Positions 1 through 64,000 of a stretch of DNA of 64,000 nt are shown here, one piece after another. How positions within the stretch are numbered: the stretch's first letter is position 1; the number at the start of each line of letters is the position of its first letter. This DNA comes from an uncultured Candidatus Saccharibacteria bacterium (GTDB lineage Bacteria; Patescibacteriota; Minisyncoccia; JACPXH01), in contig CAYPCM010000001.1 in NCBI GenBank assembly GCA_964409225.1, positions 32,173 to 96,172 on the forward strand, in the 5' to 3' direction. A program made the position numbers and the translations under genes. The notes below the pieces were generated by a model. That model saw nothing but the letters and a program-made list of their open reading frames with translations, made no database searches and was not told the origin of the DNA.

Positions 1-495
1 AATCAAGCCGGAGTTATTCCGATAATTTTTGCGCTTTCCATTTTGCTGTTTCCGGGCATGATCGGCGCGTTTCTGGCGCGGGTGCCGGCGCTCTCCGGCA
101 TTGCCGGCGCCCTTACCGGTTTTACCAACAACCCTTGGGCCTACGGCATACTATATTTTGTTTTGGTTGTTTTGTTCACTTATTTTTATACTTTCGTAAC
201 CTTCGACCCGCAGGCGATTGCCTCGAATCTTCAAAAGCAGGGCGGGTTTGTGCCGGGCATAAGACCCGGTACTTCAACGGCCGAACATCTGTCGCGAATT
301 CTGACGCGTATCACTCTCGGCGGGGCGTTATTCCTGGGTGCCATTGCCGTTTTGCCACTTGTGGTTCAGGCGTTTCTGCGCACCAGCGCTCTTACTATCG
401 GTGGCACAGCGCTGCTCATCGTGGTGTCAGTGGTTCTTGAAACAGCCAAACAGGTTAAGGCGCAGCTGGTCATGCGCGAGTACGAAGCGTTTTGA
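1..495 (+). CDS. secY: Preprotein translocase SecY, C-terminal part (5' end outside window)
   Basis: Frame 1 is open from nt 1 (NQAGVIPIIFA...) and continues into the 43..495 ORF; TM-rich sequence typical of SecY C-terminus. Confidence 0.8.
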   Translation, partial: NQAGVIPIIFALSILLFPGMIGAFLARVPALSGIAGALTGFTNNPWAYGILYFVLVVLFTYFYTFVTFDPQAIASNLQKQGGFVPGIRPGTSTAEHLSRILTRITLGGALFLGAIAVLPLVVQAFLRTSALTIGGTALLIVVSVVLETAKQVKAQLVMREYEAF

Positions 496-526
496 TCGGC
501 GTCGCGTTCCGGTATCCTTACATGGG

Positions 527-643
527 TTGACCCCATTAGAAGTCCATAGTTTTACAATCTATTGCGGAGGTCTAAGGGCGAAGCCGCCTAACGGCTTGCG
601 TTCACTTTTTGGAAGACACGATTTAGACCTCTAACGGGGTTGA
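527..643. repeat. Palindromic MITE-like element, family B (CCCCGTTAGAA ends), copy 1
   Basis: Terminal inverted repeats TTGACCCCATTAGAAGTC / GACCTCTAACGGGGTTGA; ~85% identical over ~117 bp to 18208..18326; internal GAAGCCGCCTAACGGCTT hairpin; sits in secY–adk spacer. Confidence 0.7.
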
Positions 644-652
644 GAAAGGTGG

Positions 653-1339
653 TTGAGGATGGTATGCTTGAGGCACATGGCTGCTATTGACATTGTTCTT
701 CTCGGCCGTTCCGGCTGCGGCAAGGGCACACAGGCAGAGCGGTTGGCGAAGCATTTTGGGCTGGCGGTGGTGAGTCCGGGTGAGCGGTTTCGTAAACTTG
801 CCGCCACCTCTTCGTGGACTGGCGAGAAAATTAAAGCCATCATTGATTCAGGGGGGCTGCCGCCAGATTGGCTGGCGGCGCATTTGTGGCTGGCAGAACT
901 TATAGAAAAAATAGTGCCTGGTCGCGGGCTTATTTTTGACGGTACGCCCCGTCGCTTGCCCGAGGCCAAGCTCATTGATGAAATCCTGGCTTGGTACGAG
1001 CGGACCAATGTGCACGTATTTCTGCTCGACATCAGTCGGGAGGAGGCCCGTCGGCGTCTTACCGGACGGCGCATCTGCGTTGGCTGCAGCACCATCGCTC
1101 ACGCCATCTATGACGACACTGACGCGGCCAAGTGCCTTGAGTGCGGCGGCACGCTGGTAAGTCGCCCCGACGATACGGCGGAGGCGATCGGCAAGCGCCT
1201 CGATTGGTTTGATGCAGACGTTATGCCGATTATCCACTATTACGAAACCCAGGGGCGGCTTACGCGGATTAACGGCGAAAGGCCCATCGAAGTTGTCGCC
1301 GCTGAACTCCTTCAGGCCGTAGAGGCGCACCTGGCGTAA
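653..1339 (+). CDS. adk: Adenylate kinase (likely true start ~677, MAAIDIVLLG)
   Basis: P-loop GRSGCGKGTQ, LID domain with Cys4 zinc knuckle (CVGCS...CLECGG); conserved position downstream of secY. Confidence 0.85.
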   Translation: MRMVCLRHMAAIDIVLLGRSGCGKGTQAERLAKHFGLAVVSPGERFRKLAATSSWTGEKIKAIIDSGGLPPDWLAAHLWLAELIEKIVPGRGLIFDGTPRRLPEAKLIDEILAWYERTNVHVFLLDISREEARRRLTGRRICVGCSTIAHAIYDDTDAAKCLECGGTLVSRPDDTAEAIGKRLDWFDADVMPIIHYYETQGRLTRINGERPIEVVAAELLQAVEAHLA

Positions 1340-1368
1340 TTGTTCGCGCCGACGTTCCGCAATGCGCC

Positions 1369-2112
1369 ATGTTTCACTCGAAGACACCAGAGGAAATAGC
1401 ACTGATGCGCGAAGGAGGCAGAATACTTGCGCGTATTCTTCGGGCCGTTAGCGTCATCGTTGCCGCTGGCGTGACCACGGGGCAACTCAACGATTTGGCC
1501 GAGCAGCTTATTCGCGAGTCCGGGGTTATGTCCGCATTTAAGGGCTATCGCAATTTCCCGGCGGCATTATGCGTCTCGGTTAATGACGAGGTTGTGCATG
1601 GGGTGCCGAGTGATCGCTTGCTTATGGGCGGCGACGTAGTGGGGCTTGATTTGGGTATTAAGCATCGAGAATTATTTACAGACACGGCTCTCACAGTCGG
1701 GATTGAGCCATTGGCAGACGAAGCGCGGGAACTCATCAAAGTGGCGCGCGAAGCACTCGCTGTAGGAATTCGCGCAGCTCAGCCCGGAGCGACGACTGGG
1801 GACGTGGGTTGCGCGATTGAATCCTTTGTCCGCAGTCACGGTTTTGCGGTGGTGCGAGATCTGGTGGGGCATGGTATTGGTCGGGCGCCGCACGAAGAGC
1901 CGGCGGTGCCTAATTTTGGTAAAGCCCAAAGCGGTCCCACCCTCGAAGTTGGCATGACCTTAGCCATTGAGCCGATGGTGGTGGCGGGCGAAGCTGACGT
2001 GCTGCAGGCGCCGACTGGCGTATGGAAAACAAGAGATGGCTTTTTGTCCGCGCATTTCGAGCACACAGTGGCGATCGTGCGTGGGGGAGCCCGAACGCTA
2101 ACTTTGGCTTAG
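1369..2112 (+). CDS. map: Methionine aminopeptidase type I
   Basis: Pita-bread fold motifs (…VVHGVPS…, HGIGR, LAIEPM); follows adk as in the conserved secY-adk-map cluster. Confidence 0.85.
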   Translation: MFHSKTPEEIALMREGGRILARILRAVSVIVAAGVTTGQLNDLAEQLIRESGVMSAFKGYRNFPAALCVSVNDEVVHGVPSDRLLMGGDVVGLDLGIKHRELFTDTALTVGIEPLADEARELIKVAREALAVGIRAAQPGATTGDVGCAIESFVRSHGFAVVRDLVGHGIGRAPHEEPAVPNFGKAQSGPTLEVGMTLAIEPMVVAGEADVLQAPTGVWKTRDGFLSAHFEHTVAIVRGGARTLTLA

Positions 2113-2153
2113 GGCTTTGCGCGTAAGGCCCTGTTGCTGTTACACTGGACAGT

Positions 2154-2546
2154 ATGAAAATACTGGCGGTTGATTACGGCAGCGCGAGCGTGGGTTTGGC
2201 CATTTCCGACCCGGGCTGCTCTTTTGCTTTTCCGTTTCGCACTATTCAGGCGGGTTCGCGAATTATCCGCACGCTTAAGGAGATTTGTGACGCGGAGGGC
2301 GTGACTAAAATCATCGTGGGACATCCTCGTACGCTTACGGGTGGTGACGGGCAGCAGGTCACAGCTGCGCAACGGTTCGCTCAACGGTTGCGTCAAGCGG
2401 TTTCTGTGGCTGTGGAGTTTGAGGACGAACGATTCACAAGCGCTCTAGCCCGGCGCTGCCTGCGCGAGTCGGCAGCCAAAGGTGACGGCCACAGTGTTGC
2501 GGCCGCTTGCATTCTCGAAAGCCACCTTACTCACCTTCATCTATAG
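2154..2546 (+). CDS. ruvX: Holliday junction resolvase-like protein YqgF/RuvX
   Basis: N-terminal ILAVDYGSASVGLAISD (RNase H-like YqgF motif), ~130 aa. Confidence 0.75.
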   Translation: MKILAVDYGSASVGLAISDPGCSFAFPFRTIQAGSRIIRTLKEICDAEGVTKIIVGHPRTLTGGDGQQVTAAQRFAQRLRQAVSVAVEFEDERFTSALARRCLRESAAKGDGHSVAAACILESHLTHLHL

Positions 2547-2554
2547 CTTGTAGT

Positions 2555-3304
2555 ATGCCCAGTTCAGCTTTGCCGCGATTGTCTGTTGTGATTCCGGCCT
2601 ATAACGAGGCCAAACGCATTACGGCGACCCTCCTTGACGTCGATCATTACTTGAGCCGGCAGGGTTACGCTTACGAGATTTTGGTCATGAACGACGGGTC
2701 CACCGACAATACTGTGGAGGTGGTGCGCCGGTTTGAGGGCACAATTGCTCATCTGCGGCTCATTGACAATTCGGAAAATAATGGCAAAGGATACGTGGTG
2801 CGTCGGGGTATGCTTGAAAGTCGGGGCGCGGTACGGCTGTTCACTGATGCCGACAACTCAACTTCTATTGATCATATCGAGCAGTTTTGGCCATACTTCG
2901 ATGAGGGCTATGATATTGTTATTGGCTCGCGGGCTGTTCGTGGCGCCAAGATTGCGGTTCATCAGTCCCTGTTAAAGGAGCTTGCCGGGCGTCTCGGGAA
3001 CAAGTATATCCAAATCATGGCCGTGTGGGGCATTAAAGATACGCAGGCTGGATTTAAGGCCTTTACCGCGGAGGCGGCTCGTGATATTTTTTCGCGGCTC
3101 ACTATAAATCGTTGGGGTTTCGACGTGGAGACGCTGGCGGTGGCGCGACTGTTGAGCTATCGCATTCGGGAGATGCCGATTCGGTGGGTAAATGCCGTTG
3201 CTTCTCATGTGCGCGTTTCTGCCTATCTCGAAGTGCTTTGGGAGACGACGAAAATCCGGTTTAATATCTGGCGGGGGAAGTATACAAAAAGTTTAAAAGT
3301 TTAA
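2555..3304 (+). CDS. Glycosyltransferase family 2 (dolichyl-phosphate sugar synthase-like)
   Basis: LSVVIPAYNE…NDGSTD…TDADNS (GT2 DXD) motifs; start moved to ATG 2555 after ruvX stop. Confidence 0.75.
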   Translation: MPSSALPRLSVVIPAYNEAKRITATLLDVDHYLSRQGYAYEILVMNDGSTDNTVEVVRRFEGTIAHLRLIDNSENNGKGYVVRRGMLESRGAVRLFTDADNSTSIDHIEQFWPYFDEGYDIVIGSRAVRGAKIAVHQSLLKELAGRLGNKYIQIMAVWGIKDTQAGFKAFTAEAARDIFSRLTINRWGFDVETLAVARLLSYRIREMPIRWVNAVASHVRVSAYLEVLWETTKIRFNIWRGKYTKSLKV

Positions 3305-3429
3305 AGTGAAAAGTGCAAAGTTAGAGCCCCGCTCGCGGCGGACGATTGCTGACTGAGATTTCGGCATATCGACACATCGAAATGTCTTATGCGTCCGGTC
3401 ACTTTTAATTTTTAACTTTAAACTTTTAC

Positions 3430-4449
3430 ATGGAGCATACTTCTGAATTGCGTCGCGATCTTGTTTCTGGCGATTGGGTGGTCGTAGCCACTGGTCGTGC
3501 CAAGCGCCCGGGCGCTTTTAAGCATTTCGAACCGGAAAAGCCCGCCCCTAAAGAAGGGTGTCCTTTTGAAGATCCCAAGGGTGAGGTCCTATTGGCGTAC
3601 GACGTCGAGGGCAGGGTATTGGGTGAACACAACCGCAGCGATTGGTTTGTGCAGTCGGTGGCAAACAAGTTCCCGGCTTTCGGCACCGGACGCTGCGATG
3701 AAACCCACGAGGTGGGCCCCTACGTTGTTTTAGACGGCGTCGGCGCCCATGAGGTGGTGATTACGCGCGATCACGAGCGCCATTGGGGTCATTTCACCAA
3801 GCCCGAAGCAGGCGCGGTTATGAAGGCCTATCACGCGCGCTACGTGCATCTACTTGAAGCAGCGTGCGTGCGTTATGTTTCCATCTTCCATAATCACGGC
3901 AGTACTGCCGGCGCTTCGGTTTGGCATCCGCATTCTCAAATTATCGCCATCCCCGTGATTCCGCCCGACGTGGGGCGCAGCTTGGACGGTTCGCGCCGGT
4001 ATTGGTCTGAAAACAAGATTTGCGTTCATTGCGCCATGATGGCGTGGGAAGTCGAAGACAAACAAAGGATTGTTTTTGAAAACGAACACGCGATCGCCTT
4101 TTGTCCGTTTGTGTCCAGAACAGCCTTTGAGGTTAGGATTTTCCCGAAACGCCACGAACCATTCTTCGAGCGTTCTTCCGACGTTGAACTTGCCGATACG
4201 GCCGCGGCAGTCCTTGGGGCCCTAAGCCGCATTGCCGAAAAACTCAATGAACCGGCGTACAACTTTTTCGTGCATACAGCGCCCTCCACTGCCGCGGCCG
4301 ACTACGCGCACTATCACTGGCACATCGAAATTCTCCCGAAGACCCAAATTTGGGCCGGGTTTGAGCTGGGTACGGGGATAGAAATTTCTACGATTTCGCC
4401 AGAGGTTGCGGCGGCTTACCTGCGCGGCGAAGTTGCGGACGAGGCATGA
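3430..4449 (+). CDS. galT: Galactose-1-phosphate uridylyltransferase (HIT family)
   Basis: HIT-like HxHxQ motif (WHPHSQII), CPFC/zinc site (EGCPFE), duplicated half-barrel length ~340 aa. Confidence 0.7.
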   Translation: MEHTSELRRDLVSGDWVVVATGRAKRPGAFKHFEPEKPAPKEGCPFEDPKGEVLLAYDVEGRVLGEHNRSDWFVQSVANKFPAFGTGRCDETHEVGPYVVLDGVGAHEVVITRDHERHWGHFTKPEAGAVMKAYHARYVHLLEAACVRYVSIFHNHGSTAGASVWHPHSQIIAIPVIPPDVGRSLDGSRRYWSENKICVHCAMMAWEVEDKQRIVFENEHAIAFCPFVSRTAFEVRIFPKRHEPFFERSSDVELADTAAAVLGALSRIAEKLNEPAYNFFVHTAPSTAAADYAHYHWHIEILPKTQIWAGFELGTGIEISTISPEVAAAYLRGEVADEA

Positions 4450-5114
4450 CCTTTGCCGGCGCTTCCATAATCGGCGCAATCACGCTTGGCGTCGTGCGCT
4501 TGATTGAGCTTGGCGGCTATGGCGGCGTTCTCGTACTTATGACGCTTGAAAGCGCCGGCGCGCCCATTCCTTCGGAAATAATTATGCCTTTTGCGGGGTT
4601 TTTGGTGGCTCAAGGCAAGCTCAATTTTTGGCTGGTGGTGACGATGGGCACGCTTGGCAACCTGCTTGGATCGCTTTTGCTCTACTACATAGGCAATGTC
4701 GGCGGCAGGCCATTTCTGGAGAGATACGGCAAATATTTTCTTTTATCCAAGCGGGAACTCGAGCGTTCCGAGCGGTGGTTCAAACGGTACGGCGGCCCGA
4801 TTGTTTTCTTTGGCCGGCTGCTACCGGTCGTGCGAACGTATATTTCGCTGCCAGCCGGGCTTTCGCAGATGCCGCTTGGGCAGTTTGGTCTCTATACTTT
4901 TGTTGGTTCGGCGCCGTGGTCTGTTCTTTTTGCTTGGCTTGGAGTGAGATTGGGTGCGAATTGGACCGTGATTGAATCGTATTTCAGGCAGTTTGACATC
5001 GCGATTGTTGTAGCTATCGTGTTATTGATTGGGTGGTGGATTTGGCGCCAGCGAAAGGCGAAGATCCGCAGAGTCGTTGAAGAGACGATCGAGGAGATAC
5101 AAAAGCCCATCTGA
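4446..5114 (+). CDS. DedA/SNARE-associated (TVP38) family membrane protein
   Basis: Multiple TM helices and DedA-type motifs (GRLLPVVRTYISLPAG); ATGA overlap with galT stop. Confidence 0.7.
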   Translation: MTFAGASIIGAITLGVVRLIELGGYGGVLVLMTLESAGAPIPSEIIMPFAGFLVAQGKLNFWLVVTMGTLGNLLGSLLLYYIGNVGGRPFLERYGKYFLLSKRELERSERWFKRYGGPIVFFGRLLPVVRTYISLPAGLSQMPLGQFGLYTFVGSAPWSVLFAWLGVRLGANWTVIESYFRQFDIAIVVAIVLLIGWWIWRQRKAKIRRVVEETIEEIQKPI

Positions 5115-5186
5115 ACGATCAATGCCTAATTTCTAATTGGTCTAATCCGAAAGCAATTCGACCTTAGACATTTTTCGCCAGGCGCC

Positions 5187-5939
5187 ATGCCCAAACTTAT
5201 TGTCGCCAACTGGAAGATGAATCCTGCCACCTACGCGGAGGCAGAGGAGTTACTTGCATCTGTGCTCGAGGGGACGAGGGGGGCACGGGGGGTAGAGGTG
5301 ATCATCTGTCCGCCGTTCGTGTGGCTTACGGACTTTTCGCACAAAATGAAATCAATTTCTTTCGGCGCGCAAGATGTGTTCTGGGAAACGCAGGGCGCGT
5401 ACACGGGTGAAATTTCTCCCGCGATGCTTGTTTCGTCGCGCGTCACACACGTGATCGTCGGTCACTCGGAGCGCCGGCGCCATCTGGGCGAAACCGATGA
5501 GATGGTCAACCGCAAGGTGCGCGCAGCACTCACCGCCGGACTCGAGGTGATTTTGTGCGTGGGCGAACATTCAAGAGATGAGGACGATGTTGTGCGCGTG
5601 CTCGACGGGCAAGTTTCGGCAGCGCTTGCAGGTGTGCCCAAGCAGTATCTCGAGCGGCTTACCGTGGCGTATGAGCCGGTCTGGGCGATTGGGACCGGCA
5701 CGGCCGATACACCCAATGATGCGCTTTCCGCCGCAATCTCTATCCGGAAAACCATTCGGAATCTATACGACAAAAAAACCGCCTCCGGTGTGCGGGTGCT
5801 TTACGGCGGAAGCGTGAACACGGCGAATGCGGCTCCGTTCTTGCGGGAGGAGGGGATTGCCGGCGCGCTTGTGGGAGGGGCGTCGCTCCGGGCCGAAGAA
5901 TTTATTGAGATCGTCCGGCAGGCCGCTGCCGTTGGCTAG
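5187..5939 (+). CDS. tpiA: Triosephosphate isomerase
   Basis: ANWKMN…, VGHSERR, AYEPVWAIGTG, GGSV motifs. Confidence 0.9.
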   Translation: MPKLIVANWKMNPATYAEAEELLASVLEGTRGARGVEVIICPPFVWLTDFSHKMKSISFGAQDVFWETQGAYTGEISPAMLVSSRVTHVIVGHSERRRHLGETDEMVNRKVRAALTAGLEVILCVGEHSRDEDDVVRVLDGQVSAALAGVPKQYLERLTVAYEPVWAIGTGTADTPNDALSAAISIRKTIRNLYDKKTASGVRVLYGGSVNTANAAPFLREEGIAGALVGGASLRAEEFIEIVRQAAAVG

Positions 5940-5972
5940 GCGTGTGATCGTCAGAACTAGCAAGCTAAATCC

Positions 5973-7220
5973 TCAGTCGTTCTGGATGTAAATGGAGAGG
6001 CCCCGTAGCCAGATCATGACCGCGCGGGAGAAGGGGAGGATGGACGAGAGGTACACGAGTTCGATCGCCTGTTTGATGCACCAGCCGGCAAAGCCAGTAA
6101 GTCGAAATATCAGGAGGTCGGCGATCGCCCATTTGCCACCAATAGGGATGACATAAGGGTAGCGGCGAATGCGATAGGGAGTAGCCGATTTGCCCATAAG
6201 GCGGCGGACGATGTTGCGCGCTGCGTGCTTGCCCTGTTCAATCGCCACGCGGGCCGTCGCCGGCACGGGTTGTTTTGTTTCGGGGTCGATGAGGTGAGTG
6301 TTGTCGCCGATGGCCCAAATGCCGGAAGCGCATAGCAATGTTTCTGACACCGCCATATGGCCTGATCTGTCATGCTTCAGGGCCGCTGCTTGCGCTAGGC
6401 GGTTTGGCTGAATCCCGCCAGTCCAGATGGTGACTAATGTTTCGATTCTTTCTGTTATACCCGGCGCTGTTTCGACCATAAGTCCAGCTTGGTCTGCCGA
6501 AGTTACGCAAGTGCCGGTTTTGATGGTTACACCAATCGTTTCGAGGCGACGCGTCGCCGCTCGGATGACGTCTGGTCTGAAGCCCTTGAGAATCGTGGGG
6601 CAGGCCTCGATAAGAACGACCCCTGGTTTTTCCCAGCCAAGGGCGCGGCCGAAGCCCATCATCTCAGCCGCAACTTCTACGCCAGCTGACCCGCCGCCGC
6701 ACACCGCGATGGGCAGGCGTGTTTGAGCGGCGAGCCGTTCGGCAATGCGGTTACGCAGCCGAATTATTTCGCGGAACGACCTAAAGGAGAATACGTGTTC
6801 TTCAAGCCCGGCTATGCCAAAAAAATTCGGCTCTGCGCCTAAAGCGAGTATAAGGTGAGCAAATGGCAGGAGCGGTTCAGACGTCGTTTGAACCAAGCGC
6901 TCGGCGGAGTCAATTGCCGTCACTTCGGTCTGCAGGAACCGCACGCCGGTTCCAGCCAGAATTTCTTCGTAGGATACTACCGAAACCTTTTGCAGCTCGT
7001 ATGCAGAAGCGTCTGCTTGAGTAGTGCTTGCGATTTCATAGAGCGCCGGTTGGTAGAGTTGTCCGGCCTGGCGATCGATAAGGACGGGAATAAATTGACG
7101 CGCGAGGTCGTGTTGTTTTAGGAGTTTGGCAAGTTCCCGGGCGCAGGCGATGCCGCCAAACCCGCCGCCGAGAATGACTATGTTTTGCGGCAATCGAGTG
7201 TTTTTATCCATACCCCGCAT
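5973..7220 (-). CDS. ndh: Type II NADH dehydrogenase / FAD-dependent pyridine nucleotide-disulfide oxidoreductase
   Basis: N-terminal Rossmann GxGxxG (VILGGGFGGIACA), second NAD(P) site (AVCGGGSAGVE), C-terminal membrane anchor. Confidence 0.75.
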   Translation of the reverse strand: MRGMDKNTRLPQNIVILGGGFGGIACARELAKLLKQHDLARQFIPVLIDRQAGQLYQPALYEIASTTQADASAYELQKVSVVSYEEILAGTGVRFLQTEVTAIDSAERLVQTTSEPLLPFAHLILALGAEPNFFGIAGLEEHVFSFRSFREIIRLRNRIAERLAAQTRLPIAVCGGGSAGVEVAAEMMGFGRALGWEKPGVVLIEACPTILKGFRPDVIRAATRRLETIGVTIKTGTCVTSADQAGLMVETAPGITERIETLVTIWTGGIQPNRLAQAAALKHDRSGHMAVSETLLCASGIWAIGDNTHLIDPETKQPVPATARVAIEQGKHAARNIVRRLMGKSATPYRIRRYPYVIPIGGKWAIADLLIFRLTGFAGWCIKQAIELVYLSSILPFSRAVMIWLRGLSIYIQND

Positions 7221-7408
7221 TATACCAGATAACCGTGGAGGGCATGGCTGTGATAGAATGGAGTCGGAGTGAGAAATACGAAATCCTAAACTCTAAATCC
7301 GAAACAAAACCCAATACTTAAATTCCAAATCCAAAACGCTTGGGTTTTTGAGATTTGTTGACTGGATATTGTTTAGGATTTCGATATTCGAATTTAGGAT
7401 TTTGTGCC

Positions 7409-8584
7409 ATGTGGCGTACGCTTGATGACTTAGACGTGACCGGCAAACGCGTGCTGTGGCGCGTTGATTTTAACGTGTCGATCGGCGAAAGCGGCCGTAT
7501 TGATCAGCAAAATGATTGGCGAATGCGCGCGGCACTCCCAACGCTTGAAACGCTTCTCAAGCACAAGGCGCGAGTAATCGCCGTCAGCCATTTGGGCGAG
7601 CCGGCCGAGCGCGACGCCAGGTTATCTTTGGCGCCGGTGGCAAGCCATTTATCAAAGCTTGCCGGTCAGCGGATTAGGTTTGTGTCGAGTGTCGTGGGGC
7701 CGGAAGCAGTGGCAGCGGCAGATAAGCTTGAGCCCGGCGAAATTATGATGCTTGAGAATGTTCGCTTCGAGCCCGGGGAAATAGTGAACGATCCAAAGCT
7801 TGCCGATCAACTGGCCGCGGGTGCGGAAATGTTTGTATGCGATGCTTTTGGTGTCGCGCATCGGCCGCACGCTTCCCTCGTCGGTCTGCCAGCGCGTCTG
7901 CCGTCGGCGGCCGGAGAGCTGATGTGTCGTGAGGTGAAAACACTCGCTGATTTTATGACGAGTCCGCCCCGGCCGGCAGTGGTCATTCTCGGAGGCGCAA
8001 AGGTCGGCACTAAACTGGCGGTGCTGGCGAGGATTATGGCTGTGGCGGACTATGTGCTTTTGGGAGGCGTGCTGGCCAACACGGTCCTTGCGGCCAAGAA
8101 CTTCAATGTGGGCGCTTCACCCGTTGATAAGACGGTTATTCCTGCCTTGCAGAAGCTGGATCTGGCTTCGTCTAAAATTCTTCTGCCGCAGGATGCGACC
8201 GTGGGGTTAGCGACTGATTCGCAGCAAGGGGTGAGACAAGTGGACGTGGCGCGTGTGAGAGCCGATGAAGCGATGTATGACTTGGGCGAGCGCACAATTG
8301 CCCTGTACCAAGAGGCAATCACCGGCGCGGCCAGCGTTGTTTGGAACGGACCCATGGGACTCGCAGAAGTTGATCCGTTTGCTACAGGTACCGTCGCTTT
8401 GGCAGAGGCAATCGCCGGCAGACGCATTCCCGCGATTGTGGGTGGCGGCGACACCGTGGCGTTTTTGATGCGTCGGGGTTTGGCGTCCTCGTTCTCCCAT
8501 ATTTCAACCGGCGGCGGGGCCATGCTCGCGTTTCTGGCAGGTGAGCGCTTGCCGGCTCTGGAGGCGTTGGGGTACTATAGTTAA
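7409..8584 (+). CDS. pgk: Phosphoglycerate kinase (start set at MWRTLDDL, 7409)
   Basis: RVDFNV, MLENVRFEPGE, VILGGAKV, GGGDT motifs throughout. Confidence 0.9.
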   Translation: MWRTLDDLDVTGKRVLWRVDFNVSIGESGRIDQQNDWRMRAALPTLETLLKHKARVIAVSHLGEPAERDARLSLAPVASHLSKLAGQRIRFVSSVVGPEAVAAADKLEPGEIMMLENVRFEPGEIVNDPKLADQLAAGAEMFVCDAFGVAHRPHASLVGLPARLPSAAGELMCREVKTLADFMTSPPRPAVVILGGAKVGTKLAVLARIMAVADYVLLGGVLANTVLAAKNFNVGASPVDKTVIPALQKLDLASSKILLPQDATVGLATDSQQGVRQVDVARVRADEAMYDLGERTIALYQEAITGAASVVWNGPMGLAEVDPFATGTVALAEAIAGRRIPAIVGGGDTVAFLMRRGLASSFSHISTGGGAMLAFLAGERLPALEALGYYS

Positions 8585-8743
8585 ATCAAATATCAAATAG
8601 CTAATCGTAAAAATTATCAATGATCAATTATCAATCAAACTCCAAACTCCAATTTTCAGTTGACGACGTAGCGTATTTGAAAACTGAGAAATTGAAAATT
8701 GAAAATTGAGAATTTAAGTTGTCATTTTTCATTTTCAGATATT

Positions 8744-9313
8744 ATGCCGAAGATTCTTATTATCGACGACGACAATTTTGTCCGGAATGTCTACGCTGAC
8801 AAGTTTCGCACGCTTGGCTTTGAGGTGCTCACTGCTTCCGACGGTGTTGAGGGTTTGGAAGCCGTGCGTCAGGCCTCCCCAAAACCAGATGTTGTATTTA
8901 CCGGTATCCAGATGCCAAAGATGGACGGGTTTGCTTTGCTTATGGAGCTTAGGCGTGACCCAGCCACAAAAGGCATTCCGGTTGTGATTTCTTCCCACCG
9001 CGGCCGCAAAGAAGACGAATTACGGACGCGGCAGTTGGGTGCGGCCGATTTCATCTACGCCGGTTTTGTGACGCCGGATGAAACGGTGGAGCGTATTCGG
9101 GCGGTGTTGGGGGGGTTGCCCGTTTGGAAGGTTGCGCTTCAGAAAAGTTCACCCGACGCCGCGCGGCTGGCCGAGGAACTTTCTGCTGATTCGAGTTTGA
9201 CGTGCCGATCGTGCGGCGGCGAGTTGCTGCTCGAGATTACTTTCGTGCCGCAAGAAAAGTGTTATCGGCTGTTTTTCGTCTGCGGCGCGTGCGGCCAGCG
9301 CGCAACCCGTTGA
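8744..9313 (+). CDS. Response regulator receiver domain protein with C-terminal Cys4 zinc-ribbon
   Basis: CheY-like receiver (KILIIDDD…, DVVFTGIQMPKMDG, conserved K), then CRSCGG…CGACG zinc ribbon instead of a canonical output domain; start moved to 8744. Confidence 0.7.
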   Translation: MPKILIIDDDNFVRNVYADKFRTLGFEVLTASDGVEGLEAVRQASPKPDVVFTGIQMPKMDGFALLMELRRDPATKGIPVVISSHRGRKEDELRTRQLGAADFIYAGFVTPDETVERIRAVLGGLPVWKVALQKSSPDAARLAEELSADSSLTCRSCGGELLLEITFVPQEKCYRLFFVCGACGQRATR

Positions 9314-9331
9314 ACTCCGCAGGAGTTCAAC
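9309..9331 (+). terminator. 10-bp stem hairpin overlapping response-regulator stop
   Basis: GTTGAACTCC-gca-GGAGTTCAAC perfect stem; no strong T-tract, so weak terminator/attenuator. Confidence 0.3.
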
Positions 9332-9348
9332 GCACGCCTTTATGGCCA

Positions 9349-9468
9349 CAGACCGTCCGAAAACTCCAAAATTTAGTCTTCGAGCTTGTCGAGAAGCCTA
9401 AATTTTGCCTTAAAACCGACGTATTGTTCTCGACAAGCTCGAACAATAACGAGTTTTCGGACGGTCTG
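9349..9468. repeat. Nested-palindrome MITE-like element, family A, copy 1
   Basis: 16–18-bp terminal inverted repeats CAGACCGTCCGAAAACTC…GAGTTTTCGGACGGTCTG; internal inverted CTTCGAGCTTGTCGAGAAG / CTTCTCGACAAGCTCGAAC; near-identical copies at 20199..20318 and 39749..39898. Confidence 0.75.
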
Positions 9469-9481
9469 TATTGCGTTTCGT

Positions 9482-11236
9482 ATGTTTCTCCTCAAACCGT
9501 CTGCGCCTGTCGACTTCCATGCTCGCTTCCCCGAGTATCCGCGAGTTATTCGCGATCTCTTGTGGCAACGCGGCATTTTGAACGAGGGCGCGGTGGACGA
9601 ATTTTTTCATCCCGACTACGGCGAGGACCTGCACGATCCTTTTTTGCTGTCTGGTATGGCGAGGGCTATAGAGCGTATCTCTGACGCTATTGGGTGCGGC
9701 GAGAAAATTCTGGTTTACGGCGACTACGATGCTGACGGCGTGTGTGCGAGCGCCATACTGATTACGGTTTTGCGTAAATGCGGAGCAGACGTTGAGGTCT
9801 ACCTACCGAATCGAAACAGCGAGGGGTACGGGCTTACCCGCGAGCGGATTGAAGCGTGCGTGGCCGAAGGCGTGGGGCTCATCATAACCATTGACACCGG
9901 CATTACGTTCGGCGAGGAGGTGGCGTTGGCCGAAGCCGCGGGCGTGAACGTTGTCATCTGCGATCATCATTTGCCCCCGCCGGTTTTGCCGCGCGCGTAC
10001 GCCATTGTCGACCCGAAACTTCCCGGCGACGGCTATCCCTTCAAGCACCTGGCCGCTGCCGGCGTGGCGTTCAAGGTGGTCCAAGCCCTCATGGCCCGCG
10101 GCGGCTTCGGCCTTGCTAACGGCTCGGAAAAATTGTTGCTCGACCTTGTGGCGGTGGCGACAATTGCGGACGTGATGCCGCTACTCGGCGAAAACCGTAC
10201 GCTGGTTACGGCTGGGCTTTACATCCTGGCGCACACGACCCGGCCGGGACTCAAAGCGCTAATCGAGGTCTCCGGAATTACGCCAAAAGTTCTCGGCGGT
10301 GATTATGCTGCCGGCCAAATTCCTCGCACCAATCTCGACGCTGACGCGGTTGGATTTCAGCTTGCGCCGCGGCTCAATGCTGCGAGCCGCCTTGATCATG
10401 CGAATACCAGCCTTGAGCTTGTCATGACCGCCGATCCTAGCCGCGCCGCTGAGATTGCGCAAAAGCTCGACGAGAAAAACCGCGAGCGCCAAAGAATCGT
10501 AGACGACATTGCGGCGGAGATCGAAGTCACGCTCGATCCAGCGGCGTTGCCGAAAATTATCATCGCCGGCAACGCCGAGTGGCAACCTGGCATTTTGGGG
10601 TTGGTGGCTGGACGGCTCAAGGACAAGTTTTACCGCCCGGCTATTATTTACCAGCGCGGGCCGAAAGAATCACGCGGGTCATGCCGTAGTATCGAGGCGT
10701 TTAATATTGTAGAAGCCATGCGTCAGTGCGGCGACATCTTTACTCAAATGGGCGGCCATCCGCGCGCCGCTGGGTTTAGCATTGCCAGCGATAAATTAGA
10801 CGAACTAGAAGTATGTTTGGGCCGTACAGCCGAGGCGTGGCTTAAGCCGGAAGATTTGGCCAAGCCCACCGAGGCAGATGTTGAAATTTCAAGTTCTGAA
10901 TTTACGTGGGAGCTGGCCGATTGGGTCGAGCGTTTGGAACCCTTCGGCGAGGGCAATCCCGAGCCCAAGCTGGTGATGCGAAACCTCGACGTGGTCGAAG
11001 CGCGGGCAGTGGGCGCGAATGGCAAGCACCTCAAGCTGACGCTCCGGCCGGACAGCGACCCGCGGCGGTTCATCAAAGCCATCGCTTTTGGTCAAGGCAA
11101 CGGCAGCACCTCTGGTCAGCTGGCGCCGGGCGATCGAGTTGATGCGTGCTTTGCGGTATCTGTCAATGAGTGGAACGGTTCACGCGAGCTTGAGATGAAG
11201 GTGACCGCGCTGGCCGCGCCAGCGCGGTCATCCTGA
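9482..11236 (+). CDS. recJ: Single-stranded-DNA-specific exonuclease RecJ (start set at 9482, downstream of repeat)
   Basis: DHH family motifs (YGDYDADGV, ICDHH), DHHA1 region (GGHPRAAG), C-terminal OB-like domain. Confidence 0.85.
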   Translation: MFLLKPSAPVDFHARFPEYPRVIRDLLWQRGILNEGAVDEFFHPDYGEDLHDPFLLSGMARAIERISDAIGCGEKILVYGDYDADGVCASAILITVLRKCGADVEVYLPNRNSEGYGLTRERIEACVAEGVGLIITIDTGITFGEEVALAEAAGVNVVICDHHLPPPVLPRAYAIVDPKLPGDGYPFKHLAAAGVAFKVVQALMARGGFGLANGSEKLLLDLVAVATIADVMPLLGENRTLVTAGLYILAHTTRPGLKALIEVSGITPKVLGGDYAAGQIPRTNLDADAVGFQLAPRLNAASRLDHANTSLELVMTADPSRAAEIAQKLDEKNRERQRIVDDIAAEIEVTLDPAALPKIIIAGNAEWQPGILGLVAGRLKDKFYRPAIIYQRGPKESRGSCRSIEAFNIVEAMRQCGDIFTQMGGHPRAAGFSIASDKLDELEVCLGRTAEAWLKPEDLAKPTEADVEISSSEFTWELADWVERLEPFGEGNPEPKLVMRNLDVVEARAVGANGKHLKLTLRPDSDPRRFIKAIAFGQGNGSTSGQLAPGDRVDACFAVSVNEWNGSRELEMKVTALAAPARSS

Positions 11237-11349
11237 ACGCAGTGAAGGATCTCGTTTGCAGCGCAAACGCGGTCATCCTGAACCGAGCAGGGCGAGTCCT
11301 GAGCGAAGCTCCGTAGAGCGAGCGAAGGATCCCGTAATGATACGTTGCC

Positions 11350-11922
11350 ATGGTTCACCGCGCAGATTCGCACCACGACATTATCCTCGTTGACGAGCGC
11401 GATCGGCAGATCGGCACTGCCGGCAAGATGACGCCGCACCGAACCGGCGCCTTGCATCGCGCGTTTTCGGTGTTTGTGTTCAATTCGCGAGGCGAGCTCC
11501 TGCTCCAGAAGCGTGCGAAAAAGAAGTACCATTCAGCCGGGCTCTGGACGAACACGTGCTGCAGCCATCCGCGGCCGGGCGAAGCGACGCTGGCGGCGGC
11601 GCGGCGCCGTTTGAAAGAAGAGATGGGGTTTACGACGAAACTCCGCGAGGTGTTCAGTTTTATCTATCGGGTTAAGTTTGCAAACGGTCTTATGGAGCAT
11701 GAGTATGACCACGTGCTCGTGGGTCGCTTTGGCGGCGCGCCCCGTCCCGATCCAGTCGAAGCAGAAGATTGGGAATGGGTTTCGCTTCCGCAACTTCGAC
11801 ACGACATTCGGCGCCATCCGCGTCGGTACAGCTTTTGGCTCAAGAAAGTTTTGCCGCGGTTCACCGCGCATCTTACTTGCAACCGTCATCGAGCGGAGGG
11901 GCGCAGATGTACCATCTTTTGA
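11350..11922 (+). CDS. idi: Isopentenyl-diphosphate delta-isomerase, type 1 (NUDIX fold)
   Basis: HRAFSVFVFN…GELLLQKRA…WTNTCCSHP…GE…RRLKEEMG matches IDI-1 signature. Confidence 0.8.
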   Translation: MVHRADSHHDIILVDERDRQIGTAGKMTPHRTGALHRAFSVFVFNSRGELLLQKRAKKKYHSAGLWTNTCCSHPRPGEATLAAARRRLKEEMGFTTKLREVFSFIYRVKFANGLMEHEYDHVLVGRFGGAPRPDPVEAEDWEWVSLPQLRHDIRRHPRRYSFWLKKVLPRFTAHLTCNRHRAEGRRCTIF

Positions 11923-11995
11923 CGATCGCTAAAAGATGGTACAGGGTTGAAGCTCCCGAAATCATGGCGATCGTGGTGAGACGTGAGAATGATAA

Positions 11996-12026
11996 TAGGA
12001 AGACGCCCGCTCTCGGAAGAGCGGGC
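11996..12026. terminator. Bidirectional intrinsic terminator between convergent idi and lipase genes
   Basis: GACGCCCGCTCTCGGAAGAGCGGGCGTTTGG: 9-bp GC stem, followed by T-run. Confidence 0.5.
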
Positions 12027-12037
12027 GTTTGGACCGA

Positions 12038-13927
12038 TCAGTAGTTCGCGGCAGAGTACTCTCTGCCGGGCCATAGGAACAGGTTGTTCGTCGAAACGTT
12101 CTCGTTGCGGCTGGGGTCGTCGCTCGGCTCGATTGCGTCAATCTCGGCCGCGAACGCAACGATAACGTACCATTCGTCCCGGAAGAGGTTTGCCGGAAGC
12201 GTAAAGCTCGGCGTGGTTGAGGCCGGGCAATTGTATATTGCCCGGCGCGGCGCAAACCGCGTATAGACCCAACACCAGTATCGCGAAGCTCCCGGCACCG
12301 GCTCGAACCAGAAACGCGTCGGGGATACGCTGTCAATGTTGAGCCCTTGCGGGAGTGGGAGCTGGCGGGGTCGATCGAGCGAGTGCGACGCTCCCCGCAC
12401 CGTGCGGCCGTCGGTCGTCGTGACCGTGATGTCAAAGACCCCGGACTCGCCTCCGTAATCTTGTTCGAAGATGTAGCTGGCGTTGCTGTTCGGGAGACGC
12501 CAGTCGAGGTCGATTACGATTACTTCGCCGGTCCGGCGGCTCCGCGCTTCAACGCGCGAAACGTAGTCAGCGGCTGATCCGCGTTCATCTGAGACGATGA
12601 CCTCGATGTGGATTCGGTATCCCGATGTCCATGGCGATTCCCACCGGTAGGGGTTGTTGTAGGTCGAGACGAAGATGTTTTCAATCGCCGTGCGAGCGCT
12701 ATCCGGAGGGGCGATCTGAAAGGTTGTCTGGGCGAGGTTTGAGACGCGGGTGCCGTCGTAGGGACTCTGGGTGGGGCGCACGAGGAGCGCGTAGAAGGTA
12801 TACTCCCCATCGCTGCCGCGCCCGAGCGAATCGAAGCGGATGGGATACAGTTCCTCGCTGTCGAGGCGATGCGCCGCAGGCGTTGCTGTAATGGTCCATC
12901 CTGGCTCTCCAGATTCTATGGCGGTTTGGAATACGAACTGCCTGCTCGGGGTGAGGATGGCGGTGTAGAGGTCGGCAACGCGATTGCCCGAAGACGCCGA
13001 GAGTTTGATTCGAAGCGGTGAGCCGATGCGCGTCCTTGGTGTTTCTGTCTTGAGCACGAGCGCCACTGGCCGGCGAACCACCTCTGCGGTAATGGCGATT
13101 CGGACGTTATCGTCAGCCGTCTCGCACAGATGGTTGAATCGGTTGAGGGTGCACGCATTGAGTAGGTTGATGCGCACTTCCGCATGGAGCGGCACCCGCA
13201 GTTCGGCGCTCGCCAAGTTCTGGCTGCGTTCGTTCACCACGTCGTCGTTGCCCACGATGATGGAGCTGTAGGCAATCGGGGTGTCGCGGTAGCGGTAGAG
13301 GGCGTCGGTGTTGAGCTGGTTGAGTTCGAGGGAGTTCGGTTGCAGAATGCGTACGGCCGTGATTGCCCCCGAGAAACCAGCGACCGCGGCAATATTCGCA
13401 AAGTTAGACCCCAGGTGCGGGGTTCCCACCGTGATGATCTGGCTTACCTTGGGCGTGCGAGCGTAGCTTAAGTACGCCCGGCACGCGAGCCCGCCCATGC
13501 TGTGGCCGACGCAAATCGCCTTTGATTTGCCGGTAAGCTCGAGGATAAAGTTGATGACACCCTCGAGCTCTTCGCCTTGCTGCTGGTAGGTGAGATCTTT
13601 TCCGCTCGTGAACGAGACCGTGTAGATGTCGCCCGGTTTGATGCGGCCGCCAAAGCGGGCATCTGGGAAGTAGTAGATTTGCCCGTTGCGGTATCGAGCT
13701 TGGCCGCCGAAGGTCCAGCCTTGGCTCGTGACGGATGCGAGGAATTCGTCCCACGTGCTCGCGTCGCTGTTGAGTCCATGGACGAGGATAATCGGGTGCT
13801 CGGGCGGCGAAAGCGCCGCCGCCGCGCCAATCCAGCCGGCTACGAGCAGAGCTGCCAGAAAGCCGATACTGCGTTTCCAGCTGCGCGGTTGAGTTGTGAA
13901 AAGAGCTGCCCATTCCAGTCGTCTCAT
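12038..13927 (-). CDS. Secreted alpha/beta-hydrolase (lipase/esterase-like) with large C-terminal beta-rich extension
   Basis: N-terminal signal/TM (LAALLVAGWIGAAAA), nucleophile elbow GHSMGGL, ~630 aa. Confidence 0.6.
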   Translation of the reverse strand: MRRLEWAALFTTQPRSWKRSIGFLAALLVAGWIGAAAALSPPEHPIILVHGLNSDASTWDEFLASVTSQGWTFGGQARYRNGQIYYFPDARFGGRIKPGDIYTVSFTSGKDLTYQQQGEELEGVINFILELTGKSKAICVGHSMGGLACRAYLSYARTPKVSQIITVGTPHLGSNFANIAAVAGFSGAITAVRILQPNSLELNQLNTDALYRYRDTPIAYSSIIVGNDDVVNERSQNLASAELRVPLHAEVRINLLNACTLNRFNHLCETADDNVRIAITAEVVRRPVALVLKTETPRTRIGSPLRIKLSASSGNRVADLYTAILTPSRQFVFQTAIESGEPGWTITATPAAHRLDSEELYPIRFDSLGRGSDGEYTFYALLVRPTQSPYDGTRVSNLAQTTFQIAPPDSARTAIENIFVSTYNNPYRWESPWTSGYRIHIEVIVSDERGSAADYVSRVEARSRRTGEVIVIDLDWRLPNSNASYIFEQDYGGESGVFDITVTTTDGRTVRGASHSLDRPRQLPLPQGLNIDSVSPTRFWFEPVPGASRYWCWVYTRFAPRRAIYNCPASTTPSFTLPANLFRDEWYVIVAFAAEIDAIEPSDDPSRNENVSTNNLFLWPGREYSAANY

Positions 13928-14006
13928 CGCTCATCCTCCTTCTCTGTGCGGGCGATGCGGTTGCGGTTGGGTGCTGAGTTGATGTTCAATCAAATACTCG
14001 TTGGTG

Positions 14007-14111
14007 TCAACCCCGTTAGAAAACAGAACTTTGTCTCATCGAAAGTAAGAACTCTTTAGTAGACTGACAAGTCGAAGAAAGCATGACCAGCTAGTTTTCT
14101 AACGGGGTCAA
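14007..14111. repeat. Palindromic element related to family B (CCCCGTTAGAAAAC ends)
   Basis: CAACCCCGTTAGAAAAC …105 bp… GTTTTCTAACGGGGTCAA inverted termini; lies in lipase/membrane-protein divergent spacer. Confidence 0.55.
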
Positions 14112-14127
14112 TCACCTGCGATGCTGG

Positions 14128-14577
14128 ATGCGAGTGGTTTCCGGTGGTATATTGTGCGTAGAACGCTTTATGAGTAGTTCAAGGATACGATACGCGATCG
14201 TTGGGGTGGTGCTCCTTACGGTTGCATTGCTCATTGTCGTCGGTCCAATCCGGGACTACGTTTTTGCGGGTGAGGCAGGAGATCTTCTCTGGGGAGCGCT
14301 GGTCGTATTCGTTGCCGTTCCCTGCCTTATCGTTGGTATGCTTTTCCTCACCCGCGCCACCTTTGGGCAGGCGAGCGATGCCGTTGGTGCGAGTTCCCCG
14401 CCCGCAAGCGCCTTGCGCCGGCCCCTGAAGCCAACCGTGCCGATTGCGATCGGCGCAATCATCGTGGTGATTGCTGCTTTCTTCTTGCCAAAGGAATTTC
14501 GCGGACTTGAATATCTCGGGTATATTGCCGGGTTTATTCTGCTTGCGATCGGCGCGATCGAAGCGATTTGGCGGTAG
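14128..14577 (+). CDS. Small integral membrane protein (hypothetical)
   Basis: Four predicted TM segments; no recognisable motif. Confidence 0.35.
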   Translation: MRVVSGGILCVERFMSSSRIRYAIVGVVLLTVALLIVVGPIRDYVFAGEAGDLLWGALVVFVAVPCLIVGMLFLTRATFGQASDAVGASSPPASALRRPLKPTVPIAIGAIIVVIAAFFLPKEFRGLEYLGYIAGFILLAIGAIEAIWR

Positions 14578-14783
14578 CACGGCTCGGTAGTGTCATCGGT
14601 TTGCCAAACGCGGTACTTCTTTGCAGAGTACTTTCAGGAGGTACGGAAGCTGTTTTCGGTTGTGACGACGTGGGGAAGGAGGTGAAGGCAAGCACCTTGT
14701 CATTTTGCACAGCAGTAGGGGGGTGTTCCGTGGTCGCCGCGGATGCGGCGCTGCGGACGATTTTGTAAGAAAGGAGGGCGGCG

Positions 14784-15935
14784 ATGCGCATCGTGAAGGC
14801 GGCGGCGGTGTTCGCAGTGCTCGTGGCGGTACTCGTGAGCTGTACTCCCATGGCCCAAGAGTTTCAACGTTGGACTGCGCCGCAGGCCACGGTAACCGGC
14901 GGCTCGGCCCAGGCAGTGGCCCAGGCGCAGTTGGAGCCCTATAACGGCCCCAAGCCGCGGGTCGTGGTGGCGCGCTTCGCCAACAAGACCGGTACTCACT
15001 ACCAAGTGCGCTACACGCGCGGCACGATGACTGCCGGCGATCCGCTCGGTGAGGGGATGTCGGATCAGTTCGTCACGGTGCTCATGGAGACGGGTCGCTT
15101 CATTGTCCTCGGAAGTAAAGAGGACCTTGGAGACGCTATCTCTGAGCAGGACTATGACCCGACTCGCTTTAACCCCGGCACGTTAGCGGCCAAAGGCGGA
15201 CTCGAGGCGGCCGATCTGCTTATCATTGGTGCCGTAACCGGGTTCAAGCCCTCGCAGGCCTCGGTCGGCGGAGGCGCTGGCTACGTTACGAGCGGTTGGG
15301 GGTCTCTGATTGCCATGGCCGTAACAGCTGCGATGGCCCAAGACTACGTGGCCATTGATTTCCGGGCTATCGAGGCGCGGACGCGCCGTGTGGTCTGGGC
15401 GAGTCGCGTGGAAGGCACTGCCCGAGACTTCAGCGCCGGCATCGGGGGAATCTTTAGCCCGCTCCTTGCCGGTGTCGGTGGCAGCTACTCGACGCCGATT
15501 GACCAAGCCACCAGAGCAACGATGGTGAAGGCGACTGAACAGCTCTGGATGAGTTTGGATCGTGGCGGGTTCATCCGACAGTGGGCGGCACAACCGGCAC
15601 CGCAGCCAGCCGTTGCGACGGTCGCTGGTCCGGCCGCGCCGCCAGCGCCGAATTCCGCTCCGCCGCAGGCAGGCACGGTTCCGATTGCGCCTGCAGTTGC
15701 TCCGGCCGTGCCCCTAAAGGCGGTACCAGCGGTTGGCGCGCCGCTTGCTGGTATGGTCAAGGTGAAGGCCTCAAGCGCGATCTTGCGCGACAGCCTGAAC
15801 GGTCAGCGCGTCGCTTCGGTGGCGCAGGGTGCGGCTCTTAAGAAGGTCGCAGAACGCAAAGTCGCCGAACACACCTGGGTCCAAGTCGAGTACAACGAGC
15901 AGGAGGTTTGGATCCGCGCAGACCTCGTTGAATAG
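14784..15935 (+). CDS. CsgG-family lipoprotein with C-terminal SH3b-like domain
   Basis: Lipobox (LVSC), CsgG-like PRVVVARFANKTG…GEGMSDQFVTVLMETGRFIVL…AADLLIIGAVTGF, then Pro/Ala linker and SH3b-like tail. Confidence 0.6.
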   Translation: MRIVKAAAVFAVLVAVLVSCTPMAQEFQRWTAPQATVTGGSAQAVAQAQLEPYNGPKPRVVVARFANKTGTHYQVRYTRGTMTAGDPLGEGMSDQFVTVLMETGRFIVLGSKEDLGDAISEQDYDPTRFNPGTLAAKGGLEAADLLIIGAVTGFKPSQASVGGGAGYVTSGWGSLIAMAVTAAMAQDYVAIDFRAIEARTRRVVWASRVEGTARDFSAGIGGIFSPLLAGVGGSYSTPIDQATRATMVKATEQLWMSLDRGGFIRQWAAQPAPQPAVATVAGPAAPPAPNSAPPQAGTVPIAPAVAPAVPLKAVPAVGAPLAGMVKVKASSAILRDSLNGQRVASVAQGAALKKVAERKVAEHTWVQVEYNEQEVWIRADLVE

Positions 15936-15960
15936 CATCGTTCTTTCGCAGTCCGATGTT

Positions 15961-15999
15961 CCGCCCCGACGCCTTCGCGTCGGGGCGGTTTCCTTTTTC
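15961..15999 (+). terminator. Intrinsic terminator (copy 1 of duplicated hairpin)
   Basis: CCGCCCCGACG-ccttc-GCGTCGGGGCGG followed by TTTCCTTTTTC. Confidence 0.6.
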
Positions 16000-16060
16000 A
16001 AGACCTCGGCGCGTTGCGATCACGCTGCGTTTTCTACATCTGGCATATGCACCTGACATG

Positions 16061-16069
16061 TGGTATGAT
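16061..16069 (+). promoter_or_regulatory. Extended -10 promoter candidate (TGgTATGAT) for AbiE-like operon
   Basis: TGGTATGAT 9 nt upstream of GGGG SD and ATG 16078. Confidence 0.3.
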
Positions 16070-16077
16070 AAAGGGGT

Positions 16078-16332
16078 ATGCGCAAGCCCAAATCAACCCC
16101 AAAAATTCGTTTTCGGCAGTCGCTCTTCTGGGATGTGGATCCTAAAACCATTCATCCCAAACGCCACGCTCGCTACATCATCGAGCGCATTCTTGATTTT
16201 GGCAATGACCGCGAGGTGCGGTGGCTCTGGCAGACGTACCCTCGAACGCTCATCGCCGAGGTCGTCCAACACTCGCGGGTGCTTCATAATCAGTCGCGCG
16301 CTTTATGGACGCTGCTCAGTCGCGGGGCGTAA
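16078..16332 (+). CDS. Small partner protein of AbiEii-like nucleotidyltransferase (putative antitoxin)
   Basis: 84 aa, 28-nt overlap with downstream NTase gene; position equivalent to AbiEi. Confidence 0.4.
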   Translation: MRKPKSTPKIRFRQSLFWDVDPKTIHPKRHARYIIERILDFGNDREVRWLWQTYPRTLIAEVVQHSRVLHNQSRALWTLLSRGA

Positions 16333-16985
16333 CCTGGCATGTTGAGGTGTTGCCGCGGACGGTACGCCAGGCCCTTCGGCGTCTCGCCGGAGCGAGATGG
16401 CTTAAGCGTTCGAAATGGTATCTTGCGGGCGGCACAGCCCTCGCCCTTCAAGCGGGGCACCGCGCTTCGGTTGACCTTGATTTTTTTACGCCTCAAAAAA
16501 CGTTTTCCGCAGACCAGCTGCTCGCTCATTTTCCAAAGGAATCGTGGACAGCTGATGTGGTGCGCGAAGGCACCGTCTATGGTCGGTTGCTCGGAACACG
16601 GGTGAGTTTCATTGCTTACCCCTATTTCGTTGCCCGAGCGCCGTATCGATGGTACGGCTCAGTGCGGGTACTCGCGCCGGCTGATATCGCCGTGATGAAA
16701 ATTGTAGCTATTAGCCAACGCGGCCGAAAAAGAGATTTTGTTGACCTCTATTGGTACTGCCGCCACCGTGAACCGCTCGGCGACATTGTGGAGCGACTGC
16801 GAGACCAATATCCCACCGTGGCCCACAACTATCACCATATTATCAAAAGTCTTGCGTATTTTGCCGACGCTGAAGCCGAGCCCATGCCGAAACTTTTTTT
16901 TGACGTAACGTGGAAAGACATAAAAAAGTTTTTTGAGCGCGAAGTGTCGGCCGTCGCGCGCCGGAAGCTTCTGGGCTTGCGCTGA
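16305..16985 (+). CDS. Nucleotidyltransferase, AbiEii/AbiGii-like toxin family
   Basis: Pol-beta-type NTase motif YLAGGTALALQAGHRASVDLDFF (GG…S.DxD) and C-terminal helical domain. Confidence 0.6.
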   Translation: MDAAQSRGVTWHVEVLPRTVRQALRRLAGARWLKRSKWYLAGGTALALQAGHRASVDLDFFTPQKTFSADQLLAHFPKESWTADVVREGTVYGRLLGTRVSFIAYPYFVARAPYRWYGSVRVLAPADIAVMKIVAISQRGRKRDFVDLYWYCRHREPLGDIVERLRDQYPTVAHNYHHIIKSLAYFADAEAEPMPKLFFDVTWKDIKKFFEREVSAVARRKLLGLR

Positions 16986-17008
16986 AAAGGTGTGAGATAA
17001 CGACTCAG

Positions 17009-17045
17009 CCGCCCCGACGCCTTCGCGTCGGGGCGGTTTCTCTTA
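17009..17045 (+). terminator. Intrinsic terminator (copy 2, identical stem to 15961..15988)
   Basis: CCGCCCCGACGCCTTCGCGTCGGGGCGGTTTC identical over 32 nt to copy 1. Confidence 0.55.
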
Positions 17046-17160
17046 CGCGGCAATTTGACGCACGGTAAGGCAGTTTGTATAGTCAGAGCGGAGATGCACT
17101 TTCCCAATCGCTTTGTCGTTGGGCAGAAACCAAGGAAGGACAACCGGAGAGGAGGAGCCC

Positions 17161-18072
17161 ATGCGCAGCATGTTGGCGGCGGTAGTTCTAGTGGCGGCAA
17201 TCCTTGCTCAAGTCCAAGGGGCGTTCGGGGCGGATGAGCCCCCAACGGTTCGCACGATGGCCGGCAGGCACCAGCAGGTGGGCAACACCGAGGTGTCCGG
17301 GGCGTTCTCCGCAACGCTGTTTGCCGACGGGAGCTTCACGGTACGGTTTAATCTGGACTCCTTGGACTGCGACTTCATCAACTTTCGGGCGAACCACGAG
17401 GCGAGCTTTATCGAGTGGTCTCTCGGCCTCCCGCTCGTCATCACGACGTTTCGGACCGCGGGAGGATTCACCCTCGATGCAGCTACGCTCGTACTGGATG
17501 CGCCGTTGTGGATTCATCCCTCCACCGGCGCCCTCATAAACCGGGGATTGTTTCGTCGGTGTGGCGTTGACGATATGCTCGTCGCGTTCCGGCTTACCAT
17601 CCGTTCGGCGAACTTCGCCCCACTCGGTCGGTACGACGGCGACATCAGCGCAACACTGTTGAGCGGGGCGACCCTGCAGCGATCGTTTAGCGGCACCTTC
17701 TCTGCGGTCTCGCCCATGCCGTTTAGGCCGGTCATCGGTTTTCGGGTTGATCCGACGTATCGGGTGGCTGGAGAATGCCTTAACATCCAGTGGCAGTCGT
17801 TACCTGGTGCCGCGTACTACGCGCTCGAATACGTCGGGCCGTCTCGCAGATTCACTGGTCGCGTATTTTCCGCCACGCCGGAACTCGAGCGTAACCAAGG
17901 GTGGGGATCGGTTCTCCTGCCGTCAGCCACCGCCGCCACGGTCTGCACCTCACAAAACACGCCCGGGGGCAGGTATGAGTTGCGGGTGTTCGGATTGGAT
18001 GGTGCCCTCAATGTTGCTCCGGGCACTGGCTCTTCAGTTCCGGTAACGGTGAGTGTAAGTGCGCCGTATTGA
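17161..18072 (+). CDS. Secreted hypothetical protein
   Basis: Signal peptide MRSMLAAVVLVAAILAQVQGAFG; no recognisable motif. Confidence 0.45.
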   Translation: MRSMLAAVVLVAAILAQVQGAFGADEPPTVRTMAGRHQQVGNTEVSGAFSATLFADGSFTVRFNLDSLDCDFINFRANHEASFIEWSLGLPLVITTFRTAGGFTLDAATLVLDAPLWIHPSTGALINRGLFRRCGVDDMLVAFRLTIRSANFAPLGRYDGDISATLLSGATLQRSFSGTFSAVSPMPFRPVIGFRVDPTYRVAGECLNIQWQSLPGAAYYALEYVGPSRRFTGRVFSATPELERNQGWGSVLLPSATAATVCTSQNTPGGRYELRVFGLDGALNVAPGTGSSVPVTVSVSAPY

Positions 18073-18096
18073 CCTGCGGCGCGCCTGCGCCGCCAA

Positions 18097-18134
18097 CCCG
18101 CCCGACGGGAGTCCGTCGGGCGGGTTTCTTTTCT
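18097..18134 (+). terminator. Intrinsic terminator
   Basis: CCCGCCCGACGG-gagt-CCGTCGGGCGGG + TTTCTTTTCT. Confidence 0.6.
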
Positions 18135-18207
18135 CGGGCACCGGGAGACGGCACATAAAACCAATACTATGCCGTATCCGTTCGTGTGATGATTACGGCC
18201 CCGCAGC

Positions 18208-18326
18208 TTGACCCCGTTAGAAGTCCATAGTTCGGCAATCTATTGTGGGAGCCTAAAGGCGAAGCCGCCTAACGGCTTTCATTTATCTTCTTTGGGGGAC
18301 ACGATTTAGACTTCTAACGGGGTTGA
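18208..18326. repeat. Palindromic MITE-like element, family B, copy 2
   Basis: TTGACCCCGTTAGAAGTC…GACTTCTAACGGGGTTGA perfect 18-bp TIRs; homologous to 527..643. Confidence 0.75.
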
Positions 18327-18384
18327 CGCCGGCGGCGTGCGCGGCAATACTTACATTGATTAACCTTAATCAATAAGACCTTTT

Positions 18385-18678
18385 ATGGTTCAGCGACTCC
18401 CTCTCACCAAAGCCCGGATCAACCTCGGCGCCATCGTCAAGCGAGTCCACCTCAACAAAGAATATTTCATTCTCGAGAAAGACGGCATCCCCGTGGCTGG
18501 CCTCATGGACATTGACGAGTTTGAGGACTACTTGGAACTCCGTGATCCCAAGGTCCGTGAGCACATCCGCAAGAGCAACGCGGAGTACCTCGCGGGCAAG
18601 AGTCGGCCGTACCGAGCCCTCCTCGCGGAACTCAAACGCGAGGAGCAACGGGGGACAAAGCGGCGTCAGAAGGCATGA
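18385..18678 (+). CDS. Phd/YefM family antitoxin
   Basis: Small; PLTKARINLGAIVKRV…ILEKDGIPVAGLMDIDEFED typical Phd/YefM; 4-nt overlap with toxin. Confidence 0.75.
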   Translation: MVQRLPLTKARINLGAIVKRVHLNKEYFILEKDGIPVAGLMDIDEFEDYLELRDPKVREHIRKSNAEYLAGKSRPYRALLAELKREEQRGTKRRQKA

Positions 18679-18965
18679 CGGCGCTTTTTCTCGTTCGCTC
18701 CTCGGCGCGATTCGAGCGGCTCTTCCGTAAACTTTTTCGAAGGCACCCCGAGCTCCGTGCTCTCCGCGATCGCGTCGGCGACATCCTCGAGACCGACCCC
18801 ACCAACCGCACCCGGACCCACCACATCAAGAAGCTCGGAGCCGTCCCACTGGGTGAAGGCCAGTGGCGGTTCTTTCTCGGCCGTTTCCGATTCCGCTATG
18901 ACATCTACGGTCGTGAGGTCGTGCTTCAATACTGCGGTCTCCGGCGCGAAGATACGTACCGGTAG
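18675..18965 (+). CDS. RelE/ParE family toxin
   Basis: C-terminal RFRYDIYGREVVLQYCGLRRE RelE/ParE signature. Confidence 0.7.
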   Translation: MTALFLVRSSARFERLFRKLFRRHPELRALRDRVGDILETDPTNRTRTHHIKKLGAVPLGEGQWRFFLGRFRFRYDIYGREVVLQYCGLRREDTYR

Positions 18966-19117
18966 TACCGCGCCTGAGTTCGAGCATTTGCTTCTCCCGG
19001 GCGCGCAGGCGCTACATCTGTCGGAAACATTTCCAAACTTCGGCGGTAGACGGTGGCGTTAAAGAAAACATTGGCTCAGCGGCTGATGAAGATTCGGAAA
19101 AGCATATCATCGTTGTA

Positions 19118-20197
19118 TTGCGTTTTCCATGCCTTGTCGAGCGTGGGCATCGCGCGGAAAACCTGTGGACAAGATGGGGGAATGGCGTGCGAAGTTCGGA
19201 TGCGTGTGGGCCTCGTAGCGTAATGTTGGTGCTCTTGATGTTCCGCCCTGAAGCGCATAGGCGCTTCAGGGCGGTCTCTTTTACGCTGACCTTGCGTGTT
19301 ATGATGCGGCGTACCGTGGAACCAACACCGGACATCCAAATCCTCGCGGCCACGAGCGACCATCGCGAGAGCATCCGCGAGTTGTACCTTCTCGTCGGCG
19401 GGCCGCACGATCACATTCTCCCGTTCCTCCAGCAACCATTCCCTACCGAGGATTTCGTGCCGTTCGTAGCCGTGCACGATTACGCGGTAGTCGGCGTGGG
19501 GTGCGCATTCGTGCTGGAGCCGTACGTGTGGTTGATGGGTTTGCGTGTGCACCCCGACTGGCGCAACCACAAGATTGGTCAGCAATTGGTTGAGCGCAGG
19601 GTGCAGTTTGCCGCGGCGCGGTGCCAGCCGGTAAAAGCCGTCGTGCTCGCGGCCAACGCCCCGGTGGTGCGCGTGTTCACGAATGCGGGTTTTGCCAGCC
19701 AGCCGGGGTTTACGCTCATGGAGGCAACCATTGGCGCGGTGCGTCCGAGCCATTTCTGGGATCGGTCAGTCGTTCGTGCCGCGACCGCAGCCGAGCGCGC
19801 CGAGGTTGCATCGTTTCTCAACGTCAACTATCAGCTTGCGTCTGATCACGTCAACCTCTTTGGCGAAGATTTCGTCTGGCGGCCAATCAGCTCCGCTAAT
19901 GAGCTTGGCCGGCTCGTTGCGAGCCGGCGGCTGCTCGTAAGCCGCGGCGAGGCAGGCACGGTGAGAGGTGTTGCGGTCGTAAACCCAAAGCCAGATCGCA
20001 CTGTTGAAATCGGCAGAATCTGGGGCGAGCCCGCGCCATTCCTGTGGCACATCATCGAGACGGCCGCACCACCGCGCCTGTGGTGGTATCTCTCCGGAGA
20101 AACAGAAGAAGAGCGCGCGCGCCAATTCCGGTTCCAGATTTCCCGCACCGGGACGAGCGAGCGCCGGTATCTTATTTTTACGAAGGATTCTGCCTGA
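19118..20197 (+). CDS. GNAT family N-acetyltransferase (start uncertain)
   Basis: GNAT motif A region HPDWRNHKIGQQLVERRVQFAAARC…, two acetyltransferase-like halves. Confidence 0.5.
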   Translation: MRFPCLVERGHRAENLWTRWGNGVRSSDACGPRSVMLVLLMFRPEAHRRFRAVSFTLTLRVMMRRTVEPTPDIQILAATSDHRESIRELYLLVGGPHDHILPFLQQPFPTEDFVPFVAVHDYAVVGVGCAFVLEPYVWLMGLRVHPDWRNHKIGQQLVERRVQFAAARCQPVKAVVLAANAPVVRVFTNAGFASQPGFTLMEATIGAVRPSHFWDRSVVRAATAAERAEVASFLNVNYQLASDHVNLFGEDFVWRPISSANELGRLVASRRLLVSRGEAGTVRGVAVVNPKPDRTVEIGRIWGEPAPFLWHIIETAAPPRLWWYLSGETEEERARQFRFQISRTGTSERRYLIFTKDSA

Positions 20198-20198
20198 T

Positions 20199-20318
20199 CA
20201 GACCGTCCGAAAATGCCAAAATTTAGTCTTCGAGCTTGTCGAGAAGCCTAAATTTTGGCATAAATACGTCAGTGGTTCTCGACTTCGCTCGAACCATATC
20301 GAGTTTTCGGATGGTCTG
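20199..20318. repeat. Nested-palindrome MITE-like element, family A, copy 2
   Basis: CAGACCGTCCGAAAATGCC…GAGTTTTCGGATGGTCTG; begins 1 nt after GNAT stop and supplies last ~16 codons + stop of the convergent gene. Confidence 0.75.
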
Positions 20319-21360
20319 TGATGCCCAAGAGGAATATCGGGCACCACTCGGCACCTTCATAGTCGTTCGCGCGCTTCGTCTCAACCACGGTGAAGTATTT
20401 GGAAAACAGCGTAACAAGCTCGCGTTCTCCAGGCGGGGACCACGTGCGGAAAGCGGCCGGGTCCTCAAGAATGGCTTGGCGGATGCGCGCCAGGAGCGGA
20501 TGCGTCGTCCCTGTTGCGTCTGCCCAGGCCGCGAGTTTTTGGCTGGCGAGCGTTCGATTGAGCTGGCGAAGGGTTCGGTCGGCAAAACGCCACAAAAGCC
20601 GCGAGGCGATGAAGTATACTTTCTGCCAGTCCGTCAGCGGACGGCCGCGGAACCGCGCAACGATCGCGCCAATATCGTCGCCGAGAACGGTCTCGTCGAG
20701 TACTTGGCAGCGCGTGATGAAGACGCCTCCTGGCCGCAGGAGTGTCGCGACTTTCCCTAGGAGGCGCGGCTCCGCTTCAGGCGTAAGTTGCTGGAGCGTA
20801 AGGTCTCCGAGGATAGCCCCAAAGAATTCTTGAGGGAAAGGGAGCTCAAGCCAGTTGGCCCGCACCCAAATTTCTTCGCGCGGGTCAACATGTTTCGTGA
20901 ACCGAAGCATGGCGAGCGGCATCCGGTACGAAAAGTCAGCGAGGTGCACCCGGCCTGCGCCGGCGGTGGCGGCGAGATCTCGGAGTTCAGGGGTGGAACC
21001 CAAGATGAGCACCGGGCCGACGCCCCTGGTTTTCGTGAGGAATTCACGGTATACGGAAATATCTCCCGAGCTTGGACGGAACGGGCTTGTGACGTCCTCC
21101 CAGCGGTCAGCGAGGCGCTCCCAGTAGCCGCATTGATCTTGTTCGTGGGTCCGTTTTGTCGCCGTGATCAAGCGTTGATGAATAAGGCGATGAAGTACTG
21201 CAAGCTCATCCCGCTTGAGCAGCTGGCTAAGATATAACAGGAGTTTCTGGAGAGCGCGCGGCACGGAGTTGTGGATATGAGTTGTTGTGTGCAGGGAGGT
21301 CTTGGAGTATGATGTTGCTATATTAAGTGTACTGGACTGGCTACATATGCTCCAGACCAT
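20269..21360 (-). CDS. Class I SAM-methyltransferase-fold protein (degenerate motif I; N-terminus uncertain)
   Basis: VLILGSTPEL…LADFS…LELPFPQEFFGAILGD…LLRPGGVFI resemble MTase motifs I/II/post-II/III; ORF extends to 21504 through a low-complexity stretch. Confidence 0.4.
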   Translation of the reverse strand: MVWSICSQSSTLNIATSYSKTSLHTTTHIHNSVPRALQKLLLYLSQLLKRDELAVLHRLIHQRLITATKRTHEQDQCGYWERLADRWEDVTSPFRPSSGDISVYREFLTKTRGVGPVLILGSTPELRDLAATAGAGRVHLADFSYRMPLAMLRFTKHVDPREEIWVRANWLELPFPQEFFGAILGDLTLQQLTPEAEPRLLGKVATLLRPGGVFITRCQVLDETVLGDDIGAIVARFRGRPLTDWQKVYFIASRLLWRFADRTLRQLNRTLASQKLAAWADATGTTHPLLARIRQAILEDPAAFRTWSPPGERELVTLFSKYFTVVETKRANDYEGAEWCPIFLLGITDHPKTRYGSSEVENH

Positions 21361-21612
21361 CCGTGAATTCCTGCGAATAATTGTGGTGGGGTTGACGGTT
21401 TTCGTCGTCGGCCTCGTTGCGAAGTCGTCCGTCTCTAAACCGCATTCACCCGCGGACTCGTGCGGCGAGAGCGGCCTTTTGCCGGTCGCTTCAGCCCAGA
21501 TCAACGATCCGAGTTGCTGGGCGCCACCAGCAGAACCATGCCCTGGCTGCGGCGGAAACGCCGACGGCGGGTGCGGTAACGTCGGCGGCGAAGTCGGCGG
21601 CTGTTAAAGTCA

Positions 21613-23922
21613 GTGCGCCACTGGATCAGACCGAGTTTCATCATCGCCGGAGCCGTTGCGCTGGCAGCGGTTTTGTTTGTTTCAGCGCGCTCCCGGCCGC
21701 CGGAACAACCCTCGCTTTTCGAGAAGCCAGCGCTCATCGCGATTGACGAGGCGCGCGATCGTTTTTTTGTGTTCAACGACGCATCCGGTATTGTCGTGGG
21801 TTTACGGGCCAGCACGAGAGAGGTGATTGGTCGAGCCAAGGCGGCGCCGCGGGCGCAGGCCATGGTGCTCGATCCAGAGAGCGGGGCGCTCTACCTTACC
21901 GATGGGCAGACAAATTCCGTAGTCGAAATACGCCCAGATAATTGGGAGGTTCGGCGCATTCCCGTGGGCAAAGGGCCGGTTGCGCTAGCACTCGATCCAA
22001 CGAGCAGGCGCCTCTTCGCCGCAAACTTTAGCGAGAACTCCGTTTCCCTCATTGATACCAGCACGGCGCGCATGGTGGCCGAAACAGCGGTCGGGGCCGG
22101 ACCTATTCAGGTCGCTCTCAATCCGAAAACCGGCTCGGTCTACGTCGCGAATGAAACTAGCCGATCTATCACCGTCCTCGCGCCAGAACCTCTCTTGGCG
22201 GTTCGCACGGTACCGCTTCCATTCACTCCACGCTATCTCGTGGTGGACAGCGCGCGATCAGTGCTCTACGTCGCACCCGCTGTAGGCACTACTCTCGTGA
22301 AAATGGTAGAAGGGGAGTTCGCGCCTAAAGAAATTGTCGTTGGCCGCGACCCGCGGGGGTTTGCGCTCGATGCGGCTACGGGGACGCTATACGTTACGCT
22401 TTTTGTGAGTGGCGCCGTCGCGAAAATTTCACCAGTAGGGGTGGTCATAGCGAAACTGGAGCTCCCAGCTGGTTCATTTCCCGGCAAGCCGGCGCTCGAC
22501 CGCGAGGGGAGCGTGCTCTACGTGCCGCTCACCGGTTCGGCTCGCGTGGCAGTCGTGGATGCCGAACATATGCAGATAATTCGCCTGATCGAGAGTGGCA
22601 CGAACACCGACGAGGCCACCTTCAACGAGCGTCAGGGCGAGGTCTATTTTGTGAATCCCGAAAGCGATACCCTTACCGTTTTCAACGTCGCCACGCAGCA
22701 GACGATATTTCTGCCGAAAGGCGCAGACCCACGCCGGGTCGCACGGCGCGCCGGACCGGTGTTTGACTTTCCGATTGGGCTTGCTGTAAACGAATCCGAC
22801 GAACGCGTGTACGTCGTCAATAACGTTGGCGGGTTCCTTACCGTCATCGAGGGCCGCACGCAGGCGGCTGTCCGGACGATCCAGCTTGGTCGCAACCCCC
22901 GCGCCGCGCTCTACGTTTCTGAAGTCGGCAAACTCTACGTGGCGAGCGGCGACGAAAATGTGGTGATGGTGCTTGACCGTAAGGCCCGCCGCGTTAAGAA
23001 ACGGATCGCCGTGGGCCAGAAACCGCGCACCATGCGTTACGATGCCGTTACCCGGCGGCTATTTGTGGTGAATCAAGACAGTAACTCGGTGAGCGTCGTG
23101 GACACCGTAAAAGATGAAGTAGTTCAGACAATTTCGGTTGGCAAGGCCCCTTTGTTTATAGAAGTCCAGCCGTCAAGCGGTCGGGTCGCGGTCGTGAACG
23201 CCGCCGACAACTCCGTGAGCATCATTGATGCCGCAGCGCTGCGCGAGGTTGGGCGCGTTCAGCTGGATGCGCCAATCGTAGGGCTGGTCTTTCCGGAGCG
23301 CGGCGCGGGCGCGGTTGCGCTTACGCGTTCGCCGAGTATGGTCGCGCTCATTGATGCGGACCGCGCTAAGCTTGGACAAAAGGTTGCTCTCGTCGGAGAC
23401 GCCGTGGGCATTGCCGATACGCCAACCGGGGTGGTCATTGGCCAGAATCTTTCGGCTGGGGCTGAAATAATCATGGTGGATCCGGAGAGTTTGTCGGTGA
23501 TAAGCCGGACGCGTCTTGATCAGGCGCTCGCGTCTGCCGGCGTGGCGCCGCCGGTTCTTCAGTCAAGCGGCGAGGTGTTGTGGCGCGACCTCGCCTCGCA
23601 GCGCCAACTCCTTAGGTTTAACCCGGCTGATCAGACCGTCTCGGCGATCGCCACGCTCCTGTTCCCGGTTTCGTACGCGGCCTTCAACCAGCGCACCGGG
23701 GAACTGTACGCGCTGCATGCCAGCCAGCACGCCATGACCGTTGTTGACGTAGCCCGCGGTCAGGCCGTGCGGGTCGTGACCAACCACACCCCGGTTGAGA
23801 ATCCCTGGGAGCGCAGCGTCCTGGTCGGAGCGGCCGCACTCCTACTTACCGCGATTGTCGGTCTGGTTGGCATCCGTCGGTTTTTGCCAAACAACAAAAA
23901 CAGAAAGATTGACAAGGAGTAA
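21613..23922 (+). CDS. YVTN-family beta-propeller repeat protein with N- and C-terminal membrane anchors
   Basis: More than 12 repeats of the ~40-aa motif ending …LYVTD/VYVAN/LFVVN…; N-terminal TM and C-terminal TM + basic tail. Confidence 0.6.
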   Translation: MRHWIRPSFIIAGAVALAAVLFVSARSRPPEQPSLFEKPALIAIDEARDRFFVFNDASGIVVGLRASTREVIGRAKAAPRAQAMVLDPESGALYLTDGQTNSVVEIRPDNWEVRRIPVGKGPVALALDPTSRRLFAANFSENSVSLIDTSTARMVAETAVGAGPIQVALNPKTGSVYVANETSRSITVLAPEPLLAVRTVPLPFTPRYLVVDSARSVLYVAPAVGTTLVKMVEGEFAPKEIVVGRDPRGFALDAATGTLYVTLFVSGAVAKISPVGVVIAKLELPAGSFPGKPALDREGSVLYVPLTGSARVAVVDAEHMQIIRLIESGTNTDEATFNERQGEVYFVNPESDTLTVFNVATQQTIFLPKGADPRRVARRAGPVFDFPIGLAVNESDERVYVVNNVGGFLTVIEGRTQAAVRTIQLGRNPRAALYVSEVGKLYVASGDENVVMVLDRKARRVKKRIAVGQKPRTMRYDAVTRRLFVVNQDSNSVSVVDTVKDEVVQTISVGKAPLFIEVQPSSGRVAVVNAADNSVSIIDAAALREVGRVQLDAPIVGLVFPERGAGAVALTRSPSMVALIDADRAKLGQKVALVGDAVGIADTPTGVVIGQNLSAGAEIIMVDPESLSVISRTRLDQALASAGVAPPVLQSSGEVLWRDLASQRQLLRFNPADQTVSAIATLLFPVSYAAFNQRTGELYALHASQHAMTVVDVARGQAVRVVTNHTPVENPWERSVLVGAAALLLTAIVGLVGIRRFLPNNKNRKIDKE

Positions 23923-24066
23923 CACCAAGCCATACAATTCGGTCTAGGAGTGTAGTGGGGTTGGTGTTTGACAATTGAGGTGATGGCACAGGATAAGGCC
24001 CCAATCGCCTGACAGCTGACGGGCAAGGCCCCTAGCTAAAGCTACGGAGGCCAATGGAGGAAAGCC

Positions 24067-25161
24067 ATGACTGCGTTTCTGAAGCATAGCGCAGTCGGGT
24101 TCGCCTTGATTGCGCTTATCGCGGCAGTGCCGAGGGCAACGTCGGGGTTCGAGCGGCTGTGCAAGCCCATCGAGTTCTGTGTGTGGGATGCGGCAGACAT
24201 GCCCATTCCTTACACGATTGATTTGGTCAGCCTGGCGGCGTACCCAGTCGTGCGGCCAGGCCAGATCGTGCCAGGGTTCGACCCAATCGAGGTCATCCAC
24301 CGGGCGTTCCGGGCCTGGGAAGAGGTGCCGGGAACATACGTTCGGTTCCGGTACGAGCCCAACGTCAACTTTGACCCTGACAACCCGTGGCCCCTCATCC
24401 AGGTGTATTTCACGGATGACAGTGGTGCATGGGCCTATTTGTTGAAGCATCGGCCTCGCGGCACCATGGCCATGCTGTACGCTCGGGTGAGAGTGGGGAC
24501 GAACCACGGCGCGGTTGGCCGAAGTAAGGAGGTGTTTTACAAAGATGTGAAGCACGAGATCGGCCATGTCTTGGGCTTAGGGCATCCGTCTAACCCGGAC
24601 CAGTTCCGTGATCCGAACCAGTTTCCAGGCATTGGCGGACCGGTCATGGGCCATGGCGGGGTGCCAAGCGGAGTGGAATGGTTCCCATTTCACCCGGACG
24701 ACATCGCCGGGATCCGCTTCCTGTACCCGGCCCTGCGCGGAAGCGGCCAACAGTTGCGGATTTCCGGGCCGCCGGAAGTGGAGATTTGGCCAGCATTTGG
24801 TTCGGTCTCCTACCAAGGTCAGGACTTCCAGATCGCGATTTCAGACCCGGACGGTCGGGACGACACCGCGAGCGTGCAGGTTTTGGCGAACGGTCAGGAC
24901 GTAACCGCAGGCGTGGGCTGGCTATTCGGTATGTTCGGCCGGCTTACGCCTCACGGGTACGTGCTGTCGTTGTCCCCAAACTCGCAGTTCAACGCCGGCG
25001 CGCTCCTTCGAGCCGGGATGCGCTGCGGCACCCTGCTCGAGCCGGAGTGCAAACTTTTCCCGCCGCGTTCGCTCGGTCCCACCATCACCATCACAGTCAC
25101 CGCCCGCGATACATCCGGGAACGAAACCCGGGTGGAGCGGACGTACACCATTGTCCCGTGA
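24067..25161 (+). CDS. Secreted metzincin zinc metalloprotease
   Basis: Signal peptide; HEIGHVLGLGH (HExxHxxGxxH) zinc-binding consensus. Confidence 0.7.
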   Translation: MTAFLKHSAVGFALIALIAAVPRATSGFERLCKPIEFCVWDAADMPIPYTIDLVSLAAYPVVRPGQIVPGFDPIEVIHRAFRAWEEVPGTYVRFRYEPNVNFDPDNPWPLIQVYFTDDSGAWAYLLKHRPRGTMAMLYARVRVGTNHGAVGRSKEVFYKDVKHEIGHVLGLGHPSNPDQFRDPNQFPGIGGPVMGHGGVPSGVEWFPFHPDDIAGIRFLYPALRGSGQQLRISGPPEVEIWPAFGSVSYQGQDFQIAISDPDGRDDTASVQVLANGQDVTAGVGWLFGMFGRLTPHGYVLSLSPNSQFNAGALLRAGMRCGTLLEPECKLFPPRSLGPTITITVTARDTSGNETRVERTYTIVP

Positions 25162-25185
25162 GAGTACGCTTCTCTCACGGGACAA
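25151..25185 (+). terminator. Intrinsic terminator overlapping metalloprotease stop
   Basis: 14-bp stem TTGTCCCGTGAGAG…CTCTCACGGGACAA followed by TTTCTATTTGT. Confidence 0.5.
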
Positions 25186-25261
25186 TTTCTATTTGTGGAT
25201 AATGTGATTCTGGCATTTTCGTTTCCGTGGTAGAATTACCGCAGGAAATTTTGCAATACTA

Positions 25262-28200
25262 ATGAAATGGTCTTGGAGCAAATTGCGTCTGCCGCCGCGG
25301 CCGTGGCTGGTGGGGTTTGGGTTTTGGGTGGGTGTTCTCGTTATCCTCGCGTTCATGGCGGCTGCGCCGCCTTCTTTCCCAAAGCCCCAGCCAAGCATTG
25401 CGACTATCCCGCACTGCGGCGAAACAAACGAGTGGCTTGCGTTGGTTGACAAGTACTTGGGCACGCAGCTGGCCGAAGCCCAGTCCGGCGGACCGTGCGT
25501 GAAGATAAGCGCCCAGTGTCAGGGATCCGACGACGCCTATCCCGGATTCAAGCTGGAGTGGTTCGGCGTCGCCCATTTGCCCAGCTGGAAGTATCAGTTG
25601 GTGATTCCCGGGTTTGAGTTCATGCGGCCTGATGGCGGCATTCAAGCTGCGGGCGCCGGGTTCAGGCGTTGGGACATCGATCCGAGCGTGCCGACGTTGA
25701 GCGCCGGAAGTGGGTTGATAACACAGCTTGTGCGCACGGAAACAGCTACTGGCCTCGCCGTTGATGACGATACGTACTACCGCGCCGCGGTCTATTCGCA
25801 GAACACGACCGCGGTGCAGTGTGCGGGCACGGACGAGGCCTCCAATAACCGTGCGCCTGACTGTCTTAGGTTTCGTACCCGCGATCTGCCGCCTGATCCG
25901 CGCTACGGCGTGTTGGTGACTAGCGCGACCTGCCCTTGGCAGGCCGAAGAGACCACAGAGGTCTCTATTCCGTGTGGACAAACAACTCTGTATACTTCGC
26001 CTCTCAGCTCTAACCGCGGCGGCCAGACCGAATGGGAAATCAGCGGCGTAACGCCCGTTTCAGCCTCGCCAATACTTACTTCGAACACGAGCCAGCCACC
26101 TCGTGTATACAGTGGTACTTTTGACGACGGTTCTACGGTTTCGCTGTCAATGAGAGACAATCAAGTGGTGGCCTCAAGAACCTCGCCACCCGGCGGCGTG
26201 TGCGATCCGCCGCCGCCAACGATCACATGCGAATTGCGCATTAACGGATTAGCTGATGCTTCTTGGCAGAGCAGCAGCAGTCCTGCTCCAACCTTAACTT
26301 GGAGCACCGCAGATTTTAGAGACGGCGACACCATCGAAGCGAAAGAGTACACCGCGAGCAATGTTCCCACCGGGAAAGAAGCCTCGAGCAACCAGGCGGC
26401 CGGCTCAACCGGCCTCGGCTCTTTGCCGCGAGTGCGGCCAGGCGAATCGCCGGTGACGCGAAAGTACGTCGCGACTCCCTACGATACCGGCGCGCCCAAC
26501 GGCTCAGTGCGATCCGGCTCCGAGTCGTGTGAGGCCAACCTTACCATTACGGCGGAGTCGCCTCCTGTCTGTCCAGGTGGTCTTACCTGCGTCGGTGGCT
26601 GTACGCCCTTGCCTTCGTACAACTCGGCGGAACTCACGTGGTCGCCGGTGGCCAATGCGAGGGTCTACCGCGTGCGTACGTCCCGGAGCGACGGGACGAT
26701 TCTGCGCACCGACGACGTAACCCCCCCCACTACGCGAATCACGATCACCGGCTTGGCGCCCAGTACGTCGTATCTCTTCAGTGTTCAGACAATTGATCAG
26801 CTCGACAACAGCTCGGCGCTATGCCCGGGAGCTGGGCTGACTGCAACCACGTCCCCCGGTCCCGGTGGTCCGGGCGGCCCCCCCGGAACGCCCGCGCTCA
26901 CACTAACCGCCGGTCCCACCTGCACGCAGATGACTTTGAGCTGGCCTGATGTGGCGAATGAGACATCATACGAGGTGTACCGCGGCCCCACGAGTAGTGG
27001 CCCTTGGACGCTCATTACCAGTCCGGCGCTCGCGGCCAACACGACCTCATACACCGACAGCGGCCGCACGCAACTTACCTCGTATAGCTATTACGTTAAG
27101 GCGCTCAATGCCGTCGGCCCGGCCACCTCGAACATTGCAACCGCCACCACGGACGCTTGTGGCGGTCCTGGCGGCGCGGACTTTTCAGTGAGTGTGGCGC
27201 CGGCAAGCCGTACTGTCAGCCCAGGCCAGAGCACGACCTACACCGTTACCGTCACGAGCACAAGTTTACCGAACACGCCGATCACGCTCAGCGTTACGGC
27301 TGGCTTGCCCACGGGTGCTTCGGCCACGTTCGCACCCAACCCCGTTACCACCCCGTCGACAGATGGGAGCGTGACGAGTACGATGACGGTTTCGACGATT
27401 GCTTCGACTCCCCTCGGGACCTCGTCGCTTACCATCTCTGGCACCGGCGCTTCGCTTACACGTACGGCGCCAACGACGCTCGTCGTGGATACGAGCGGTT
27501 CTAACTTCACGCTCGACGCGACGCCAGCGAGCGTTACGGTCCAGCCGGGCGAGACCGCAAACTACCGCGTGGCTATAATTCCGACGAATCTTCCGAATAC
27601 CGATATTACTCTTGCGGTAACCGCCGGCTTGCCCGCAGGCGCCACTGCTTCCTTCGGCTCAAACCCGGTGCGAACGCCGGCCTCGGGGGATGTCCAGACA
27701 GATATGTTTATTGCAACCGCACCCGGTACGTCGGCCGGCACCTATCCGCTTACCGTACGCGGTTCAACCACCGGCGCGTCGCCCATCGTGCGCACCGACA
27801 CCGTGAATCTCGTCGTGAATACAAGCGGCGGCCCCAACACCCCGCCTGACCCGCCCGGCGGACCCGGTGGCGGCCCTACACCGCCTAGCCGCACGCTCAT
27901 GTGCGAAAGCCCGGCCCGGCTCACTTTTGAGTTCGTTTACACCGACCCTGACACCCCGCCTGACAATGCCGATCGTTTCACTTTCCAAGTGGCGCGGGAT
28001 GCGGGTTTTGCGAATCTTATCGTGAGCCGCTCTTACTCTTCGCCCGTTTCTTCGGGCACTACGTTGAATCAGCTTGTCACTATGCAAACCGGTGCAGATC
28101 CCGGAGGCGTGCGCGACGTGCTATATTACGGACAGTCCTATTATTGGCGGGTGAAAGCGTGGGACAGCCGCGGCGCAGAATCACGGTGGTCATGCGGCGA

Positions 28201-28606
28201 TTCCGGCACTCCCGCGTGCGCGGTCTTTTCTACGCCGAGTCATCCGTACCCGCAGCCGGATTTCACGCATAATCCTTCGACGCTTACGCCCGGCACGCCC
28301 ATCGCCTTTAGCGCCGATGCCTCAACCGCTGCTCCGGGCCGTCAGATAGTGCGCTGGTTCTGGAAATTCCTTGACGGGGTTGCCACCGCCCCTGACGACG
28401 CTGATTCAGATCCTGACGAAGTGCTCCATGTGAGGCCGCCTTCAACTCGTTCACGTCCCAGCGCTACTTACAGCACCGCCGGTGCGAAAACAGTTACCCT
28501 CACGGTTCAAGACGACGGCGGCCCGGAGTTCACTTGCAGCCGGTTGAAGGTGCTTTTCGGCGGCTCCGGCGCAAATCTGGACTGGCGGGAGGTGAAGCCG
28601 CGGTAA
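25262..28606 (+). CDS. Giant secreted/surface protein with fibronectin-III/Ig-like repeats
   Basis: N-terminal TM/signal, repeated …VTAGLPTGASATF… modules, Pro/Gly linkers (PGGPGGPPG), FN3-like WSPV…Y.VR segments; 1114 aa. Confidence 0.6.
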   Translation: MKWSWSKLRLPPRPWLVGFGFWVGVLVILAFMAAAPPSFPKPQPSIATIPHCGETNEWLALVDKYLGTQLAEAQSGGPCVKISAQCQGSDDAYPGFKLEWFGVAHLPSWKYQLVIPGFEFMRPDGGIQAAGAGFRRWDIDPSVPTLSAGSGLITQLVRTETATGLAVDDDTYYRAAVYSQNTTAVQCAGTDEASNNRAPDCLRFRTRDLPPDPRYGVLVTSATCPWQAEETTEVSIPCGQTTLYTSPLSSNRGGQTEWEISGVTPVSASPILTSNTSQPPRVYSGTFDDGSTVSLSMRDNQVVASRTSPPGGVCDPPPPTITCELRINGLADASWQSSSSPAPTLTWSTADFRDGDTIEAKEYTASNVPTGKEASSNQAAGSTGLGSLPRVRPGESPVTRKYVATPYDTGAPNGSVRSGSESCEANLTITAESPPVCPGGLTCVGGCTPLPSYNSAELTWSPVANARVYRVRTSRSDGTILRTDDVTPPTTRITITGLAPSTSYLFSVQTIDQLDNSSALCPGAGLTATTSPGPGGPGGPPGTPALTLTAGPTCTQMTLSWPDVANETSYEVYRGPTSSGPWTLITSPALAANTTSYTDSGRTQLTSYSYYVKALNAVGPATSNIATATTDACGGPGGADFSVSVAPASRTVSPGQSTTYTVTVTSTSLPNTPITLSVTAGLPTGASATFAPNPVTTPSTDGSVTSTMTVSTIASTPLGTSSLTISGTGASLTRTAPTTLVVDTSGSNFTLDATPASVTVQPGETANYRVAIIPTNLPNTDITLAVTAGLPAGATASFGSNPVRTPASGDVQTDMFIATAPGTSAGTYPLTVRGSTTGASPIVRTDTVNLVVNTSGGPNTPPDPPGGPGGGPTPPSRTLMCESPARLTFEFVYTDPDTPPDNADRFTFQVARDAGFANLIVSRSYSSPVSSGTTLNQLVTMQTGADPGGVRDVLYYGQSYYWRVKAWDSRGAESRWSCGDSGTPACAVFSTPSHPYPQPDFTHNPSTLTPGTPIAFSADASTAAPGRQIVRWFWKFLDGVATAPDDADSDPDEVLHVRPPSTRSRPSATYSTAGAKTVTLTVQDDGGPEFTCSRLKVLFGGSGANLDWREVKPR

Positions 28607-28692
28607 TAAAAAATCCAAAGCACAAAGCACAAAATCCAAGGCACAAATTCAAATGACAACGAAGTCATCTCAAAATTCTCAAAAAAGGCGTT

Positions 28693-28775
28693 ATTCTTCG
28701 AGCGAAGTCGAGAAGAGACCTTTATATAACCTTTATATAAGCAGTTATTGTTCTCGACAAGCTCGAACAATAATG
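28693..28775. repeat. Degenerate internal fragment of family A element (no outer TIRs)
   Basis: TTCTTCGAGCGAAGTCGAGAAG … TTATTGTTCTCGACAAGCTCGAACAATAA matches the inner inverted repeats of family A. Confidence 0.4.
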
Positions 28776-28848
28776 CGTGAGCTAGTTTCGAGATGACTTA
28801 AACATGTTTCGAGATTTGAGGTTTGGTTATTATTTTGGATTTTGAGCT

Positions 28849-29334
28849 TTGGATTTTGGATTTCGTTTTATGGATCAGAACAAAAAACATCTCTTCATTC
28901 TCCTTGGCCTCGGCGTCGCGGTCGTAATTTTTATCGTGATCGCATTCTACCAAAAGCCCACGCCCGGGCCGCAGCCCGGGCCGACCCCGCCGCCAGACAA
29001 CGGCGCTCCGGCAAACGATCTGCCGAAGGACTTGCGCGTGGTGTCGGGCAAGATTACGAACATTGCCGGCAGCAGCATGACGATCGAATGGACCGTGCCG
29101 CAGAAGCTTGATTTTAGCGAAATAAAGGTTTTCCCGAAGCATATTACGTGGACGAACAGCACGACCTTCAGCCGGGTACGGGCCGACGCGCCCGGCGCGA
29201 AACCCGAGGTGATCAAATCCTCGGATCTCAAAATCGGCCAGACCGTGGTGGTCAGCACTCTTGAAACGGTCCAGGATCATTTTGAGCTAACCGCGCTTAG
29301 TATTCAGGTGCAGGTGCCGCCAACACCAAAATGA
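28849..29334 (+). CDS. Small membrane-anchored secreted protein (hypothetical)
   Basis: N-terminal TM, Pro-rich linker; overlaps next gene by 4 nt. Confidence 0.4.
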   Translation: MDFGFRFMDQNKKHLFILLGLGVAVVIFIVIAFYQKPTPGPQPGPTPPPDNGAPANDLPKDLRVVSGKITNIAGSSMTIEWTVPQKLDFSEIKVFPKHITWTNSTTFSRVRADAPGAKPEVIKSSDLKIGQTVVVSTLETVQDHFELTALSIQVQVPPTPK

Positions 29335-30173
29335 CCATGACCATCAACCGCACTTTTGCCTTTGGCATCATTCTTCTCGGCGCGCTCGTCGTTACGGCAT
29401 TGAGTTTTGTGCTCGTTTCTTTTCAGGGCAGCACGCCATCGGCAACCAATGTCGCACCCATTCCTGAGCCGGAAAATCAGGCTTACCTTCCAAGCGTTCT
29501 CAACTCTTTGTCGGGAATGGTGGTAAAGCGCGATGCCGGATCAATCGTTATGCAGGTGCGCATACCCGAATCAGCTGACGCGTCTAAACTCCGCGCCGAG
29601 GAACGCGTTGTCAGATGGTTAAAAGACACCAAGTTTCTGATGTCCGATGACTACCCCACCGATAAAACTCCGGCGAAAGAGATAAAATCAGAGGACGTTA
29701 AAGTCGGTGACGCAGTTGTCGCAACTTCAGATGAAAATATTCGTTCGAGCCGGCAATTTGCGGCTAAATCAGTTACTGTATATGGGCGGGTGGGGGATAT
29801 TCCGATTGGACAGTTCTCACTTGAGTCCGGGCCGGTAATAGGACAGTTGATTAAGATTCAGGGATATACGCTGACTGTTAAATTTGAACCTCTAAAGCCG
29901 TTTGGCGATCTAAAAAATCCGGGGCCAGAACTTATACCGCCGGGGACTTGGGTTGTGCGGCTGGGAAGTTCGGCGAGTTTCAACAAAGTCGTCTGGCCAA
30001 GACCAAAATCTTCGCCTACCCCCCCAAGCTCATCGTCGCCAATAAGCATCACTCCAATCTCCATTGGCGATTTGGCCGCAGATACTGCGGTGGCGGTATA
30101 TTTTTCAGCAAAAGACGAGGCGAATAAGATATTAGAGTCCAACCATATTGACATAGTGGAAACGCAAAAATAA
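29331..30173 (+). CDS. Membrane-anchored hypothetical protein
   Basis: N-terminal TM; operon with flanking secreted-protein genes. Confidence 0.4.
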   Translation: MTMTINRTFAFGIILLGALVVTALSFVLVSFQGSTPSATNVAPIPEPENQAYLPSVLNSLSGMVVKRDAGSIVMQVRIPESADASKLRAEERVVRWLKDTKFLMSDDYPTDKTPAKEIKSEDVKVGDAVVATSDENIRSSRQFAAKSVTVYGRVGDIPIGQFSLESGPVIGQLIKIQGYTLTVKFEPLKPFGDLKNPGPELIPPGTWVVRLGSSASFNKVVWPRPKSSPTPPSSSSPISITPISIGDLAADTAVAVYFSAKDEANKILESNHIDIVETQK

Positions 30174-30178
30174 TTATT

Positions 30179-31885
30179 ATGTCAAACAGATTTAAATATC
30201 ATAGAGTAATCATTGCCGCCGCAGTGATTTTCAGCGGATTGTTTGCCGTGATCTTTTCAAATCCGGCGGAGGTCTACGCCGACAGGTGTATAGGCAATGA
30301 TTGGTATGTTTACGGGCCGAACGGATCAGCTTGCGGATATACGGAAACATGCAATCCACCCGATCCAACTTGGTACCATCTTGATGAACCGCCCACGTAT
30401 TTTGTAGCTTATCCTGGCGTGTACTTATATTGCACCTGGTTTGGCGCCGAGCAACTATCGGGGTGGACTTACGGCGCCCCTTATTGGTACCAAAAGCCGC
30501 AAAGGGTGCCACAATCCTGCGAATATCTTCAAACCAAAAACGATCCTCGATGCTTAGCTCCGTCGGGCGCCCCGGGCGCGCTTTCAACTTCATGCCCTAT
30601 CCCGGGAACGAGCGCGACTGTTTCCTGGGGTTCTGTGCCTGGAGCTACCTACTACGCGTTGCGGGTAAATAATACCGCTGACGGGTGGGATGGAAGTTGT
30701 TCGTCACCCCAAGGCGATCTTTGTTCAAATGTTTTCGGTACGGGGTACACCTTTACCTCGCGAGCAGGTAATACCTATGGTTGGTGGGTGCATGCCTGCA
30801 ATAGTAATGGGTGTAGTAGTCCAGCCAACGGACCAAACTTCACTTGCTCCTCGGCTCCTATTCGTCCTTCTATCCCCGGTACGCCTTCGGTTTCTCCCAA
30901 TCCCAGTAACGTAGGGGACACCCTTAGTTTTTTTTGGGGAGCCGCAAGCGGCGCGACCTCTTATGTAGTTGATACTCAAAGCGGGACGTGTATTTCTGAA
31001 GGATGTTTTCCCGGAGATAGGACTACTATGACTAGCAGTGGATATTCTGCCGGTGCTAATTGGGTAAGGGTTAAGGCCTGTAATTCCAGTGGTTGCAGTT
31101 CTTATTCCCCTCAAACCAATTTTACGGTGAATTCGCCTCCGCCGCCACCGCCGCAGAATTTGCGGATTACGCCGGCAGGCACCCAGAGGCACGGCGATGT
31201 TGCGACGATCCAGTGGGATCCGGTTAGCGGAGCGACGTCCTACCTTTTCTTTTCCTCTTGGCCGGTTTGCGTCAGCGGTTGTCAGCTTGCCGGAACGCAG
31301 GTTGGCCCAGGAGTAAACACATCGGTTGGTTCGGGCACCCATTCGTTCTGGGTCAAGGCCTGCAACGCCACCGGTTGCGGAGGTTCGACGATCCCGGTGT
31401 ACTTTGCGGTTCAATCGAACAACGCCGCGTTCGTGTCGCAGAAAATCAATAATCAGTCCAACCCCATCTCCTTTAACGTCCCGCCTGGTCAGACGACTTT
31501 CAGCGTGGAGCTGACGTTCCAGAATACCGGGGACGCAACATGGGACAATCCGGGGGGATACGTGCTTAGAAGCAAGAACCCGGACGGGAATACCACGTGG
31601 GGTAGTTCCGAGGTGCAGCTTGTTCCTTCGGCTGCAGATCGGACGACGGTTTTAAAGAATCAGCAGGTTAAGTTCTCTGGACCAGTTCCGGCGCCGACGA
31701 ACCCCGGCACCTACCAATTCCAGTGGCAGATGTATCGCAAGACGACAACCGCGGGCTTCCCGGACTACGGGTATTTCGGTACTGCCTCGACGAACGTGAC
31801 CATCACCGTGCCGGGTCCGGTATCAGCCCAGCCGATCAGGGTGCAACTCCAGATTCGCGCCAAACAGCATTTGCCGATTCAGTAA
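30179..31885 (+). CDS. Secreted Cys-rich protein with FN3-like repeats
   Basis: Signal/TM; repeated …GATSY…V.AC…GCS… modules; 568 aa. Confidence 0.45.
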   Translation: MSNRFKYHRVIIAAAVIFSGLFAVIFSNPAEVYADRCIGNDWYVYGPNGSACGYTETCNPPDPTWYHLDEPPTYFVAYPGVYLYCTWFGAEQLSGWTYGAPYWYQKPQRVPQSCEYLQTKNDPRCLAPSGAPGALSTSCPIPGTSATVSWGSVPGATYYALRVNNTADGWDGSCSSPQGDLCSNVFGTGYTFTSRAGNTYGWWVHACNSNGCSSPANGPNFTCSSAPIRPSIPGTPSVSPNPSNVGDTLSFFWGAASGATSYVVDTQSGTCISEGCFPGDRTTMTSSGYSAGANWVRVKACNSSGCSSYSPQTNFTVNSPPPPPPQNLRITPAGTQRHGDVATIQWDPVSGATSYLFFSSWPVCVSGCQLAGTQVGPGVNTSVGSGTHSFWVKACNATGCGGSTIPVYFAVQSNNAAFVSQKINNQSNPISFNVPPGQTTFSVELTFQNTGDATWDNPGGYVLRSKNPDGNTTWGSSEVQLVPSAADRTTVLKNQQVKFSGPVPAPTNPGTYQFQWQMYRKTTTAGFPDYGYFGTASTNVTITVPGPVSAQPIRVQLQIRAKQHLPIQ

Positions 31886-32043
31886 GCACATTCTCGGTTC
31901 AGTATTCGGAAGGTCTCTGCGCTAGCAGGCCTTTTCGACGTGTGCGAATGTCCACTTGACTGCCGCCGGTGGATGGCTATACTGGAGCTATAACAGTACT
32001 GTATCACCCCCGAAAAGGGAGGGCGAATATTGGGATACAATCT

Positions 32044-32361
32044 ATGCCCAAAGAGGTGAGCGCCCTCAAGATGCGCCACAATCTGGGAGAGATCTTGAAT
32101 CAGGTCGCCAACCAGCGGCTCCGCTTTGTGGTGAAGCGCGCCGGCATCCCCGCGGCAATCCTCATGAGCATCCAGGACTACGAGGACTTGGAGGACCTGG
32201 TCGAAACAGCCGTCGAGGAGGCGGGTCCCAAGTTCCAGCGGAGTTTGCTCGAGGGTCGTAAGGCCATTGACGCGGGCCGCTTCACGACCGCGGCGGATCT
32301 ACGGCGGGACTTGCGGCGGAAAGAGGCGAAGGTGCGCCGGACGGGGAAAAGGAGCCGCTAA
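32044..32361 (+). CDS. Phd/YefM family antitoxin (start at MPKEV, 32044)
   Basis: MPKEVSALKMRHNLGEILNQV…RFVVKRAGIPAAILMSIQDYEDLEDLVE Phd/YefM signature. Confidence 0.7.
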   Translation: MPKEVSALKMRHNLGEILNQVANQRLRFVVKRAGIPAAILMSIQDYEDLEDLVETAVEEAGPKFQRSLLEGRKAIDAGRFTTAADLRRDLRRKEAKVRRTGKRSR

Positions 32362-32375
32362 GTCCGCTCGAGCGC

Positions 32376-32627
32376 ATGGCCTTCACCCTCCGGTATGCGC
32401 CGCAGGCCCGCAAGGATTTCGGTCGCTTGGATGTCGAGACGCTCCGGCGTATTCTCGCCGCGCTGTAAGAGCTCTGTGCGAACCCGCACACAGGCGGGAT
32501 TCTGCGGGGCAAGAAGGTGGGCCGGCGTAAATTCAGGGTTGGCGACTACCGGATTCGTTATGACATCGTCGGCCAGTACGTGGACATCTATCGGGTGCGC
32601 CACCGACGGGAGGTATATCGGGATTGA
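32376..32627 (+). pseudogene. RelE/ParE-family toxin gene interrupted by in-frame TAA (codon 31)
   Basis: MAFTLRYAPQARKDFGRLDVETLRRILAAL*ELCANPHTGGILRGKKVGRRKFRVGDYRIRYDIVGQYVDIYRVRHRREVYRD in a single frame; TAA at 32466..32468. Confidence 0.6.
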
Positions 32628-32706
32628 GAAATGTCCGGTCCGCTGGCGAAAAACCATTAATAGGAGGGTCTGACCCTACTATTACAAGAGGAGATTTTTT
32701 GGAGTT

Positions 32707-33168
32707 ATGAAGCGTACGGACGCGCCCCAACTAATCATTCATGCCGATGGCGGCTCACGGGGCAACCCCGGGCCGGCGGCGTTGGGCGTGGTCATTGAGC
32801 CGGCGGCTGGTTCGGATCTTAAACCGGGTCGGAAAGAATACGCCGAATACTTAGGCGAGCTTACGAACAACGAAGCCGAATACCGCGCGCTTATTTTTGC
32901 CCTGAAAAAAGCCAAACAGCTTTATGGCAAAGACAAAATTGCCAAGGCGGCGGTGGAGGTGCGAATGGATTCTGAGCTGGTGGTCAAGCACCTCAACGCC
33001 GAATATAAAATTGAGGACGAAAAGCTCCAGCCGTTATTTCTTGAAGCGTGGAATCTGAGGCAGGATTTCGGTTCGGTGCGCCTTATCGCCGTCCCGCGTC
33101 AGAACAACCGCCGGGCGGATGCGTTGGTGAACCGCGTGCTCGACCAGCAGGGGAGTCGGCTGCTCTAG
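32707..33168 (+). CDS. rnhA: Ribonuclease HI
   Basis: IHADGGSRGNPGPAA…TNNEAEYRALI…DSELVV RNase H catalytic motifs. Confidence 0.85.
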   Translation: MKRTDAPQLIIHADGGSRGNPGPAALGVVIEPAAGSDLKPGRKEYAEYLGELTNNEAEYRALIFALKKAKQLYGKDKIAKAAVEVRMDSELVVKHLNAEYKIEDEKLQPLFLEAWNLRQDFGSVRLIAVPRQNNRRADALVNRVLDQQGSRLL

Positions 33169-33229
33169 TCCACTCTCATCTTGATTATTGATGGGTTTAA
33201 GTATATACTTTGTGTATACATACTTTGTT

Positions 33230-33472
33230 ATGAGCACCAAAGTTCAAAAATGGGGCAACAGTCTTGCCGTGCGGCTGCCGAAAGAAGTCGCCGTTAAGTT
33301 TGGTTTGAAAGAGGGGGCGGTAGTCCAAATCGTGCCGTCGGTGAAAAACATTATCTTGAAACCCGTTTCCAGGAAAAGGTTAACATTGCGGGATCTCGTG
33401 GGGGAAATTACCCCCAAGAATAGGCACGACGAGGTTTCGTGGGGTAAACCCCGCGGTAGAGAAGTATGGTAG
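33230..33472 (+). CDS. mazE: MazE/AbrB-type antitoxin
   Basis: KVQKWGNSLAVRLPKEV… SpoVT/AbrB swapped-hairpin motif; overlaps mazF. Confidence 0.7.
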   Translation: MSTKVQKWGNSLAVRLPKEVAVKFGLKEGAVVQIVPSVKNIILKPVSRKRLTLRDLVGEITPKNRHDEVSWGKPRGREVW

Positions 33473-33804
33473 CTAGAAATTATATCCCCGGCCGAGGCGA
33501 TGTAGTGTGGGCGGACTTTGATCCGGTTAGGGGCCACGAAGAGCAAGGCCGCCGACCCGCTTTCGCCGTTTCTTCGCTCGAATACAATTCGCGTTCCGGC
33601 CTCGTTCTGTTGTGTCCGATAACTTCCAAACCCAAAGGATATCCGTTTGAGGTGGCGATAAATCTGGCGAAGATTAAGGGAGTAATTCTGGCCGATCAGG
33701 TTCGCAGCGTTGACCGGAGTAAACGCAGAATCAAGTTCATAGCCAAGGCGGACTATTCGGTGCTTGAGAAAGTGCGGGAAAGGTTGGCGTTACTGATAAA
33801 TTAG
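33466..33804 (+). CDS. mazF: MazF/PemK family mRNA interferase toxin
   Basis: PGRGDVVWADFDPVRGHEQ.GRRPA…VLLCPITSK PemK/MazF signature. Confidence 0.75.
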   Translation: MVARNYIPGRGDVVWADFDPVRGHEEQGRRPAFAVSSLEYNSRSGLVLLCPITSKPKGYPFEVAINLAKIKGVILADQVRSVDRSKRRIKFIAKADYSVLEKVRERLALLIN

Positions 33805-34017
33805 ATATGGTTAAGGTTAGGGTTCATCAGCAAAGAGACGTTCCCGAACAGCACCTTCCGATCAGGAAAGAGGATAAACATTCTCGCATTGCCGCCTTGT
33901 TTCCTGCGGTGGGCGTGATGTTTTCTCCTCGCGATATCGAAGAAGTGGTATCAGAAATTCGGAGTAACGGACACGATGCAACCCTTGATCAGCGCGCGAG
34001 TAAACTTTTCTGAGCCA

Positions 34018-34046
34018 TTGACAAGCGAAAATAACCGCAGTATACT
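34018..34046 (+). promoter_or_regulatory. Sigma70-type promoter for rnpB (TTGACA-17-TATACT)
   Basis: TTGACA 34018..34023, 17-nt spacer, TATACT 34041..34046; predicted +1 ~34053 coincides with P1 5' strand. Confidence 0.55.
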
Positions 34047-34054
34047 TCCGATGC

Positions 34055-34963
34055 CAAGTGGATTGGATAGTCGCGCTCATTGAAATTTCAGTGGGTGAGG
34101 AAAGTCCGAACACCCCAGCCGATGCGCGGCATCGGAAATTCGAAGCTCGAATTTCGAATTTCGAAACAAATTCAAAATTCCAAATACAAATGTTCCAAAC
34201 GTTTGGAATTTGGGATATTGGGTATTGTGATTTGTTTCGAATTTCGAATTTCGGATTTCGTGCTTCCGCTGCTGCGCAGCGGCTGGAAGTAGGCAGTCGC
34301 TAACGGCGACCGGGAGCAGCTTGTTTCATCGGCGCGGTTCACGAATTGTTGCACGTAGCGCATTCGTGACTATGTGCGACATTGACTGCGTTTAAGGATA
34401 CGAGCGAAGCCCAGGGAAAGTGCCACAGAGACATATACCGCCTGCCGATGCTTCGCATCGGGAAACTCGAAATTCGAATTTCGAAACAAATTCAAAATTC
34501 CAAATACCAATGTTCCAAACGTTTGGAATTTGGGATATTGGGTATTGTGATTTGTTTCGGATTTCGTGCTTCGGATTTGGGATTTCCGCTGCGAAGCAGC
34601 GGTTGGTAAGGGTGAAAAGAGTGGGTTCGCCTTCGTTCCGCTTTCGCGGAACTTCGGCGGAATAAACCCGCCTTCATGCGCCAGCGCGCCGGAAGGTGTG
34701 GTGAACGTAAGAGCCCACAGTTCTCGCAGGTGACTGTGAGAAGAGGAAAACCCTGCCTGGTGCAAGGTCAGCGTTTCCTCGGCAGATTTCGTCTGCCGCG
34801 GGATTCGAAAAGTTAGACCGCTAGAGGCCGCGAGCAATCGCGGTCCCAGATAGATGGCTATCAGGGCGTGCGGCCTGTAAACCCCTCCCCAGTTTGCAAA
34901 ACAAACTGGGGAGGGGGAGGAAGGGCCGCACTCCTTACAGAATTCGGCTTATAGATCCACTTG
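34055..34963 (+). ncRNA. rnpB: RNase P RNA (bacterial type A core) carrying two ~165-nt inserted palindromic modules
   Basis: P1 pairing CAAGTGGAT/ATCCACTTG; P4 strands GAGGAAAGTCCGAAC and ACAGAATTCGGCTTATAG; conserved GGGAAAGTGCCACAGAGA, GGTAAGGGTGAAAAG, AACGTAAGAGCCCACAG, GGTGCAAGGTCAG, CCAGATAGATGGCTATCAGGG blocks matching E. coli M1 RNA; ~909 nt vs ~380 expected. Confidence 0.75.
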
Positions 34964-34975
34964 ACGCCAAAAATT

Positions 34976-34996
34976 CCGCCAGCCGGCGGTTTTTTT
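34976..34996 (+). terminator. Intrinsic terminator of rnpB
   Basis: CCGCC-agcc-GGCGG + TTTTTTT. Confidence 0.6.
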
Positions 34997-35047
34997 GGTT
35001 TGAGCGCGCATTGCGTTTTTAAAGAGAATCTGCTTAAAATACCAGCA

Positions 35048-36475
35048 ATGAAGCGCATTCAACTCTTGTTTACGGCGCTTTTGGTCCCGCTCGATTATGT
35101 GGCCTTGCTATTGGCCGGCATAGCGGTTTACTCCTTGCGCACCGGCGAAGTCGGTCGGGCTGTCATTGGGCCGGTTTTGTTTGCGGCGCGCGTGCCTTTT
35201 GAGCGGTATTTTGCGCTGGTGGCCGGTGTGGCGGCTATTTGGCTTGCGGCGTTTGCATTCATCGGTCTTTATCGGTTTGAGACAACCAAAAAGCCGGTCG
35301 AAGAATTCACCAAAATTGTCATTGGCTCGACCGCCGGCATAATGACCGTCATTTTCTATATGTTCTTTCGTCAGGAAATTTTTGATTCGCGGTTTCTGGT
35401 GCTGGCGGGTTGGGTGGCGGGGATTTTAGCGGTGACGCTGGGTCGTTTTCTCATGCGCGCGATATCGCGGTCTTTGCTTATTCGTTACCAAATCGGCGCG
35501 CATAAAGTTTTGGTGATTGGCCGGGACGAAGTGTCGCGGGCGGTGGTGGCGGCCATACGCAGCGATCCAGAATCCGGTTATGTCATCGTCAAGCACTTGT
35601 TTGAGCCGAACATCGTCGCGGTGGCGGCGTCAGTTGGCAATCCCGGCGCGGACGAGATTATTTTGACCGATCCGGACTGGCCGAGGGAACGCATCATAGA
35701 ACTCATCGATTATGCGACTGATAAGCGCCTTGCCTTCAAGTTCGTGCCGAATCTGTTTCAAACGCTCACAGCCAATGTCGCCTTTGAAACAGTGGGCGGG
35801 GTGCCGCTCGTTGAGTTCAAGCGGTCTCGGCTTGACGGCTGGGGGCGAATCGCCAAAAGAAGCATCGACATATTCGGCGCTTTTGGCGGCTTCGTCGTGT
35901 TGGCGCCGGTAGCGGCGGTTATTGCGCTCGCAATCAAATTGGAATCGCCCGGCCCGGTCATTTATCGCAACCGTCGCGTGGGGCCTCGGGGCGAATTTGA
36001 AACGTTTAAGTTTCGCACGATGAAGCTTGAGTATTGCACCGATGAGCGTTATCCCAACTGGCGCCGGGCGCGCGAGTTTGAGGCGAAGCTCGTAGCCGAA
36101 CGCAGCCGTAGGCGCGGGCCGGTGTTCAAAATTATGGACGATCCGCGCCGCACCCGAGTTGGCCGTTTCCTTGAGCGCACCAGCTTAGATGAGCTGCCGC
36201 AGTTTGTGAACGTGTGGCGCGGGCACATGTCGCTGGTGGGACCGAGACCCCACATGCCTCGGGAGGTTGAGCGTTACGCGAGGCATCATCAGTTGGTGTT
36301 TAATGTAAAGCCCGGCATAACGGGTTTGGCGCAAACCTCGGGCCGTTCAGACCTCGATTTTGAAGACGAAATAAAACTCGATCTCTACTACATGGAGCAC
36401 TGGTCGCTCAAATTAGATTTTGCCATTTTGCTTAAGACGCCGTTTGTGATGTTTTTTAGGCGCCACCGGAACTAA
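35048..36475 (+). CDS. Polyprenyl-phosphate sugar phosphotransferase (WbaP/bacterial sugar transferase family)
   Basis: N-terminal TM block, C-terminal sugar-transferase domain (…KFRTM…, …PRPHMPREV…GITGLAQ…); start moved to 35048 clear of rnpB. Confidence 0.8.
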   Translation: MKRIQLLFTALLVPLDYVALLLAGIAVYSLRTGEVGRAVIGPVLFAARVPFERYFALVAGVAAIWLAAFAFIGLYRFETTKKPVEEFTKIVIGSTAGIMTVIFYMFFRQEIFDSRFLVLAGWVAGILAVTLGRFLMRAISRSLLIRYQIGAHKVLVIGRDEVSRAVVAAIRSDPESGYVIVKHLFEPNIVAVAASVGNPGADEIILTDPDWPRERIIELIDYATDKRLAFKFVPNLFQTLTANVAFETVGGVPLVEFKRSRLDGWGRIAKRSIDIFGAFGGFVVLAPVAAVIALAIKLESPGPVIYRNRRVGPRGEFETFKFRTMKLEYCTDERYPNWRRAREFEAKLVAERSRRRGPVFKIMDDPRRTRVGRFLERTSLDELPQFVNVWRGHMSLVGPRPHMPREVERYARHHQLVFNVKPGITGLAQTSGRSDLDFEDEIKLDLYYMEHWSLKLDFAILLKTPFVMFFRRHRN

Positions 36476-36518
36476 TATCAAAAATCAAAAAGCAAAGAGC
36501 AAAAATACAGATCAAAAA
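36474..36518. repeat. AT-rich inverted repeat, left arm, flanking four-helix-bundle gene
   Basis: AATATCAAAAATCAAAAAGCAAAGAGCAAAAATACAGATCAAAAA ~80% identical to reverse complement of 36916..36961. Confidence 0.4.
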
Positions 36519-36534
36519 TTCTAAAATACACAAC

Positions 36535-36909
36535 GTGGATAAGAGCGAGCAACGGCGGGCATTCAAAGTGAGGATGTATCGTTACATCTTGTGGTTGGTG
36601 AAGTTTCTGAGCGCGTTGCCGAATGCAACAGTCGTTCGAGAGATAGTGGGTCAATTGATGCGGAGCGGGACGAGCGTTGGCGCGAACTACTTTGAAGCAC
36701 AGAGCGCCAGTTCGAAGAGAGAGTACCAGAATTTCTTTCGTTACTCCCTCAAATCTGCTAACGAGTCGCTCTTTTGGCTTGCGGTGCTGCGAGACGGCGG
36801 TTTTGTGGCGGAGCGTTTACAGGCTGAATGCGCGTGGCTCTTACGGGAAACCAAAGAGTTTGCGAATATCTTTGCCGCAAGCATTCTCACCTTGAAGGGG
36901 AAGCGATAA
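36535..36909 (+). CDS. Four-helix-bundle protein (23S rRNA intervening-sequence protein family)
   Basis: …SGTSVGANYFEAQSASSKREYQNFFRYSLKSANESLFWL… matches the 'four helix bundle protein' family. Confidence 0.65.
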   Translation: MDKSEQRRAFKVRMYRYILWLVKFLSALPNATVVREIVGQLMRSGTSVGANYFEAQSASSKREYQNFFRYSLKSANESLFWLAVLRDGGFVAERLQAECAWLLRETKEFANIFAASILTLKGKR

Positions 36910-36915
36910 TCTTTC

Positions 36916-36961
36916 ATTTTTACCTTGTATTTTTGCTATTTGATTTTTTATTTTTGATATT
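36916..36961. repeat. AT-rich inverted repeat, right arm
   Basis: TTTTTACCTTGTATTTTTGCTATTTGATTTTTTATTTTTGATATT, reverse-complement-similar to 36474..36518. Confidence 0.4.
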
Positions 36962-36967
36962 GTAATC

Positions 36968-38119
36968 ATGCGCGTTGCATTGGTTCACGACTACCTCACC
37001 CAATACGGCGGCTCTGAACGCGTACTCGGGGCGCTGTGCGAATTGTTTCCGGATGCGCCCATTTATACGCTTTTAAGCGATGATCGTCTTACCGGCGGGG
37101 CGTTTCGCCGCTGCGTTATCCGCACCAGTTTTCTGCAGCGTTGGCCTTTGGCACGCCGGCACCATCGGTTGTTTTTGCCGTTTATGCCGCTGGCAGCGGA
37201 ATCGTTCAACCTAGCCGAATACGATCTTGTTATTTCCGATTCAGCCAGTTTTGCCAAGGGGGTTATTACCAAGCCCAGTACGCTGCACATAAACTATTGT
37301 CACACTCCCACTCGCTACCTGTGGCTGGATTCGCACCGGCATGTCGCTGACTTTCCGGCGCCGCGCTTCGCCCGCCGGCTAATGCCAGCGGCTCTTACGT
37401 ATTTGCGGCTGTGGGACATTGAGGCCGCAGGGCGAGTGGATTATTTCGTGGCCAATTCCCGGTGCGTGGCCGAGCGAATAAGAAAGTTTTACCGCCGCGA
37501 GGCCGCAGTAATTTATCCGCCGGTTTTTACTGACCGCTTTCAGGTGGGCGGGCCGCCGCAGGGTGCATACCTCATGGTCGGGCGCCTTCTGCCGTATAAA
37601 AGTTTTGATATCGCCATTCACGCGTTTAATCTCCTGCGCTATCCGCTCATTATCGTGGGCGACGGTCCGGAGCGCCGGCGCCTAGAGCGGCTGGCCGGGC
37701 CCACCGTCAATTTTCTCGGGCTTGTGTCAGACGCCGCGCTCCGGCGCTACTATCAGCATGCGGCCGGGTTTGTATTTGCGGGCGAGGATGATTTTGGCAT
37801 TGCGCCGGTGGAAGCCATGGCGTGCGGACGGCCCGTGATTGCGTATGGCGCCGGCGGGGCGCTGGAAACAGTGGTGGATGGCGTGACCGGCGTTTTCTTC
37901 AGCGAGCAAACGCCAGCGGCGATTGCAGCCGCGGTCAAGCGCGCCGAGCGACTTACGTTTTACCCCGAGCGTATCCGCGAGCACGCGCTAAGGTTTGATG
38001 CGGAGATTTTCAAGCGTGAGTTTCGTGGTTTTGTCGAAATCGCTTGGCAGACGTGGCAGGGCGTGCGGCGGGCTCCAATGCCGGTGCAGGCATCGTTTCC
38101 GATAGGGGTGTCTGCCTGA
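36968..38119 (+). CDS. Glycosyltransferase family 4
   Basis: GT-B fold; …GEDDFGIAPVEAMACGRPVIAYGAGG… EX7E region. Confidence 0.75.
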   Translation: MRVALVHDYLTQYGGSERVLGALCELFPDAPIYTLLSDDRLTGGAFRRCVIRTSFLQRWPLARRHHRLFLPFMPLAAESFNLAEYDLVISDSASFAKGVITKPSTLHINYCHTPTRYLWLDSHRHVADFPAPRFARRLMPAALTYLRLWDIEAAGRVDYFVANSRCVAERIRKFYRREAAVIYPPVFTDRFQVGGPPQGAYLMVGRLLPYKSFDIAIHAFNLLRYPLIIVGDGPERRRLERLAGPTVNFLGLVSDAALRRYYQHAAGFVFAGEDDFGIAPVEAMACGRPVIAYGAGGALETVVDGVTGVFFSEQTPAAIAAAVKRAERLTFYPERIREHALRFDAEIFKREFRGFVEIAWQTWQGVRRAPMPVQASFPIGVSA

Positions 38120-38122
38120 CGC

Positions 38123-39283
38123 ATGAAAGATTTTGCCGTCGGCGTTGATTTGCGGGTGCTTGTGCGCGGCGTGCGCACCGGAATCGAACGGTACACGTGT
38201 GAATTGCTTGAAGAAATCCTCGGTCTAGCCGACAGTCCAAGGTTTGTTGGTTTTTACAACGGCTGGCGGCGTTTGCCGTTTCCGCCCGCGCTGGTTGCCT
38301 CACCGCGCCTTACGGTGCGCGAGCGGGGGATACCGAATCGGCTGCTTTCGTTCGGCATGACTGCTCTTGGCACGCCGCGGTTAGATCGTTTTTTAGGCGA
38401 GGTGGATTGTCTTTGGAATCCGCATTTTTTGGCTGCGGCTGTTTCGCCGCGGGTGCGGCGAGTGGTCACTTTTCACGATCTTTCTTTCGAGCATTACCCC
38501 GAGTTTTTTACGACGACGCAGCGGCTGTGGCATTGGTCGCAAAAGCCACGTTCACAGGCGCGTAAGGCCGATCGCCTCATCGCGGTTTCCCATTCCACGA
38601 AAGCCGACCTGATTAATCTTTACGGCATTGAGCCCGAGCGCATAACCGTGGTGCATTCAGGCGTGTCTCGACGGTTTTGCCCGATTGCGGCAGACGATGC
38701 GGCTTGCGAGCGCTTGAGCCAGCGCACCGGGTTGCGCGAGCCCTACGTGCTTTCACTCGGCACCCTTGAGCCGCGCAAGAACGTAAGGGGTATCATCCGG
38801 GCGTTCGGCGCGCTAGTGGGGAGCGCGCCCCAAACGTTTCGCCACCTGACTCTGGCGATCGCCGGCGCGCCCGGCTGGTTGGCCGGGGATCTTTTTGACG
38901 AGGCGCGCGCAAGTAGGGCGGCAGCGCAGATTAAATTTATCGGTTTTGTGCCGGATGAGTTTCTGCCGGTGCTATACGGTCGTGCTGCGGCTTTTGCCTA
39001 TCCTAGCTTTTTTGAGGGTTTCGGATTTCAGCCGCTCGAAGCCATGGCTTGCGGTGTGCCGGTGGTTGCGTCCAATAATTCGTCGCTCCCTGAAGTGGTT
39101 GGAGATGCAGCGATGATGGTGGATCCTTGGCGACCTGACGAAATTGCGTGGGCCTTGGCAGAGGTGCTTACTCAAAAGGGCCTTGCGGCCGACTTGCGAG
39201 CCCGGGGCCTTGAGCGGGCCCGGCTTTTTTCGTGGCAAAAGTCGGCTCGCCAGACACTCTCGGTTTTGCAGGATCAGGCGTAA
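38123..39283 (+). CDS. Glycosyltransferase family 4
   Basis: …[22 protein letters not shown]… EX7E motif. Confidence 0.75.
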
Positions 39284-39748
39284 GCGCAGAAATAGCTCAC
39301 GCGCGGACCAGACGTGCTATAATCAGTAGCAATGAGGAATATATTTCCTCAACTCTTCGATGTCCGTCCCAGAGGGCGAGATGGGGAGGTGGACTTCGAA
39401 AAAATCAAACGAGTTGAGGCGGTGTTGGATTTGACGAGTAAGGAAAACGATCTGGCAGAGCCGGTGCGTTTAAATCAGGCGCGGGCGTTGCCGGCGGACG
39501 CCGCGTCCGCCGAACTCACCGCCGAAAAGCTCCTGGCAGAGCTTACGGCGATTTACGAGCGCGACGACACCTTAGAGGCCGAGCTGGCGCGTGAGCGGTC
39601 TTACCCCGTTAGAACACCACCAACTTCTGTTGGTGGTGACTATACAATTGTTGATGAGACAGCGCCACCATGCTCTGAAAGCCACGCGCCACCGATTAAA
39701 GTCGCGTTAGTACCAGAGTCGGCAGAACCTCTTGCAGTCAATAACTTT

Positions 39749-39898
39749 CAGACCGTCCGAAAACGCCAAAATTTAGTCTTCGAGCCTGTCGATGGTTCGA
39801 CAAGCTCACCACAGGGAAGATACATTGGGGGTTTCCCTGCCCCGAGCCACGTCGAGGGGTCGACAAGCTCGAACAATAACGAGTTTTCGGACGGTCTG
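39749..39898. repeat. Nested-palindrome MITE-like element, family A, copy 3 (150 bp, +30 bp internal)
   Basis: CAGACCGTCCGAAAACGCC…GAGTTTTCGGACGGTCTG; same TIRs/internal repeats as 9349 and 20199 copies. Confidence 0.75.
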
Positions 39899-40021
39899 TT
39901 TATCACGCGGGAAACCGAGGTGCCGAGCATTCCAGAACCGACGTGGCTGCCTGCGCCGGTTACTTTGCCGGCTGTGCCAATGCCCAGAGCCACGGCGCGG
40001 CTCAGCAGTGAGGCGCAGCCG

Positions 40022-41947
40022 ATGGCGTGGCCCGCGCGTTCTGAGCGCCGGCGGGAACTTAAATATTTTGTTGCGGCGGTGTTGGGCTTGGCTGCTGTGC
40101 TTATTGGTTTGGGGTTTGCTGGCCGGGTTATGGCGGTTAAAGCCGTGGTTGAGGCGCGGGTTTTGGTTGGCTTTAAGCGTCTGGCGGCAGCGGAGGAGAG
40201 TGTTGAGAATCGCGACCTCGCCGCCGCGCGAGACGACTTCCAAAAAGCGAGTGCTGAATTTCAGGGGGCGCGCGCGGCGCTTGGCTGGTCCGGGCGCACC
40301 GCGCTATTCGCCGCCCGGATTTGGCCATTGCCTTCAGCTGCGAAGAACGCCTCCCGGGTGCTTGAGGTGGGGGGGTCTTTAGCCGCAGCCGGCGTTGATC
40401 TTGCGACAGTGGCTGAGCGTTTTGTCGCCGGTGGCGCGCTTAAGTCGCTTTTGGGCGAAAACCAAGAAGACATTTTGGTTGAGTCCCGTGAAGCGCTCGA
40501 GCGGGCCACGCGAGCGCTCGACACAGCGCTTGCCTCCAGCGAGCGTATTTCGCCGGAACATCTGCCGGCTGAGGCGCGCGAGCGTTTCGCGGACTTGCGC
40601 CGGGTTATGCCGGTTGTCACTGCCGGCGTGCGCGCTGCCAAACAGGAGTTTGATCTGTGGGCGCCGATGCTTGGGTCAGACATGCCTCGCCGGTACTTGC
40701 TGGTTTTTCAGAATTCGAGCGAATTGCGCCCCACTGGCGGCTTTATCGGCTCATACGCTACCGTGGCGATTGATCAGGGGCGACTTAAAGAGTTTTTAGT
40801 CAACGGCATCTTCGATCCGGACGGCCAACTGGCGGTGAAAGTGGTGCCGCCCCGGCCGCTGCAGCTAATTTCGACCGCTTGGGCCACGCGCGACGCCAAC
40901 TGGTTTTTTGATTATCCGACATCCGCCAAAAAAATCGCCTGGTTTTTTGGCAAAACAGGAGAGCCCTCGGTCGATGGCGTAATTGCTTTTACTCCCGAAG
41001 CGCTCGTGCGTCTTTTGTCTTTGACCGGCCCAATTGCCATGCCGGCGTACGACGAAGTGGTCAGCGCGGAAAATTTTATTGAAGTGGCCCAGCGCGAGGT
41101 GGAGCTCGAGTACGATCCGGTGGTCAACCGCCCGAAGCAGTTTCTGGCGGATTTGGTGATTGAGTTGCTCGAACGGCTCAGGGCGCTGGACCCGCATGAG
41201 CTTGGTAAGATTATTTCTGTCACGGCCGACAGCTTGGCTCAAAAGGACATTCTCATATACCTTGCTGATCCCGAGCGCCAAGCCGAGGTGGCGCGTCGAG
41301 GTTTTGCCGGTGCGGTCACGGACACCAGCGGCGACTATTTGGCGGTTGTGCACACCAATATCAACGGCTACAAATCGGACTACGTCACTGACGACGAACT
41401 TGCGCATGAAACCGCAATTTGGCCGGACGGATCAACAATAAACACCGTGACGGTGAAACGCACCCATCGCGGCGGAAAGACGCCGCACTCTTTTTGGAAT
41501 CAGGTAAATGCCGAATGGCTGCGGGTGTATGCGCCTTTGGGCAGCGAACTCATTTCGGTCTCCGGCGTTACGCGTTTGGAGTCGCGTGAATCCATTGACT
41601 ACAGCCGCGCCGGTTTCCAGAATGACGCGGATGTTGTGGCCGAGGAGGCCAAGCAGCGCAAGGATCCGTTTTCCGGCAGCACTATTGGCGAAGAAGCGGG
41701 CAAGACCGTTTTTGGCAACTGGGTTTTCGTGAAGCCCGGAGAGACGGTTACGGTTTCGTACCGCTACCGTTTGCCGTTTACGCTTCAAAACGGCAGCGTC
41801 CACACTTTGGTTTGGCAAAAGCAACCGGGCACGAAGGCCCGCTTCAGCCACCGCCTGCAGGCGTCTGGTTGGCGCGTGGAAGGTGAGGCAGATGCAGGCG
41901 GAGTTCTGGATCGGGATTTTTTTACCGAAGTTAAGTTGTTTAGGTAG
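40022..41947 (+). CDS. DUF4012-like membrane-anchored protein (start set downstream of repeats; ORF could extend to 39332)
   Basis: N-terminal TM (FVAAVLGLAAVLIGLGF) then large conserved domain (…LVFQNSSELRPTGGFIGSYA…) as in DUF4012 proteins. Confidence 0.5.
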   Translation: MAWPARSERRRELKYFVAAVLGLAAVLIGLGFAGRVMAVKAVVEARVLVGFKRLAAAEESVENRDLAAARDDFQKASAEFQGARAALGWSGRTALFAARIWPLPSAAKNASRVLEVGGSLAAAGVDLATVAERFVAGGALKSLLGENQEDILVESREALERATRALDTALASSERISPEHLPAEARERFADLRRVMPVVTAGVRAAKQEFDLWAPMLGSDMPRRYLLVFQNSSELRPTGGFIGSYATVAIDQGRLKEFLVNGIFDPDGQLAVKVVPPRPLQLISTAWATRDANWFFDYPTSAKKIAWFFGKTGEPSVDGVIAFTPEALVRLLSLTGPIAMPAYDEVVSAENFIEVAQREVELEYDPVVNRPKQFLADLVIELLERLRALDPHELGKIISVTADSLAQKDILIYLADPERQAEVARRGFAGAVTDTSGDYLAVVHTNINGYKSDYVTDDELAHETAIWPDGSTINTVTVKRTHRGGKTPHSFWNQVNAEWLRVYAPLGSELISVSGVTRLESRESIDYSRAGFQNDADVVAEEAKQRKDPFSGSTIGEEAGKTVFGNWVFVKPGETVTVSYRYRLPFTLQNGSVHTLVWQKQPGTKARFSHRLQASGWRVEGEADAGGVLDRDFFTEVKLFR

Positions 41948-42158
41948 GAGTGTGTAAAATTATCAATGGCCAATGTTCAATCAATTTTCAATTATTCAAG
42001 TATCAAACACGTAATTGAAAATTGGACAATTGGATCATTGATTGAAAATTGAGAATTGTAAATTTAGGTTGCCTTTCCCATTTTGATGGTTCGACTCGGT
42101 TCACCATATATATCCTAAGCGAAGTCGAAGGATGATTTTTACATTTTTCATTAGTTCT

Positions 42159-43868
42159 ATGCCGGTTTGGCGTAAATTCGTAAACGGTGAATATTTGAAG
42201 CGTCTCGTGACCAGCGAGGCCGAGACCATCATGGGCGCAGCGGCGCTCATTGCGCTGTTTGGGCTGGCGAGCCGGCTCTTGGGGCTTGTGCGCGATCGCA
42301 TTCTCGCCGGTTCCTTCGGCGCAGCCGGGCTTGACGTGTATTACGCCGCTTTTGAAGTGCCGGACTTGCTGTATTCTTTTCTCGTGGTCGGCGCCATTTC
42401 GACGGCTTTTATTCCGGTCTTTGCCGATTATTACCGGCGCGATCAAGCCGAGGCGTGGCGCGTGGCCGGCGGACTGTTTGCTCTGTTTTCCGTAGTGTTT
42501 GTGGGGCTCGCAGTCGGGGCCATTATTTTTGCGCCCCAACTCGTGCGGTTTGTTGTGCCCGGTTTTGATCCGGTTCGTCAGGCAGCTGCGACGGAACTGG
42601 CCCGGATTATGTTTCTCTCGCCGGTATTGTTCGGACTCGCTAATGTGCTAGCCAGCGTGCTGCAGTATTTCAGGCGGTTTTTTGTGGTGAGTGCTGCACC
42701 CATTCTCTATAATCTCGGCATCATCGTGGGCGCCCTTGTGTTTGTACCGCGTATGGGTACGGTAGGTCTGGCTTGGGGAGTGGTGCTCGGGGCGCTCATG
42801 TATTTCGTGCTGCATCTCACGGGTTATTTGGGTCTTGGCGGGCGGCTCATGGCATTCCAAGCATTGTGGCATGCGGGCGTGCGCCGCATCATCCTGCAAA
42901 CTATTCCTCGCGCCCTTGGCGTATCCATAAATCAATTGGCCGGACTGGTTGTAATTATGATTGCTTCAGGACTTGCCGCCGGCTCAATTGGCGCTTACAA
43001 CCTCGCTTTGAACTTGCAGGCGGTGCCGGTGGGGCTTTTTGGAGTGGCCATTGCGAGCGCGGCCTTTCCGAAATTGAGTCGCGCTTCGGCTGACCATGAC
43101 GAGCATACGTTCCGTCAGGTCTTGTCTGCCTCAATGCGTCAGACGCTGTTTTTAGTTTTGCCTGCCGCAGTGCTTTTGATTGTGTTGCGCGCGCACATCG
43201 TGCGCGTGGTGTATGGACTCGGCGCTTTCGGCTGGGGTGATACGCGACTTACCGCAGCTGCCCTCGGCATTTTCGCCCTGTCCATCGTCGCGCAGGCCTT
43301 AGTGCCAATCTTGGCGCGCGCATTTTATAGCCAGCACCGGACAGCTGTTCCGGTTGGCGCAAGCATCGGGGCGGTCGCGGCCATTATGGCAGCAGCGGCA
43401 ATGTTCGTGCCGGCCTTTCAAACTGATCGCGTCCTGCATGGGTCGCTCGGGCCTTTACTTAAAGTGGCTGATCTGGCAGACATTCGTATCCTGGGGCTTG
43501 TGCTCGCGTTTTCAGTCGCGGCGTTTTTGAACGCCGGCACCTTGGTTTTGTTTTTGGGCCGGCGCGCACGGGCCGGTTTTGAGAACATCGGGCGTTTAAG
43601 CGTCGCGGCAGCCGTCCTTGCGGCTGCGGCCTATGGCGCGTTATATCTTTTAGCGGGGTTTATTGATACGCGCACGACCTTCGGTGTGTTTTTGCAGGGC
43701 TTTGGCGCTGGGATTATTGGCCTTGTGATGTACGTGGCCTGCGCGCGTTTCCTCGGAGTGGCCGAGGGTGCGGTTATGACCGCGGCCATAGGTGCGGTCG
43801 CAAAGAGGTTTGCGTTTTGGCGCAAGCGCATTCCGCCGGCCATTCGAGAGGACGATAAGCTCGCCTAA
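42159..43868 (+). CDS. murJ: Lipid II flippase MurJ/MviN
   Basis: N-terminus LKRLVTS…LASRLLGLVRDRILAGSFGAAGLDVYYAAFEVPDLL matches MurJ; 14 TM. Confidence 0.75.
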   Translation: MPVWRKFVNGEYLKRLVTSEAETIMGAAALIALFGLASRLLGLVRDRILAGSFGAAGLDVYYAAFEVPDLLYSFLVVGAISTAFIPVFADYYRRDQAEAWRVAGGLFALFSVVFVGLAVGAIIFAPQLVRFVVPGFDPVRQAAATELARIMFLSPVLFGLANVLASVLQYFRRFFVVSAAPILYNLGIIVGALVFVPRMGTVGLAWGVVLGALMYFVLHLTGYLGLGGRLMAFQALWHAGVRRIILQTIPRALGVSINQLAGLVVIMIASGLAAGSIGAYNLALNLQAVPVGLFGVAIASAAFPKLSRASADHDEHTFRQVLSASMRQTLFLVLPAAVLLIVLRAHIVRVVYGLGAFGWGDTRLTAAALGIFALSIVAQALVPILARAFYSQHRTAVPVGASIGAVAAIMAAAAMFVPAFQTDRVLHGSLGPLLKVADLADIRILGLVLAFSVAAFLNAGTLVLFLGRRARAGFENIGRLSVAAAVLAAAAYGALYLLAGFIDTRTTFGVFLQGFGAGIIGLVMYVACARFLGVAEGAVMTAAIGAVAKRFAFWRKRIPPAIREDDKLA

Positions 43869-43886
43869 TTGGCTGCCACTTGGCAT

Positions 43887-45761
43887 ATGCAAAAGCAGGT
43901 CCGCAATTTTGTCATCATAAGCCACGTGGACCACGGCAAGTCCACGCTGGCTGACCGTTTGCTTGAACTCACTCAAACCGTGGACTCGCGTCGAATGCGC
44001 AGTCAGTTTTTAGACGCCATGCCCCTTGAGCGGGAGAGGGGGATTACGATTAAATTGCAGCCCGTGCGAATGATCTATCATTCGCAAAATCAAAAATCAA
44101 ATATCAAAAATTTTACCCCGAGCGCAGTCGAGGGGCAAAAAGACGGTACAAACATTTTGAATTTGATTGACACTCCCGGCCACACGGATTTTTCTTACGA
44201 AGTATCGCGGGCGCTGGCGGCGGTGGAGGGGGCGGTATTGCTTGTCGACGCCACTCAAGGCATTCAGGCGCAAACGATCGCCAACCTGCACTTGGCCGAG
44301 CGTCAGGGGCTTATGGTGGTGCCGGTGATAAATAAAATTGACTTGCCCGGCGCGATGGTTGCCGAAACCGAGGCCGAACTACTCGCACTCGGAGCCGGCT
44401 TTGAGGCCAACGACATTTTGCGTCTTTCGGCCAAAACCGGTCAGGGCGTGCCCGCGCTTTTAGCAGCGATTGTAAGTCGCGTGCCAGCGCCTCGGGGCGA
44501 GGCCCATGCGCCTTTGCGCGCGCTCGTATTCGATTCGCATTACGATGCCTATAAAGGCATCGTGGCTTACGTACGAGTGGTAGATGGAGCGGTGCGTGCA
44601 GGCGAAAAACTCATGTTTTTGGGCACCGGTTATGTTGTTGACGCACTGGAAGCGGGCGTATTTGCGCCGGAGCTGAAACCTACGGGCGTGCTTGAGGCCG
44701 GCGAAATAGGCTATGTGGCGACCGGTCTTAAAGAACCGCGGCTTGTGCGCGTCGGAGACACAATTACAAACTCAAAGCTCAAAGCCCAAAACTCAAAAGT
44801 AATCGAACCGCTGCCGGGCTATGCGGAGCCGCAGCCAATGGTGTACGCCAGTTTTTTTGCGAGCCGCGGAAACGAAGCAGATACGCTCGCGGCTTTGCGC
44901 GACGCCCTGGAGAAGCTGCAACTCAACGACGCCGCGCTGGTTTTTACGCCCGAAACCTCCACTGCCCTGGGCCGTGGTTTTCGCTGCGGGTTTCTGGGCA
45001 TTTTGCATCTTGAAATAGTCCGCGAACGGCTTTGGCGCGAGTACGCGCTGGATATTGTGGTGACTTCGCCTTCGGTCGCGTATGAAGTTAAGAACACCCA
45101 TACGGGTGAGGCGCGCATTGTGGCCGCGGCCGCGGATTTTCCGGATCAAACGGGTCATTTGGAGGTGCGTGAGCCGTGGGTGCGGCTCGAACTATTTTTG
45201 CCAGCAGGCGTTTTGGGGGAACTCACGAAGTTACTCCGCAGCCATCGCGCCTTTGTCGTGTCCACCGAAGGGTTTGGCTCCGCACGCTTGCGTGTGGTGG
45301 CTGAAGCGCCGCTCGCTGAAGTGATTGTTGATTTTCACGATCAGCTTAAAAGCGTTTCTTCCGGTTACGCCTCTTTAAGTTACGAATTGATTGATTGGCG
45401 GCCGGCTGATATTGTAAAGCTCGCCATTCTCGTGGCGGGTGCGCCGGTGGAGGCGCTCGCGCTTTTGGTGCCGCGCGAGCGGGCGCAAACAGTGGGTCGC
45501 AGCCGCGTGGAAAAACTCAAAGAAGTGCTGCCGCGCGAGAACTTTGCGGTAGCGCTGCAGGCGGTGATTGGCGGCAAAATAATTGCCCGCGAGACCATTC
45601 CGGCCAGGCGCAAGGACGTAACCGGCTATCTGTACGGCGGCGATTACAGCCGCAAAAAGAAACTGCTCGAAAAACAAAAACGCGGCAAGGCGCGGCTTAA
45701 GGCCTTCGGGCAAGTGACCATTCCGCCCGGGGCTTTTCTGGAGATGCTAAAATCCCGCTAG
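43887..45761 (+). CDS. lepA: Elongation factor 4 (LepA)
   Basis: NFVIISHVDHGKSTLADRLL, DTPGHTDF, NKIDL, C-terminal LepA domain. Confidence 0.9.
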   Translation: MQKQVRNFVIISHVDHGKSTLADRLLELTQTVDSRRMRSQFLDAMPLERERGITIKLQPVRMIYHSQNQKSNIKNFTPSAVEGQKDGTNILNLIDTPGHTDFSYEVSRALAAVEGAVLLVDATQGIQAQTIANLHLAERQGLMVVPVINKIDLPGAMVAETEAELLALGAGFEANDILRLSAKTGQGVPALLAAIVSRVPAPRGEAHAPLRALVFDSHYDAYKGIVAYVRVVDGAVRAGEKLMFLGTGYVVDALEAGVFAPELKPTGVLEAGEIGYVATGLKEPRLVRVGDTITNSKLKAQNSKVIEPLPGYAEPQPMVYASFFASRGNEADTLAALRDALEKLQLNDAALVFTPETSTALGRGFRCGFLGILHLEIVRERLWREYALDIVVTSPSVAYEVKNTHTGEARIVAAAADFPDQTGHLEVREPWVRLELFLPAGVLGELTKLLRSHRAFVVSTEGFGSARLRVVAEAPLAEVIVDFHDQLKSVSSGYASLSYELIDWRPADIVKLAILVAGAPVEALALLVPRERAQTVGRSRVEKLKEVLPRENFAVALQAVIGGKIIARETIPARRKDVTGYLYGGDYSRKKKLLEKQKRGKARLKAFGQVTIPPGAFLEMLKSR

Positions 45762-45937
45762 AGACCGATGAGCGGTATGAGCAGGTAGGCGATCATGGAG
45801 ACGGCCGTGAGCACCACTATGACCGCCCAGACGATTCGGACAGTTCGTTTGCGCGCAAACATTTCACTTTAACTTTAAACTTCGGTTATCGCGTATCGCG
45901 CGTTCGCTCAGGCCTTCAGTATAACACGTTTGCTTGT

Positions 45938-46372
45938 ATGGTTGGCGAGTCAGTACCAAAACATGGTTCTTGGCGGCGACTCGGCGCGTATGCGGCCGCG
46001 TTCGTTCTTTTGGTTGCGCTTGGTTGGCTTGGGGTGGCGGTATGGCGGGAGGCGCGCCGGAGTATGGTGGTTGAAGAGCGTGTGCGTGAGGTGCGCCGCG
46101 AAGTTGAGAAACTCACGGCGAATCGCGACGAGCTCGCGCGCATGCTTACTGCGTTGCAAGACCCGTCTGCGCTTGAGCGCGAAGCCAAGACCCAGCTCAA
46201 CCTGCGCCGGCCAGACGAACGCGTGGTCATTGTGGTGCCGGACGACGGCACGATCTCTGTGGTAGTGCCTACCACCTCTGAAATTACCGCAGCACCTGTC
46301 GCGCCAGAGGGCGCGACAGGCAATCTTCTTTCGTGGTGGGAATACTTTTTCGGCGCGCGCCGGCCTCGTTAG
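45938..46372 (+). CDS. ftsB: Septum formation initiator FtsB/DivIC-like
   Basis: N-terminal TM then coiled coil (…EVEKLTANRDELARMLTALQDPSALEREAK…). Confidence 0.55.
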   Translation: MVGESVPKHGSWRRLGAYAAAFVLLVALGWLGVAVWREARRSMVVEERVREVRREVEKLTANRDELARMLTALQDPSALEREAKTQLNLRRPDERVVIVVPDDGTISVVVPTTSEITAAPVAPEGATGNLLSWWEYFFGARRPR

Positions 46373-46442
46373 AAAACTCGTTGGTGCCCGTTTGTCTGTG
46401 TGTTTTCTAATGGTGTACGCTTAGACAATAGGAGCGAGTGTT

Positions 46443-46485
46443 GCGGGTGTAGTACAGTGGCAGTACCCCGTACCACAACAAGGAT
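46443..46485 (+). other. tRNA-Gly 5'-half-like fragment plus left arm of 20-bp inverted repeat enclosing tRNA-Gly
   Basis: GCGGGTGTAGTACAGTGGCAGTAC (19/24 match to tRNA-Gly 5' half) then CCCCGTACCACAACAAGGAT, reverse-complementary to 46592..46612. Confidence 0.4.
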
Positions 46486-46499
46486 AATAAATTGACTAT

Positions 46500-46571
46500 G
46501 CGGGCGTAGTTCAGTGGTAGAACGTCTGCTTCCCAAGCAGAAGATCGCCGGTTCGAGTCCGGTCGCCCGCT
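46500..46571 (+). tRNA. tRNA-Gly (anticodon CCC)
   Basis: Cloverleaf folded by hand: acceptor GCGGGCG/CGCCCGC, D-arm GTTC…GAAC, anticodon stem TCTGC/GCAGA loop TTCCCAA, T-arm GCCGG-TTCGAGT-CCGGT; no encoded CCA. Confidence 0.8.
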
Positions 46572-46655
46572 CACTAACGCCACCGCCACCAATCCTTGTT
46601 GTGGTCACGGGGCAAGCCAGATGCGGGAGTTCGATATCAGAAATTTTAACTATTT

Positions 46656-47396
46656 ATGGAACAAGAAAACGCACCCCAAGCAATGCAAACAAAAAATAAT
46701 CTCGCAATGTCAGCCGCAGTTGTTATCGCCGGCGCACTGATTGCGGGAGCCGTGTATTGGAGCGCGCGTGGAGACAGCCTTGCTGTCGCACCACAGCCAC
46801 GGGCCGGAGCAGGAAATGCCGCCGCGCTCGATATTATGAATCCGACCGAAAACGCCGACCACATTCGCGGCAATCCGAATGCTCCGGTAAAAATAGTTGA
46901 ATATTCGGATATGGAATGTCCGTTCTGCAAACGGTTTCACTCCACGATGCAACGAGTGATGGACGAGTACGGCAAAAACGGCAAAGTAGCGTGGGTGTAC
47001 CGTCACTTTCCGCTTGACTCTATCCACTCGAAAGCCAGAACGGAAGCGGTTGCAAGCGAGTGTGCGAACGAACTTGGCGGAAACGACGCATTTTGGAAAT
47101 ATGTTGACCGCTTCTTCGAACTCACTCCGTCAAACAATCAAACGGACATTGACGTTGTGTTGCCCCAAATCGCGCGCGAAATCGGACTTGACGAAGCAGC
47201 ATTTATCTTATGTCTCACGAGTAAGAAGTACGACGGACACATTCAGGACGATCTCGACAACGCAACCGCAACCGGAGGCAACGGCACGCCGTGGAGCATC
47301 GTTGTGGCTGCGAGCGGTAAAAAATACCCGCTCTCGGGCGCGCAACCATACGCGACGGTCGGGCAGCTTATTGAGCTTGCGCTTCAAGAAAAATAA
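46656..47396 (+). CDS. DsbA-like thioredoxin-fold thiol:disulfide oxidoreductase
   Basis: Signal/TM, CPFC active site, DsbA-like helical insertion. Confidence 0.7.
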   Translation: MEQENAPQAMQTKNNLAMSAAVVIAGALIAGAVYWSARGDSLAVAPQPRAGAGNAAALDIMNPTENADHIRGNPNAPVKIVEYSDMECPFCKRFHSTMQRVMDEYGKNGKVAWVYRHFPLDSIHSKARTEAVASECANELGGNDAFWKYVDRFFELTPSNNQTDIDVVLPQIAREIGLDEAAFILCLTSKKYDGHIQDDLDNATATGGNGTPWSIVVAASGKKYPLSGAQPYATVGQLIELALQEK

Positions 47397-47488
47397 TTAT
47401 GACCCTTCAACCCTTCAACAAGTTCAGGGTCGCCCCGAGCACGGTCGAGGATCGACAATTTCAGGGTCATAGTGAGTAAAATCGAACC

Positions 47489-48052
47489 ATGAAAGAAAAT
47501 CTAAAAAATCTGCAAGTGGCGTTTGGCGAAGTGTTTGGCAACACTTCGTACATAGTGTTCGCGAGTACGCTTGCGATTGCCGCCTTCCTCTTTGCCGTCT
47601 GGCTTCCTAATTTTGGCCTCATTGGTGAAGTGTTTAGCATTTCAAGCGCGCCGCTCGCGACGAAGCTCAAGGTTGTGATTACATTACTCGGCGGTATTGG
47701 CACGAATTTCAGTTTTCTTTCCGCCGGATATACCATCGCAATTGCCGCGCTCTTTGGAATTAACTTGGCAATGATTGTCTATTTTCTGAAACGCACACGC
47801 GCTGGTCTCGGCAGACAAAATCTGGCGGCGGGCGTAGGAGGCATCGCAAGCGGCGCGCTTGGCATCGGTTGCGCCGCTTGCGGGTCGTTTATTTTGAGCA
47901 CGATACTTGCTTCGTTGGGGGCCGCTGGTGCACTCGCAATCCTGCCCCTTCGCGGCGGAGAATTTGGGATATTGAGTATTGTACTCCTTGTTCTTTCTCT
48001 CATGCTTATCAGTAAGAAAATAGCGGCGCCGCTTATTTGCAAACCTTCTTAG
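47489..48052 (+). CDS. Integral membrane protein with CAAC motif (hypothetical; possible DsbA redox partner)
   Basis: Five TM segments; GIGCAACGSF; immediately downstream of dsbA-like gene. Confidence 0.35.
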   Translation: MKENLKNLQVAFGEVFGNTSYIVFASTLAIAAFLFAVWLPNFGLIGEVFSISSAPLATKLKVVITLLGGIGTNFSFLSAGYTIAIAALFGINLAMIVYFLKRTRAGLGRQNLAAGVGGIASGALGIGCAACGSFILSTILASLGAAGALAILPLRGGEFGILSIVLLVLSLMLISKKIAAPLICKPS

Positions 48053-48651
48053 CGACTATGAACAAACAAACTGCATTCGCACTTGTCATCGTTCTAGTCT
48101 TTGTCGGCGGAGCAATTTTTCTCGGCGGCCCGCAGAAACAAAGAGAACAAGCAAACATCGGCCATGTGAACGAAGCGCTGGCCGCGAAATTTGCCGACTT
48201 GTCCCAAAGCGGCAACTCGTCTTGCTCCGCCACATTCAAAGAATCAATACTTGCCATGGCGGATGATGCGCGGCTCAAGGGTTCGTGCTGCAGTCCGATG
48301 AGCATACATCGTTACAGCGAACAAGTTGAGGGTTTAGAGAATTTTAAATCCGTTCCCGATCAAAACATTGCAGAGATTCCCGACGATCCGTATGACATTG
48401 AAGCCGGGCTCGCAAAGCGACTTATTTCGTATTACGACACAGAGCTAACCCCGGAGGAACAAGCGGCGTACGATTACGCCGTACTTAATTCGAGCGAGAA
48501 AGGCCCATGTTGCTGTAAATGCTGGCGTTGGTATGTGTACGGCGGCTTGGCAAAGTTTCTTGTTCAAAATCACGGCTTCACTGGCGAGCAAGTAACCCAA
48601 GTGTGGGATCTCTCCGATGGATGCGGCGGTGACAGCGAGCATCACCACTAA
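48037..48651 (+). CDS. Secreted Cys-rich hypothetical protein
   Basis: N-terminal TM; multiple Cys pairs (CC, CCCKC). Confidence 0.35.
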   Translation: MQTFLATMNKQTAFALVIVLVFVGGAIFLGGPQKQREQANIGHVNEALAAKFADLSQSGNSSCSATFKESILAMADDARLKGSCCSPMSIHRYSEQVEGLENFKSVPDQNIAEIPDDPYDIEAGLAKRLISYYDTELTPEEQAAYDYAVLNSSEKGPCCCKCWRWYVYGGLAKFLVQNHGFTGEQVTQVWDLSDGCGGDSEHHH

Positions 48652-48656
48652 AGATT

Positions 48657-49187
48657 ATGGAAAACGAACCGCAAATTGAGTTGAGTAAAAAAGAGCGGAA
48701 AGAATTGCGCCGCGTTGAGCGTCTTGAAGAAGAACAAAAACTTGCAAAGCAGCGGGGCCTGAAGCGTATGACGAAAATCGCGCTCGCCGTGATTATCATT
48801 GGTGGAGGCATTGGCGCTTTTGTTTGGTATCTTGCGACTCGTCCGTCCATTCCCGAAGGGGAGATTATTTCCCGACGCGGTTTGCATTGGCACCCCGCGC
48901 TTACTATTTTCGTCCAAGGAGAAAAACAAGAAATACCCGCAAATATTGGCATTGGCGCGGTGCATAATCCCGTTCATACTCATGATGCCAGCGGCGTCAT
49001 CCACCTAGAGTTTCCAGGGCTGGTTCGCGGGGACGACGTGAAGCTTGGTCGTTTCTTTGAAGTTTGGGGCAAGAACGTTATGGAATTCGGATCATCGGTT
49101 CGCATGACGGTAAACGGCGAAGAGAACGCCGAGCTTCAAAACCATCAAATGAAAGACGGCGATAAAATCGAATTGCGATATGAATAG
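48657..49187 (+). CDS. Membrane-anchored hypothetical protein
   Basis: N-terminal coiled/TM (ALAVIIIGGGIGAFVWYL). Confidence 0.35.
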   Translation: MENEPQIELSKKERKELRRVERLEEEQKLAKQRGLKRMTKIALAVIIIGGGIGAFVWYLATRPSIPEGEIISRRGLHWHPALTIFVQGEKQEIPANIGIGAVHNPVHTHDASGVIHLEFPGLVRGDDVKLGRFFEVWGKNVMEFGSSVRMTVNGEENAELQNHQMKDGDKIELRYE

Positions 49188-49285
49188 AAACGTATGGTAA
49201 AAATGTTTCACCTGTTCGGGTTTTGGAATTTTTGGTAAAATGGTTTAGAGCGAAATCTAAATACGCTTATCATTCCGCTTTTATC

Positions 49286-50131
49286 ATGCCAAGGAGGATA
49301 GTTTTTTTGGCTTTTGCGGTGGGTCTCATAGTGGGGGTGGCGTGGGAAGCGCTTGGTCTTCAGGCGTTGCCGCGCCTTGAATATCGCGTCACTCCCGAAG
49401 TGGGGGAAGAAGTGGTGGTGTCGGTGGGGCCAGGCATTCACCGCGCGCAAGCCGAGCGCGCTTTTCGGCTCTCGCCGCCGGTCCGGGGGCAGACCGAGTG
49501 GGACGAGGCCGCGCGTGCGCTGCATTTTTTCCCGCTTGACGGGTTTAAACCGGGTCAGGTTTATACATTGATTTGGTCTGGCCCGGGGTCGCTTTTGGCG
49601 CGGATAGTGCCGGAGGTGGGGGCTTCGTTTCGGGCCGAGCCGCAGCGTTTGGCCAGCTCGGTTGAGCCAGAACCAGTGTCTGCGCCAACGCCACTTCCGC
49701 CGTCTGGAGACCAGGTGCTCACCAAGCATAGCGGCGAGCGCGTGATGCTTGACCCGCCGCGGGTAAGGCGGGGCAAGTCCATAGAAATCAATCTTTCGCT
49801 GATGACTTTACAGATGTTCGAGAACGGCCAGCGCGTGGCCGCCTTTGAGACGGCGGGCAAAGGCAACCCCAAAACAACTCCCACGCCCACCGGCCGCTTC
49901 AAGATTTTGCGCAAGCGCGGGCTTATGCTTTCGAACCTTTCGTATGTCTGGATGCCGTACAGTATGCAATTTTCAGGGCCGTATTATCTGCACGGCCTGC
50001 CCTACTATCAAAACGGCCGCATGCTGACCACTCAGTATTCCGGAGGGTGTGTGCGCATGCCTAAGGGCGTGGATCAAACCGTGTATAACTGGGCTCAAGT
50101 GGGCACGGCAGTGGTAATTTCCGGAGCATGA
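49286..50131 (+). CDS. L,D-transpeptidase (YkuD family)
   Basis: Catalytic HG…S.GC.RM (HGLPYYQNGRMLTTQYSGGCVRM); N-terminal TM. Confidence 0.65.
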   Translation: MPRRIVFLAFAVGLIVGVAWEALGLQALPRLEYRVTPEVGEEVVVSVGPGIHRAQAERAFRLSPPVRGQTEWDEAARALHFFPLDGFKPGQVYTLIWSGPGSLLARIVPEVGASFRAEPQRLASSVEPEPVSAPTPLPPSGDQVLTKHSGERVMLDPPRVRRGKSIEINLSLMTLQMFENGQRVAAFETAGKGNPKTTPTPTGRFKILRKRGLMLSNLSYVWMPYSMQFSGPYYLHGLPYYQNGRMLTTQYSGGCVRMPKGVDQTVYNWAQVGTAVVISGA

Positions 50132-50529
50132 TTGTCCCCGGATTTTTGCGCTTGGCGTTCCGCCTTCACGCTGTATACTTTTTTGTGTGGGCGACTGTTT
50201 TTGATTTTTTTGTTGAGCCGTTTGGGCGCATTTTCGGACTTGAAGCGCCGCGCACCATTATCGGCTGGGTGGGAACTGGCGTGGCTTCGGGCGGTCTACT
50301 TACGGCGGGTGTGCTTTTTCTTTTGGCTTCGTTTCAGCGTAAGCTGCCGCGGTTTGTGATTGCGGTGGCGCTGGTGCAGACAACGTTCAATCTTTATCAC
50401 GACGTGGTGTGGTTTAGGGTGGGTGCGCCGATGGAGCTCGTCTTGCTCGATGCCGCCGTGATCGGTATGCTGTTCATCGCGTATCTGGCTGCGTGGCGGA
50501 TGTCGCGCGCCGCGCAAACATCGATCTAG
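50128..50529 (+). CDS. Small integral membrane protein (hypothetical)
   Basis: Four TM helices; ATGA overlap with upstream gene. Confidence 0.3.
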   Translation: MIVPGFLRLAFRLHAVYFFVWATVFDFFVEPFGRIFGLEAPRTIIGWVGTGVASGGLLTAGVLFLLASFQRKLPRFVIAVALVQTTFNLYHDVVWFRVGAPMELVLLDAAVIGMLFIAYLAAWRMSRAAQTSI

Positions 50530-50547
50530 GGCTCATTACCTATCGTT

Positions 50548-50619
50548 GCCGGAGTAGCTCAGTGGCAGAGCAGGGCTTTCGTAAAGCCAAGGTCGCGAGT
50601 TCGACTCTCGCCTCCGGCT
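50548..50619 (+). tRNA. tRNA-Thr (anticodon CGT)
   Basis: Acceptor GCCGGAG/CTCCGGC, D-arm GCTC…GAGC, anticodon loop TTCGTAA, T-arm GCGAG-TTCGACT-CTCGC; one G·A mismatch at 27:43. Confidence 0.75.
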
Positions 50620-50680
50620 CAAGGTTTGGACAACGGGGCGGCTTCCATGATTGGCCGCGGCATGCTACGATGTGTCAGCC

Positions 50681-51854
50681 ATGGAAGCCCCAATCGAAAA
50701 ACTCGCTCGTTTAGAAGCTGAAATCCGCCGCACGGCGGACCGTCTTTGACTTAGCGCAACTTAAAAAACAGATTCTAGAACTTGAGCGCGAGGCCGGCCG
50801 GCCCGACTTTTGGGGGCAGGTGGATCGAGCCCAAAAAACTCAGCAGCGCTTGGGCGAGCTTAGGGGAGAAGTGGCGTTGTGGGAGGAACTCCGGAGGGCA
50901 GCGGAGAGCTTGCGCCAAGATCACGCCGCGCTTGTGGAGCTTGATCGGGCCGACGGCAACTTGGACGAACCGGAATTCGCCGTCTTGAAATCCGATTGGG
51001 AGGCGCGACTTCATGACTTAGAGCGTCGTTTCCGCAAAGCCGAGCTGCGCGCTTTTTTGTCGGGACCGTACGATAAAAATTCAGCTCTTCTTTCTATTAA
51101 CGCCGGAGCCGGCGGCATTGATGCGCAGGATTGGGCCGAGATGCTGGCGCGGATGTATGTGCGCTACTCAGAAGGTCGGGGCTGGAAAATAACTAAGCTC
51201 GACGAATCGCGCGGCGAGGAACAGGGGATTAAGTCGGTTGCGTTTCAGGTGGAGGGCGGGTTTGCGTACGGGTACTTGAAGGGCGAAAACGGCGTGCACC
51301 GTTTGGTGCGGCAATCGCCGTTTTCAGCCAACAAGCTCCGGCACACCTCGTTTGCTCTGGTGGAAGTATTGCCGGTTTTTGCCGAAGGCGAGGCAGATAT
51401 CGAAATTAGACCCGAAGATGTTCAGGTTGATATGTTCCGTTCATCCGGGCCGGGCGGGCAAAACGTGAACAAGCGCGAAACCGCAGTTCGCATAACGCAC
51501 CTTCCCACCGGTCTGGTCGTGGCTTCGCAAGAAGAGCGTCAGCAGTCGGCCAACCGGGAATTAGCGATGGCCATGCTGCGCGCCAAACTCTTTCAACTGA
51601 TGGAGCAGGAAAAAACCAAAGAACTGGCCAAACTGAAGGGTAAACGTGTTACAATTGAATGGGGCCACCAGATTCGCTCTTACGTGCTCCATCCTTATAA
51701 AATGGTCAAGGATTTGCGAACTAACGTTGAAACGTCTCAAGCAGAGGCGGTGCTCGACGGGGTGCTGGACGAATTCATCGAAGCCGAGCTGCGGGAGGCG
51801 TCAGCTGCGCACTACGACGTGGAGAAGCGTACAAAAAAGCCCAGCCATGATTAA
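50681..51854 (+). CDS. prfB: Peptide chain release factor 2, with programmed +1 frameshift at CTT TGA C (50744..50750)
   Basis: ORF1 MEAPIEKLARLEAEIRRTADRL stops at TGA 50747; +1 frame continues through SPF and GGQ motifs. Confidence 0.85.
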
Positions 51855-52527
51855 ATTCGACAACGTCTCGAAGATTTACAACGAACACGCCGTGGCGCTG
51901 GAAGGGGTTACGCTTGAGATTCAGCCGGGCGAGTTTGTGTCAATTGTGGGGCAATCCGGCGCTGGCAAGTCCACGTTTTTGAAGCTGCTCATCGCCGAAG
52001 AAGAGCCCTCGTCTGGCCGCGTGTTTTTGGACGCAATCGACGTTCACCAGATTCCGCCGGCCAAGCTGCCAATTTTGCGCCGTAGAATCGGCAACGTGTT
52101 TCAGGATTTTAAACTGCTCACGGACCGGACCGCTTTCGAGAACGTGGCTTTTGCCATGGAGGTGGCCGGCGTGGCCGAACACGACATTCATCGTGACGTG
52201 CCCAAAGTGCTTGAGCTAGTGGGTCTTGCGGATAAAGGCGGCAATTTCCCCCGAGAACTTTCCGGCGGCGAGAAACAGCGCGTGGCGATCGCTCGCGCCT
52301 TGGCCCATCGGCCGGATATCATCATGGCTGACGAACCCACCGGCAACTTGGATCCGCTTAACACTTGGGATATCATACGGCTGCTCATGAAAATCAACGA
52401 TCTTGGCACGACCGTCATCCTCGCCACTCACGACCGCGAAATCATCAACACCATCGAGCGCAGGGTTGTAAGTTTGGACCGAGGGCGCATTGTGCGCGAT
52501 GAAGCGCGAGGAAGATATATCCTATGA
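51847..52527 (+). CDS. ftsE: Cell division ATP-binding protein FtsE
   Basis: Walker A GQSGAGKST, ABC signature LSGGEKQR, Walker B IIMADEPTGNLD. Confidence 0.85.
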   Translation: MIKFDNVSKIYNEHAVALEGVTLEIQPGEFVSIVGQSGAGKSTFLKLLIAEEEPSSGRVFLDAIDVHQIPPAKLPILRRRIGNVFQDFKLLTDRTAFENVAFAMEVAGVAEHDIHRDVPKVLELVGLADKGGNFPRELSGGEKQRVAIARALAHRPDIIMADEPTGNLDPLNTWDIIRLLMKINDLGTTVILATHDREIINTIERRVVSLDRGRIVRDEARGRYIL

Positions 52528-52567
52528 AATCCAAAATCCAAAATCCAACCCCCAAAAATTTCGGCGT

Positions 52568-53485
52568 ATGCCGATTGTAGAAACATTAAAACGCGTTGCC
52601 CGTTCGGGGCTGCAGTCGTTTCTGCGCAACGGCTGGCTTTCGACCGCGACCATAAGCGTCATGGCCCTCGCCATTTTCGTGATGACGAGTTTGGTGCTGC
52701 TCAACGTCATCACCCAATCGCTCGTCGCCAACCTTCAGGATCGCATTGATATCAGCGTGTATTTCAAGCAGGAAGCGCCTGACGGCGAAATAGCCAAGGT
52801 TCAGCGCGATCTTGAGCAGCTGACCGAAGTTAAATCGGTTGAATTCGTAACTGCCGACGAGGCCCTCGTGCGTTTCCGAGAGCGCCATCAGGACAACCCT
52901 CTGCTTCTTGAATCGCTGGAAGAATTGGGCACCAATCCTCTGCAAGCAACGCTCAACATCAAAGCGCGCGAAGCGAACCAATTCGCTTCGATTGCGAGTT
53001 TTCTTCAAGCCGAAAGGTTTCAGCCCGTCATTGATAAGGTCAACTACACCCAGAATGCCGAGGTGATAAGCCGGCTCGCCAGCATTGTTTCGGGCGTGCG
53101 GCGGGGCGGAGCCGCGCTTACGCTGGTGCTGGCCACGATTGCCATTTTGGTTTCGTTCAATACCATTCGACTCGCTATCTATACTGCGCGCGAAGAGGTT
53201 GGTGTGATGCGGCTGGTGGGCGCTTCCAACTGGTTCATCCGCGGTCCCTTTCTGGTGGCTGGCTTTGTGTATGGCGTGGCGGCAGCGGCGATCTCCATGG
53301 CCGTGTTTTTTCCGCTTGTGGGAGCTATCTCGCCGAAAGTATCCGGCTTTCTTCTCACCGGCACCAACTTGTTCGCTTACGTGCAACAGAACTTCTGGCC
53401 GCTTTTGGGCTTGGGGCTCGCGGTCGGCGTGGCGCTCGGCGTGCTTTCGAGCTACATCGCGATCCGGAGGTATTTGAAGGTGTAG
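52568..53485 (+). CDS. ftsX: Cell division permease-like protein FtsX
   Basis: TM1, large periplasmic loop, three C-terminal TM; adjacent to ftsE. Confidence 0.8.
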   Translation: MPIVETLKRVARSGLQSFLRNGWLSTATISVMALAIFVMTSLVLLNVITQSLVANLQDRIDISVYFKQEAPDGEIAKVQRDLEQLTEVKSVEFVTADEALVRFRERHQDNPLLLESLEELGTNPLQATLNIKAREANQFASIASFLQAERFQPVIDKVNYTQNAEVISRLASIVSGVRRGGAALTLVLATIAILVSFNTIRLAIYTAREEVGVMRLVGASNWFIRGPFLVAGFVYGVAAAAISMAVFFPLVGAISPKVSGFLLTGTNLFAYVQQNFWPLLGLGLAVGVALGVLSSYIAIRRYLKV

Positions 53486-53504
53486 GTTGTATATCCTGAG
53501 TTTA

Positions 53505-53545
53505 TCGCGGGCCGCGCCCGCCGTCCGGCGGGCGCGGCCCGCACT
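53505..53545 (+). terminator. GC-rich hairpin downstream of ftsX (no T-tract)
   Basis: GGGCCGCGCCCGCC-gtcc-GGCGGGCGCGGCCC. Confidence 0.35.
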
Positions 53546-53598
53546 ATTCGTCGTGGTGGTGCGGTGTGGATAATCCTCGTTGAACAATTGTACAGTGA

Positions 53599-54513
53599 GT
53601 GTATGATGGAAGTATGGCGAATAATGTGCAGTGTAAGGTATGCGGGCAATCGTTCGGCGCCGTTACGAACACTCACTTGGCGACGCACGACATCTCAGTT
53701 TCCGACTATCGGCGTCGCTACCCCGGTACGGCCGTCGGGTTTGCCTTGGTGCCGGCGCAGCTTGCGAAAGGCGATCTACGGTATCGCCGATGGCGCCGTT
53801 CGTTGCTGAAGCGGCCGCCACCTTGGAACAGAGGTCAGACAAAAGCGACGCACCCGGGTGTTGCAAGAATATCGGCTACGTTTCGGGAACGAGGCATTGA
53901 TAACTTTGTTCATTGGCGACAAAAGATGGAGGCACGGGGGCGGTTTCATCATAGCTATCCAGATTTTCCACATACAGGAGATTTGGCCGAACTGATCGGT
54001 CTTGTTCTCGGCGACGGGCACATCTGTCGATTCGCGCGCACGGAGAGTCTCGGCATAACGCTTAATAATAAGTATCAAGCCCTGATCGAACGAACCGCAA
54101 AGCTGATACAGCGCGTTTTCCATAAAAAGCCGGCTCGACTAGTGCGCCGCGATGCAAACTGTACGAGGCTGGTGCTGTATCAGAAAGACATCAGCCGCCG
54201 TTTGGGCATTCCGAATGGTAATCGAAGCCAGGCCGATAATGGTATACCGCAGTGGGTATGGCGCCACAAGCCGTTTTTGATTCGCTGCTTGCGGGGACTC
54301 TACGAAGCCGAGGGGTTTTTCTCGCAACATCTACCGACCTATACATATAAATTTTCTTTCACCAACTCAAACCCGCGCTTGCTCAACGACGTTTTCCGCG
54401 GTATAAGTACACTTGGCTTTGCGCCGCATCGGGAAGCCAGGCGCATCACAATTTCGAAGCGGGCACAGGCGTTTGCGTGTCGTACCCTCCTTCGTTTTCG
54501 CGAATACAACTAA
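53599..54513 (+). CDS. Free-standing LAGLIDADG homing-endonuclease-like protein with N-terminal C2H2 zinc finger
   Basis: CKVCGQSFGAVTNTHLATH (C-x2-C-x12-H-x3-H); LAGLIDADG motif 1 LAELIGLVLGDGH and motif 2 LRGLYEAEGFF. Confidence 0.65.
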   Translation: MYDGSMANNVQCKVCGQSFGAVTNTHLATHDISVSDYRRRYPGTAVGFALVPAQLAKGDLRYRRWRRSLLKRPPPWNRGQTKATHPGVARISATFRERGIDNFVHWRQKMEARGRFHHSYPDFPHTGDLAELIGLVLGDGHICRFARTESLGITLNNKYQALIERTAKLIQRVFHKKPARLVRRDANCTRLVLYQKDISRRLGIPNGNRSQADNGIPQWVWRHKPFLIRCLRGLYEAEGFFSQHLPTYTYKFSFTNSNPRLLNDVFRGISTLGFAPHREARRITISKRAQAFACRTLLRFREYN

Positions 54514-54518
54514 TCAAT

Positions 54519-54592
54519 TGGGAGGTCTGCTAATGGTAGGCATCATGGCTCTGAACCATGCAATGGAGGTTCGACTCCTCCCCTCCCAGCCA
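54519..54592 (+). tRNA. tRNA-Gln (anticodon CTG), CCA encoded
   Basis: Acceptor TGGGAGG/CCTCCCA (U1:A72 typical of tRNA-Gln), D-arm TGCT…GGCA, anticodon stem CATGG/CCATG loop CTCTGAA, T-arm GGAGG-TTCGACT-CCTCC, GCCA tail. Confidence 0.8.
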
Positions 54593-54657
54593 ATTTGTAA
54601 AGTTTGCGTTTTCCGCCTCGCTCGGGGCTTCGCTTGATGATTTAATGAAATAAAATT

Positions 54658-55662
54658 ATGGGAACAAAGCAATCATTATATAAAGCACACAAGATTAAGG
54701 ACGATGAGTTCTTTACTCTTTACGAGGATGTTGCTAACGAAGTTTCGCTTTATAAGAAACAACTGAAAAGGAAAAGAATTATATGTCCCTGCGATTGGGA
54801 TGAAAGTTATAACGAAGAGATTGTTTTCAAGGAAGAAGGATTTATTGGTCCGTCCAATTTATTGGACAAAGGCGGAACAATTAAAAAAATAGATATAAAA
54901 GCGTCTAAGAAAAAAATTGAAAAACCGCTAGCTTTGATTAAGTGTAATTTTGTTAAATTTTTAGTTGCTCATGCTGATGCTTATGGCATAAAGTCAATTT
55001 CTGTGAGCGGATATAATCCTGCAAACGGTAAAGGTGTTAAATTCCAAGATGTTGATTATTCAAAATATGATCTAGTTATTACGAATCCGCCGTTTAGTCA
55101 GTTTCGGGATTTCATTGAAACAATGTTTAAAAATAAGACGGATTTTTTGGTCGTCGGACCAATTACTGCCATAACATACAAGGAAATTTTCAGTCACATA
55201 AAAGACAATAAAATGTGGCTTGGTTACGCAAAACAATTATCCGGATTTCGATTGACTGATGGTACTCTTGTTCTTTCAAAAAATCCCGAAGGATCAGTGC
55301 CTCGTGCTTGTAAATGGTACACGAATTTGGATGTTGCCTATCGGCACGACAGGATGATTTTGACAGAAAACTATAGCCCCGAAAAATACCCAAAATATTA
55401 CAACTATAACGGCGTGGATGTAGAAAAAACAAATAAAATACCTTTTGATTTCGATGGTATTATGGGTGTTCCAGTTACTTTTTTAACAAAGTATAATCCA
55501 CAGCAGTTTAAGATTGTAGGAAAAGGGGTTCAGGTTGAAAAAACAGTAAGGTTCAAGGGTGATAAGGCTACGCTCTGGATTGAAAAGGACGGAAAACCTT
55601 TCAGGGCACCTTTTGAAAGAATTTTAATAAAAAATAGAGAGGTAATTAAAAATGAAAAATAA
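54658..55662 (+). CDS. Adenine-specific DNA methyltransferase, M.EcoRI-like family
   Basis: DDEFFTLYEDV…CPCDWDES, DLVITNPPF, ITYKEIFSHIKDNKMWLGY, CKWYTNLDV, YPKYYNYNGVDVEKTNKIPFDFDGIMGVPVTFLTKYNPQQF — collinear with my recollection of M.EcoRI; ~33% GC. Confidence 0.6.
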   Translation: MGTKQSLYKAHKIKDDEFFTLYEDVANEVSLYKKQLKRKRIICPCDWDESYNEEIVFKEEGFIGPSNLLDKGGTIKKIDIKASKKKIEKPLALIKCNFVKFLVAHADAYGIKSISVSGYNPANGKGVKFQDVDYSKYDLVITNPPFSQFRDFIETMFKNKTDFLVVGPITAITYKEIFSHIKDNKMWLGYAKQLSGFRLTDGTLVLSKNPEGSVPRACKWYTNLDVAYRHDRMILTENYSPEKYPKYYNYNGVDVEKTNKIPFDFDGIMGVPVTFLTKYNPQQFKIVGKGVQVEKTVRFKGDKATLWIEKDGKPFRAPFERILIKNREVIKNEK

Positions 55663-56737
55663 TATGAATATCAAAACTTTATACGAACAACTTAGGGATG
55701 GGAAAATTATCAGCGACATAGAACTCCAAAGAGAGATAGTTTATGATACCGAAAAACAAATGCTAGTTATAGACAGTATCGTTAATGGGATTCCGTTGCC
55801 TGCTTTTTATTTTTGGAAAAATGACGAAGGAATTTTGGAAGTATTGGACGGCAAACAAAGAATAGAAGCCATTAAAAAATTTATTGAAAACGACATCCAA
55901 TATCAGGATAAGTTATGGAAACAAACGGACAAAAAAATTCAAGACATAATCAATAATGCCGAGCTTTCAATCATTGTTTGTGGAGGTAAAGAACAATTAA
56001 AAAGGGAGATATTTAGAAGAATTAATACTCTGGGTGTTCCACTTTCTCCTTATGAAGTTTTGAACGGCCTTTTTCATGGCGAGTATTTAAGGGGTTTAAC
56101 TGTTTATGTCGGGCAAGATAGGGATGCACTGAAAGTTCTAAACGCCAACAGCCGAGGTAAAAATCAATATAGAATTTTGCAATTATTGATGGAATTGAAA
56201 AATTTGCCGAAAGATGCGCAGAGTATAAACGACCATGTGAATTCAAATCAGAAAAAATCTTTTGCTGATGACCAAAGGGAGGTTGGTAAATATATCAAAT
56301 TCGTCAGAGACATATTTGATGATTACGGCCAATTAGACATTTATTTTAACTTGGCGAGAAAATATTTTAAGGACGCGGTTATATGGAAACAAAACAAGGA
56401 CGAAATCAATTCTCGCGTCAAAAGATATTTAAAAAGCGATGACGCTAAATTGACGGATAAAGCAAAAGAAATAGAAGATATTATTCAAGCCATTGTAAAT
56501 AATATCAGTGTTGATGATAAAAGGTTATTTTCAAGCGATGACAAAAAGGAATTTTTGAGGAAAAAGAAGCCGAATAAAGAGAAAAAATATCAATGTGCGG
56601 ACTGCAAAAAGTATTTTTATGCCGAGGAATTAACAATGGATCATGTAGACCCGTGGAGTAAAGGCGGCAGAACCGAACTTTCAAACGCTGAACTACGATG
56701 CCGTCCTTGCAATATTAAAAAGGGCAATAGAAGTTAG
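55652..56737 (+). CDS. DUF262 (ParB/Srx-like, DGQQR-type) domain fused to C-terminal HNH nuclease
   Basis: N-terminal …LEVLDGKQRIEAI… (DUF262 DGQQR motif variant); C-terminal CADCKKY…MDHVDPWSKGG…N…CRPCNIKKGN HNH Cys4/His-Me finger; 11-nt overlap with upstream MTase gene. Confidence 0.6.
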   Translation: MKNNMNIKTLYEQLRDGKIISDIELQREIVYDTEKQMLVIDSIVNGIPLPAFYFWKNDEGILEVLDGKQRIEAIKKFIENDIQYQDKLWKQTDKKIQDIINNAELSIIVCGGKEQLKREIFRRINTLGVPLSPYEVLNGLFHGEYLRGLTVYVGQDRDALKVLNANSRGKNQYRILQLLMELKNLPKDAQSINDHVNSNQKKSFADDQREVGKYIKFVRDIFDDYGQLDIYFNLARKYFKDAVIWKQNKDEINSRVKRYLKSDDAKLTDKAKEIEDIIQAIVNNISVDDKRLFSSDDKKEFLRKKKPNKEKKYQCADCKKYFYAEELTMDHVDPWSKGGRTELSNAELRCRPCNIKKGNRS

Positions 56738-56740
56738 ATT

Positions 56741-57877
56741 ATGAATTCTAAAATTATTATCAAGGCCAATTTACCTTTTTGTTTATATAGATTAGATGAA
56801 AGATATTTTCAAATTGACCCTCAAACACGCATCCGTTTTTTAAAAGAAAAAATAGAGCCAAGCAGAAGGACAAGCTCATCAAAAAATGTTGAGTTTTTAA
56901 ATGATAGATGGGGCTGGGATGGTTTTTCTAAAGTAGAAATTGAAACAGAAAAAGAAATTGATTTAGAAAATTCAACATCGGAAAAAGCACAAAAATTTGC
57001 TATAAAAATCATTAACGAGTTCATCAATCTTTATAGATATTTTGATGAAAATGCTGTCCACTTTGTTAAACTTATAGAATCTGATTTATTAGAATTTTCT
57101 GTGGAGAAAAATGGTCATGGGATGTTTGCGATGCCGTTGCACATGACAGTTTTAGACCCTAAGAAAATTTCAGCAGTAAGTAGTAGCATAGAGAGGGCGT
57201 TAAGTGATGAATACAAAATCCCCTTATGGAGAGAACTTATACTTAATGCCGAACATTACTGTTATATCGGAGATTTTAGAATGGCAATTTTGGAAAGCGT
57301 GACTGCATTGGAATTAGTAATTTCTAGATTTATAAGTGGTGAGTTATCAGCGGCCGGTGTTCAAGAAAAAGAAATTAAAGAGTTTATTAAGGAAACTGGC
57401 GTAGCAAAGGGGCTTAATGTTGTGATTCGGCTTTTAGTAGGAAAAAGTGGAATACCGAATGAATTATTTGAAAAATGCAAAGGTACTATAACTAAACGAA
57501 ACAAGATAGTTCATGAGGGAAGAAAAGAAATAGATTATCAAAGCACTAAAGATTCCATTATCGCCATATATCAGCTTATTCAGCTTTTATTGGAAAAGGG
57601 TCGAGATATGGATGAATTAAGAGATAATTATAGACAAATTATGAAATTTGAAGAATACTTAAAAACTGTTGTACCGAAGATTGGTCCAAATGCCGCTTTT
57701 GACCTTTCAAGAGATGCACGCACAACGGCAATCGAAAACATCTTGGTGGATAAAAAAGTAGCAACAAAAGAAGAAATTGAAACTGCAGTTGAAAACGAGT
57801 TATCAAAAAGCGCCGAGAATATTTTGCGTATGCCACCCTTGCCAAAGGATGAACCTAAGGAAGCTCCGCAAAAATGA
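56741..57877 (+). CDS. Alpha-helical protein with HEPN-like Rx4H motif (putative abortive-infection/RNase component)
   Basis: …TITKRNKIVHEGRKE… (R-x4-H) in predicted helical context; 3 nt after upstream stop; AT-rich like the other two genes. Confidence 0.3.
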   Translation: MNSKIIIKANLPFCLYRLDERYFQIDPQTRIRFLKEKIEPSRRTSSSKNVEFLNDRWGWDGFSKVEIETEKEIDLENSTSEKAQKFAIKIINEFINLYRYFDENAVHFVKLIESDLLEFSVEKNGHGMFAMPLHMTVLDPKKISAVSSSIERALSDEYKIPLWRELILNAEHYCYIGDFRMAILESVTALELVISRFISGELSAAGVQEKEIKEFIKETGVAKGLNVVIRLLVGKSGIPNELFEKCKGTITKRNKIVHEGRKEIDYQSTKDSIIAIYQLIQLLLEKGRDMDELRDNYRQIMKFEEYLKTVVPKIGPNAAFDLSRDARTTAIENILVDKKVATKEEIETAVENELSKSAENILRMPPLPKDEPKEAPQK

Positions 57878-57977
57878 CCTAATGCGGCGCGCCAGCTTCG
57901 CTGGCACGAAATTCGGCGGCGGCGGAAAAAATTGTAATCGGAAAGCGAGGGCGGGCAAAAATTCCTTCCCCCCAACC

Positions 57978-58071
57978 CCCTTCCTTTTTGCCCGCCCGAG
58001 CGAAAATTATCAGAAATCAGCGTCCGGATTTTCTCGGAAAAAAGTTCGGATTTTGTCCAAGACAGACAGCA
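57978..58071 (+). repeat. 93-bp direct repeat, family C, copy 1
   Basis: CCTTCCTTTTTGCCCGCCCGAGCGAAAATTATCAGAAATCAGCGTCCGGATTTTCTCGG…GACAGACAGCA ~80% identical to 61068..61160. Confidence 0.55.
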
Positions 58072-58265
58072 TAATTGGTTTCCGCCAAAGGCGGAAAAGA
58101 AAAAGTCGGCTCGAACCCCCTGCTCGCGGAGCGAGCGGTTTCGGTTTCGTTCAAAAAGGGCAGACAGCCAGCGAGGACAAGAGCCGAGGTGCCCTCGATT
58201 GACACGCGATGCCGAGATCTGTATCATCCAAATATATGAAAACACAATTCCATGGAGGGAGCGCC

Positions 58266-58556
58266 ATGCCGGCGGTCAAGATCGGGGTGAGCCGACAGGT
58301 GGTCATCCCCAAGAAGCTCCACGACGAACTCGGGCTCACGCCCGGGGACTACCTCGAAGTCGAGCTCGAGCGCGGCAAGCTCGTGCTCACGCCGAAAACC
58401 CTCGTTGATAAAGCGATTGAGCAGCGGCTCGCCGAGAGCTTCGAGGATTTCCGGCGGGGCCGCACCCACGGGCCGTTCCCTTCAGCCAAGGAGGCGATCC
58501 GCTTCTTGCATACTGAGGTGAAGCGAAGAAGGGGAAAGAAGTCTAAAGCGGCGTAA
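58266..58556 (+). CDS. AbrB/MazE/SpoVT-family antitoxin
   Basis: MPAVKIGVSRQVVIPKKLHDELGLTPGDYLEVELERGKLVLTP swapped-hairpin motif. Confidence 0.65.
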   Translation: MPAVKIGVSRQVVIPKKLHDELGLTPGDYLEVELERGKLVLTPKTLVDKAIEQRLAESFEDFRRGRTHGPFPSAKEAIRFLHTEVKRRRGKKSKAA

Positions 58557-58801
58557 TGCGCCCCCACTTTTCCGAAGGTTTCGTCCGCAGCTACGCGAAC
58601 GCTCCCGCGCACGTGCAGCGAGCTTTCGATCGGAAACTGACCTTCCTGCTTCAGAATCTCCATCATCCCTCGCTTCGCGCGAAGAAGTACGATGAAACCC
58701 GCGGCATTTGGCAGGCGCGGGTGAGTCGCAACTGGCGGTTCTATTTCACGATCGAGGGCGACGCTTGCCACCTCCATGAGATCATGGCGCACCCGAAGTA
58801 G
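58556..58801 (+). CDS. RelE/ParE-superfamily toxin
   Basis: TAATG overlap with antitoxin; C-terminal …GIWQARVSRNWRFYFTIEGDACHLHEIMAHPK. Confidence 0.5.
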   Translation: MRPHFSEGFVRSYANAPAHVQRAFDRKLTFLLQNLHHPSLRAKKYDETRGIWQARVSRNWRFYFTIEGDACHLHEIMAHPK

Positions 58802-58827
58802 GGCCCGACGACTTCAAGGGACAACAA

Positions 58828-59232
58828 ATGTTTCAAATCAAAACAATAGAAGACATCCCAATTGCGTATGTGGCGAAACAAGGCCACCCTGCTGTTGTTG
58901 CGGGCAGGGCATTTTGGGAATTGGAGCAACGCGTACCGCTCAAGGGAAATAAGTTTTACGGAGTTTTTGACGAGCGCACGAACGAATACCGGGCCTGCGT
59001 GGCGCTAAGCGAAGCGAATCAGGATTCAGCCCAAGGTCTAAATCGCGGAGTTATCCAAGGCGGAGCGTATGCGTATACCACTATCGTGGGGGATTATCGG
59101 GACATCGTTCGTCAGGTTGGCCCCGCGTTCGACGAGCTTGCCCGAAGTTACCGGCGAGATCCCGCGAGGCCGTGTGTTGAGTTTTATAAACGCCACACGG
59201 AAGTTCTTGTGATGCTTCCGGTACAACAATAG
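58828..59232 (+). CDS. GyrI-like small-molecule-binding domain protein
   Basis: ~134 aa, pattern of SbmC/GyrI-like effector-binding fold (…GAYAYTTIVGDYRDI…). Confidence 0.45.
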   Translation: MFQIKTIEDIPIAYVAKQGHPAVVAGRAFWELEQRVPLKGNKFYGVFDERTNEYRACVALSEANQDSAQGLNRGVIQGGAYAYTTIVGDYRDIVRQVGPAFDELARSYRRDPARPCVEFYKRHTEVLVMLPVQQ

Positions 59233-59245
59233 TTGATTTTACCCA

Positions 59246-59719
59246 ATGGCCAAAGACAGAAATAAAGCCGTGCCGGCGGTCTACCTGCTTCTGAGAAAAG
59301 GGGAGGATATTTTGCTTATGCGGCGACAGGGTTCTGGCTATTATGACGGTTGGTACTCGGTGCCCGCAGGACATGTTGAAGCCGGAGAGTTGCCACTTGG
59401 TGGGTTGATACGAGAAGCTGGCGAGGAACTCGGCATAGCCGTTGATCCCAAAGACGCCAAACTGGTGCATACGATGTACCGAACCAAGCACGACGAGACC
59501 GGCGATAGGGTGGATATGTTTTTTGTCGTGAGCAAATGGTCGGGAGAAATTACGAACGTGGAACCGCACAAATGCGGCGATATCCGTTGGTTTCCCGTCA
59601 AGGAACTGCCGGAAAATGTGATGCATCATGTTCGAGACGCAATTAAAGATGTTGAGCTTAGCATTCAATATTCGGAGCTGGATTTGCCCCACATCACCTT
59701 GAACCCACCAAAACCGTGA
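59246..59719 (+). CDS. NUDIX hydrolase
   Basis: Nudix box GHVEAGELPLGGLIREAGEELGI. Confidence 0.75.
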   Translation: MAKDRNKAVPAVYLLLRKGEDILLMRRQGSGYYDGWYSVPAGHVEAGELPLGGLIREAGEELGIAVDPKDAKLVHTMYRTKHDETGDRVDMFFVVSKWSGEITNVEPHKCGDIRWFPVKELPENVMHHVRDAIKDVELSIQYSELDLPHITLNPPKP

Positions 59720-59773
59720 TCTGGTCGAGGTGCCTTGGTTTGATTTAATCGATCGACACCAGTTTTCTACGTC

Positions 59774-60973
59774 ATGAAACAACAAACACAACAGCCCACC
59801 TCAGGTTTTTATGGCCTTGGCATTGCGCCGGGGCTGCTTGAGATTTTGGAGAAACTTCGCTATGCAACCCCGACCCCGATTCAGCGCCAGGCGATTCCGA
59901 TTGCGATTCAGGGCAAAGACGTGGTGGGCGTGGCGCAAACCGGAACCGGGAAAACCCTCGCATTTGGCATCCCCATGATTCAAATTCTCGCTCGAACCAA
60001 AGGGCGGGGCCTGGTATTGGTGCCCACACGAGAACTCGCGCTCCAGGTTGATGAGATGTTGCACGCGGTCGGCCGCTCTCTGGGGCTGCGGACCGCGGTC
60101 CTCATCGGCGGCGCTTCGATGAGGCCGCAGATCCAAGCGATCGAAAAGAACCCGCACATCATCGTCGCCACTCCCGGCCGGCTGATCGACCATTTGCATC
60201 AGAAGACGGTTGCGCTTGGGGGTGTGCGCATACTGGTGCTTGACGAGGCGGATCGCATGCTTGACATGGGGTTTTTGCCGCAGGTTCAGAAGATTCTCCA
60301 CGCCGTTCCCAAAGATCGCCAAACCATGTTGTTTTCGGCCACGCTTTCGTCCGAGATCATGCAGGTCGCAACGGCCAACATGAAGCTCCCGATCCGCATT
60401 GAAATCGCGCCTTCCGGCACCACGGTTGAGCGCGTAACCCAAGAGCTTTTTGTGGTCAAGCGTGACGCGAAGAATCGGTTGCTTGAGATTGTGTTGGCCG
60501 AGCACGCGGGGTCGGCGCTTGTGTTCACCCGCACAAAATACGGCGCCAAACGCATTACCAAGGCAGTGCGCGCCATGGGGCATAGCGCTGCCGAAATCCA
60601 CTCAAATCGCTCGCTCGGGCAGCGCCGCGATGCACTGGATGGGTTCAAGTCCGGCAAATATCGGGTGCTGGTTGCCACCGACATCGCGGCTCGCGGGATT
60701 GACGTCGTCGGGATCGAGCTCGTGTTGAATTACGATCTGCCGGCGCATTCCGAAGATTACGTGCACCGGATCGGCCGCACGGCCCGAGCAGGAGCCGAGG
60801 GGCATGCGATATCATTCGTGCTGCCCGAAGAGCAGCGCGAGGTGCGCAACATCGAGCGGCTCATCAGGAAGAGTCTGCGCGTCTCGCCCCTCCCGAAGCT
60901 GCCGCCGGAGCGAATGCCGGAACAGACACCGCGTCATCGACCTGGAACGCGGCCGTTTCATCGGCGGCGTTGA
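59774..60973 (+). CDS. DEAD-box ATP-dependent RNA helicase
   Basis: Q-motif, AQTGTGKT, PTRELA, DEAD, SAT, HRIGRTARAG motifs. Confidence 0.9.
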   Translation: MKQQTQQPTSGFYGLGIAPGLLEILEKLRYATPTPIQRQAIPIAIQGKDVVGVAQTGTGKTLAFGIPMIQILARTKGRGLVLVPTRELALQVDEMLHAVGRSLGLRTAVLIGGASMRPQIQAIEKNPHIIVATPGRLIDHLHQKTVALGGVRILVLDEADRMLDMGFLPQVQKILHAVPKDRQTMLFSATLSSEIMQVATANMKLPIRIEIAPSGTTVERVTQELFVVKRDAKNRLLEIVLAEHAGSALVFTRTKYGAKRITKAVRAMGHSAAEIHSNRSLGQRRDALDGFKSGKYRVLVATDIAARGIDVVGIELVLNYDLPAHSEDYVHRIGRTARAGAEGHAISFVLPEEQREVRNIERLIRKSLRVSPLPKLPPERMPEQTPRHRPGTRPFHRRR

Positions 60974-61067
60974 GCTGCGTGGACGTATCTTCGCCGCACA
61001 GATCCATCATGAAAGCCTTCCTTGAGCACATCCCATTGAATGTATCGGATCCGAAAATCTCTTTCCC

Positions 61068-61160
61068 CTTCCCTTTTGCCCGCACGAGTGTAGTTTTTCA
61101 GAAATCAGCATCAGGATTTTCTCGGGGAAAAAGTTAGGATTTTGTTCAGGACAGACAGCA
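61068..61160 (+). repeat. 93-bp direct repeat, family C, copy 2
   Basis: CCTTCCCTTTTGCCCGCACGAGTGTAGTTTTTCAGAAATCAGCATCAGGATTTTCTCGG…GACAGACAGCA. Confidence 0.55.
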
Positions 61161-61537
61161 GGGATATGAGCATTTACGAAAAGCTATCGGATAGCGAGAT
61201 CATTCGAGCCGCCTATAATCCACCTGGTTCGCCAGCGGTCGCGGCGAATGTTGAGATGATGCGCCGACTAAAGGATTCGCTCATCGCACAGCAAAACTCG
61301 GCGAATGAACTCACCGAACGGATTCGGAAGCTGAATGCCTGACTCTTGTGGTTCACGATCGCGATTCTCGCCCTGACAGTGGTACAGGTACTCGTCGTCT
61401 TGAAGGTTATCGCACTTCCTTGACCCGATCCTGGTGCGGCAGCTCGTGCTCCGGGGTCTATTCTGGTTGACCCACAGACGAGCCAGGCACGCGGGGGTTT
61501 TCTGTTTGGGCGGGTTCAGTATAGGCTGTGTCTGGAT

Positions 61538-61882
61538 ATGTTGCTTCGCATGACACCGCAGCCTTTTGCGGGTACCGGCGAGCGCCGGTACCTTTGGACT
61601 CGCCATGCGCGCGAGAAGATGCGGCAGTATCGTCTGTCGGAATCGCGCGTGCGGCGCATCATCCGCCATCCCGAACGAATTGAAGAGGGGATTGCGCCGA
61701 ACACGGTTGCGGCAATGCAGCAGGCGTCTTCGCGGCGCCGGCAGGAACTCTGGACGATGTACCGGCTGGTGCCTGGACGCAAGCTGATCAAAATTATCAC
61801 CGCCTGGCGCTATCCGGGCGAGAGCCCGAAGCGAAATCCCATACCGCCTGCGATTCTCCGTGAAATCCGTTCGTTGCTTTGA
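61538..61882 (+). CDS. DUF4258-like (putative orphan toxin) protein
   Basis: …WTRHAREKMRQYRLSESRVRRII… resembles DUF4258 N-terminal signature. Confidence 0.4.
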   Translation: MLLRMTPQPFAGTGERRYLWTRHAREKMRQYRLSESRVRRIIRHPERIEEGIAPNTVAAMQQASSRRRQELWTMYRLVPGRKLIKIITAWRYPGESPKRNPIPPAILREIRSLL

Positions 61883-61968
61883 ATTGTTCTCGCGGTAGCC
61901 GGCAGATCGCGCGCACTATTGCTATAAATAAGAGGCGCCGTCCACGCTTGAGCGTGGACGGCGTTTCG

Positions 61969-62580
61969 CTATGGATACGCGTACGATATGGAACGATCAA
62001 GCTCGTATCGAGCGATCTGGCTGCAGGAAAGAAGCGTGCCGCTCAATCCGGCCCAGCCACCTTCGAGCGTCACCACGCCGTTGGCAGAAACGATGCCGCT
62101 CGCTATGGTAAAGCCAATTCCTGTGCCAGCGGCGTTGAACGCGTTAAACGTGAATCCGATGCTTTTGAGCTGTCCGGTTCGGTTACGCACTCGTAGCTGT
62201 AATAGGCAGCCCGAGAAGTAACCTGGCGTAAGCGATTCGGCTTCGATGACGACCCCGTTGAGCTCTACACCTACGTGTCCGCCGGTCGAGCCGCCGCCAC
62301 CGCCGACGGGCGTCGCCGAGATCGGCATCAGCACGTTCGCGAGCGGGTTCCATTCGAAGCGTACGGCGTAGGTGCCTGGCGGGTAGCCCGGCACATTCGG
62401 GCTCAGGATCGTGACGGGACTGATCGTGATTCGGAGGCCGTATAGCGTGTTCCACGGCTCGACCTGGATCGTGGCGCCTGCGCTCATCTCGATGTTGATC
62501 GCGAACGCCGGCGCCGCTGCTGCGCCCACGAGGCACGCGAGCACGGTTCCAAGCAGTAGATTTCTCCTGGCCATTGCCAT
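61969..62580 (-). CDS. Secreted hypothetical protein
   Basis: Signal peptide MAMARRNLLLGTVLACLVGAAAAPAFA; Gly/Thr-rich beta-type sequence. Confidence 0.4.
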   Translation of the reverse strand: MAMARRNLLLGTVLACLVGAAAAPAFAINIEMSAGATIQVEPWNTLYGLRITISPVTILSPNVPGYPPGTYAVRFEWNPLANVLMPISATPVGGGGGSTGGHVGVELNGVVIEAESLTPGYFSGCLLQLRVRNRTGQLKSIGFTFNAFNAAGTGIGFTIASGIVSANGVVTLEGGWAGLSGTLLSCSQIARYELDRSISYAYP

Positions 62581-62696
62581 CCCTCCTCTGTGTTGGTTTC
62601 CTCCTGTTTCGATCAAAAGGACTCCATTCCGCTATATACTCTGCTGGAGAGGTGCGGTCAAGCGGGGTTGCAAAGCAGGGGAGCCCAACGTACGGT

Positions 62697-63530
62697 ATGT
62701 TCATGGCGCAGTTTTCGATTTTGACGCTCAACCTCCGGCACGGTCAGGGGCCACGGGTCGCTGCTGGCGAGGCGCCGTGGTCCTTTGGCCAGCGTCGCGC
62801 AACCATGCGCGCCCATGCGGCGGCGATCGGTTCGTTCATCGGGCAGATGACGCCGCAGCCGGATATCGTGTGTCTGCAGGAGACGAATGCTGCCGCGTTT
62901 TTTTGGCCGGATATTCTTAGTATTATTCGCGAAAGGTCTGGCTATCAATACGTAGCGGCTTCTCCCCAAAAAGTTTTGCCGCATAATAATGGAATTTTAA
63001 GTCGGTTTCCATTCAATCGCGTGGTCTCGCGCCAGTTTCGCAAACTGCCGATGGTTATGGCGGGGTGGCGCGCGATATGCTATTCAATCAACCGTGGGTT
63101 TGTCGCAGCAGAAATCGAGGGGGTCGGGACTGTCGTTTCGACGCACCTCGATCCATATGTTCCCGCGCTGCGGTTTGGCCAAGCGCGCGAGCTGCGGCAA
63201 GCGCTGCCGGCGCGCAATATCATCATCACCGGAGATTTCAATCCGTTGACGTGGGATGAAGAGTCGCTCAAGGTGGCGGGGGAAGGGCTTACGACGGCGC
63301 CGCCGATTGATGCAGAACACTTCGCGTCGTTCGCAACTTGGCCAGCCCCGTTAGAAACCCAGTTTCTAACGGGGCCAGCTGGCGTAATGTCCACCGAAGT
63401 AGTACCAGAATGCCGGCTCGATTACGTGCTCGTTTCGCCGGGCTTGCGCTTCGTCTCTGCCGAGCGCGTGTTCACCGGCCACACGGATCATTACGGTGTC
63501 GTAGTTACCGTTGAAAGGCGCTCGCCATGA
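62697..63530 (+). CDS. Endonuclease/exonuclease/phosphatase (EEP) family protein
   Basis: N-terminal …ILTLNL…, CLQETN, GDFN, C-terminal TDHYGVVV (SDHxPV-like). Confidence 0.6.
   Translation: MFMAQFSILTLNLRHGQGPRVAAGEAPWSFGQRRATMRAHAAAIGSFIGQMTPQPDIVCLQETNAAAFFWPDILSIIRERSGYQYVAASPQKVLPHNNGILSRFPFNRVVSRQFRKLPMVMAGWRAICYSINRGFVAAEIEGVGTVVSTHLDPYVPALRFGQARELRQALPARNIIITGDFNPLTWDEESLKVAGEGLTTAPPIDAEHFASFATWPAPLETQFLTGPAGVMSTEVVPECRLDYVLVSPGLRFVSAERVFTGHTDHYGVVVTVERRSP
63345..63375. repeat. 13-bp-stem CCCCGTTAGAAA hairpin (family B-type end motif) embedded in EEP coding sequence
   Basis: GCCCCGTTAGAAA-cccag-TTTCTAACGGGGC perfect inverted repeat inside ORF. Confidence 0.5.
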
Positions 63531-64000
63531 CGGACGAACTCGTCACACTCCTCGGGTTGTTCCAATCGTCCCACTACGACCGCGCGGTGTTCCGGTCGTG
63601 GTTAGCGCGGCATCCGACCCCGGCCGACTGGGCGCTGTTCCGGGATCGCGTCAAGCTCGTCTGGACCCGCAAGGCCCGGATGCTGTCGTGGGTGGCGCGG
63701 ATTGTTTCGCTCGGCCGTACCAGTCGTCTCCCGCAGGCGGTTCTTCTTGCCCAGCAGCTCCTGCGCCCCGTTGAAGCGGCGGCGACATGGTGGCTTGCTC
63801 AACTCGCACGTCGCACCCTTCGTCGGGCCCGGCCGGTCGTGATCGGCATTGTGGGGAGCTACGGGAAGACGACGACGAAAGAGATTCTCGCTCACGTGCT
63901 CTCGGGGCATTTTCGGGTGCACCGGACGCCGGAGAACGTGAATACGCTGTTGGGTATTGCGGCTTGGCTGCGGCGTCTCGCCATCGAGCCCGAGGGCGTA
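63526..64000 (+). CDS. Mur ligase (MurF/MurE-like), 5' part; continues beyond window
   Basis: ATGA overlap with EEP stop; Mur ligase P-loop GIVGSYGKTTTKE. Confidence 0.65.

What the first reader, a model, noticed from the sequence alone, without database searches (positions are those of the whole stretch)
527..643. Family B: palindromic elements terminating in CCCCGTTAGAA (five sites), including two ~118-bp full copies
Full copies lie at 527..643 and 18208..18326 (18-bp TIRs TTGACCCCGTTAGAAGTC, internal GAAGCCGCCTAACGGCTT hairpin). A related 105-bp element lies at 14007..14111. A solo end plus adjacent hairpin lies at 39602..39639, and a 13-bp-stem hairpin lies at 63345..63375. The shared 11-mer in inverted orientation at every site suggests one recognition sequence, such as a transposase or recombinase binding site, or a REP-like motif.
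Basis: seen in the sequence. Interest (0 to 1): 0.6.

Follow-up and report, generated by a model that had tools for sequence, protein, structure and literature searches.

The report
Promoter-targeting miniature transposon family in CPR bacteria
The repeats are copies of a small gene-less mobile DNA element, shared by Candidate Phyla Radiation bacteria, Planctomycetota and Omnitrophota, that inserts at the sequence TTGA (often the first bases of a promoter's -35 box), duplicates those four bases and so leaves the promoter intact.

Summary
CCCCGTTAGAA (at most 1 mismatch) occurs 10 times in the window against 1.1 expected, at the five stated sites. The window is a Candidatus Parcubacteria MAG contig (GCA_016186535.1).

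The repeats are non-autonomous palindromic mobile elements (MITE-like):
- 13-bp terminal inverted repeats, CCCCGTTAGAA-R-Y.
- A core that varies freely in length (3-119 nt) and sequence.
- A 4-bp target-site duplication. The outer TTGA is this duplication, not part of the repeat.

Insertion is shown by empty sites in relatives. One lies in the secY-adk spacer. The other lies inside an Exo_endo_phos gene, where 29 nt + 4 nt adds 11 in-frame codons.

Across 80 elements from about 70 MAGs (39 CPR, 15 Planctomycetota, 4 Omnitrophota loci):
- The unconstrained right flank reads TTGACA.
- A TANNNT -10 box follows at 16-18 nt in 40 of 80, against about 5 expected.

So the element sits in -35 hexamers and regenerates them.

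No transposase was found. The ends (5'-CCC), the 13-bp repeat and the specific 4-bp duplication resemble the IS1380/piggyBac group, but this is a lead, not a test. A hairpin-recognising Y1 (RAYT/TIRYT) mobiliser is the main rival. I found no published description. It is a new MITE family with an unusual target.

The parts
527..530 (+). Left copy of the 4-bp target-site duplication TTGA (site 1)
   Evidence: Direct repeat of 640-643. The relative L125 has a single TTGA at the homologous empty site.
531..639 (+). Element copy 1 (109 nt), a degenerate member of the ~110-nt subfamily. Its ends are CCCCATTAGAAGTC and GACCTCTAACGGGG. It carries an internal GAAGCCGCCTAACGGCTT hairpin.
   Evidence: Absent from the secY-adk spacer of L125 (Adk 76% identical).
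640..668 (+). Right copy of the duplication (TTGA, 640-643), which forms the start of a sigma70-like promoter TTGAGA-17-TATGCT (with TG before the -10) in front of adk (ATG at 677).
   Evidence: Promoter scan. The empty site in L125 keeps TTGAAT-17-TATGCT.
14007..14111 (-). Element copy 3 with its duplication: TCAA 14007-14010, a 97-nt element 14011-14107 (ends CCCCGTTAGAAAAC), TCAA 14108-14111. On the minus strand the flanks read TTGA, and the downstream flank reads TTGACA, pointing at the hydrolase gene that starts at 13927.
   Evidence: The same subfamily sits at two other loci in relative L123 (1587-1684 and 15276-15374) that are empty in the window (5939-5973) and in L125.
18208..18211 (+). 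Left copy of the duplication TTGA (site 2)
18212..18322 (+). Element copy 2 (111 nt). It has perfect 14-bp ends (CCCCGTTAGAAGTC) and an internal terminator-like hairpin at 18261-18279.
   Evidence: (-52.9 kcal/mol, z = -5.9)
18323..18351 (+). Right copy of the duplication (TTGA), which forms the start of the promoter-like site TTGACG-17-AATACT upstream of a Phd/YefM antitoxin gene (18385).
39604..39616 (+). Solo left end CCCCGTTAGAACA (flank CTTA). No right end is present. It lies inside the annotated 871-aa DUF4012 ORF and probably is a decayed or truncated copy.
   Evidence: Also present in a second assembly (L127).
63342..63378 (+). Minimal 29-nt element (63346-63374: 13-bp stem, 3-nt loop) flanked by the duplication CCAG (63342-63345 and 63375-63378). 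The 33-nt in-frame insertion adds APLETQFLTGP to an Exo_endo_phos protein.
   Evidence: Four homologues lack the 11 residues. The empty site in L129 is TGGCCAGCGGGT.

Best explanation
Family B is a family of non-autonomous, palindromic transposable elements (MITE-like).

Anatomy. Each copy has two 13-bp terminal inverted repeats, CCCCGTTAGAA-R-Y. Between them lies a core with no conserved length or sequence, from 3 to about 120 nt.

Insertion. The element enters at a 4-bp staggered cut, so it is flanked by a 4-bp direct repeat. The preferred target is TTGA, followed by C and often A. That is the start of the sigma70 -35 hexamer TTGACA.

Consequence. The duplicated TTGA on the right side rejoins the original C(A)-N17-TATAAT, so the host promoter core survives. 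This probably explains why the element persists in very compact genomes. Copies also tolerate operon spacers and, when element plus duplication is a multiple of 3, coding sequence.

Shown versus inferred.
- Shown: the anatomy, insertion with a 4-bp duplication, the target preference, the coincidence with promoters, and the spread across phyla.
- Inferred: mobilisation in trans by a transposase that makes 4-nt staggered target cuts. The 5'-CCC ends, the 13-bp repeat and the specific 4-bp duplication point to an IS1380/piggyBac-like DDE enzyme, but none was found.
For: 1. Enrichment and anatomy in the window.

2. Related elements elsewhere. Of these, 67 hold paired elements: 39 CPR/Patescibacteria, 15 Planctomycetota, 4 Omnitrophota. 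The remaining loci mostly lack a paired element; those inspected are coding-sequence matches or solitary ends (e.g. L063, L085).

3. Flanks over 80 elements. The unconstrained right flank is T70 T74 G65 A68 C57 A37, i.e. TTGACA.

4. The duplication is real.
- 64 of 80 flank pairs are identical.
- Among 21 elements whose left flank is not TTGA, 8 have the identical right flank (TTCA, CTCG, TTTA, CTGA, CTGG). Permutation expects 0.44-1.66, and 0 of 20000 permutations reach 8.

5. Empty sites.
- The secY-adk spacer of L125 has one TTGA in TTGAAT-17-TATGCT. The window has TTGA[element]TTGAGA-17-TATGCT.
- The Exo_endo_phos homologues lack exactly 11 residues, and the L129 DNA has one CCAG.
- The two L123 copies lie at loci that are empty in the window and in L125.

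6. Coincidence with promoters.
- TANNNT at a 16-18 nt spacer occurs in 40 of 80 elements (26 at exactly 17), against a mean of 5.2 at control offsets. In the TTGAC subset it is 35 of 43.
- The independent promoter scan and 18323-18351.
- The nearest feature on the right side is a gene start 43 times and a gene end 20 times. On the left side the counts are 31 and 34.

7. Repeat length. It is sharply 13 bp: 42 of 80 are exactly 13, and the minimal element is 29 nt = 13+3+13.

8. Typical transposon behaviour. There is a nested insertion (L026), and multi-copy subfamilies occur within genomes. One subfamily occurs in both orientations relative to the flanks.

9. Literature. piggyBac pairs with IS1380-like elements (PMC5718144). 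piggyBac repeats start with CCC, are often 13 bp, and give a TTAA duplication with variants that include TCAA (PMC10813416).
Against: - No autonomous copy or transposase was found. None is in the roughly 49 window ORFs scanned. No protein family recurs near the elements in 66 loci. No long element with matching ends and duplication exists in the fetched loci.
- IS1380-family members that I inspected have ends CCYGAATWATTCAT and AT-rich, mostly 5-bp duplications. Beyond the CC(C) start, the ends are not similar.
- 29-nt elements are too short for a classical double-stranded paired-end complex. They may instead be deletion derivatives.
- Positions 12 and 13 co-vary between the two ends (62/69 and 61/69 complementary). 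Three variants coexist in this one genome. That looks like a pairing (hairpin) constraint.
- Within most subfamilies the core has a constant orientation relative to TTGA. A symmetric DDE element should insert both ways.
- The locus sample is the first 120 rows of a capped scan, and it required an exact 14-mer at one end.
Confidence: 0.7

Rival explanations
1. REP/REPIN-like hairpin element mobilised as single-stranded DNA by a Y1 HUH transposase (RAYT/TIRYT, IS200/IS605 relatives). The 13-bp stem would be the recognised structure. TTGA would be the cleavage or target tetranucleotide present 5' of the insertion point and at the element's 3' end, which would mimic a duplication.
For: - A conserved stem with a freely variable loop, down to 29-nt hairpins.
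- Compensatory co-variation at stem positions 12-13.
- Mostly constant core orientation relative to TTGA within subfamilies.
- In-frame intragenic copies, as reported for REPs.
- L033 (Planctomycetales MAG) has a Y1_Tnp gene (Pfam E = 3.6e-16) flanked by TTCTAACGGGGTCAG and CTGACCCCATTTAG.
- That Y1 family (more than 7400 relatives) is flanked by GGGGTCAGA...TCTGACCCC inverted repeats. These match the published TIRYT motif GGGGWSAS (PMC3733652).
Against: - Y1 enzymes make no target duplication. Here non-consensus targets are duplicated (CCAG/CCAG with a documented empty site; TTCA, CTCG, TTTA), where a Y1 model predicts X...TTGA.
- One subfamily occurs in both orientations relative to the flanks.
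- Only 1 of about 130 loci has a Y1 gene.
- The L033 hit is expected from scanning for a 14-mer that overlaps the generic TGACCCC(G/A)TT of TIRYT ends.
- The closest Y1 relatives (86-87% identical; L215, L217) have different outer arms and no CCCCGTTAGAA elements in 20 kb. The repeats in L217 are GGGGTCAGAATTA...TAATTCTGACCCC palindromes of opposite polarity, with no evident duplication in the two copies examined.
- Stem mismatches show no strand bias towards wobble pairs.
Confidence: 0.15
2. A host regulatory module rather than a mobile element. The palindrome would be a protein operator, a transcription insulator (terminator plus promoter) or a structured RNA, conserved next to -35 boxes because it controls the downstream gene.
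For: - Half of the copies abut a canonical -35/-10 pair.
- The ~110-nt subfamily carries a terminator-like hairpin in the same direction.
- The elements form very stable RNA folds.
Against: - Half-site spacing varies from 7 to 123 nt and the core is not conserved, which rules out a fixed dimeric operator or one RNA fold.
- The 11-mer is conserved as sequence without co-variation.
- Insertions are polymorphic between relatives and carry duplications.
- Copies occur inside coding sequence and in the anti-promoter orientation inside a ribosomal operon (L123).
- Downstream genes are unrelated: adk, an antitoxin, a hydrolase, tRNA, 5S rRNA.
- No Rfam match.
Confidence: 0.04
3. A DNA uptake signal sequence, which in Neisseria often occurs as inverted pairs that act as terminators.
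For: - An over-represented short motif frequently found as inverted pairs.
- CPR bacteria are thought to depend on DNA uptake (own knowledge).
Against: - The density is low (10 motifs in 64 kb).
- The motif is almost never single.
- Pairs are flanked by duplications and are insertion-polymorphic.
- The same motif occurs in three phyla.
Confidence: 0.01

Closest known systems
Bacterial MITEs (e.g. Correia elements of Neisseria, RUP, ERIC, Nezha)
   Same: - Gene-less and 30-150 nt long.
- Terminal inverted repeats and a short target-site duplication at a preferred target.
- Many dispersed intergenic copies and strong hairpin potential.
- Can sit next to promoters, carry terminators or promoters, and be co-transcribed.
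   Different: - The termini are identical across three phyla while the cores are unrelated.
- Lengths run continuously down to 29 nt.
- The target is the -35 hexamer start TTGA(C), and the duplication rebuilds the -35.
- No parent insertion sequence is known.
piggyBac superfamily / IS1380 family DDE transposons
   Same: - 5'-CCC...GGG-3' ends.
- 13-bp terminal repeats (piggyBac).
- A sequence-specific 4-bp duplication. It is TTAA in piggyBac, with TCAA (= TTGA) among reported variants (PMC10813416).
- IS1380 has CC ends and a 4-5 bp duplication.
   Different: - No transposase gene is associated here.
- The repeat sequence differs beyond CC(C) from the IS1380 examples inspected.
- Those examples give AT-rich, mostly 5-bp, non-specific duplications.
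REP/REPIN-RAYT and TIR-TIRYT systems (Y1 HUH transposases)
   Same: - Short hairpins with a conserved stem and a flanking tetranucleotide.
- Singlets, doublets and clusters.
- In-frame intragenic copies.
- The junction (C/T)TGACCCC resembles the TIRYT motif GGGGWSAS.
   Different: - Real 4-bp target duplications.
- Flanking tetranucleotides are direct, not inverted.
- Opposite polarity (CCCC...GGGG) to the TIRYT-derived palindromes seen in L217.
- No GTAG/CGTC tag.
- No cognate single-copy Y1 gene was shown in the hosts.
Rickettsia palindromic elements (RPE)
   Same: Palindromic elements inserted in frame into protein-coding genes, adding a peptide segment. Site 5 adds 11 residues.
   Different: - RPEs are 100-150 nt and lineage-restricted.
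- Here the intragenic copy is a 29-nt minimal form, and most copies are intergenic.

Membership tests
[quoted passage not shown] | Terminal inverted repeats | tested here: met
   A 13-bp repeat, CCCCGTTAGAARY, in 80 elements; 42 are exactly 13 bp.
[quoted passage not shown] | Target-site duplication of fixed length | tested here: met
   4 bp. 64 of 80 flank pairs are identical. 8 of 21 non-consensus flanks are identical against 0.4-1.7 expected. Empty sites hold a single copy.
[quoted passage not shown] | Small and non-coding | tested here: met
   29-145 nt with no ORF.
[quoted passage not shown] | Multiple copies and insertion polymorphism | tested here: met
   Five sites in 64 kb. Subfamily copies sit at non-homologous loci in the window and in L123. 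Relatives have empty sites.
[quoted passage not shown] | A parent autonomous element with the same ends | tested here: not met
   None in about 0.6 Mb of fetched loci nor in the window. Whole host genomes could not be scanned.
IS1380 / piggyBac-like element | Ends 5'-CC(C) | tested here: met
   CCCC ends. IS1380 examples have CCTG or CCCG. piggyBac has CCC.
IS1380 / piggyBac-like element | 4-5 bp target duplication | tested here: met
   4 bp.
IS1380 / piggyBac-like element | Encoded or cognate DDE/DDD transposase of that family | not testable with these tools
   Collection scans were exhausted, and no transposase lies in any element-bearing locus.
IS1380 / piggyBac-like element | Repeat sequence similar to family members | tested here: not met
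   CCYGAATWATTCAT and CCTAGATTCTACGT against CCCCGTTAGAARY.
REP/REPIN-RAYT or TIR-TIRYT | Hairpin with a conserved flanking tetranucleotide (GTAG/CGTC tag, or the GGGGWSAS motif) | tested here: inconclusive
   No GTAG or CGTC tag. The left junction YTGACCCC is the complement of GGGGTCAR, but the right junction is GGGGTTGA, which is direct rather than inverted.
REP/REPIN-RAYT or TIR-TIRYT | Cognate Y1 transposase gene flanked by the same repeats in the same genome | tested here: inconclusive
   One case (L033). The closest relatives L215 and L217 carry other repeats and no Family B elements. No Y1 gene lies in the other ~130 loci or in the window.
REP/REPIN-RAYT or TIR-TIRYT | Insertion without target duplication (single-strand peel-and-paste) | tested here: not met
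   Non-consensus targets are duplicated.
Integron attC site | 5'-RYYYAAC ... GTTRRRY-3' polarity, in cassette arrays beside an integrase | tested here: not met
   The polarity is the reverse (GTTAGAA...TTCTAAC). Copies are dispersed and not in arrays.
Known RNA family (Rfam) | Match to a covariance model | tested here: not met
   Only three tRNAs in the window at gathering threshold. Nothing at E <= 1 over 18150-18400.

The most novel reading that the evidence does not exclude
The elements may be moved by an as yet undescribed transposition system. It would recognise a 13-bp DNA hairpin stem, as REP/attC-type systems do, yet integrate with a 4-bp staggered cut, as DDE systems do. It would be directed to sigma70 -35 hexamers, and it would be shared horizontally among CPR bacteria, Planctomycetota and Omnitrophota. 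That would be a promoter-homing, promoter-preserving mobile element class. It would also be a marker of gene flow between ultra-small episymbionts and other groundwater or sediment bacteria.
Probability: 0.15. Interest if true: 0.8.

Novelty: new member of a known kind. Interest (0 to 1): 0.55.

Why it matters
- CPR/Patescibacteria genomes are about 1 Mb. Here a single element family contributes about one copy per 13 kb of this contig. The same 13-bp termini occur in dozens of CPR lineages and in Planctomycetota and Omnitrophota, which implies either an old or a horizontally spreading transposition system in uncultured bacteria.
- The target choice is neat. Insertion in the first four bases of the -35 hexamer, with duplication of those bases, leaves the promoter core intact. 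It also separates the promoter from upstream sequence by a strong hairpin, and in one subfamily by a terminator.
- This is a testable example of a safe-haven strategy. It is also a possible source of promoter insulation or rewiring.
- The elements are useful annotation landmarks. They mark -35 boxes, and they explain odd in-frame peptide insertions and over-extended ORF calls in MAGs.
- If the mobilising enzyme proves to be a prokaryotic piggyBac-like transposase with tetranucleotide specificity, it could be of practical interest.

Tried and rejected

2. Literature searches for the motif strings and for MITEs or palindromes in CPR found nothing relevant.

3. No similarity in plasmids or phages. 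No Rfam hit.

4. Viral contigs hold only five contigs with exact pairs. The 15-mer hits there lack a partner end and no transposase emerged from them.

5. Search for an autonomous element.
- The long-range pairs in the fetched loci lack matching flanking duplications; the four inspected (L003, L063, L085, L109) are coding matches or lack a transposase.
- Clustering 1038 neighbouring ORFs gave no recurrent family.

6. The Y1/TIRYT lead was followed through a homologue search, 80 metagenome loci and two long contigs. It was downgraded. Family B elements are absent near the closest Y1 genes, the polarity is opposite, and the TIRYT palindromes examined show no evident duplication.

7. attC-like reading: rejected on polarity and on the lack of arrays.

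8. IS1380 members from plasmids and viral contigs share the CC ends and a 4-5 bp duplication, but not the repeat sequence.

9. Strand-specific wobble bias in stem mismatches: none.

10. Strain-level polymorphism at site 2: only the source contig carries that antitoxin.

Full report
**1. The observation**

All five sites are present as described.
- CCCCGTTAGAA with at most one mismatch occurs 10 times on both strands, against 1.09 expected from dinucleotide-preserving shuffles. No shuffle reaches 10.
- The copies at 527-643 and 18208-18326 are 86-92% identical over their whole length, and the similarity ends at the element borders.
- The copy at 14007-14111 shares only the termini.
- All fold far better than shuffled sequence.

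- The outer TTGA is a direct repeat, not part of the inverted repeat.
- Site 1 has one mismatch in each 11-mer.
- Site 4 is a single end.
- Site 5 lies inside a gene.

**2. Source and context**

The window is the reverse complement of part of contig JACPLK010000001.1 of GCA_016186535.1, a Candidatus Parcubacteria MAG.
- Site 1 lies between secY and adk.
- Site 2 lies upstream of a Phd/YefM antitoxin gene.
- Site 3 lies upstream of an alpha/beta-hydrolase gene on the minus strand.
- Site 4 lies in the 5' part of an annotated DUF4012 ORF.
- Site 5 lies inside an Exo_endo_phos gene.

None of the roughly 49 ORFs scanned against Pfam is a transposase. Rfam finds only three tRNAs.

**3. The family outside the window**

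I scanned one genome per species for TGACCCCGTTAGAA.
- Just under half of the loci hold no paired element. Many are coding matches, for example acetate kinase MTPLEG, RpoD DPVRMY and TonB-dependent receptors. A few are solitary ends such as L063 and L085.
- The other 67 loci hold the same architecture, TTGA-CCCCGTTAGAA-(variable)-TTCTAACGGGG-TTGAC.
- Their hosts are 39 CPR/Patescibacteria MAGs of many classes, 15 Planctomycetota, 4 Omnitrophota, 6 unclassified and 3 others. None is a cultured isolate.
- Lengths run from 29 to 145 nt, and ten copies are exactly 29 nt.
- Cores are unrelated between lineages. Within a genome, or between close relatives, they form subfamilies.
- There is a nested insertion in L026.

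**4. Anatomy**

Pairing from the ends inward stops sharply at 13 bp: 42 of 80 elements have exactly 13.
- Positions 1-11 are essentially invariant.
- Position 12 is a purine and position 13 a pyrimidine. Both match between the two ends in about 90% of elements.
- At position 14 the match drops to 42%.

The minimal element is therefore 13 + 3 + 13 = 29 nt.

**5. The flanks are a 4-bp target-site duplication**

The left TGA was imposed by the search. The right flank was not, and it reads T70 T74 G65 A68 of 80.
- The two flanks are direct repeats. Flanks in inverted orientation (TTGA...TCAA) are essentially absent.
- Where the left flank is not TTGA, the right flank is the same non-consensus 4-mer in 8 of 21 cases (TTCA twice, CTCG, TTTA, CTGA three times, CTGG).
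- Permutation expects 0.44-1.66, and 0 of 20000 permutations reach 8.

Empty sites settle the matter.
- In relative L125 (Adk 76% identical) the secY-adk spacer reads ...GAAGAG TTGA ATGGGCTGGGTAAAGCTGG TATGCT.... The window reads ...GGG TTGA[109 nt]TTGA GAAAGGTGGTTGAGGATGG TATGCT....
- At site 5, four homologues lack exactly the 11 residues APLETQFLTGP.
- The DNA of L129 reads TGG CCAG CGGGT. The window reads TGG CCAG[29 nt]CCAG CTGGC.
- Relative L123 carries two copies of the site-3 subfamily at loci that are empty in the window and in L125.

**6. The target is the -35 hexamer**

The right flank continues C (57 of 80) and A (37 of 80), giving TTGACA.
- A TANNNT hexamer lies 16-18 nt further on in 40 of 80 elements, 26 of them at exactly 17. 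Control offsets average 5.2.
- In the TTGAC subset the count is 35 of 43.
- The left TTGACC is not followed by a -10 box (5 of 80).
- The independent promoter scan calls TTGAGA-17-TATGCT at 640-668 and TTGACG-17-AATACT at 18323-18351, each starting on the right duplication copy.
- The L125 empty site shows that the promoter existed before the insertion.
- Downstream of the right flank, the nearest feature is a same-strand gene start 43 times against 20 gene ends. Upstream there is no such bias, at 31 against 34.
- Solitary left ends sit in tRNA and 5S rRNA promoter regions (L063, L085).

So the element lands in TTGA(C) and duplicates TTGA, and the right copy rebuilds the -35. Whether the enzyme prefers TTGAC, or selection removes other insertions, cannot be separated here.

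**7. Who moves it**

No autonomous element was found.

*Staggered-cut (DDE-type) transposase, favoured.* The real duplications at non-consensus targets point this way. So does one subfamily that occurs in both orientations relative to the flanks. The combination of 5'-CCC ends, a 13-bp repeat and a sequence-specific 4-bp duplication is the signature of piggyBac, whose prokaryotic relatives are the IS1380 family (PMC5718144, PMC10813416). IS1380 members that I pulled from plasmids and viral contigs have CC(C/T)G ends and 4-5 bp duplications. Their repeat sequence is different and their targets are AT-rich. This is a lead, not a membership.

*Hairpin-recognising Y1 enzyme, the main rival.* Several features point the other way:
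- The conserved stem with a free loop.
- The 29-nt minimal copies.
- Co-variation at positions 12-13, with three variants in this one genome.
- The mostly constant core orientation within subfamilies.

I followed the one Y1_Tnp gene found next to the motif (L033).
- It belongs to a very large family flanked by GGGGTCAGA...TCTGACCCC repeats. These are the TIRYT/TIRtron class of Di Nocera et al. 2013, with motif GGGGWSAS.
- The L033 hit is what a 14-mer scan would pick out of thousands of TGACCCC(G/A)TT ends.
- Its closest relatives have other outer arms and no Family B elements within 20 kb.
- The repeats in L217 are palindromes of opposite polarity, with no evident duplication in the copies examined.
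- Y1 enzymes do not duplicate targets.
- Stem mismatches show no strand-specific wobble bias.

I put this rival at about 0.15.

**8. Other readings**

- *Operator or single RNA:* excluded by the variable spacing and core, the insertion polymorphism, the intragenic and anti-oriented copies, and the unrelated downstream genes.
- *attC:* the polarity is reversed and there are no arrays.
- *Uptake signal:* does not fit the paired, duplicated, low-density pattern.

**9. Consequences for the host (inferred)**

- The promoter core is kept, while everything upstream of -35 is displaced by 33-150 bp of hairpin-forming DNA.
- The ~110-nt subfamily carries a terminator-like hairpin pointing the same way as the promoter. 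It could therefore insulate the downstream gene from read-through.
- In operon spacers (secY-adk here; L2-S19 in L123) the element adds a -39 to -53 kcal/mol hairpin to the mRNA.
- In the Exo_endo_phos gene it adds an 11-residue loop.

**10. Novelty and score**

Text searches of the held library for the motif, and for MITEs or palindromic repeats in CPR, found nothing.
- The kind of element (MITE/REP-like) is well known. This is a new family.
- Its unusual traits are identical termini across three phyla, a length continuum down to 29 nt, and a -35-targeting, -35-regenerating insertion.
- Interest is 0.55.
- The most novel reading not excluded is a new hairpin-recognising, duplication-making, promoter-homing transposition system. 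I give it about 0.15 probability.

Noticed in passing
window 9349-9469, 20199-20319, 39749-39899; partial 28683-28793: A second MITE-like family with ends (A/T)CAGACCGTCCGAAAA...TTTTCGGACGGTCTG(T), 121-151 nt. The 20199 copy is flanked by TGAT on both sides. The 39749 copy lies 135 nt from the solo Family B end, inside the same annotated ORF.
   Followed up: partly
window 34115-34606, 36474-36519/36916-36961, 8589-8726, 28605-28864, 42014-42076, 44086-44111, 52526-52558; also L122 and L123 secY-adk spacers: AT-rich, short-period intergenic repeats (e.g. AAAATCAAAAAT, GAATTTGGGATATTGGG, ATTGAAAATTGA) fill many spacers of this 55-60% GC genome. In two relatives they occupy the very spacer that holds Family B site 1 here.
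   Followed up: no
window 54519-57877 (and direct repeats 57977-58071 / 61065-61160): A low-GC island (36-40% against 55-60%) sits immediately after a tRNA gene (54519-54589). It encodes an EcoRI-type adenine methylase, a GmrSD/HNH endonuclease and an unknown 378-aa protein. Imperfect direct repeats (84-89% identical) spanning about 95 nt lie at 57977-58071 and 61065-61160.
   Followed up: partly
window 15961-15992, 17009-17040, 18097-18128: Three copies of a GC-rich terminator hairpin (CCGCCCCGACG...CGTCGGGGCGGTTTC), two of them identical, follow consecutive genes just upstream of Family B site 2.
   Followed up: no
L128 (GCA_947085965.1) about 8130-8160, homologous to window 63346: A different GC-rich, partly palindromic 30-nt insertion (CCGGCCGCCTCGAGCGAGCCTCGCCGGGAG, peptide GRLERASPG) sits at the same codon of the Exo_endo_phos gene where the window has the 29-nt element. 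It could be a decayed copy or a second insertion at a hotspot.
   Followed up: partly
L135-L219 (Y1_Tnp loci), e.g. L217 4114, 6813, 8320, 19675: A very large family of 230-aa Y1 (TIRYT-like) genes is flanked by GGGGTCAGA...TCTGACCCC repeats, often with tandemly duplicated outer arms. One genome carries four 48-nt perfect palindromes made of the two fused ends within 20 kb.
   Followed up: partly
window 16305-16985, 18385-18965, 31969-32361, 33466-33804, 58209-58556: Many toxin-antitoxin or abortive-infection modules in 64 kb: AbiEii, two Phd/YefM antitoxins, a PemK/MazF toxin and a MazE antitoxin.
   Followed up: no
window 53599-54513 and 32707-33168: A free-standing LAGLIDADG-like ORF lies after ftsX and is syntenic with L128. 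There is also a small RNase H / RVT_3-like ORF.
   Followed up: no
window 39332-41947: The annotated 871-aa DUF4012 gene reads through both a Family B solo end and a Family A element in its first ~190 codons. The Pfam domain starts at residue 452. The true start may be downstream, so the ORF call may be over-extended.
   Followed up: no

What the first reader, a model, noticed from the sequence alone, without database searches (positions are those of the whole stretch)
9349..9468. Family A: 120–150-bp nested-palindrome element with CAGACCGTCCGAAAAC inverted termini (three full copies and one fragment in 64 kb)
Full copies lie at 9349..9468, 20199..20318 and 39749..39898 (the last with an extra 30-bp internal segment). 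An internal fragment lies at 28693..28775. All full copies share 16–18-bp perfect TIRs and an inner inverted pair CTTCGAGCTTGTCGAGAAG / CTTCTCGACAAGCTCGAAC. Copies sit at gene boundaries: upstream of recJ, between convergent GNAT/MTase-like genes, and upstream of the DUF4012 gene. This is a MITE-like organisation. Conservation of sequence and structure also fits a small structured RNA or a protein-binding site.
Basis: seen in the sequence. Interest (0 to 1): 0.65.

Follow-up and report, generated by a model that had tools for sequence, protein, structure and literature searches.

The report
IS1182-derived MITEs in a Parcubacteria genome
These 120-150-bp nested palindromes are miniature, gene-less transposons (MITEs) whose 16-bp ends are identical to those of IS1182-family insertion sequences found in related candidate-phyla bacteria. 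This is an ordinary kind of mobile DNA, with the small curiosity that one copy sits in frame inside a conserved envelope-protein gene.

Summary
The repeat is real. Three full copies lie at 9349-9468, 20199-20318 and 39749-39898, and they share the terminal inverted repeat CAGACCGTCCGAAAAC (6 arms found against 0.22 expected). The "fragment" is a complete 138-bp palindrome (28662-28799) with the same interior module but different outer repeats.

A scan of public metagenomes with the 16-mer found 1.5-2.1-kb elements bounded by the same repeat. Each of the three I scanned carries one ORF that scores above the curated NCBIfam cut-off for IS1182-family transposase. One complete element lies in another Parcubacteria MAG.

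MITE-sized elements with the same ends but unrelated interiors occur in several CPR lineages, Peptococcaceae, Rubrobacteraceae and a sphingomonad. Target-site duplications are inconsistent (4, 3 and 0 bp). That fits published IS1182-family behaviour: IS1272 makes no duplication and targets hairpins, and MITEPye1 has 4-bp repeats.

Copy 3 is not upstream of the DUF4012 gene. It lies in frame inside it and adds 50 residues that orthologues lack. Copy 2 supplies the last 17 codons and the stop of a methyltransferase-like ORF. Copy 1 ends 13 nt before the recJ start.

No Rfam family, promoter or terminator signal was found. The verdict is a MITE family of IS1182 origin: a new member of a known kind, of modest interest.

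The parts
9349..9468 (.). MITE copy 1 (120 bp). Terminal repeats at 9349-9366 and 9451-9468, 18/18. Lies between the response-regulator gene (stop at 9313) and recJ (called start at 9482).
20199..20318 (.). MITE copy 2 (120 bp). Terminal repeats at 20199-20214 and 20303-20318, 14/16. Flanked by TGAT on both sides. Begins 2 nt after the GNAT stop codon and supplies the last 17 codons plus the stop of the convergent methyltransferase-like ORF (stop at 20269-20271, minus strand).
39749..39898 (.). MITE copy 3 (150 bp). Terminal repeats at 39749-39764 and 39883-39898, 16/16. Inserted in frame at codon 140 of the 871-aa DUF4012 ORF (39332-41947). Encodes QTVRKRQNLVFEPVDG...NNNEFSDGL. Flanked by TTT on both sides.
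28662..28799 (.). Related 138-bp nested palindrome. It has the same interior module (TTCGAGC-N3/4-TCGAGAA in inverted pairs), in reverse orientation relative to copy 2. Its outer inverted repeat is different: AAGTCATCTC(A/G)AAA at 28662-28676 and 28785-28799, 13/15 between arms.
9379..9443 (.). Interior module pair of copy 1 (9379-9395 plus strand, 9427-9443 minus strand). The same module is at 20229-20245 and 20276-20293, and at 28697-28714 and 28751-28767.
   Evidence: 6 matches against 0.01 expected
31902..31916 (-). Possible solo or decayed end (GTATTCGGAAGGTCT, 2 mismatches to the 15-mer), just after the stop of ORF 30179-31885. About 0.1 such matches are expected by chance, so it is uncertain.
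   Evidence: the chance estimate is my own calculation

Best explanation
Family A is a family of MITEs. These are short elements with no transposase gene, derived from or dependent on an IS1182-family insertion sequence.

Proposed mechanism (inferred from the family, not shown here): the 16-18-bp terminal inverted repeat CAGACCGTCCGAAAAC(TC) is the binding and cleavage site of a DDE transposase with the DUF772 + DDE_Tnp_1 architecture. That transposase is supplied in trans by a full-length IS elsewhere in the genome, or was in the past. It cuts out the element and inserts it elsewhere. As in other IS1182-family members, insertion leaves no target duplication or only a short one, and may favour hairpin or palindromic DNA.

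The interior is a lineage-specific nested palindrome that is not needed for recognition.

Shown in this window: the insertions are tolerated at gene boundaries, and once in frame inside the variable N-terminal linker of a DUF4012 protein. Any effect on expression of recJ or of the convergent gene pair is speculative.
For: 1. The same terminal repeat bounds autonomous elements. Twelve of them hold inverted pairs 1.5-2.1 kb apart.
2. The single ORFs of L088, L095 and L070 score 351.6, 345.4 and 272.3 bits on NCBIfam NF033551, IS1182 family transposase, cut-off 270. In Pfam, L088 and L095 hit DUF772, DDE_Tnp_1 and DDE_Tnp_1_6; L070 hits DUF772 and DDE_Tnp_1_6.
3. 23 of the 120 loci carry such a transposase (tblastn). 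Many other hits lie about 100 nt from contig ends, as expected where a repeat breaks an assembly.
4. The same lineage hosts such elements. Named homologues of the L088 transposase include Parcubacteria, Patescibacteria and Nomurabacteria entries. In Parcubacteria MAG GCA_007376025.1, exact repeats at 5921 and 7993 enclose the 456-aa transposase P0060. The home genome is annotated as Candidatus Parcubacteria bacterium.
5. The MITE ends match the IS right ends for 20-24 nt: CAGACCGTCCGAAAACTCCAAAAT against L088 ...CTCCAAATAAC and L157 ...CTCAAAATAAC.
6. Annotated IS1182-family elements have similar ends: ISMsp1 GAGGCTGTCTCAAAA, ISBce1 GAGGTTGTCCCAAAAG. The 2-kb metagenomic group uses the intermediate GAGACTGTCCGAAAAC.
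7. MITE-sized elements (79-160 bp) with the same ends occur in 7 species of 4 phyla and in metagenomes. Interiors between genomes are as alike as shuffled sequence: 0.54 against 0.53.
8. There is evidence of insertion. The three copies have unrelated flanks. DUF4012 orthologues P0002 and P0003 (65% and 57% identity) keep the N-terminus upstream of the insertion but lack the 50-residue segment. Their syntenic loci hold no copy.
9. Two Logan contigs stop exactly 30 nt into copy 3. I infer a further copy with an identical start somewhere in those metagenomes.
10. The irregular duplications (TGAT, TTT, none) match the literature. IS1272 has 16-bp repeats, no duplication, hairpin targets and a duplicated left end (PMC5678879). 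MITEPye1 has 18-bp repeats and 4-bp duplications (PMC11578231).
11. In 45 scored pairs, the flanks extend the palindrome by 9 and 7 bp in L024 and L031.
Against: - No IS1182-type transposase or remnant lies in the 64-kb window (tblastn). The rest of the home genome could not be read, so a partner in the same genome is not shown. The copies may be immobile relics.
- No empty site at the DNA level was found. The only absence evidence comes from orthologues at 57-65% protein identity, in a poorly alignable linker.
- The target duplication is not consistent across the three copies.
- Beyond about 22 nt the interior shows no similarity to the sampled full-length IS, so an origin by internal deletion is not shown.
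- The 28.7-kb unit and L120 carry the same interior module without this terminal repeat, which a simple deletion-derivative model does not explain.
Confidence: 0.9

Rival explanations
1. A small structured RNA gene or cis-regulatory RNA whose conserved long stem is the functional unit.
For: Both strands fold far better than shuffles, z = -6.5 to -10. Some copies elsewhere change both arms symmetrically: the second L031 copy has CGAGAAC in both arms, and the 28.7-kb unit has arms that agree 13/15 while differing from family A.
Against: No Rfam family matches, at gathering threshold in the window or at E<=1 in eight related loci; only generic hairpin matches to miRNA models appeared. The stem sequence is invariant across phyla rather than covarying. 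The loop interiors are unrelated between genomes. The same ends bound transposase genes. One copy lies inside a coding frame. No promoter or terminator consensus was found.
Confidence: 0.03
2. A REP/REPIN-type element: paired palindromic units spread by a RAYT (IS200/IS605-like Y1) transposase rather than by a DDE transposase.
For: The interior module TTCGAGC-N3/4-TCGAGAA always occurs as inverted pairs. It also occurs without the family-A ends, at 28662-28799 and in L120. In the Peptococcaceae MAG, GTAG-type REP hairpins lie inside and beside the elements.
Against: The conserved, cross-phylum part is the outer 16-nt repeat, and that repeat belongs to IS1182-family elements. The window copies have no GTAG motif. 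I did not search for a RAYT gene. REPINs are species-specific, whereas these ends are identical across phyla.
Confidence: 0.03
3. A host regulatory site: an operator for a transcription factor, or an invertible promoter flanked by recombinase sites.
For: The copies sit at gene boundaries: 13 nt before recJ, between convergent genes, and in a polysaccharide gene cluster.
Against: There is no sigma-70-like promoter in or near copies 1 and 2. The interior is itself nearly palindromic, so inverting it would change little. The downstream genes have no common function. One copy is inside an ORF. The ends are identical in unrelated phyla, each with its own interior.
Confidence: 0.02

Closest known systems
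MITEPye1 of Paracoccus yeei (an IS1182-family MITE, PMC11578231)
   Same: It is a short non-coding element with about 18-bp terminal repeats matching an IS1182-family IS (ISPye18). It is low in copy number, mostly intergenic and folds into a long stem-loop. It has 4-bp direct repeats, like copy 2 here.
   Different: The host phylum differs (Alphaproteobacteria against Parcubacteria/CPR). I could not compare the sequences, because that paper's text does not give them. Here the duplications are inconsistent and one copy is intragenic and in frame.
IS1272 / IS1182 family insertion sequences (PMC5678879; NCBIfam NF033551)
   Same: The terminal repeats are 16 bp and of the same general form as ISMsp1 and ISBce1. 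Target duplications are often absent. There are signs of insertion into palindromes: flank extensions in L024 and L031, and a tandemly repeated left end in L025 that resembles IS1272L.
   Different: The window elements carry no transposase, so they are not insertion sequences. The nearest annotated transposases on plasmids are at most 38% identical to the CPR-type enzyme.
Rickettsia palindromic elements (RPE) (from my own knowledge)
   Same: These are palindromic elements of roughly 100-150 bp that can sit in frame inside protein-coding genes and add a peptide segment, as copy 3 does in the DUF4012 gene.
   Different: I recall no linked transposase for RPEs. Here the ends identify an IS1182-family partner, and only one of three copies is intragenic.
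Correia elements (Neisseria MITEs) (from my own knowledge)
   Same: Similar size (about 100-160 bp), terminal inverted repeats, size variants that differ in the centre, and a location at gene boundaries.
   Different: Correia elements have about 26-bp repeats, a TA duplication and documented promoter and RNase III effects. None of these was found here.
REPINs / BIMEs (from my own knowledge)
   Same: Inverted pairs of short palindromic units that form a larger hairpin. This resembles the interior module pairs.
   Different: REPINs are mobilised by RAYTs and are species-specific. The ends that define family A are IS1182-type and shared across phyla.

Membership tests
MITE (non-autonomous derivative or dependant of an IS) | Small size with no transposase coding capacity | tested here: met
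   The elements are 120-150 bp. tblastn with three IS1182 transposases finds nothing in the window.
MITE (non-autonomous derivative or dependant of an IS) | Terminal inverted repeats matching those of an autonomous IS | tested here: met
   The repeat is 16/16 identical to the ends of L088, L095, L149, L151, L070 and L157, which enclose IS1182-family transposase genes.
MITE (non-autonomous derivative or dependant of an IS) | Several copies at non-homologous sites | tested here: met
   There are three copies with unrelated flanks in 64 kb. The Logan contig breaks 30 nt into copy 3 imply further copies (inference).
MITE (non-autonomous derivative or dependant of an IS) | Target-site duplication typical of the parent family | tested here: inconclusive
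   The flanks give TGAT (copy 2), TTT (copy 3) and nothing (copy 1). The parent family is itself irregular: IS1272 makes none, MITEPye1 makes 4 bp (PMC5678879, PMC11578231).
MITE (non-autonomous derivative or dependant of an IS) | Presence/absence polymorphism (empty sites) | tested here: inconclusive
   The element is absent from the DUF4012 orthologues of two relatives at 57-65% identity and from their syntenic loci. No near-identical strain with an empty site could be retrieved.
MITE (non-autonomous derivative or dependant of an IS) | Autonomous partner in the same genome | not testable with these tools
   Only this contig of GCA_016186535.1 was readable, and the genome is not in the genome-contig collection (one search did not return it). 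A partner exists in another Parcubacteria MAG.
IS1182 family insertion sequence | Encodes a DUF772 + DDE transposase (NF033551) | tested here: not met
   No such ORF lies in or near the copies. The copies are therefore dependants of the family, not members.
Described structured RNA family (Rfam 15) | Covariance-model match at or near the gathering score | tested here: not met
   In the window only tRNAs pass. In 8 related loci the elements match only miRNA-precursor models, far below threshold.
REP/REPIN | GTAG-led palindromic units and an associated RAYT gene | tested here: not met
   The window copies have no GTAG motif. I ran no specific RAYT search, and the whole genome was not available.

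The most novel reading that the evidence does not exclude
IS1182-type ends may repeatedly acquire host-specific palindromic (REP-like) modules, so that each lineage builds its own MITE around the same 16-nt ends. This would follow if the transposase acts on hairpin or cruciform DNA, as in the 'IR-replacing' mode proposed for IS1272, and so exchanges or captures whole stem-loops.

Three observations would then fit together:
- Identical ends with unrelated, always-palindromic interiors across phyla.
- The same interior module under two different outer repeats in this window (family A and 28662-28799).
- REP hairpins inside and beside the Peptococcaceae copies.
Probability: 0.15. Interest if true: 0.5.

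Novelty: new member of a known kind. Interest (0 to 1): 0.25.

Why it matters
This mostly matters for annotation. It explains a conspicuous repeat and warns of assembly breaks at it. It also corrects two gene models: the DUF4012 protein carries a 50-residue MITE-encoded insert, and the methyltransferase-like ORF has a MITE-encoded C-terminus.

It documents that reduced CPR/Parcubacteria genomes carry IS1182-family elements and their MITEs. My one full-text search on MITEs in the CPR found no description of them. It also shows that one terminal-repeat type is shared across at least four phyla.

The set of elements collected here has identical ends and lineage-specific palindromic interiors, and some have flanks that extend the palindrome. 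It could serve as comparative material for the poorly understood hairpin-targeting transposition reported for IS1272.

Tried and rejected
- **Rfam.** I searched the window at gathering threshold and eight related loci at E<=1. Nothing matched the elements.
- **Literature search for the TIR string.** It returned only an unrelated plant SSR paper.
- **Viral contigs scan.** It gave 16 single hits. I estimated about 13.5 by chance, and only L005 holds a 90-bp pair.
- **Ideas considered from memory and dropped** because the sequence does not fit: integron attC sites (core RYYYAAC/GTTRRRY absent), Tn3-family ends (no GGGG...TAAG), IS630/Tc1 (no TA duplication), a hammerhead core (a coincidence in one flank only), a LexA or Cheo box in front of recJ (wrong arrangement), and an inverton (interior nearly palindromic, no promoter).
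- **Promoter and terminator scans** around copies 1 and 2: no hits in the elements.
- **Empty-site strains.** I looked up the exact GNAT and response-regulator proteins that end just before copies 2 and 1. Only the home contig carries them.
- **Origin of the interior.** I compared MITE interiors with the subterminal sequence of five full-length IS. There is no similarity beyond about 22-24 nt, so origin by internal deletion is not shown.
- **Relatives' loci.** L033-L035 contain no family-A copy.

Full report
**Observation.** The 15-mer CAGACCGTCCGAAAA occurs six times with at most 2 mismatches, as three inverted pairs. Shuffles of the window give 0.22 expected, and none of 100 shuffles reaches six. 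The interior motif TTCGAGC-N3/4-TCGAGAA occurs six times against 0.01 expected, always as inverted pairs. Every copy folds into a long hairpin on either strand, z = -6.5 to -10.

Several details need correcting:
- Copy 2's ends match at 14/16, not perfectly.
- Copy 3 shares only its outer ~44 and ~39 nt with the other copies. Its centre is a different sequence, not a 30-bp addition.
- The "fragment" is a complete 138-bp nested palindrome, 28662-28799. It has its own outer inverted repeat, AAGTCATCTC(A/G)AAA, matching 13/15 between arms. Its interior runs in the opposite orientation to copy 2.

**Origin of the window.** The window is part of contig JACPLK010000001.1 of MAG GCA_016186535.1. Its proteins are labelled Candidatus Parcubacteria bacterium.

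**Gene context.**
- Copy 1 lies between a response-regulator gene (stop at 9313) and recJ. The called recJ start, 9482, is 13 nt past the element.
- Copy 2 begins 2 nt after the stop of a GNAT gene. It provides the last 17 codons and the stop codon of the convergent methyltransferase-like ORF.
- Copy 3 lies inside the 871-aa DUF4012 ORF, starting exactly at codon 140 and running for 50 codons.

The ORF start at 39332 is real. Orthologues P0002 and P0003 (65% and 57% identity, from syntenic GT4-DUF4012-MurJ-LepA loci) share the N-terminal MRNIFPQLFDVRPRGRDGEVD...EKI.RVEAVL and LTA..LAEL.AIYERD blocks upstream of the insertion point. They lack the element-encoded segment QTVRKRQNLVFEPVDG...NNNEFSDGL. 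Their loci contain no family-A end. So copy 3 is an in-frame insertion into the variable cytoplasmic linker that precedes the transmembrane segment. The same reading frame is open in all three copies.

**What the ends are.** I scanned one genome per species (GTDB representatives) for two facing ends 71-131 nt apart. This gave 12 elements of 107-145 bp in 7 species: a Peptococcaceae MAG (4 copies), Candidatus Vogelbacteria (3), two Saccharibacteria, one Sungiibacteriota, a Rubrobacteraceae MAG and the sphingomonad Facivitalis istanbulensis. They share (C/G)AGACCGTCCGAAAAC at both ends. Their interiors are as dissimilar as shuffled sequence, mean identity 0.54 against 0.53. The exception is the Sungiibacteriota and Saccharibacteria copies, which share an interior.

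Identical ends around unrelated interiors pointed to a shared transposase. I therefore scanned the metagenome collection with the single 16-mer. Twelve loci hold inverted pairs 1.5-2.1 kb apart. I examined three of them:
- The single ORFs (456, 463 and 595 aa) score 351.6, 345.4 and 272.3 bits on NCBIfam NF033551, IS1182 family transposase (equivalog, cut-off 270).
- The two shorter ORFs hit Pfam DUF772, DDE_Tnp_1 and DDE_Tnp_1_6. The 595-aa ORF hits DUF772 and DDE_Tnp_1_6.

By tblastn, 23 of the 120 loci carry such a gene. Many of the other hits lie about 100 nt from a contig end, which is the usual signature of a multi-copy IS breaking an assembly. At least a dozen more MITE-sized pairs (79-160 bp) are present.

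**Link to the host lineage.** The 456-aa transposase has thousands of homologues. Those with names include Parcubacteria group bacterium Gr01-1014_66 (P0060, 70% identity), Patescibacteria and Candidatus Nomurabacteria. In that Parcubacteria MAG, exact CAGACCGTCCGAAAAC ends at 5921 and 7993 enclose P0060. The window MITE ends agree with the right ends of these IS for 20-24 nt and not beyond.

Annotated IS1182-family elements on plasmids are at most 38% identical at the protein level. Their ends have the same form: ISMsp1 GAGGCTGTCTCAAAA and ISBce1 GAGGTTGTCCCAAAAG. The 2-kb metagenomic group uses the intermediate GAGACTGTCCGAAAAC. The window itself holds no transposase remnant.

**Insertion signature.** I scored 45 end pairs.
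- Most have no target duplication.
- Some have 4 bp: TGAT at copy 2, and also L030, L140 and L091.
- Several of the 2-kb IS sit in poly-G or poly-C runs, with 4-5-bp duplications.
- Copy 3 has TTT and copy 1 has none.
- In a few cases the flanks extend the palindrome: 9 bp in L024, 7 bp in L031, 4 bp in L120.

By my own estimate, a 7-bp extension is expected about 0.003 times in 45 elements, so these are not chance.

This matches the literature on the family. IS1272 has 16-bp terminal repeats, makes no duplication, inserts at inverted-repeat structures downstream of genes or at their 3' ends, and sometimes carries a tandemly duplicated left end (PMC5678879). That paper cites Siguier et al. for palindrome targeting in the IS1182 family. 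L025 shows such a doubled left end. MITEPye1 of Paracoccus yeei is a published IS1182-family MITE with 18-bp ends and 4-bp repeats (PMC11578231).

**Explanation.** Family A is a MITE family mobilised, now or in the past, in trans by an IS1182-family DDE transposase that recognises the 16-18-bp ends.

Shown:
- The ends are identical to those of autonomous elements.
- Such elements occur in the same candidate phylum.
- The copies have unrelated flanks.
- The element is absent from orthologous genes.
- One insertion is in frame.

Inferred:
- Mobilisation in trans.
- A preference for hairpin targets.
- Further copies elsewhere in the genome. Two Logan contigs end exactly 30 nt into copy 3, as a k=31 assembly graph would if another locus shares that 30-mer.

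Not shown:
- A transposase in the home genome.
- An empty site at the DNA level.
- Any effect on gene expression. No promoter or terminator consensus was found.

**Rivals.**
- A structured RNA is unlikely. There is no Rfam match, the stem is invariant rather than covarying, and the loops are unrelated.
- A REP/REPIN reading fits only the interior module, which also occurs without these ends: under different outer repeats at 28662-28799 and bare in L120.
- A host operator or an invertible promoter has no support.

**An open point.** The same interior module sits under two different outer repeats in this window. In other genomes the interiors are built from that lineage's own palindromes. An example is the GTAG-type REP hairpins inside and beside the Peptococcaceae copies. 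A simple deletion-derivative origin does not explain this. One possibility is that these ends capture or exchange whole hairpins. I rate that as unlikely but not excluded.

**Verdict.** This is an ordinary class of mobile DNA and a new member of a known kind. The points of mild interest are the CPR host, the in-frame insertion, and the sharing of one end type across phyla.

Noticed in passing
window 527-643 and 18208-18326; L033 9651-9854 and 9887-9988: A second palindromic repeat family of about 117 bp. Its ends are TTGACCCCGTTAGAAGTC...GACTTCTAACGGGGTTGA, and the two window copies are 86-92% alike. A relative (GCA_964373035.1) has two tandem elements with ends ACCCCGTTAGAAAAC...GTTTTCTAACGGGGT immediately upstream of its DUF4012 gene. 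Probably another MITE family; no partner was sought.
   Followed up: partly
window 54519-57900: A low-GC island (36-40% against ~56%) directly after a tRNA gene (54519-54589). It encodes an EcoRI-type adenine methylase (54658-55662), a GmrSD_N + HNH endonuclease (55652-56737) and a 378-aa ORF with no Pfam hit. It looks like a horizontally acquired restriction or defence island.
   Followed up: partly
window 53599-54513: A 304-aa ORF with a weak LAGLIDADG_3 match (E = 7e-07) lies immediately upstream of that tRNA gene.
   Followed up: no
window 57977-58043 and 61065-61131: A 67-bp direct repeat (84% identity) brackets about 3 kb that holds MazE-like, GyrI-like, NUDIX and DEAD-box helicase genes. 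The first copy sits at the edge of the low-GC island.
   Followed up: no
window 15961-15992, 17009-17040, 18097-18128: Identical 32-nt GC-rich hairpins with a T-tail (CCGCCCCGACGCCTTCGCGTCGGGGCGGTTTC) recur after successive genes. They look like terminators and are reused almost verbatim.
   Followed up: no
window 34115-34606; also 7273-7412, 28605-28873, 36474-36961, 44086-44111, 47960-47982, 52526-52558: AT-rich intergenic regions are built from short periodic motifs (AAAATCAAAAATC, ATTTTGGATTTTGAG, GAATTTGGGATATTGGGTATTGT). They include a 145-bp direct repeat and an 86-nt inverted repeat at 34.1-34.6 kb. Unexplained.
   Followed up: no
L092 70-4333: Tandem head-to-tail copies of a 2.1-kb IS1182-family element, separated only by GGGGG (...ACGGTCTG GGGGG GAGACTGT...). 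This is an abutted-ends junction.
   Followed up: no
L021, L026, L027, L030 (Peptococcaceae MAG Gx485_bin131): The IS1182-type MITEs there lie next to, and contain, GTAG-led REP-like hairpins (GTAGGGGCGGCATCCTGCCGCCC). This fits hairpin targeting, or nesting of two repeat systems.
   Followed up: partly
window 16000-19500 and 31900-33800: Several toxin-antitoxin or abortive-infection pairs are present: DUF6922/AbiEii, PhdYeFM, ParE and MazE/PemK, plus an RNase H/RVT_3 ORF. This is dense for a small genome.
   Followed up: no

Follow-up and report, generated by a model that had tools for sequence, protein, structure and literature searches.

Restriction-modification complexes have been found inserted into genomes with long (>30 bp) and variable target duplications and without mobility genes; some of these insertions overlap the 3' end of a gene, and most come from naturally competent species (PMC2853133). 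This mode of entry, insertion with long target duplication, goes back to Nobusato et al. 2000 as cited by Furuta, Abe & Kobayashi (2010, NAR 38:2428, PMC2853133), where it is recognized by direct repeats of >30 bp around an insert of <20 kb that holds a whole gene complex, by the lack of linked mobility genes and of further genomic copies of the repeat, and by a single-copy counterpart of both repeats at the empty site of a relative. In Neisseria, minimal mobile elements occupy hotspots between conserved genes and are exchanged by transformation and homologous recombination (PMC3787668).

The locus described here lies in a 64-kb stretch of DNA (the window, the whole stretch that was analysed) from an uncultured groundwater bacterium of the Parcubacteria (CPR) and resembles the restriction-modification insertions in several respects. 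It is a small, presumably addictive complex that encodes no mobility genes itself, and its repeats exceed 30 bp and read as copies of a local target; between insertion events such repeats vary in length and sometimes overlap the 3' end of the upstream gene; as in the restriction-modification case, flanking repeats are statistically enriched relative to ordinary genes (PMC2853133). With repeats of 32 identical bp around an insert of 1016 bp that holds both genes and the promoter, the locus lies within the size limits used for those complexes. In contrast to them, a presumed DUF6922-AbiEii toxin-antitoxin pair of CPR bacteria forms the cargo, the target duplicated in the window is exactly a terminator hairpin, and no empty-site strain pair was among the genomes compared. 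Double-strand breakage by the cargo, which has been proposed for restriction-modification systems, is in addition not obvious for a nucleotidyltransferase toxin. As in the Neisseria elements, different cassettes (AbiE-like, HicBA, Phd/toxin) or no cassette are found between the same backbone genes. Minimal mobile elements are not known to require or leave a duplicated target sequence, whereas the junctions here carry repeated hairpins or gene ends. We lean towards reading the 32-nt repeat as the terminator of a CsgG gene, doubled when a ~1.0-kb toxin-antitoxin cassette recombined into the intergenic region between CsgG and a 303-aa protein gene, that is, as an insertion with long target duplication.

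The hairpins and the cassette between them

The 32-mer CCGCCCCGACGCCTTCGCGTCGGGGCGGTTTC is present twice on the + strand (Table 1), with 0 mismatches between the copies. These are the only two copies in the 64 kb even when up to three mismatches are allowed, and 100 shuffles gave 0 matches. Outside the repeat the two copies diverge at once, reading GATGTT and ACTCAG at the left edge and CTTTTTC and TCTTACG at the right edge. In each copy, 12 bp pair perfectly, 11 of them G-C, around a loop of 4 nt, and a T-rich tail follows (TTTCCTTTTTC and TTTCTCTTACG); the RNA folding energies are −28.1 kcal/mol (z −5.2) for the left copy, which begins 25 nt past the CsgG stop, and −30.5 kcal/mol for the right copy, with z about −5. 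Such a stem-loop, rich in G+C, leading into a U-rich tract and lying on the sense strand shortly behind a stop codon, strongly indicates the intrinsic (Rho-independent) type of terminator. From this architecture, the left copy is predicted to end the CsgG transcript and to shield the cassette from read-through, and the right copy to end the cassette transcript and insulate the downstream gene, whose own promoter it precedes. An Rfam search of 13900-19500 gave only sub-threshold chance matches for the hairpins. When metagenomes were scanned for the 12+12 stem, whatever its loop, 44 contigs were returned, all from unrelated high-GC organisms, with other loops and flanks and without homologous proteins, so that the scan has no bearing on hairpin copy number in this genome. 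A scan of genome contigs with the AbiEii alignment had a best match of 65%, the source genome not being among its matches.

Table 1. Features of the CsgG/303-aa region, in window coordinates
Feature	Position	Strand	Description
CsgG-family lipoprotein gene, 383 aa	14784..15935	+	Pfam PF03783, E 3.5e-25; anchor gene whose terminator is doubled
Left 32-nt repeat copy	15961..15992	+	predicted CsgG intrinsic terminator; CTTC loop, TTTC tail running on T-rich
40-nt leader directly 3' of left hairpin	15993..16032	+	conserved in relative L089, there behind hairpin hpB
Promoter-like site of cassette	16040..16069	+	CTGGCA, 18 nt, TATGAT, extended -10 TG
DUF6922 small protein, 84 aa, presumed antitoxin/regulator	16078..16332	+	Pfam PF21956, E 2.4e-17
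AbiEii/MenT-like nucleotidyltransferase, 226 aa, presumed toxin	16305..16985	+	Pfam PF08843, E 1.4e-19, 71.5 bits vs cut-off 22.5
Right 32-nt repeat copy	17009..17040	+	23 nt past toxin (AbiEii) stop
Promoter-like site of downstream gene	17055..17083	+	TTGACG, 17 nt, TATAGT; 10/12 matches
303-aa protein gene, signal peptide, conserved downstream backbone gene	17161..18072	+	no Pfam or NCBIfam match
Related terminator of 303-aa gene	18095..18126	+	69% identical to 32-nt repeat
Neighbouring Phd/YefM toxin-antitoxin cassette	18385..18965	+	antitoxin 18385-18678, Pfam PF02604, E 1.6e-8

The first-pass annotation had described this hairpin as occurring twice, 32/32 identical, around a two-gene module (16078..16985) of a small partner and an AbiEii-like nucleotidyltransferase with a 28-nt overlap; coordinates and identity were confirmed, and the open reading frames and both Pfam families bear out the module. 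It had also named a generic terminator family as the observation that would count against it, and within the 64 kb the hairpin family has three members only, at 15961, 17009 and about 18095, which on this scale does not make it a generic terminator.

The sequence between the hairpins supports a compact, compositionally distinct and self-contained cassette with its own putative promoter: its GC content is 54.6% vs 60–64% in the neighbours, and the promoter motif TGTGGTATGAT is conserved in a distant relative (L097). The pair is presumed, from its sequence, to be a toxin-antitoxin or defence pair. A DUF6922 homologue lies directly upstream of the nucleotidyltransferase in 80/80 related loci, and the GG (G42 G43) and DxD (D57-L58-D59) motifs of the nucleotidyltransferase are invariant in 32 homologues. 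The AlphaFold2 model of the enzyme (pLDDT 92) has JHP933 (4ok0), MenT1 (8an5) and MenT4 (6y56) as its best folds, each with probability 1.0 and TM about 0.5. Judging from this model, the most likely activity of the enzyme is that of MenT toxins, nucleotidylation of tRNA acceptor ends, and the DUF6922 protein would neutralise or repress it. The single-sequence model of the DUF6922 protein is helical and of low confidence (pLDDT 63), and it was left out of the fold search. Searches of both cassette proteins against PDB by sequence gave no matches, and a literature search returned no papers mentioning DUF6922. The match to the AbiEii family, the GG and DxD motifs and the overlapping operon with the small gene first are as in AbiE (AbiEi-AbiEii, type IV) and MenAT systems. 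Unlike in AbiE, the partner is an 84-aa DUF6922 protein rather than AbiEi (COG5340, winged-helix plus C-terminal domain); neither Pfam nor PADLOC gave an AbiEi match for it. PADLOC matched AbiEii only weakly and the partner not at all, and NCBIfam gave no matches.

Because the source is a metagenome-assembled genome, it has to be asked whether the assembler spliced the cassette in through the shared 31–32-nt hairpin. The exact cassette proteins are found in NCBI assemblies only, and both flanking genes also in Logan contigs of related runs; the absence of the cassette from Logan is uninformative, since the Phd protein is missing there as well. Against a splice, the window and NCBI contig JACPLK010000001.1 (GCA_016186535.1) differ at 2 of 21,152 positions and both have both hairpin copies, and the window appears to come from a second, separate assembly because it extends past that contig; window proteins are recorded on two contigs, the longest of 109.8 kb. 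The Logan k=31 contigs with the CsgG gene end at 15990 or 15992 (SRR12113430, SRR12113383), and contigs that hold the 303-aa gene have their first base at 17009 or 17011 (SRR12113422, SRR12113430). These break points are the expected ones, since the 32-nt repeat has two left and two right contexts, and the contig ends in SRR12113430 fit a true two-context repeat. In addition, L097 independently has an 80%-identical cassette upstream of a homologue of the same downstream gene. An assembly artefact is thus unlikely as the source of the duplication, and splicing through the hairpin in particular has very little probability.

The same site in relatives

For an empty-site comparison, two non-self CsgG homologues (E < 1e-40) and five homologues of the 303-aa protein were recovered. 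The relatives share the backbone genes, and the stretch before the 303-aa gene varies. Orthologues of the 303-aa protein in the syntenic L089, L091 and L095 are 67%, 62% and 58% identical; L095 has no cassette before this gene, L091 has other genes at the site, and CsgG is absent altogether from both. In L089 and L142, the CsgG orthologues (81% and 85% aa, respectively) have an orthologous terminator hairpin, which in L142 is a single copy behind CsgG on a contig that ends 76 nt later. In the distant relative L097, the related cassette lies directly upstream of a 43%-identical homologue of the 303-aa protein and has no downstream hairpin. None of the recovered relatives showed a clean empty site, in which one contig would run from CsgG through a single hairpin into the 303-aa gene.

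L089 has the most eventful version of the site, in the order CsgG, hairpin hpA, HicB/HicA, hairpin hpB, leader, a 66-aa ORF that resembles DUF6922, a fossil of the 3' end of CsgG and a 304-aa gene. Its HicBA cassette, from another toxin-antitoxin family, thus stands between two copies of L089's own version of the hairpin. The fossil is a decayed 86-nt duplication of the CsgG 3' end, spacer and hairpin (hpC) that adjoins the downstream promoter, with an equivalent of TTGTATGAT following hpC, and it implies that the CsgG 3' end, the hairpin and the downstream promoter were once contiguous. The tail of the right copy in the window aligns with the tail of hpC, and the right copy corresponds to the resident hairpin adjoining the promoter of the 303-aa gene. 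The leader is shared as well (window 15979-16032 vs L089 7462-7516, 89% over 56 columns by blastn). Because a different ORF follows it in L089, the true left junction of the AbiE genes may be near 16033-16057 rather than at 15992/15993, and the history of the site probably comprises several events, including cassette replacement.

Farther downstream in the window, the Phd cassette belongs to the same hotspot as the AbiEii cassette. Its second gene is a 96-aa ORF (18675-18965) without a family match, the cassette has no flanking repeats, and a different hairpin follows at 19243-19274. In L095, the 305-aa gene, one hairpin and an acetyltransferase are contiguous, so the Phd cassette is absent there. 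Comparison of these sequences supports the view that the intergenic site is a gain-and-loss hotspot for toxin-antitoxin cassettes. Hairpin duplication at such insertions is frequent but not universal, since L097 lacks the downstream hairpin and the Phd cassette has a different terminator.

Within this small sample, stem pairing has been kept in the orthologous hairpins via compensatory changes. The stems of hpA and hpB have gone from GACGC/GCGTC to GACCC/GGGTC, a compensatory change of G:C to C:G; the L142 hairpin has one extra A:T pair inserted; the L097 hairpin has three G.U pairs, which pair on the + strand RNA only; and the redundant hpC has decayed (z −0.9).

In a different account, the cassette arrived with its own terminator from a local hairpin family and the two copies were equalised by short-tract gene conversion or kept identical by selection. 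Related hairpins, CCGCCC(C)GAC...GTC(G)GGGCGG, do end several units (window 18095, L089 8936, L095 8943), and hairpin types shift position between genomes, hpB resembling the L095 terminator after the 305-aa gene. The derived stem variant common to hpA and hpB suggests concerted evolution, and the cassette of L097, with no hairpin downstream, also fits. We nevertheless consider this account rather unlikely: identity of 32/32, loop and tail included, exceeds what terminator function needs, the L089 fossil contains the CsgG 3' end and spacer too, which a cassette-borne terminator would not bring, and the excess of repeats across the family, described below, includes coding 3' ends and not terminators alone.

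Flanking repeats across the DUF6922-AbiEii family

The DUF6922-AbiEii family counts 363 loci; our survey took in 73, made up of this window and 72 loci of other CPR species. The 90 nt past the toxin stop match the 320 nt before the cassette in 10/73 loci, compared with 4/508 control windows (p 3.6e-7), so that flanking repeats occur in only about 14% of family members. Flank alignment scores of at least 40 were reached by 9/63 real cassettes vs 6/192 pseudo-cassettes made from gene boundaries (p 0.003), and three of the six high-scoring controls are mobile or toxin-antitoxin units in their own right. In most repeat-positive loci, the right repeat starts 1–13 nt past the toxin stop. The repeated segment is usually the last 30–120 nt of the upstream gene or the terminator of that gene; duplicated segments include the 3' ends of MetRS, a release factor, a class II aaRS, GAPDH and others. 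The bracketing of the cassette in the window recurs with another toxin-antitoxin family at the same site and with the DUF6922-AbiEii family elsewhere in other CPR species.

Repeats at the other loci are about 27 to 120 nt long and locus-specific, and the copies are sometimes diverged, often at synonymous codon positions. With L055 left out, 28/47 copy differences fall at third codon positions, and three right-hand copies retain the C-terminal peptide and the stop codon; on these two counts, simple neutral decay of the repeats was set aside. The same pattern could arise if another allele replaced the anchor gene after insertion, and it therefore does not settle the mechanism. At four loci (L041, L076, L078 and L089), the cassettes form arrays, and every one of them is trailed by a copy of the same segment. 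For L055 and L078, what is repeated could instead be left over from a tandem paralogue or an internal gene repeat. The upstream repeat of L030 is missing from two orthologous loci that do have the cassette. A -10-like motif (TATAAT, TAGAAT or TAAAAT, mostly after TGn) precedes the start codon in most repeat-flanked members examined; apart from this promoter, no conserved cassette ends and no terminal inverted repeats were found across the repeat-positive loci. Nor was there an orientation bias of the upstream neighbour, which is co-oriented in 54/72 loci where the baseline is 0.70.

A target-site duplication of the classical transposon type, with a staggered cut fixed at about 32 bp, would also place identical direct repeats immediately around an insert of ~1 kb. 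However, the cassette interior holds only the two toxin-antitoxin ORFs and no transposase, and the best alignment of its ends as terminal inverted repeats scores 22, which is the background level. Repeat lengths across the family run from 27 to 120 nt, and in several repeat pairs the differences lie mainly at third codon positions, a pattern unlike that of an identical duplication decaying neutrally. Because the repeats vary in length, are locus-specific and differ at synonymous positions, we infer a recombination-based insertion rather than a fixed staggered cut, which is largely refuted and to which we give hardly any probability. There is said to be a precedent for a duplicated palindromic target in IS1630 (IS30 family) of Mycoplasma fermentans; that element encodes a transposase, and the AbiEii cassette does not.

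A transposase or recombinase could also act in trans. IS200/IS605 elements have similar hairpins in direct orientation at their two ends, and the perfect palindromes directly repeated at both ends of the cassette resemble this architecture. The hairpins may be sites at which a non-autonomous element recombines, either a PATE-like one that a Y1 transposase moves or one with the core site of a tyrosine recombinase. For the latter, the hairpin can be read as a centre of 8 bp between inverted arms of 10 bp, like the sites of Xer-dependent pdif modules or of integrase-less att-flanked elements (CIMEs). In CPR relatives, IS200-like Y1 transposases are flanked by identical hairpin-containing direct repeats (L049 48/48; L027), the four arrays resemble tandem accretion at an att site, and short repeats of the kind seen at MetRS, RF and GAPDH, with synonymous differences and a restored gene 3' end, are typical of attL/attR. 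Against such a helper, tblastn with two CPR Y1 queries found no Y1 transposase in the 64-kb window or in the relatives' loci, and called genes in the flanks (window about 4784-28072) gave no integrase or transposase Pfam match. The left hairpin is the orthologous host terminator of CsgG and not owned by an element. Since the repeats at other loci are locus-specific and mostly non-palindromic, many different helper enzymes would be required, and no strong integrase was found near the repeat-positive loci among the best 25 of 68 neighbour families. We regard mobilisation in trans as quite unlikely.

Co-oriented compact cassettes, toxin-antitoxin cassettes with their own promoters among them, each trailed by the same imperfectly conserved palindromic or repeated segment just past the stop, are also reminiscent of integron arrays with their attC sites and of pdif modules. 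Unlike integrons, the locus has no IntI in the flanks examined, and the hairpin is a perfect 12-4-12 palindrome of 28 nt in which no attC boxes (GTTRRRY or RYYYAAC; R and L boxes) or extrahelical bases are seen by eye. Unlike in integrons, too, the repeats are locus-specific host sequence and often coding 3' ends.

These comparisons sort out what the first-pass annotation had made of the repeat. Its view that the two hairpins are copies of one terminator is sustained. Its proposal that an insertion duplicated the terminator gains from the recurrence of flanking duplications in the family and from the hotspot nature of the site, although no clean empty site was found among the relatives. The transposase type of target-site-duplication-like footprint of ~30 bp did not stand, given the missing transposase and terminal inverted repeats and the lengths of ~27–120 nt.

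Proposed routes of entry and their significance

The duplicated terminator is probably a footprint of how selfish cassettes enter the genome. This type of footprint has already been described for restriction-modification genes, and the DUF6922-AbiEii cassettes fit it and add to it; a search of the literature on repeats flanking toxin-antitoxin genes found nothing specific. Because the cassette encodes no recombinase, its insertion was presumably carried out by host recombination. The likeliest routes would be a Campbell-type "insertion-duplication" or homology-facilitated illegitimate recombination, with incoming DNA on which the terminator or the 3' end of the upstream gene was already present. 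After insertion, toxin-antitoxin addiction would penalise loss by recombination between the repeats, and repeat-flanked cassettes would as a result persist where neutral ones would collapse.

A more active role for the cassette can be imagined, in which DUF6922-AbiEii cassettes are distinct minimal mobile elements of CPR that home actively to conserved genes (MetRS, release factor, aaRS, GAPDH, CsgG) at their 3' ends or terminators, with 30–120-bp duplications and integron-like arrays. Integration would then depend on a dedicated host pathway or involve the cassette's own products, a nucleotidyltransferase of Pol-beta type together with a small helical protein that may bind DNA. The tight right junction (1–13 nt), the rebuilding of gene ends by the repeats and the fact that no recombinase was found are consistent with active homing. 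The alternative to it is passive and rare host recombination, with the cassette retained through addiction. Nothing speaks positively in favour of catalysis of integration by the cassette, and we consider active homing improbable.

If insertion with long target duplication by host recombination is the correct reading, a mode of mobility documented mainly for restriction-modification systems would also move toxin-antitoxin and defence cassettes. It would work, with long variable target duplications and no dedicated recombinase, in CPR/Patescibacteria, whose genomes are very small and poor in classical mobile elements. A further consequence would be an explanation of why near-identical minimal cassettes are found behind unrelated essential genes, and of why they have ready-made insulation, with one terminator on each side. 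For annotation, the signature would be a repeat of the upstream gene's end directly past the toxin stop, by which metagenome-assembled genomes could be screened for cassette hotspots and recent insertions. The proposed protection of repeat-flanked insertions against deletion, through addiction, is testable in model bacteria.

A duplicated terminator around the DUF6922-AbiEii cassette

The 32-nt sequence CCGCCCCGACGCCTTCGCGTCGGGGCGGTTTC lies on both sides of the two-gene DUF6922-AbiEii cassette, exact and on the plus strand at each site. This confirms the first-pass annotation, which described an identical hairpin at both ends of a module whose two reading frames overlap by 28 nt. Identity between the copies ends sharply on either side, and no third copy at ≤3 mismatches was found in the 64-kb window, nor any in 100 shuffles. 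Both copies have a perfect 12-bp stem (11 G-C pairs), a CTTC loop, and a T-rich tail, and fold as RNA at -28.1 and -30.5 kcal/mol (z about -5). The family CCGCCC(C)GAC...GTC(G)GGGCGG has just three sites in the window, 15961, 17009, and 18098, the remaining terminators of the 64 kb being unrelated to it; when the collection was scanned for this stem with the loop left free, only unrelated high-GC contigs matched. Within the available data, then, the hairpin is not one that recurs at many unrelated terminators.

Orthologous hairpins in relatives maintain pairing via compensatory changes, and that of L097, a related locus, has three G.U pairs that form only in plus-strand RNA; therefore a terminator role is favored over a purely DNA-level site. 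The two copies would place a predicted terminator on either side of the cassette, so that read-through from CsgG would be kept out of the cassette and transcription of the cassette out of the downstream gene. An assembly artefact was rejected as the source of the repeat. NCBI contig JACPLK010000001.1 differs from the window at 2 of 21,152 positions and has both hairpins; because the window extends beyond its end, the window is apparently a second assembly. In addition, Logan (k=31) contigs from related runs end at 15990 and 15992 when they carry the exact CsgG gene, and start at 17009 and 17011 when they carry the exact 303-aa gene. Such break points are expected where the assembly graph enters a 32-nt repeat by two paths and leaves it by two, and so support the repeat independently.

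Coordinates of features in the window and in other CPR loci (L-numbers, each with its own coordinates)
Feature	Locus	Position	Strand	Remarks
CsgG-family gene	window	14784-15935		upstream of cassette
Left 32-mer	window	15961-15992	+	
Promoter-like site of cassette	window	16040-16069		extended -10
DUF6922 small protein	window	16078-16332	+	84 aa; Pfam DUF6922, E 2.4e-17
AbiEii-like NTase	window	16305-16985	+	226 aa; Pfam AbiEii, E 1.4e-19
Right 32-mer	window	17009-17040	+	
Promoter-like site of 303-aa gene	window	17055-17083		signal-peptide protein, downstream of cassette
96-aa ORF	window	18675-18965	+	
Hairpin, end of Phd cassette	window	19243-19274		strong terminator, in region 19238-19300
Repeated element, about 100-113 nt	window	520-650, 14000-14118, 18201-18333, 63345-63375		solo end 39604
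Repeated element, about 100-113 nt	L097	80-212		
HicA region	L089	7191-7419		
AAA_5-family gene 3' end, three copies	L055	3569-3688, 4889-5008, 7334-7451		about 82% identical
TA-type genes directly 3' of cassette	L078	5067-6612		
TA-type genes directly 3' of cassette	L014	4682-5419		
IS200-like Y1 transposase gene	L049	4786-5567		Pfam Y1_Tnp
IS200-like Y1 transposase gene	L027	5998-6742		Pfam Y1_Tnp

The cassette has a GC content of 54.6%, vs. 60-64% for its neighbors. The NTase has 3036 homologues at an E of 1e-10 or better, and 363 loci were confirmed in a scan of species-representative genomes; the best 80 of these 363 are almost all from CPR/Patescibacteria, and all 80 have a DUF6922 homologue immediately 5' of the NTase. 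Its GG and DxD motifs are invariant, and its AlphaFold2 model (pLDDT 92) most resembles JHP933 of H. pylori (4ok0) as well as MenT1 and MenT4, tRNA-nucleotidylating toxins of M. tuberculosis. The partner is not AbiEi, and neither PADLOC nor NCBIfam recognizes it; we found no mention of DUF6922 in the literature searched. From fold and gene order, we read the module as a putative toxin-antitoxin (TA) pair, AbiE/MenAT-like in action but a variant pairing. In this Candidatus Parcubacteria metagenome-assembled genome, the upstream gene encodes a CsgG-family lipoprotein (curli secretion channel type) whose product includes a long Pro/Ala-rich linker plus one additional domain at the C terminus. It is very narrowly distributed, with homologues at E below 1e-40 on two other contigs only.

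The same site in related genomes

The surrounding backbone is conserved in three related genomes (L089, L091, L095): TIM, oxidoreductase, PGK, response regulator, RecJ, NUDIX, a minus-strand hydrolase, a variable stretch, the 303-aa gene, a second variable stretch, an acetyltransferase, and a beta-propeller gene. In L095, the hydrolase is followed directly by the 305-aa gene with nothing between, and a single hairpin separates that gene from the acetyltransferase, where the window has a Phd/toxin cassette. The 304-aa gene of L091 is preceded by other small genes and followed by a Phd cassette.

L089 has three hairpin copies (hpA, hpB, hpC), in the order CsgG, hpA, HicB, HicA, hpB, leader, 66-aa ORF, hpC, and the 304-aa gene with its promoter. 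hpA is CCGCCCCGACCCATTGGGTCGGGGCGG; hpB has the same stems with a loop 17 nt longer, and as the right-hand copy of the HicBA cassette begins 8 nt past the toxin stop. The 40-nt leader after hpB is 89% identical to window 15993-16032, and the 66-aa ORF is weakly similar to DUF6922. Thus a different TA cassette occupies the same site, likewise between two copies of the local hairpin. hpC, now decayed, copies the final ~33 nt of CsgG, the 25-nt spacer, and a window-type hairpin (CTTC loop); this fossil shows that the CsgG 3' end, hairpin, and downstream promoter were formerly contiguous. The right window copy corresponds to hpC, resident beside the downstream promoter, and the left copy to hpA/hpB. 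Also in L089, HicA has an in-frame TAG (…VLK*LGF…), and the DUF6922-like ORF beside HicBA has lost its NTase partner; toxins have decayed and antitoxins are still there.

The L097 cassette is 80% identical (78% nucleotide identity over window 16058-16986). Directly 3' of this cassette is a homologue of the 303-aa gene with 43% identity; the G.U-compensated hairpin lies upstream of the cassette, and downstream there is no hairpin. L142, whose CsgG is 85% identical, has one orthologous hairpin, and its contig ends 76 nt further on. The site therefore has a multi-step history that probably included cassette replacement, and for the AbiE genes the true left junction may be near 16033-16057. Although the comparison proposed in the first-pass annotation gave no clean empty site in relatives, a cassette-insertion footprint at a TA hotspot is the best reading of the hairpin pair.

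At the second variable stretch, the 96-aa ORF has a 4-nt overlap with the Phd/YefM antitoxin stop and no match in Pfam, PADLOC, or NCBIfam; its position, size, and apparent RelE/ParE-like pattern suggest that it is the cognate toxin. In the contig gene calls, its place is taken by an 87-aa ORF on the other strand. The called acetyltransferase (319 aa) starts at about 19238 and overlaps the terminator hairpin; because the L095 orthologue has only 298 aa, translation probably begins some 60 nt further 3'. In the window, the repeated element of about 100-113 nt lies directly 5' of the Phd cassette; in L097 it precedes the AbiE cassette in the same way. Its ends are inverted repeats (TTGACCCCGTTAGAAGTCC...GACTTCTAACGGGGTTGA) and it contains a GGCGAAGCCGCCTAACGGCTT hairpin. 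CCCCGTTAGAA gives 10 matches at ≤1 mismatch vs. 1.09 expected, and the right end of the element provides a TTGAC -35-like box. Rfam has no match for it; a MITE-like element and a structured RNA are both candidate identities.

Flanking repeats across the cassette family

At related loci, the 3' flank of the cassette often repeats the 5' flank, in a locus-specific sequence of, for example, 120 nt (L055), about 110 nt including a terminator (L079), 70 nt (L030), 50 nt (L045), or 35-65 nt (L076, L028, L020, L041, L059). Flank alignment scores of ≥40 were reached by 9/63 cassette loci vs. 7/286 shifted pseudo-cassettes and 6/192 gene-boundary pseudo-cassettes (p 0.003 for the latter); three of these six are two IS200-like transposases and another AbiEii pair. 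When the 90 nt past the toxin stop were compared with the 320 nt before the cassette (score ≥32), 10 of 73 loci matched, the window included, vs. 4 of 508 control windows from the same loci (p 3.6e-7), three of those four being additional copies of the repeat in question. The family thus has a significant excess of repeat bracketing, but the feature is not universal, occurring at only about 14% of loci. The L055 and L078 repeats are possibly paralogue or internal-repeat remnants, and for L030, two orthologous loci carry the cassette but lack the upstream repeat.

The left repeat is usually the end of a co-oriented upstream gene (MetRS, release factor, class II aminoacyl-tRNA synthetase, GAPDH, NYN protein, AAA ATPase), and no orientation bias of the upstream neighbor was found. 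Leaders of repeat-flanked cassettes span 13-112 nt, most with a -10-like motif mostly preceded by TGn, and the right repeat begins 1-13 nt past the stop in most loci (23 nt in the window). Differences between copies fall mostly at third codon positions (28/47, L055 excluded), and the right copies of L020, L028, and L076 still encode the same C-terminal peptide and stop; hence at least some pairs diverged under coding constraint. Either one copy would have come from another genome's orthologue, or the anchor gene would later have been replaced by an allele. L041, L076, L078, and L089 each have at least three copies, with successive small cassettes set apart by them.

Further TA-type genes follow some cassettes in small arrays spaced by copies of the same repeated segment; L078 has a second AbiEii-like NTase and an MNT-type NTase, and elsewhere neighbors of repeat-positive loci include a HepT-like RNase and a further AbiEii match, neither tied to a particular ORF. 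In L055, most differences in the AAA_5 gene-end copy that follows the AbiE cassette are GG to AA changes (Gly to Asn codons), a strand-asymmetric pattern. Two CPR genomes have Y1 transposase genes, picked up as control hits in the flank test, that lie between hairpin-containing direct repeats; the L049 pair is 48/48 identical, and that of L027 spans 32 nt and includes one gap and one mismatch.

Proposed route of entry and persistence

The window holds a compact, promoter-bearing TA cassette without a recombinase, in a hotspot and bracketed by a duplicated host terminator. The first-pass annotation had likened this to a target-site duplication of ~30 bp; the insertion footprint stands as the best reading, but its transposon-type form does not, as a fixed-stagger transposase cut fits poorly with variable repeat lengths, some diverged pairs, and no transposase or inverted ends found, including no terminal inverted repeats at any repeat-flanked cassette. 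Mobilization in trans at the hairpin by a Y1 transposase or tyrosine recombinase is a less likely possibility. The hairpin can be parsed as inverted arms of 10 bp flanking an 8-bp center. No Y1 transposase homologue turned up in the 64 kb, nor any recombinase Pfam match among the genes called at about 4784-28072, and the hairpin belongs to the host as its own terminator.

DUF6922-AbiEii cassettes instead match the insertion with long target duplication of restriction-modification gene complexes, where repeats are >30 bp and variable, mobility genes are absent, some repeats overlap a gene's 3' end, flanking repeats are enriched over ordinary genes, and the species are mostly naturally competent (Furuta, Abe & Kobayashi 2010, PMC2853133). 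The phenomenon is documented for those systems; its occurrence with DUF6922-AbiEii cassettes across CPR genomes appears unreported in the literature searched. We infer the route of entry: most economically, incoming DNA in which the end or terminator of the anchor gene was already present would have been recombined by the host, by Campbell-type insertion-duplication or homology-facilitated illegitimate recombination. Post-segregational killing would then penalize deletion between the repeats, so that repeat-flanked TA insertions would persist.
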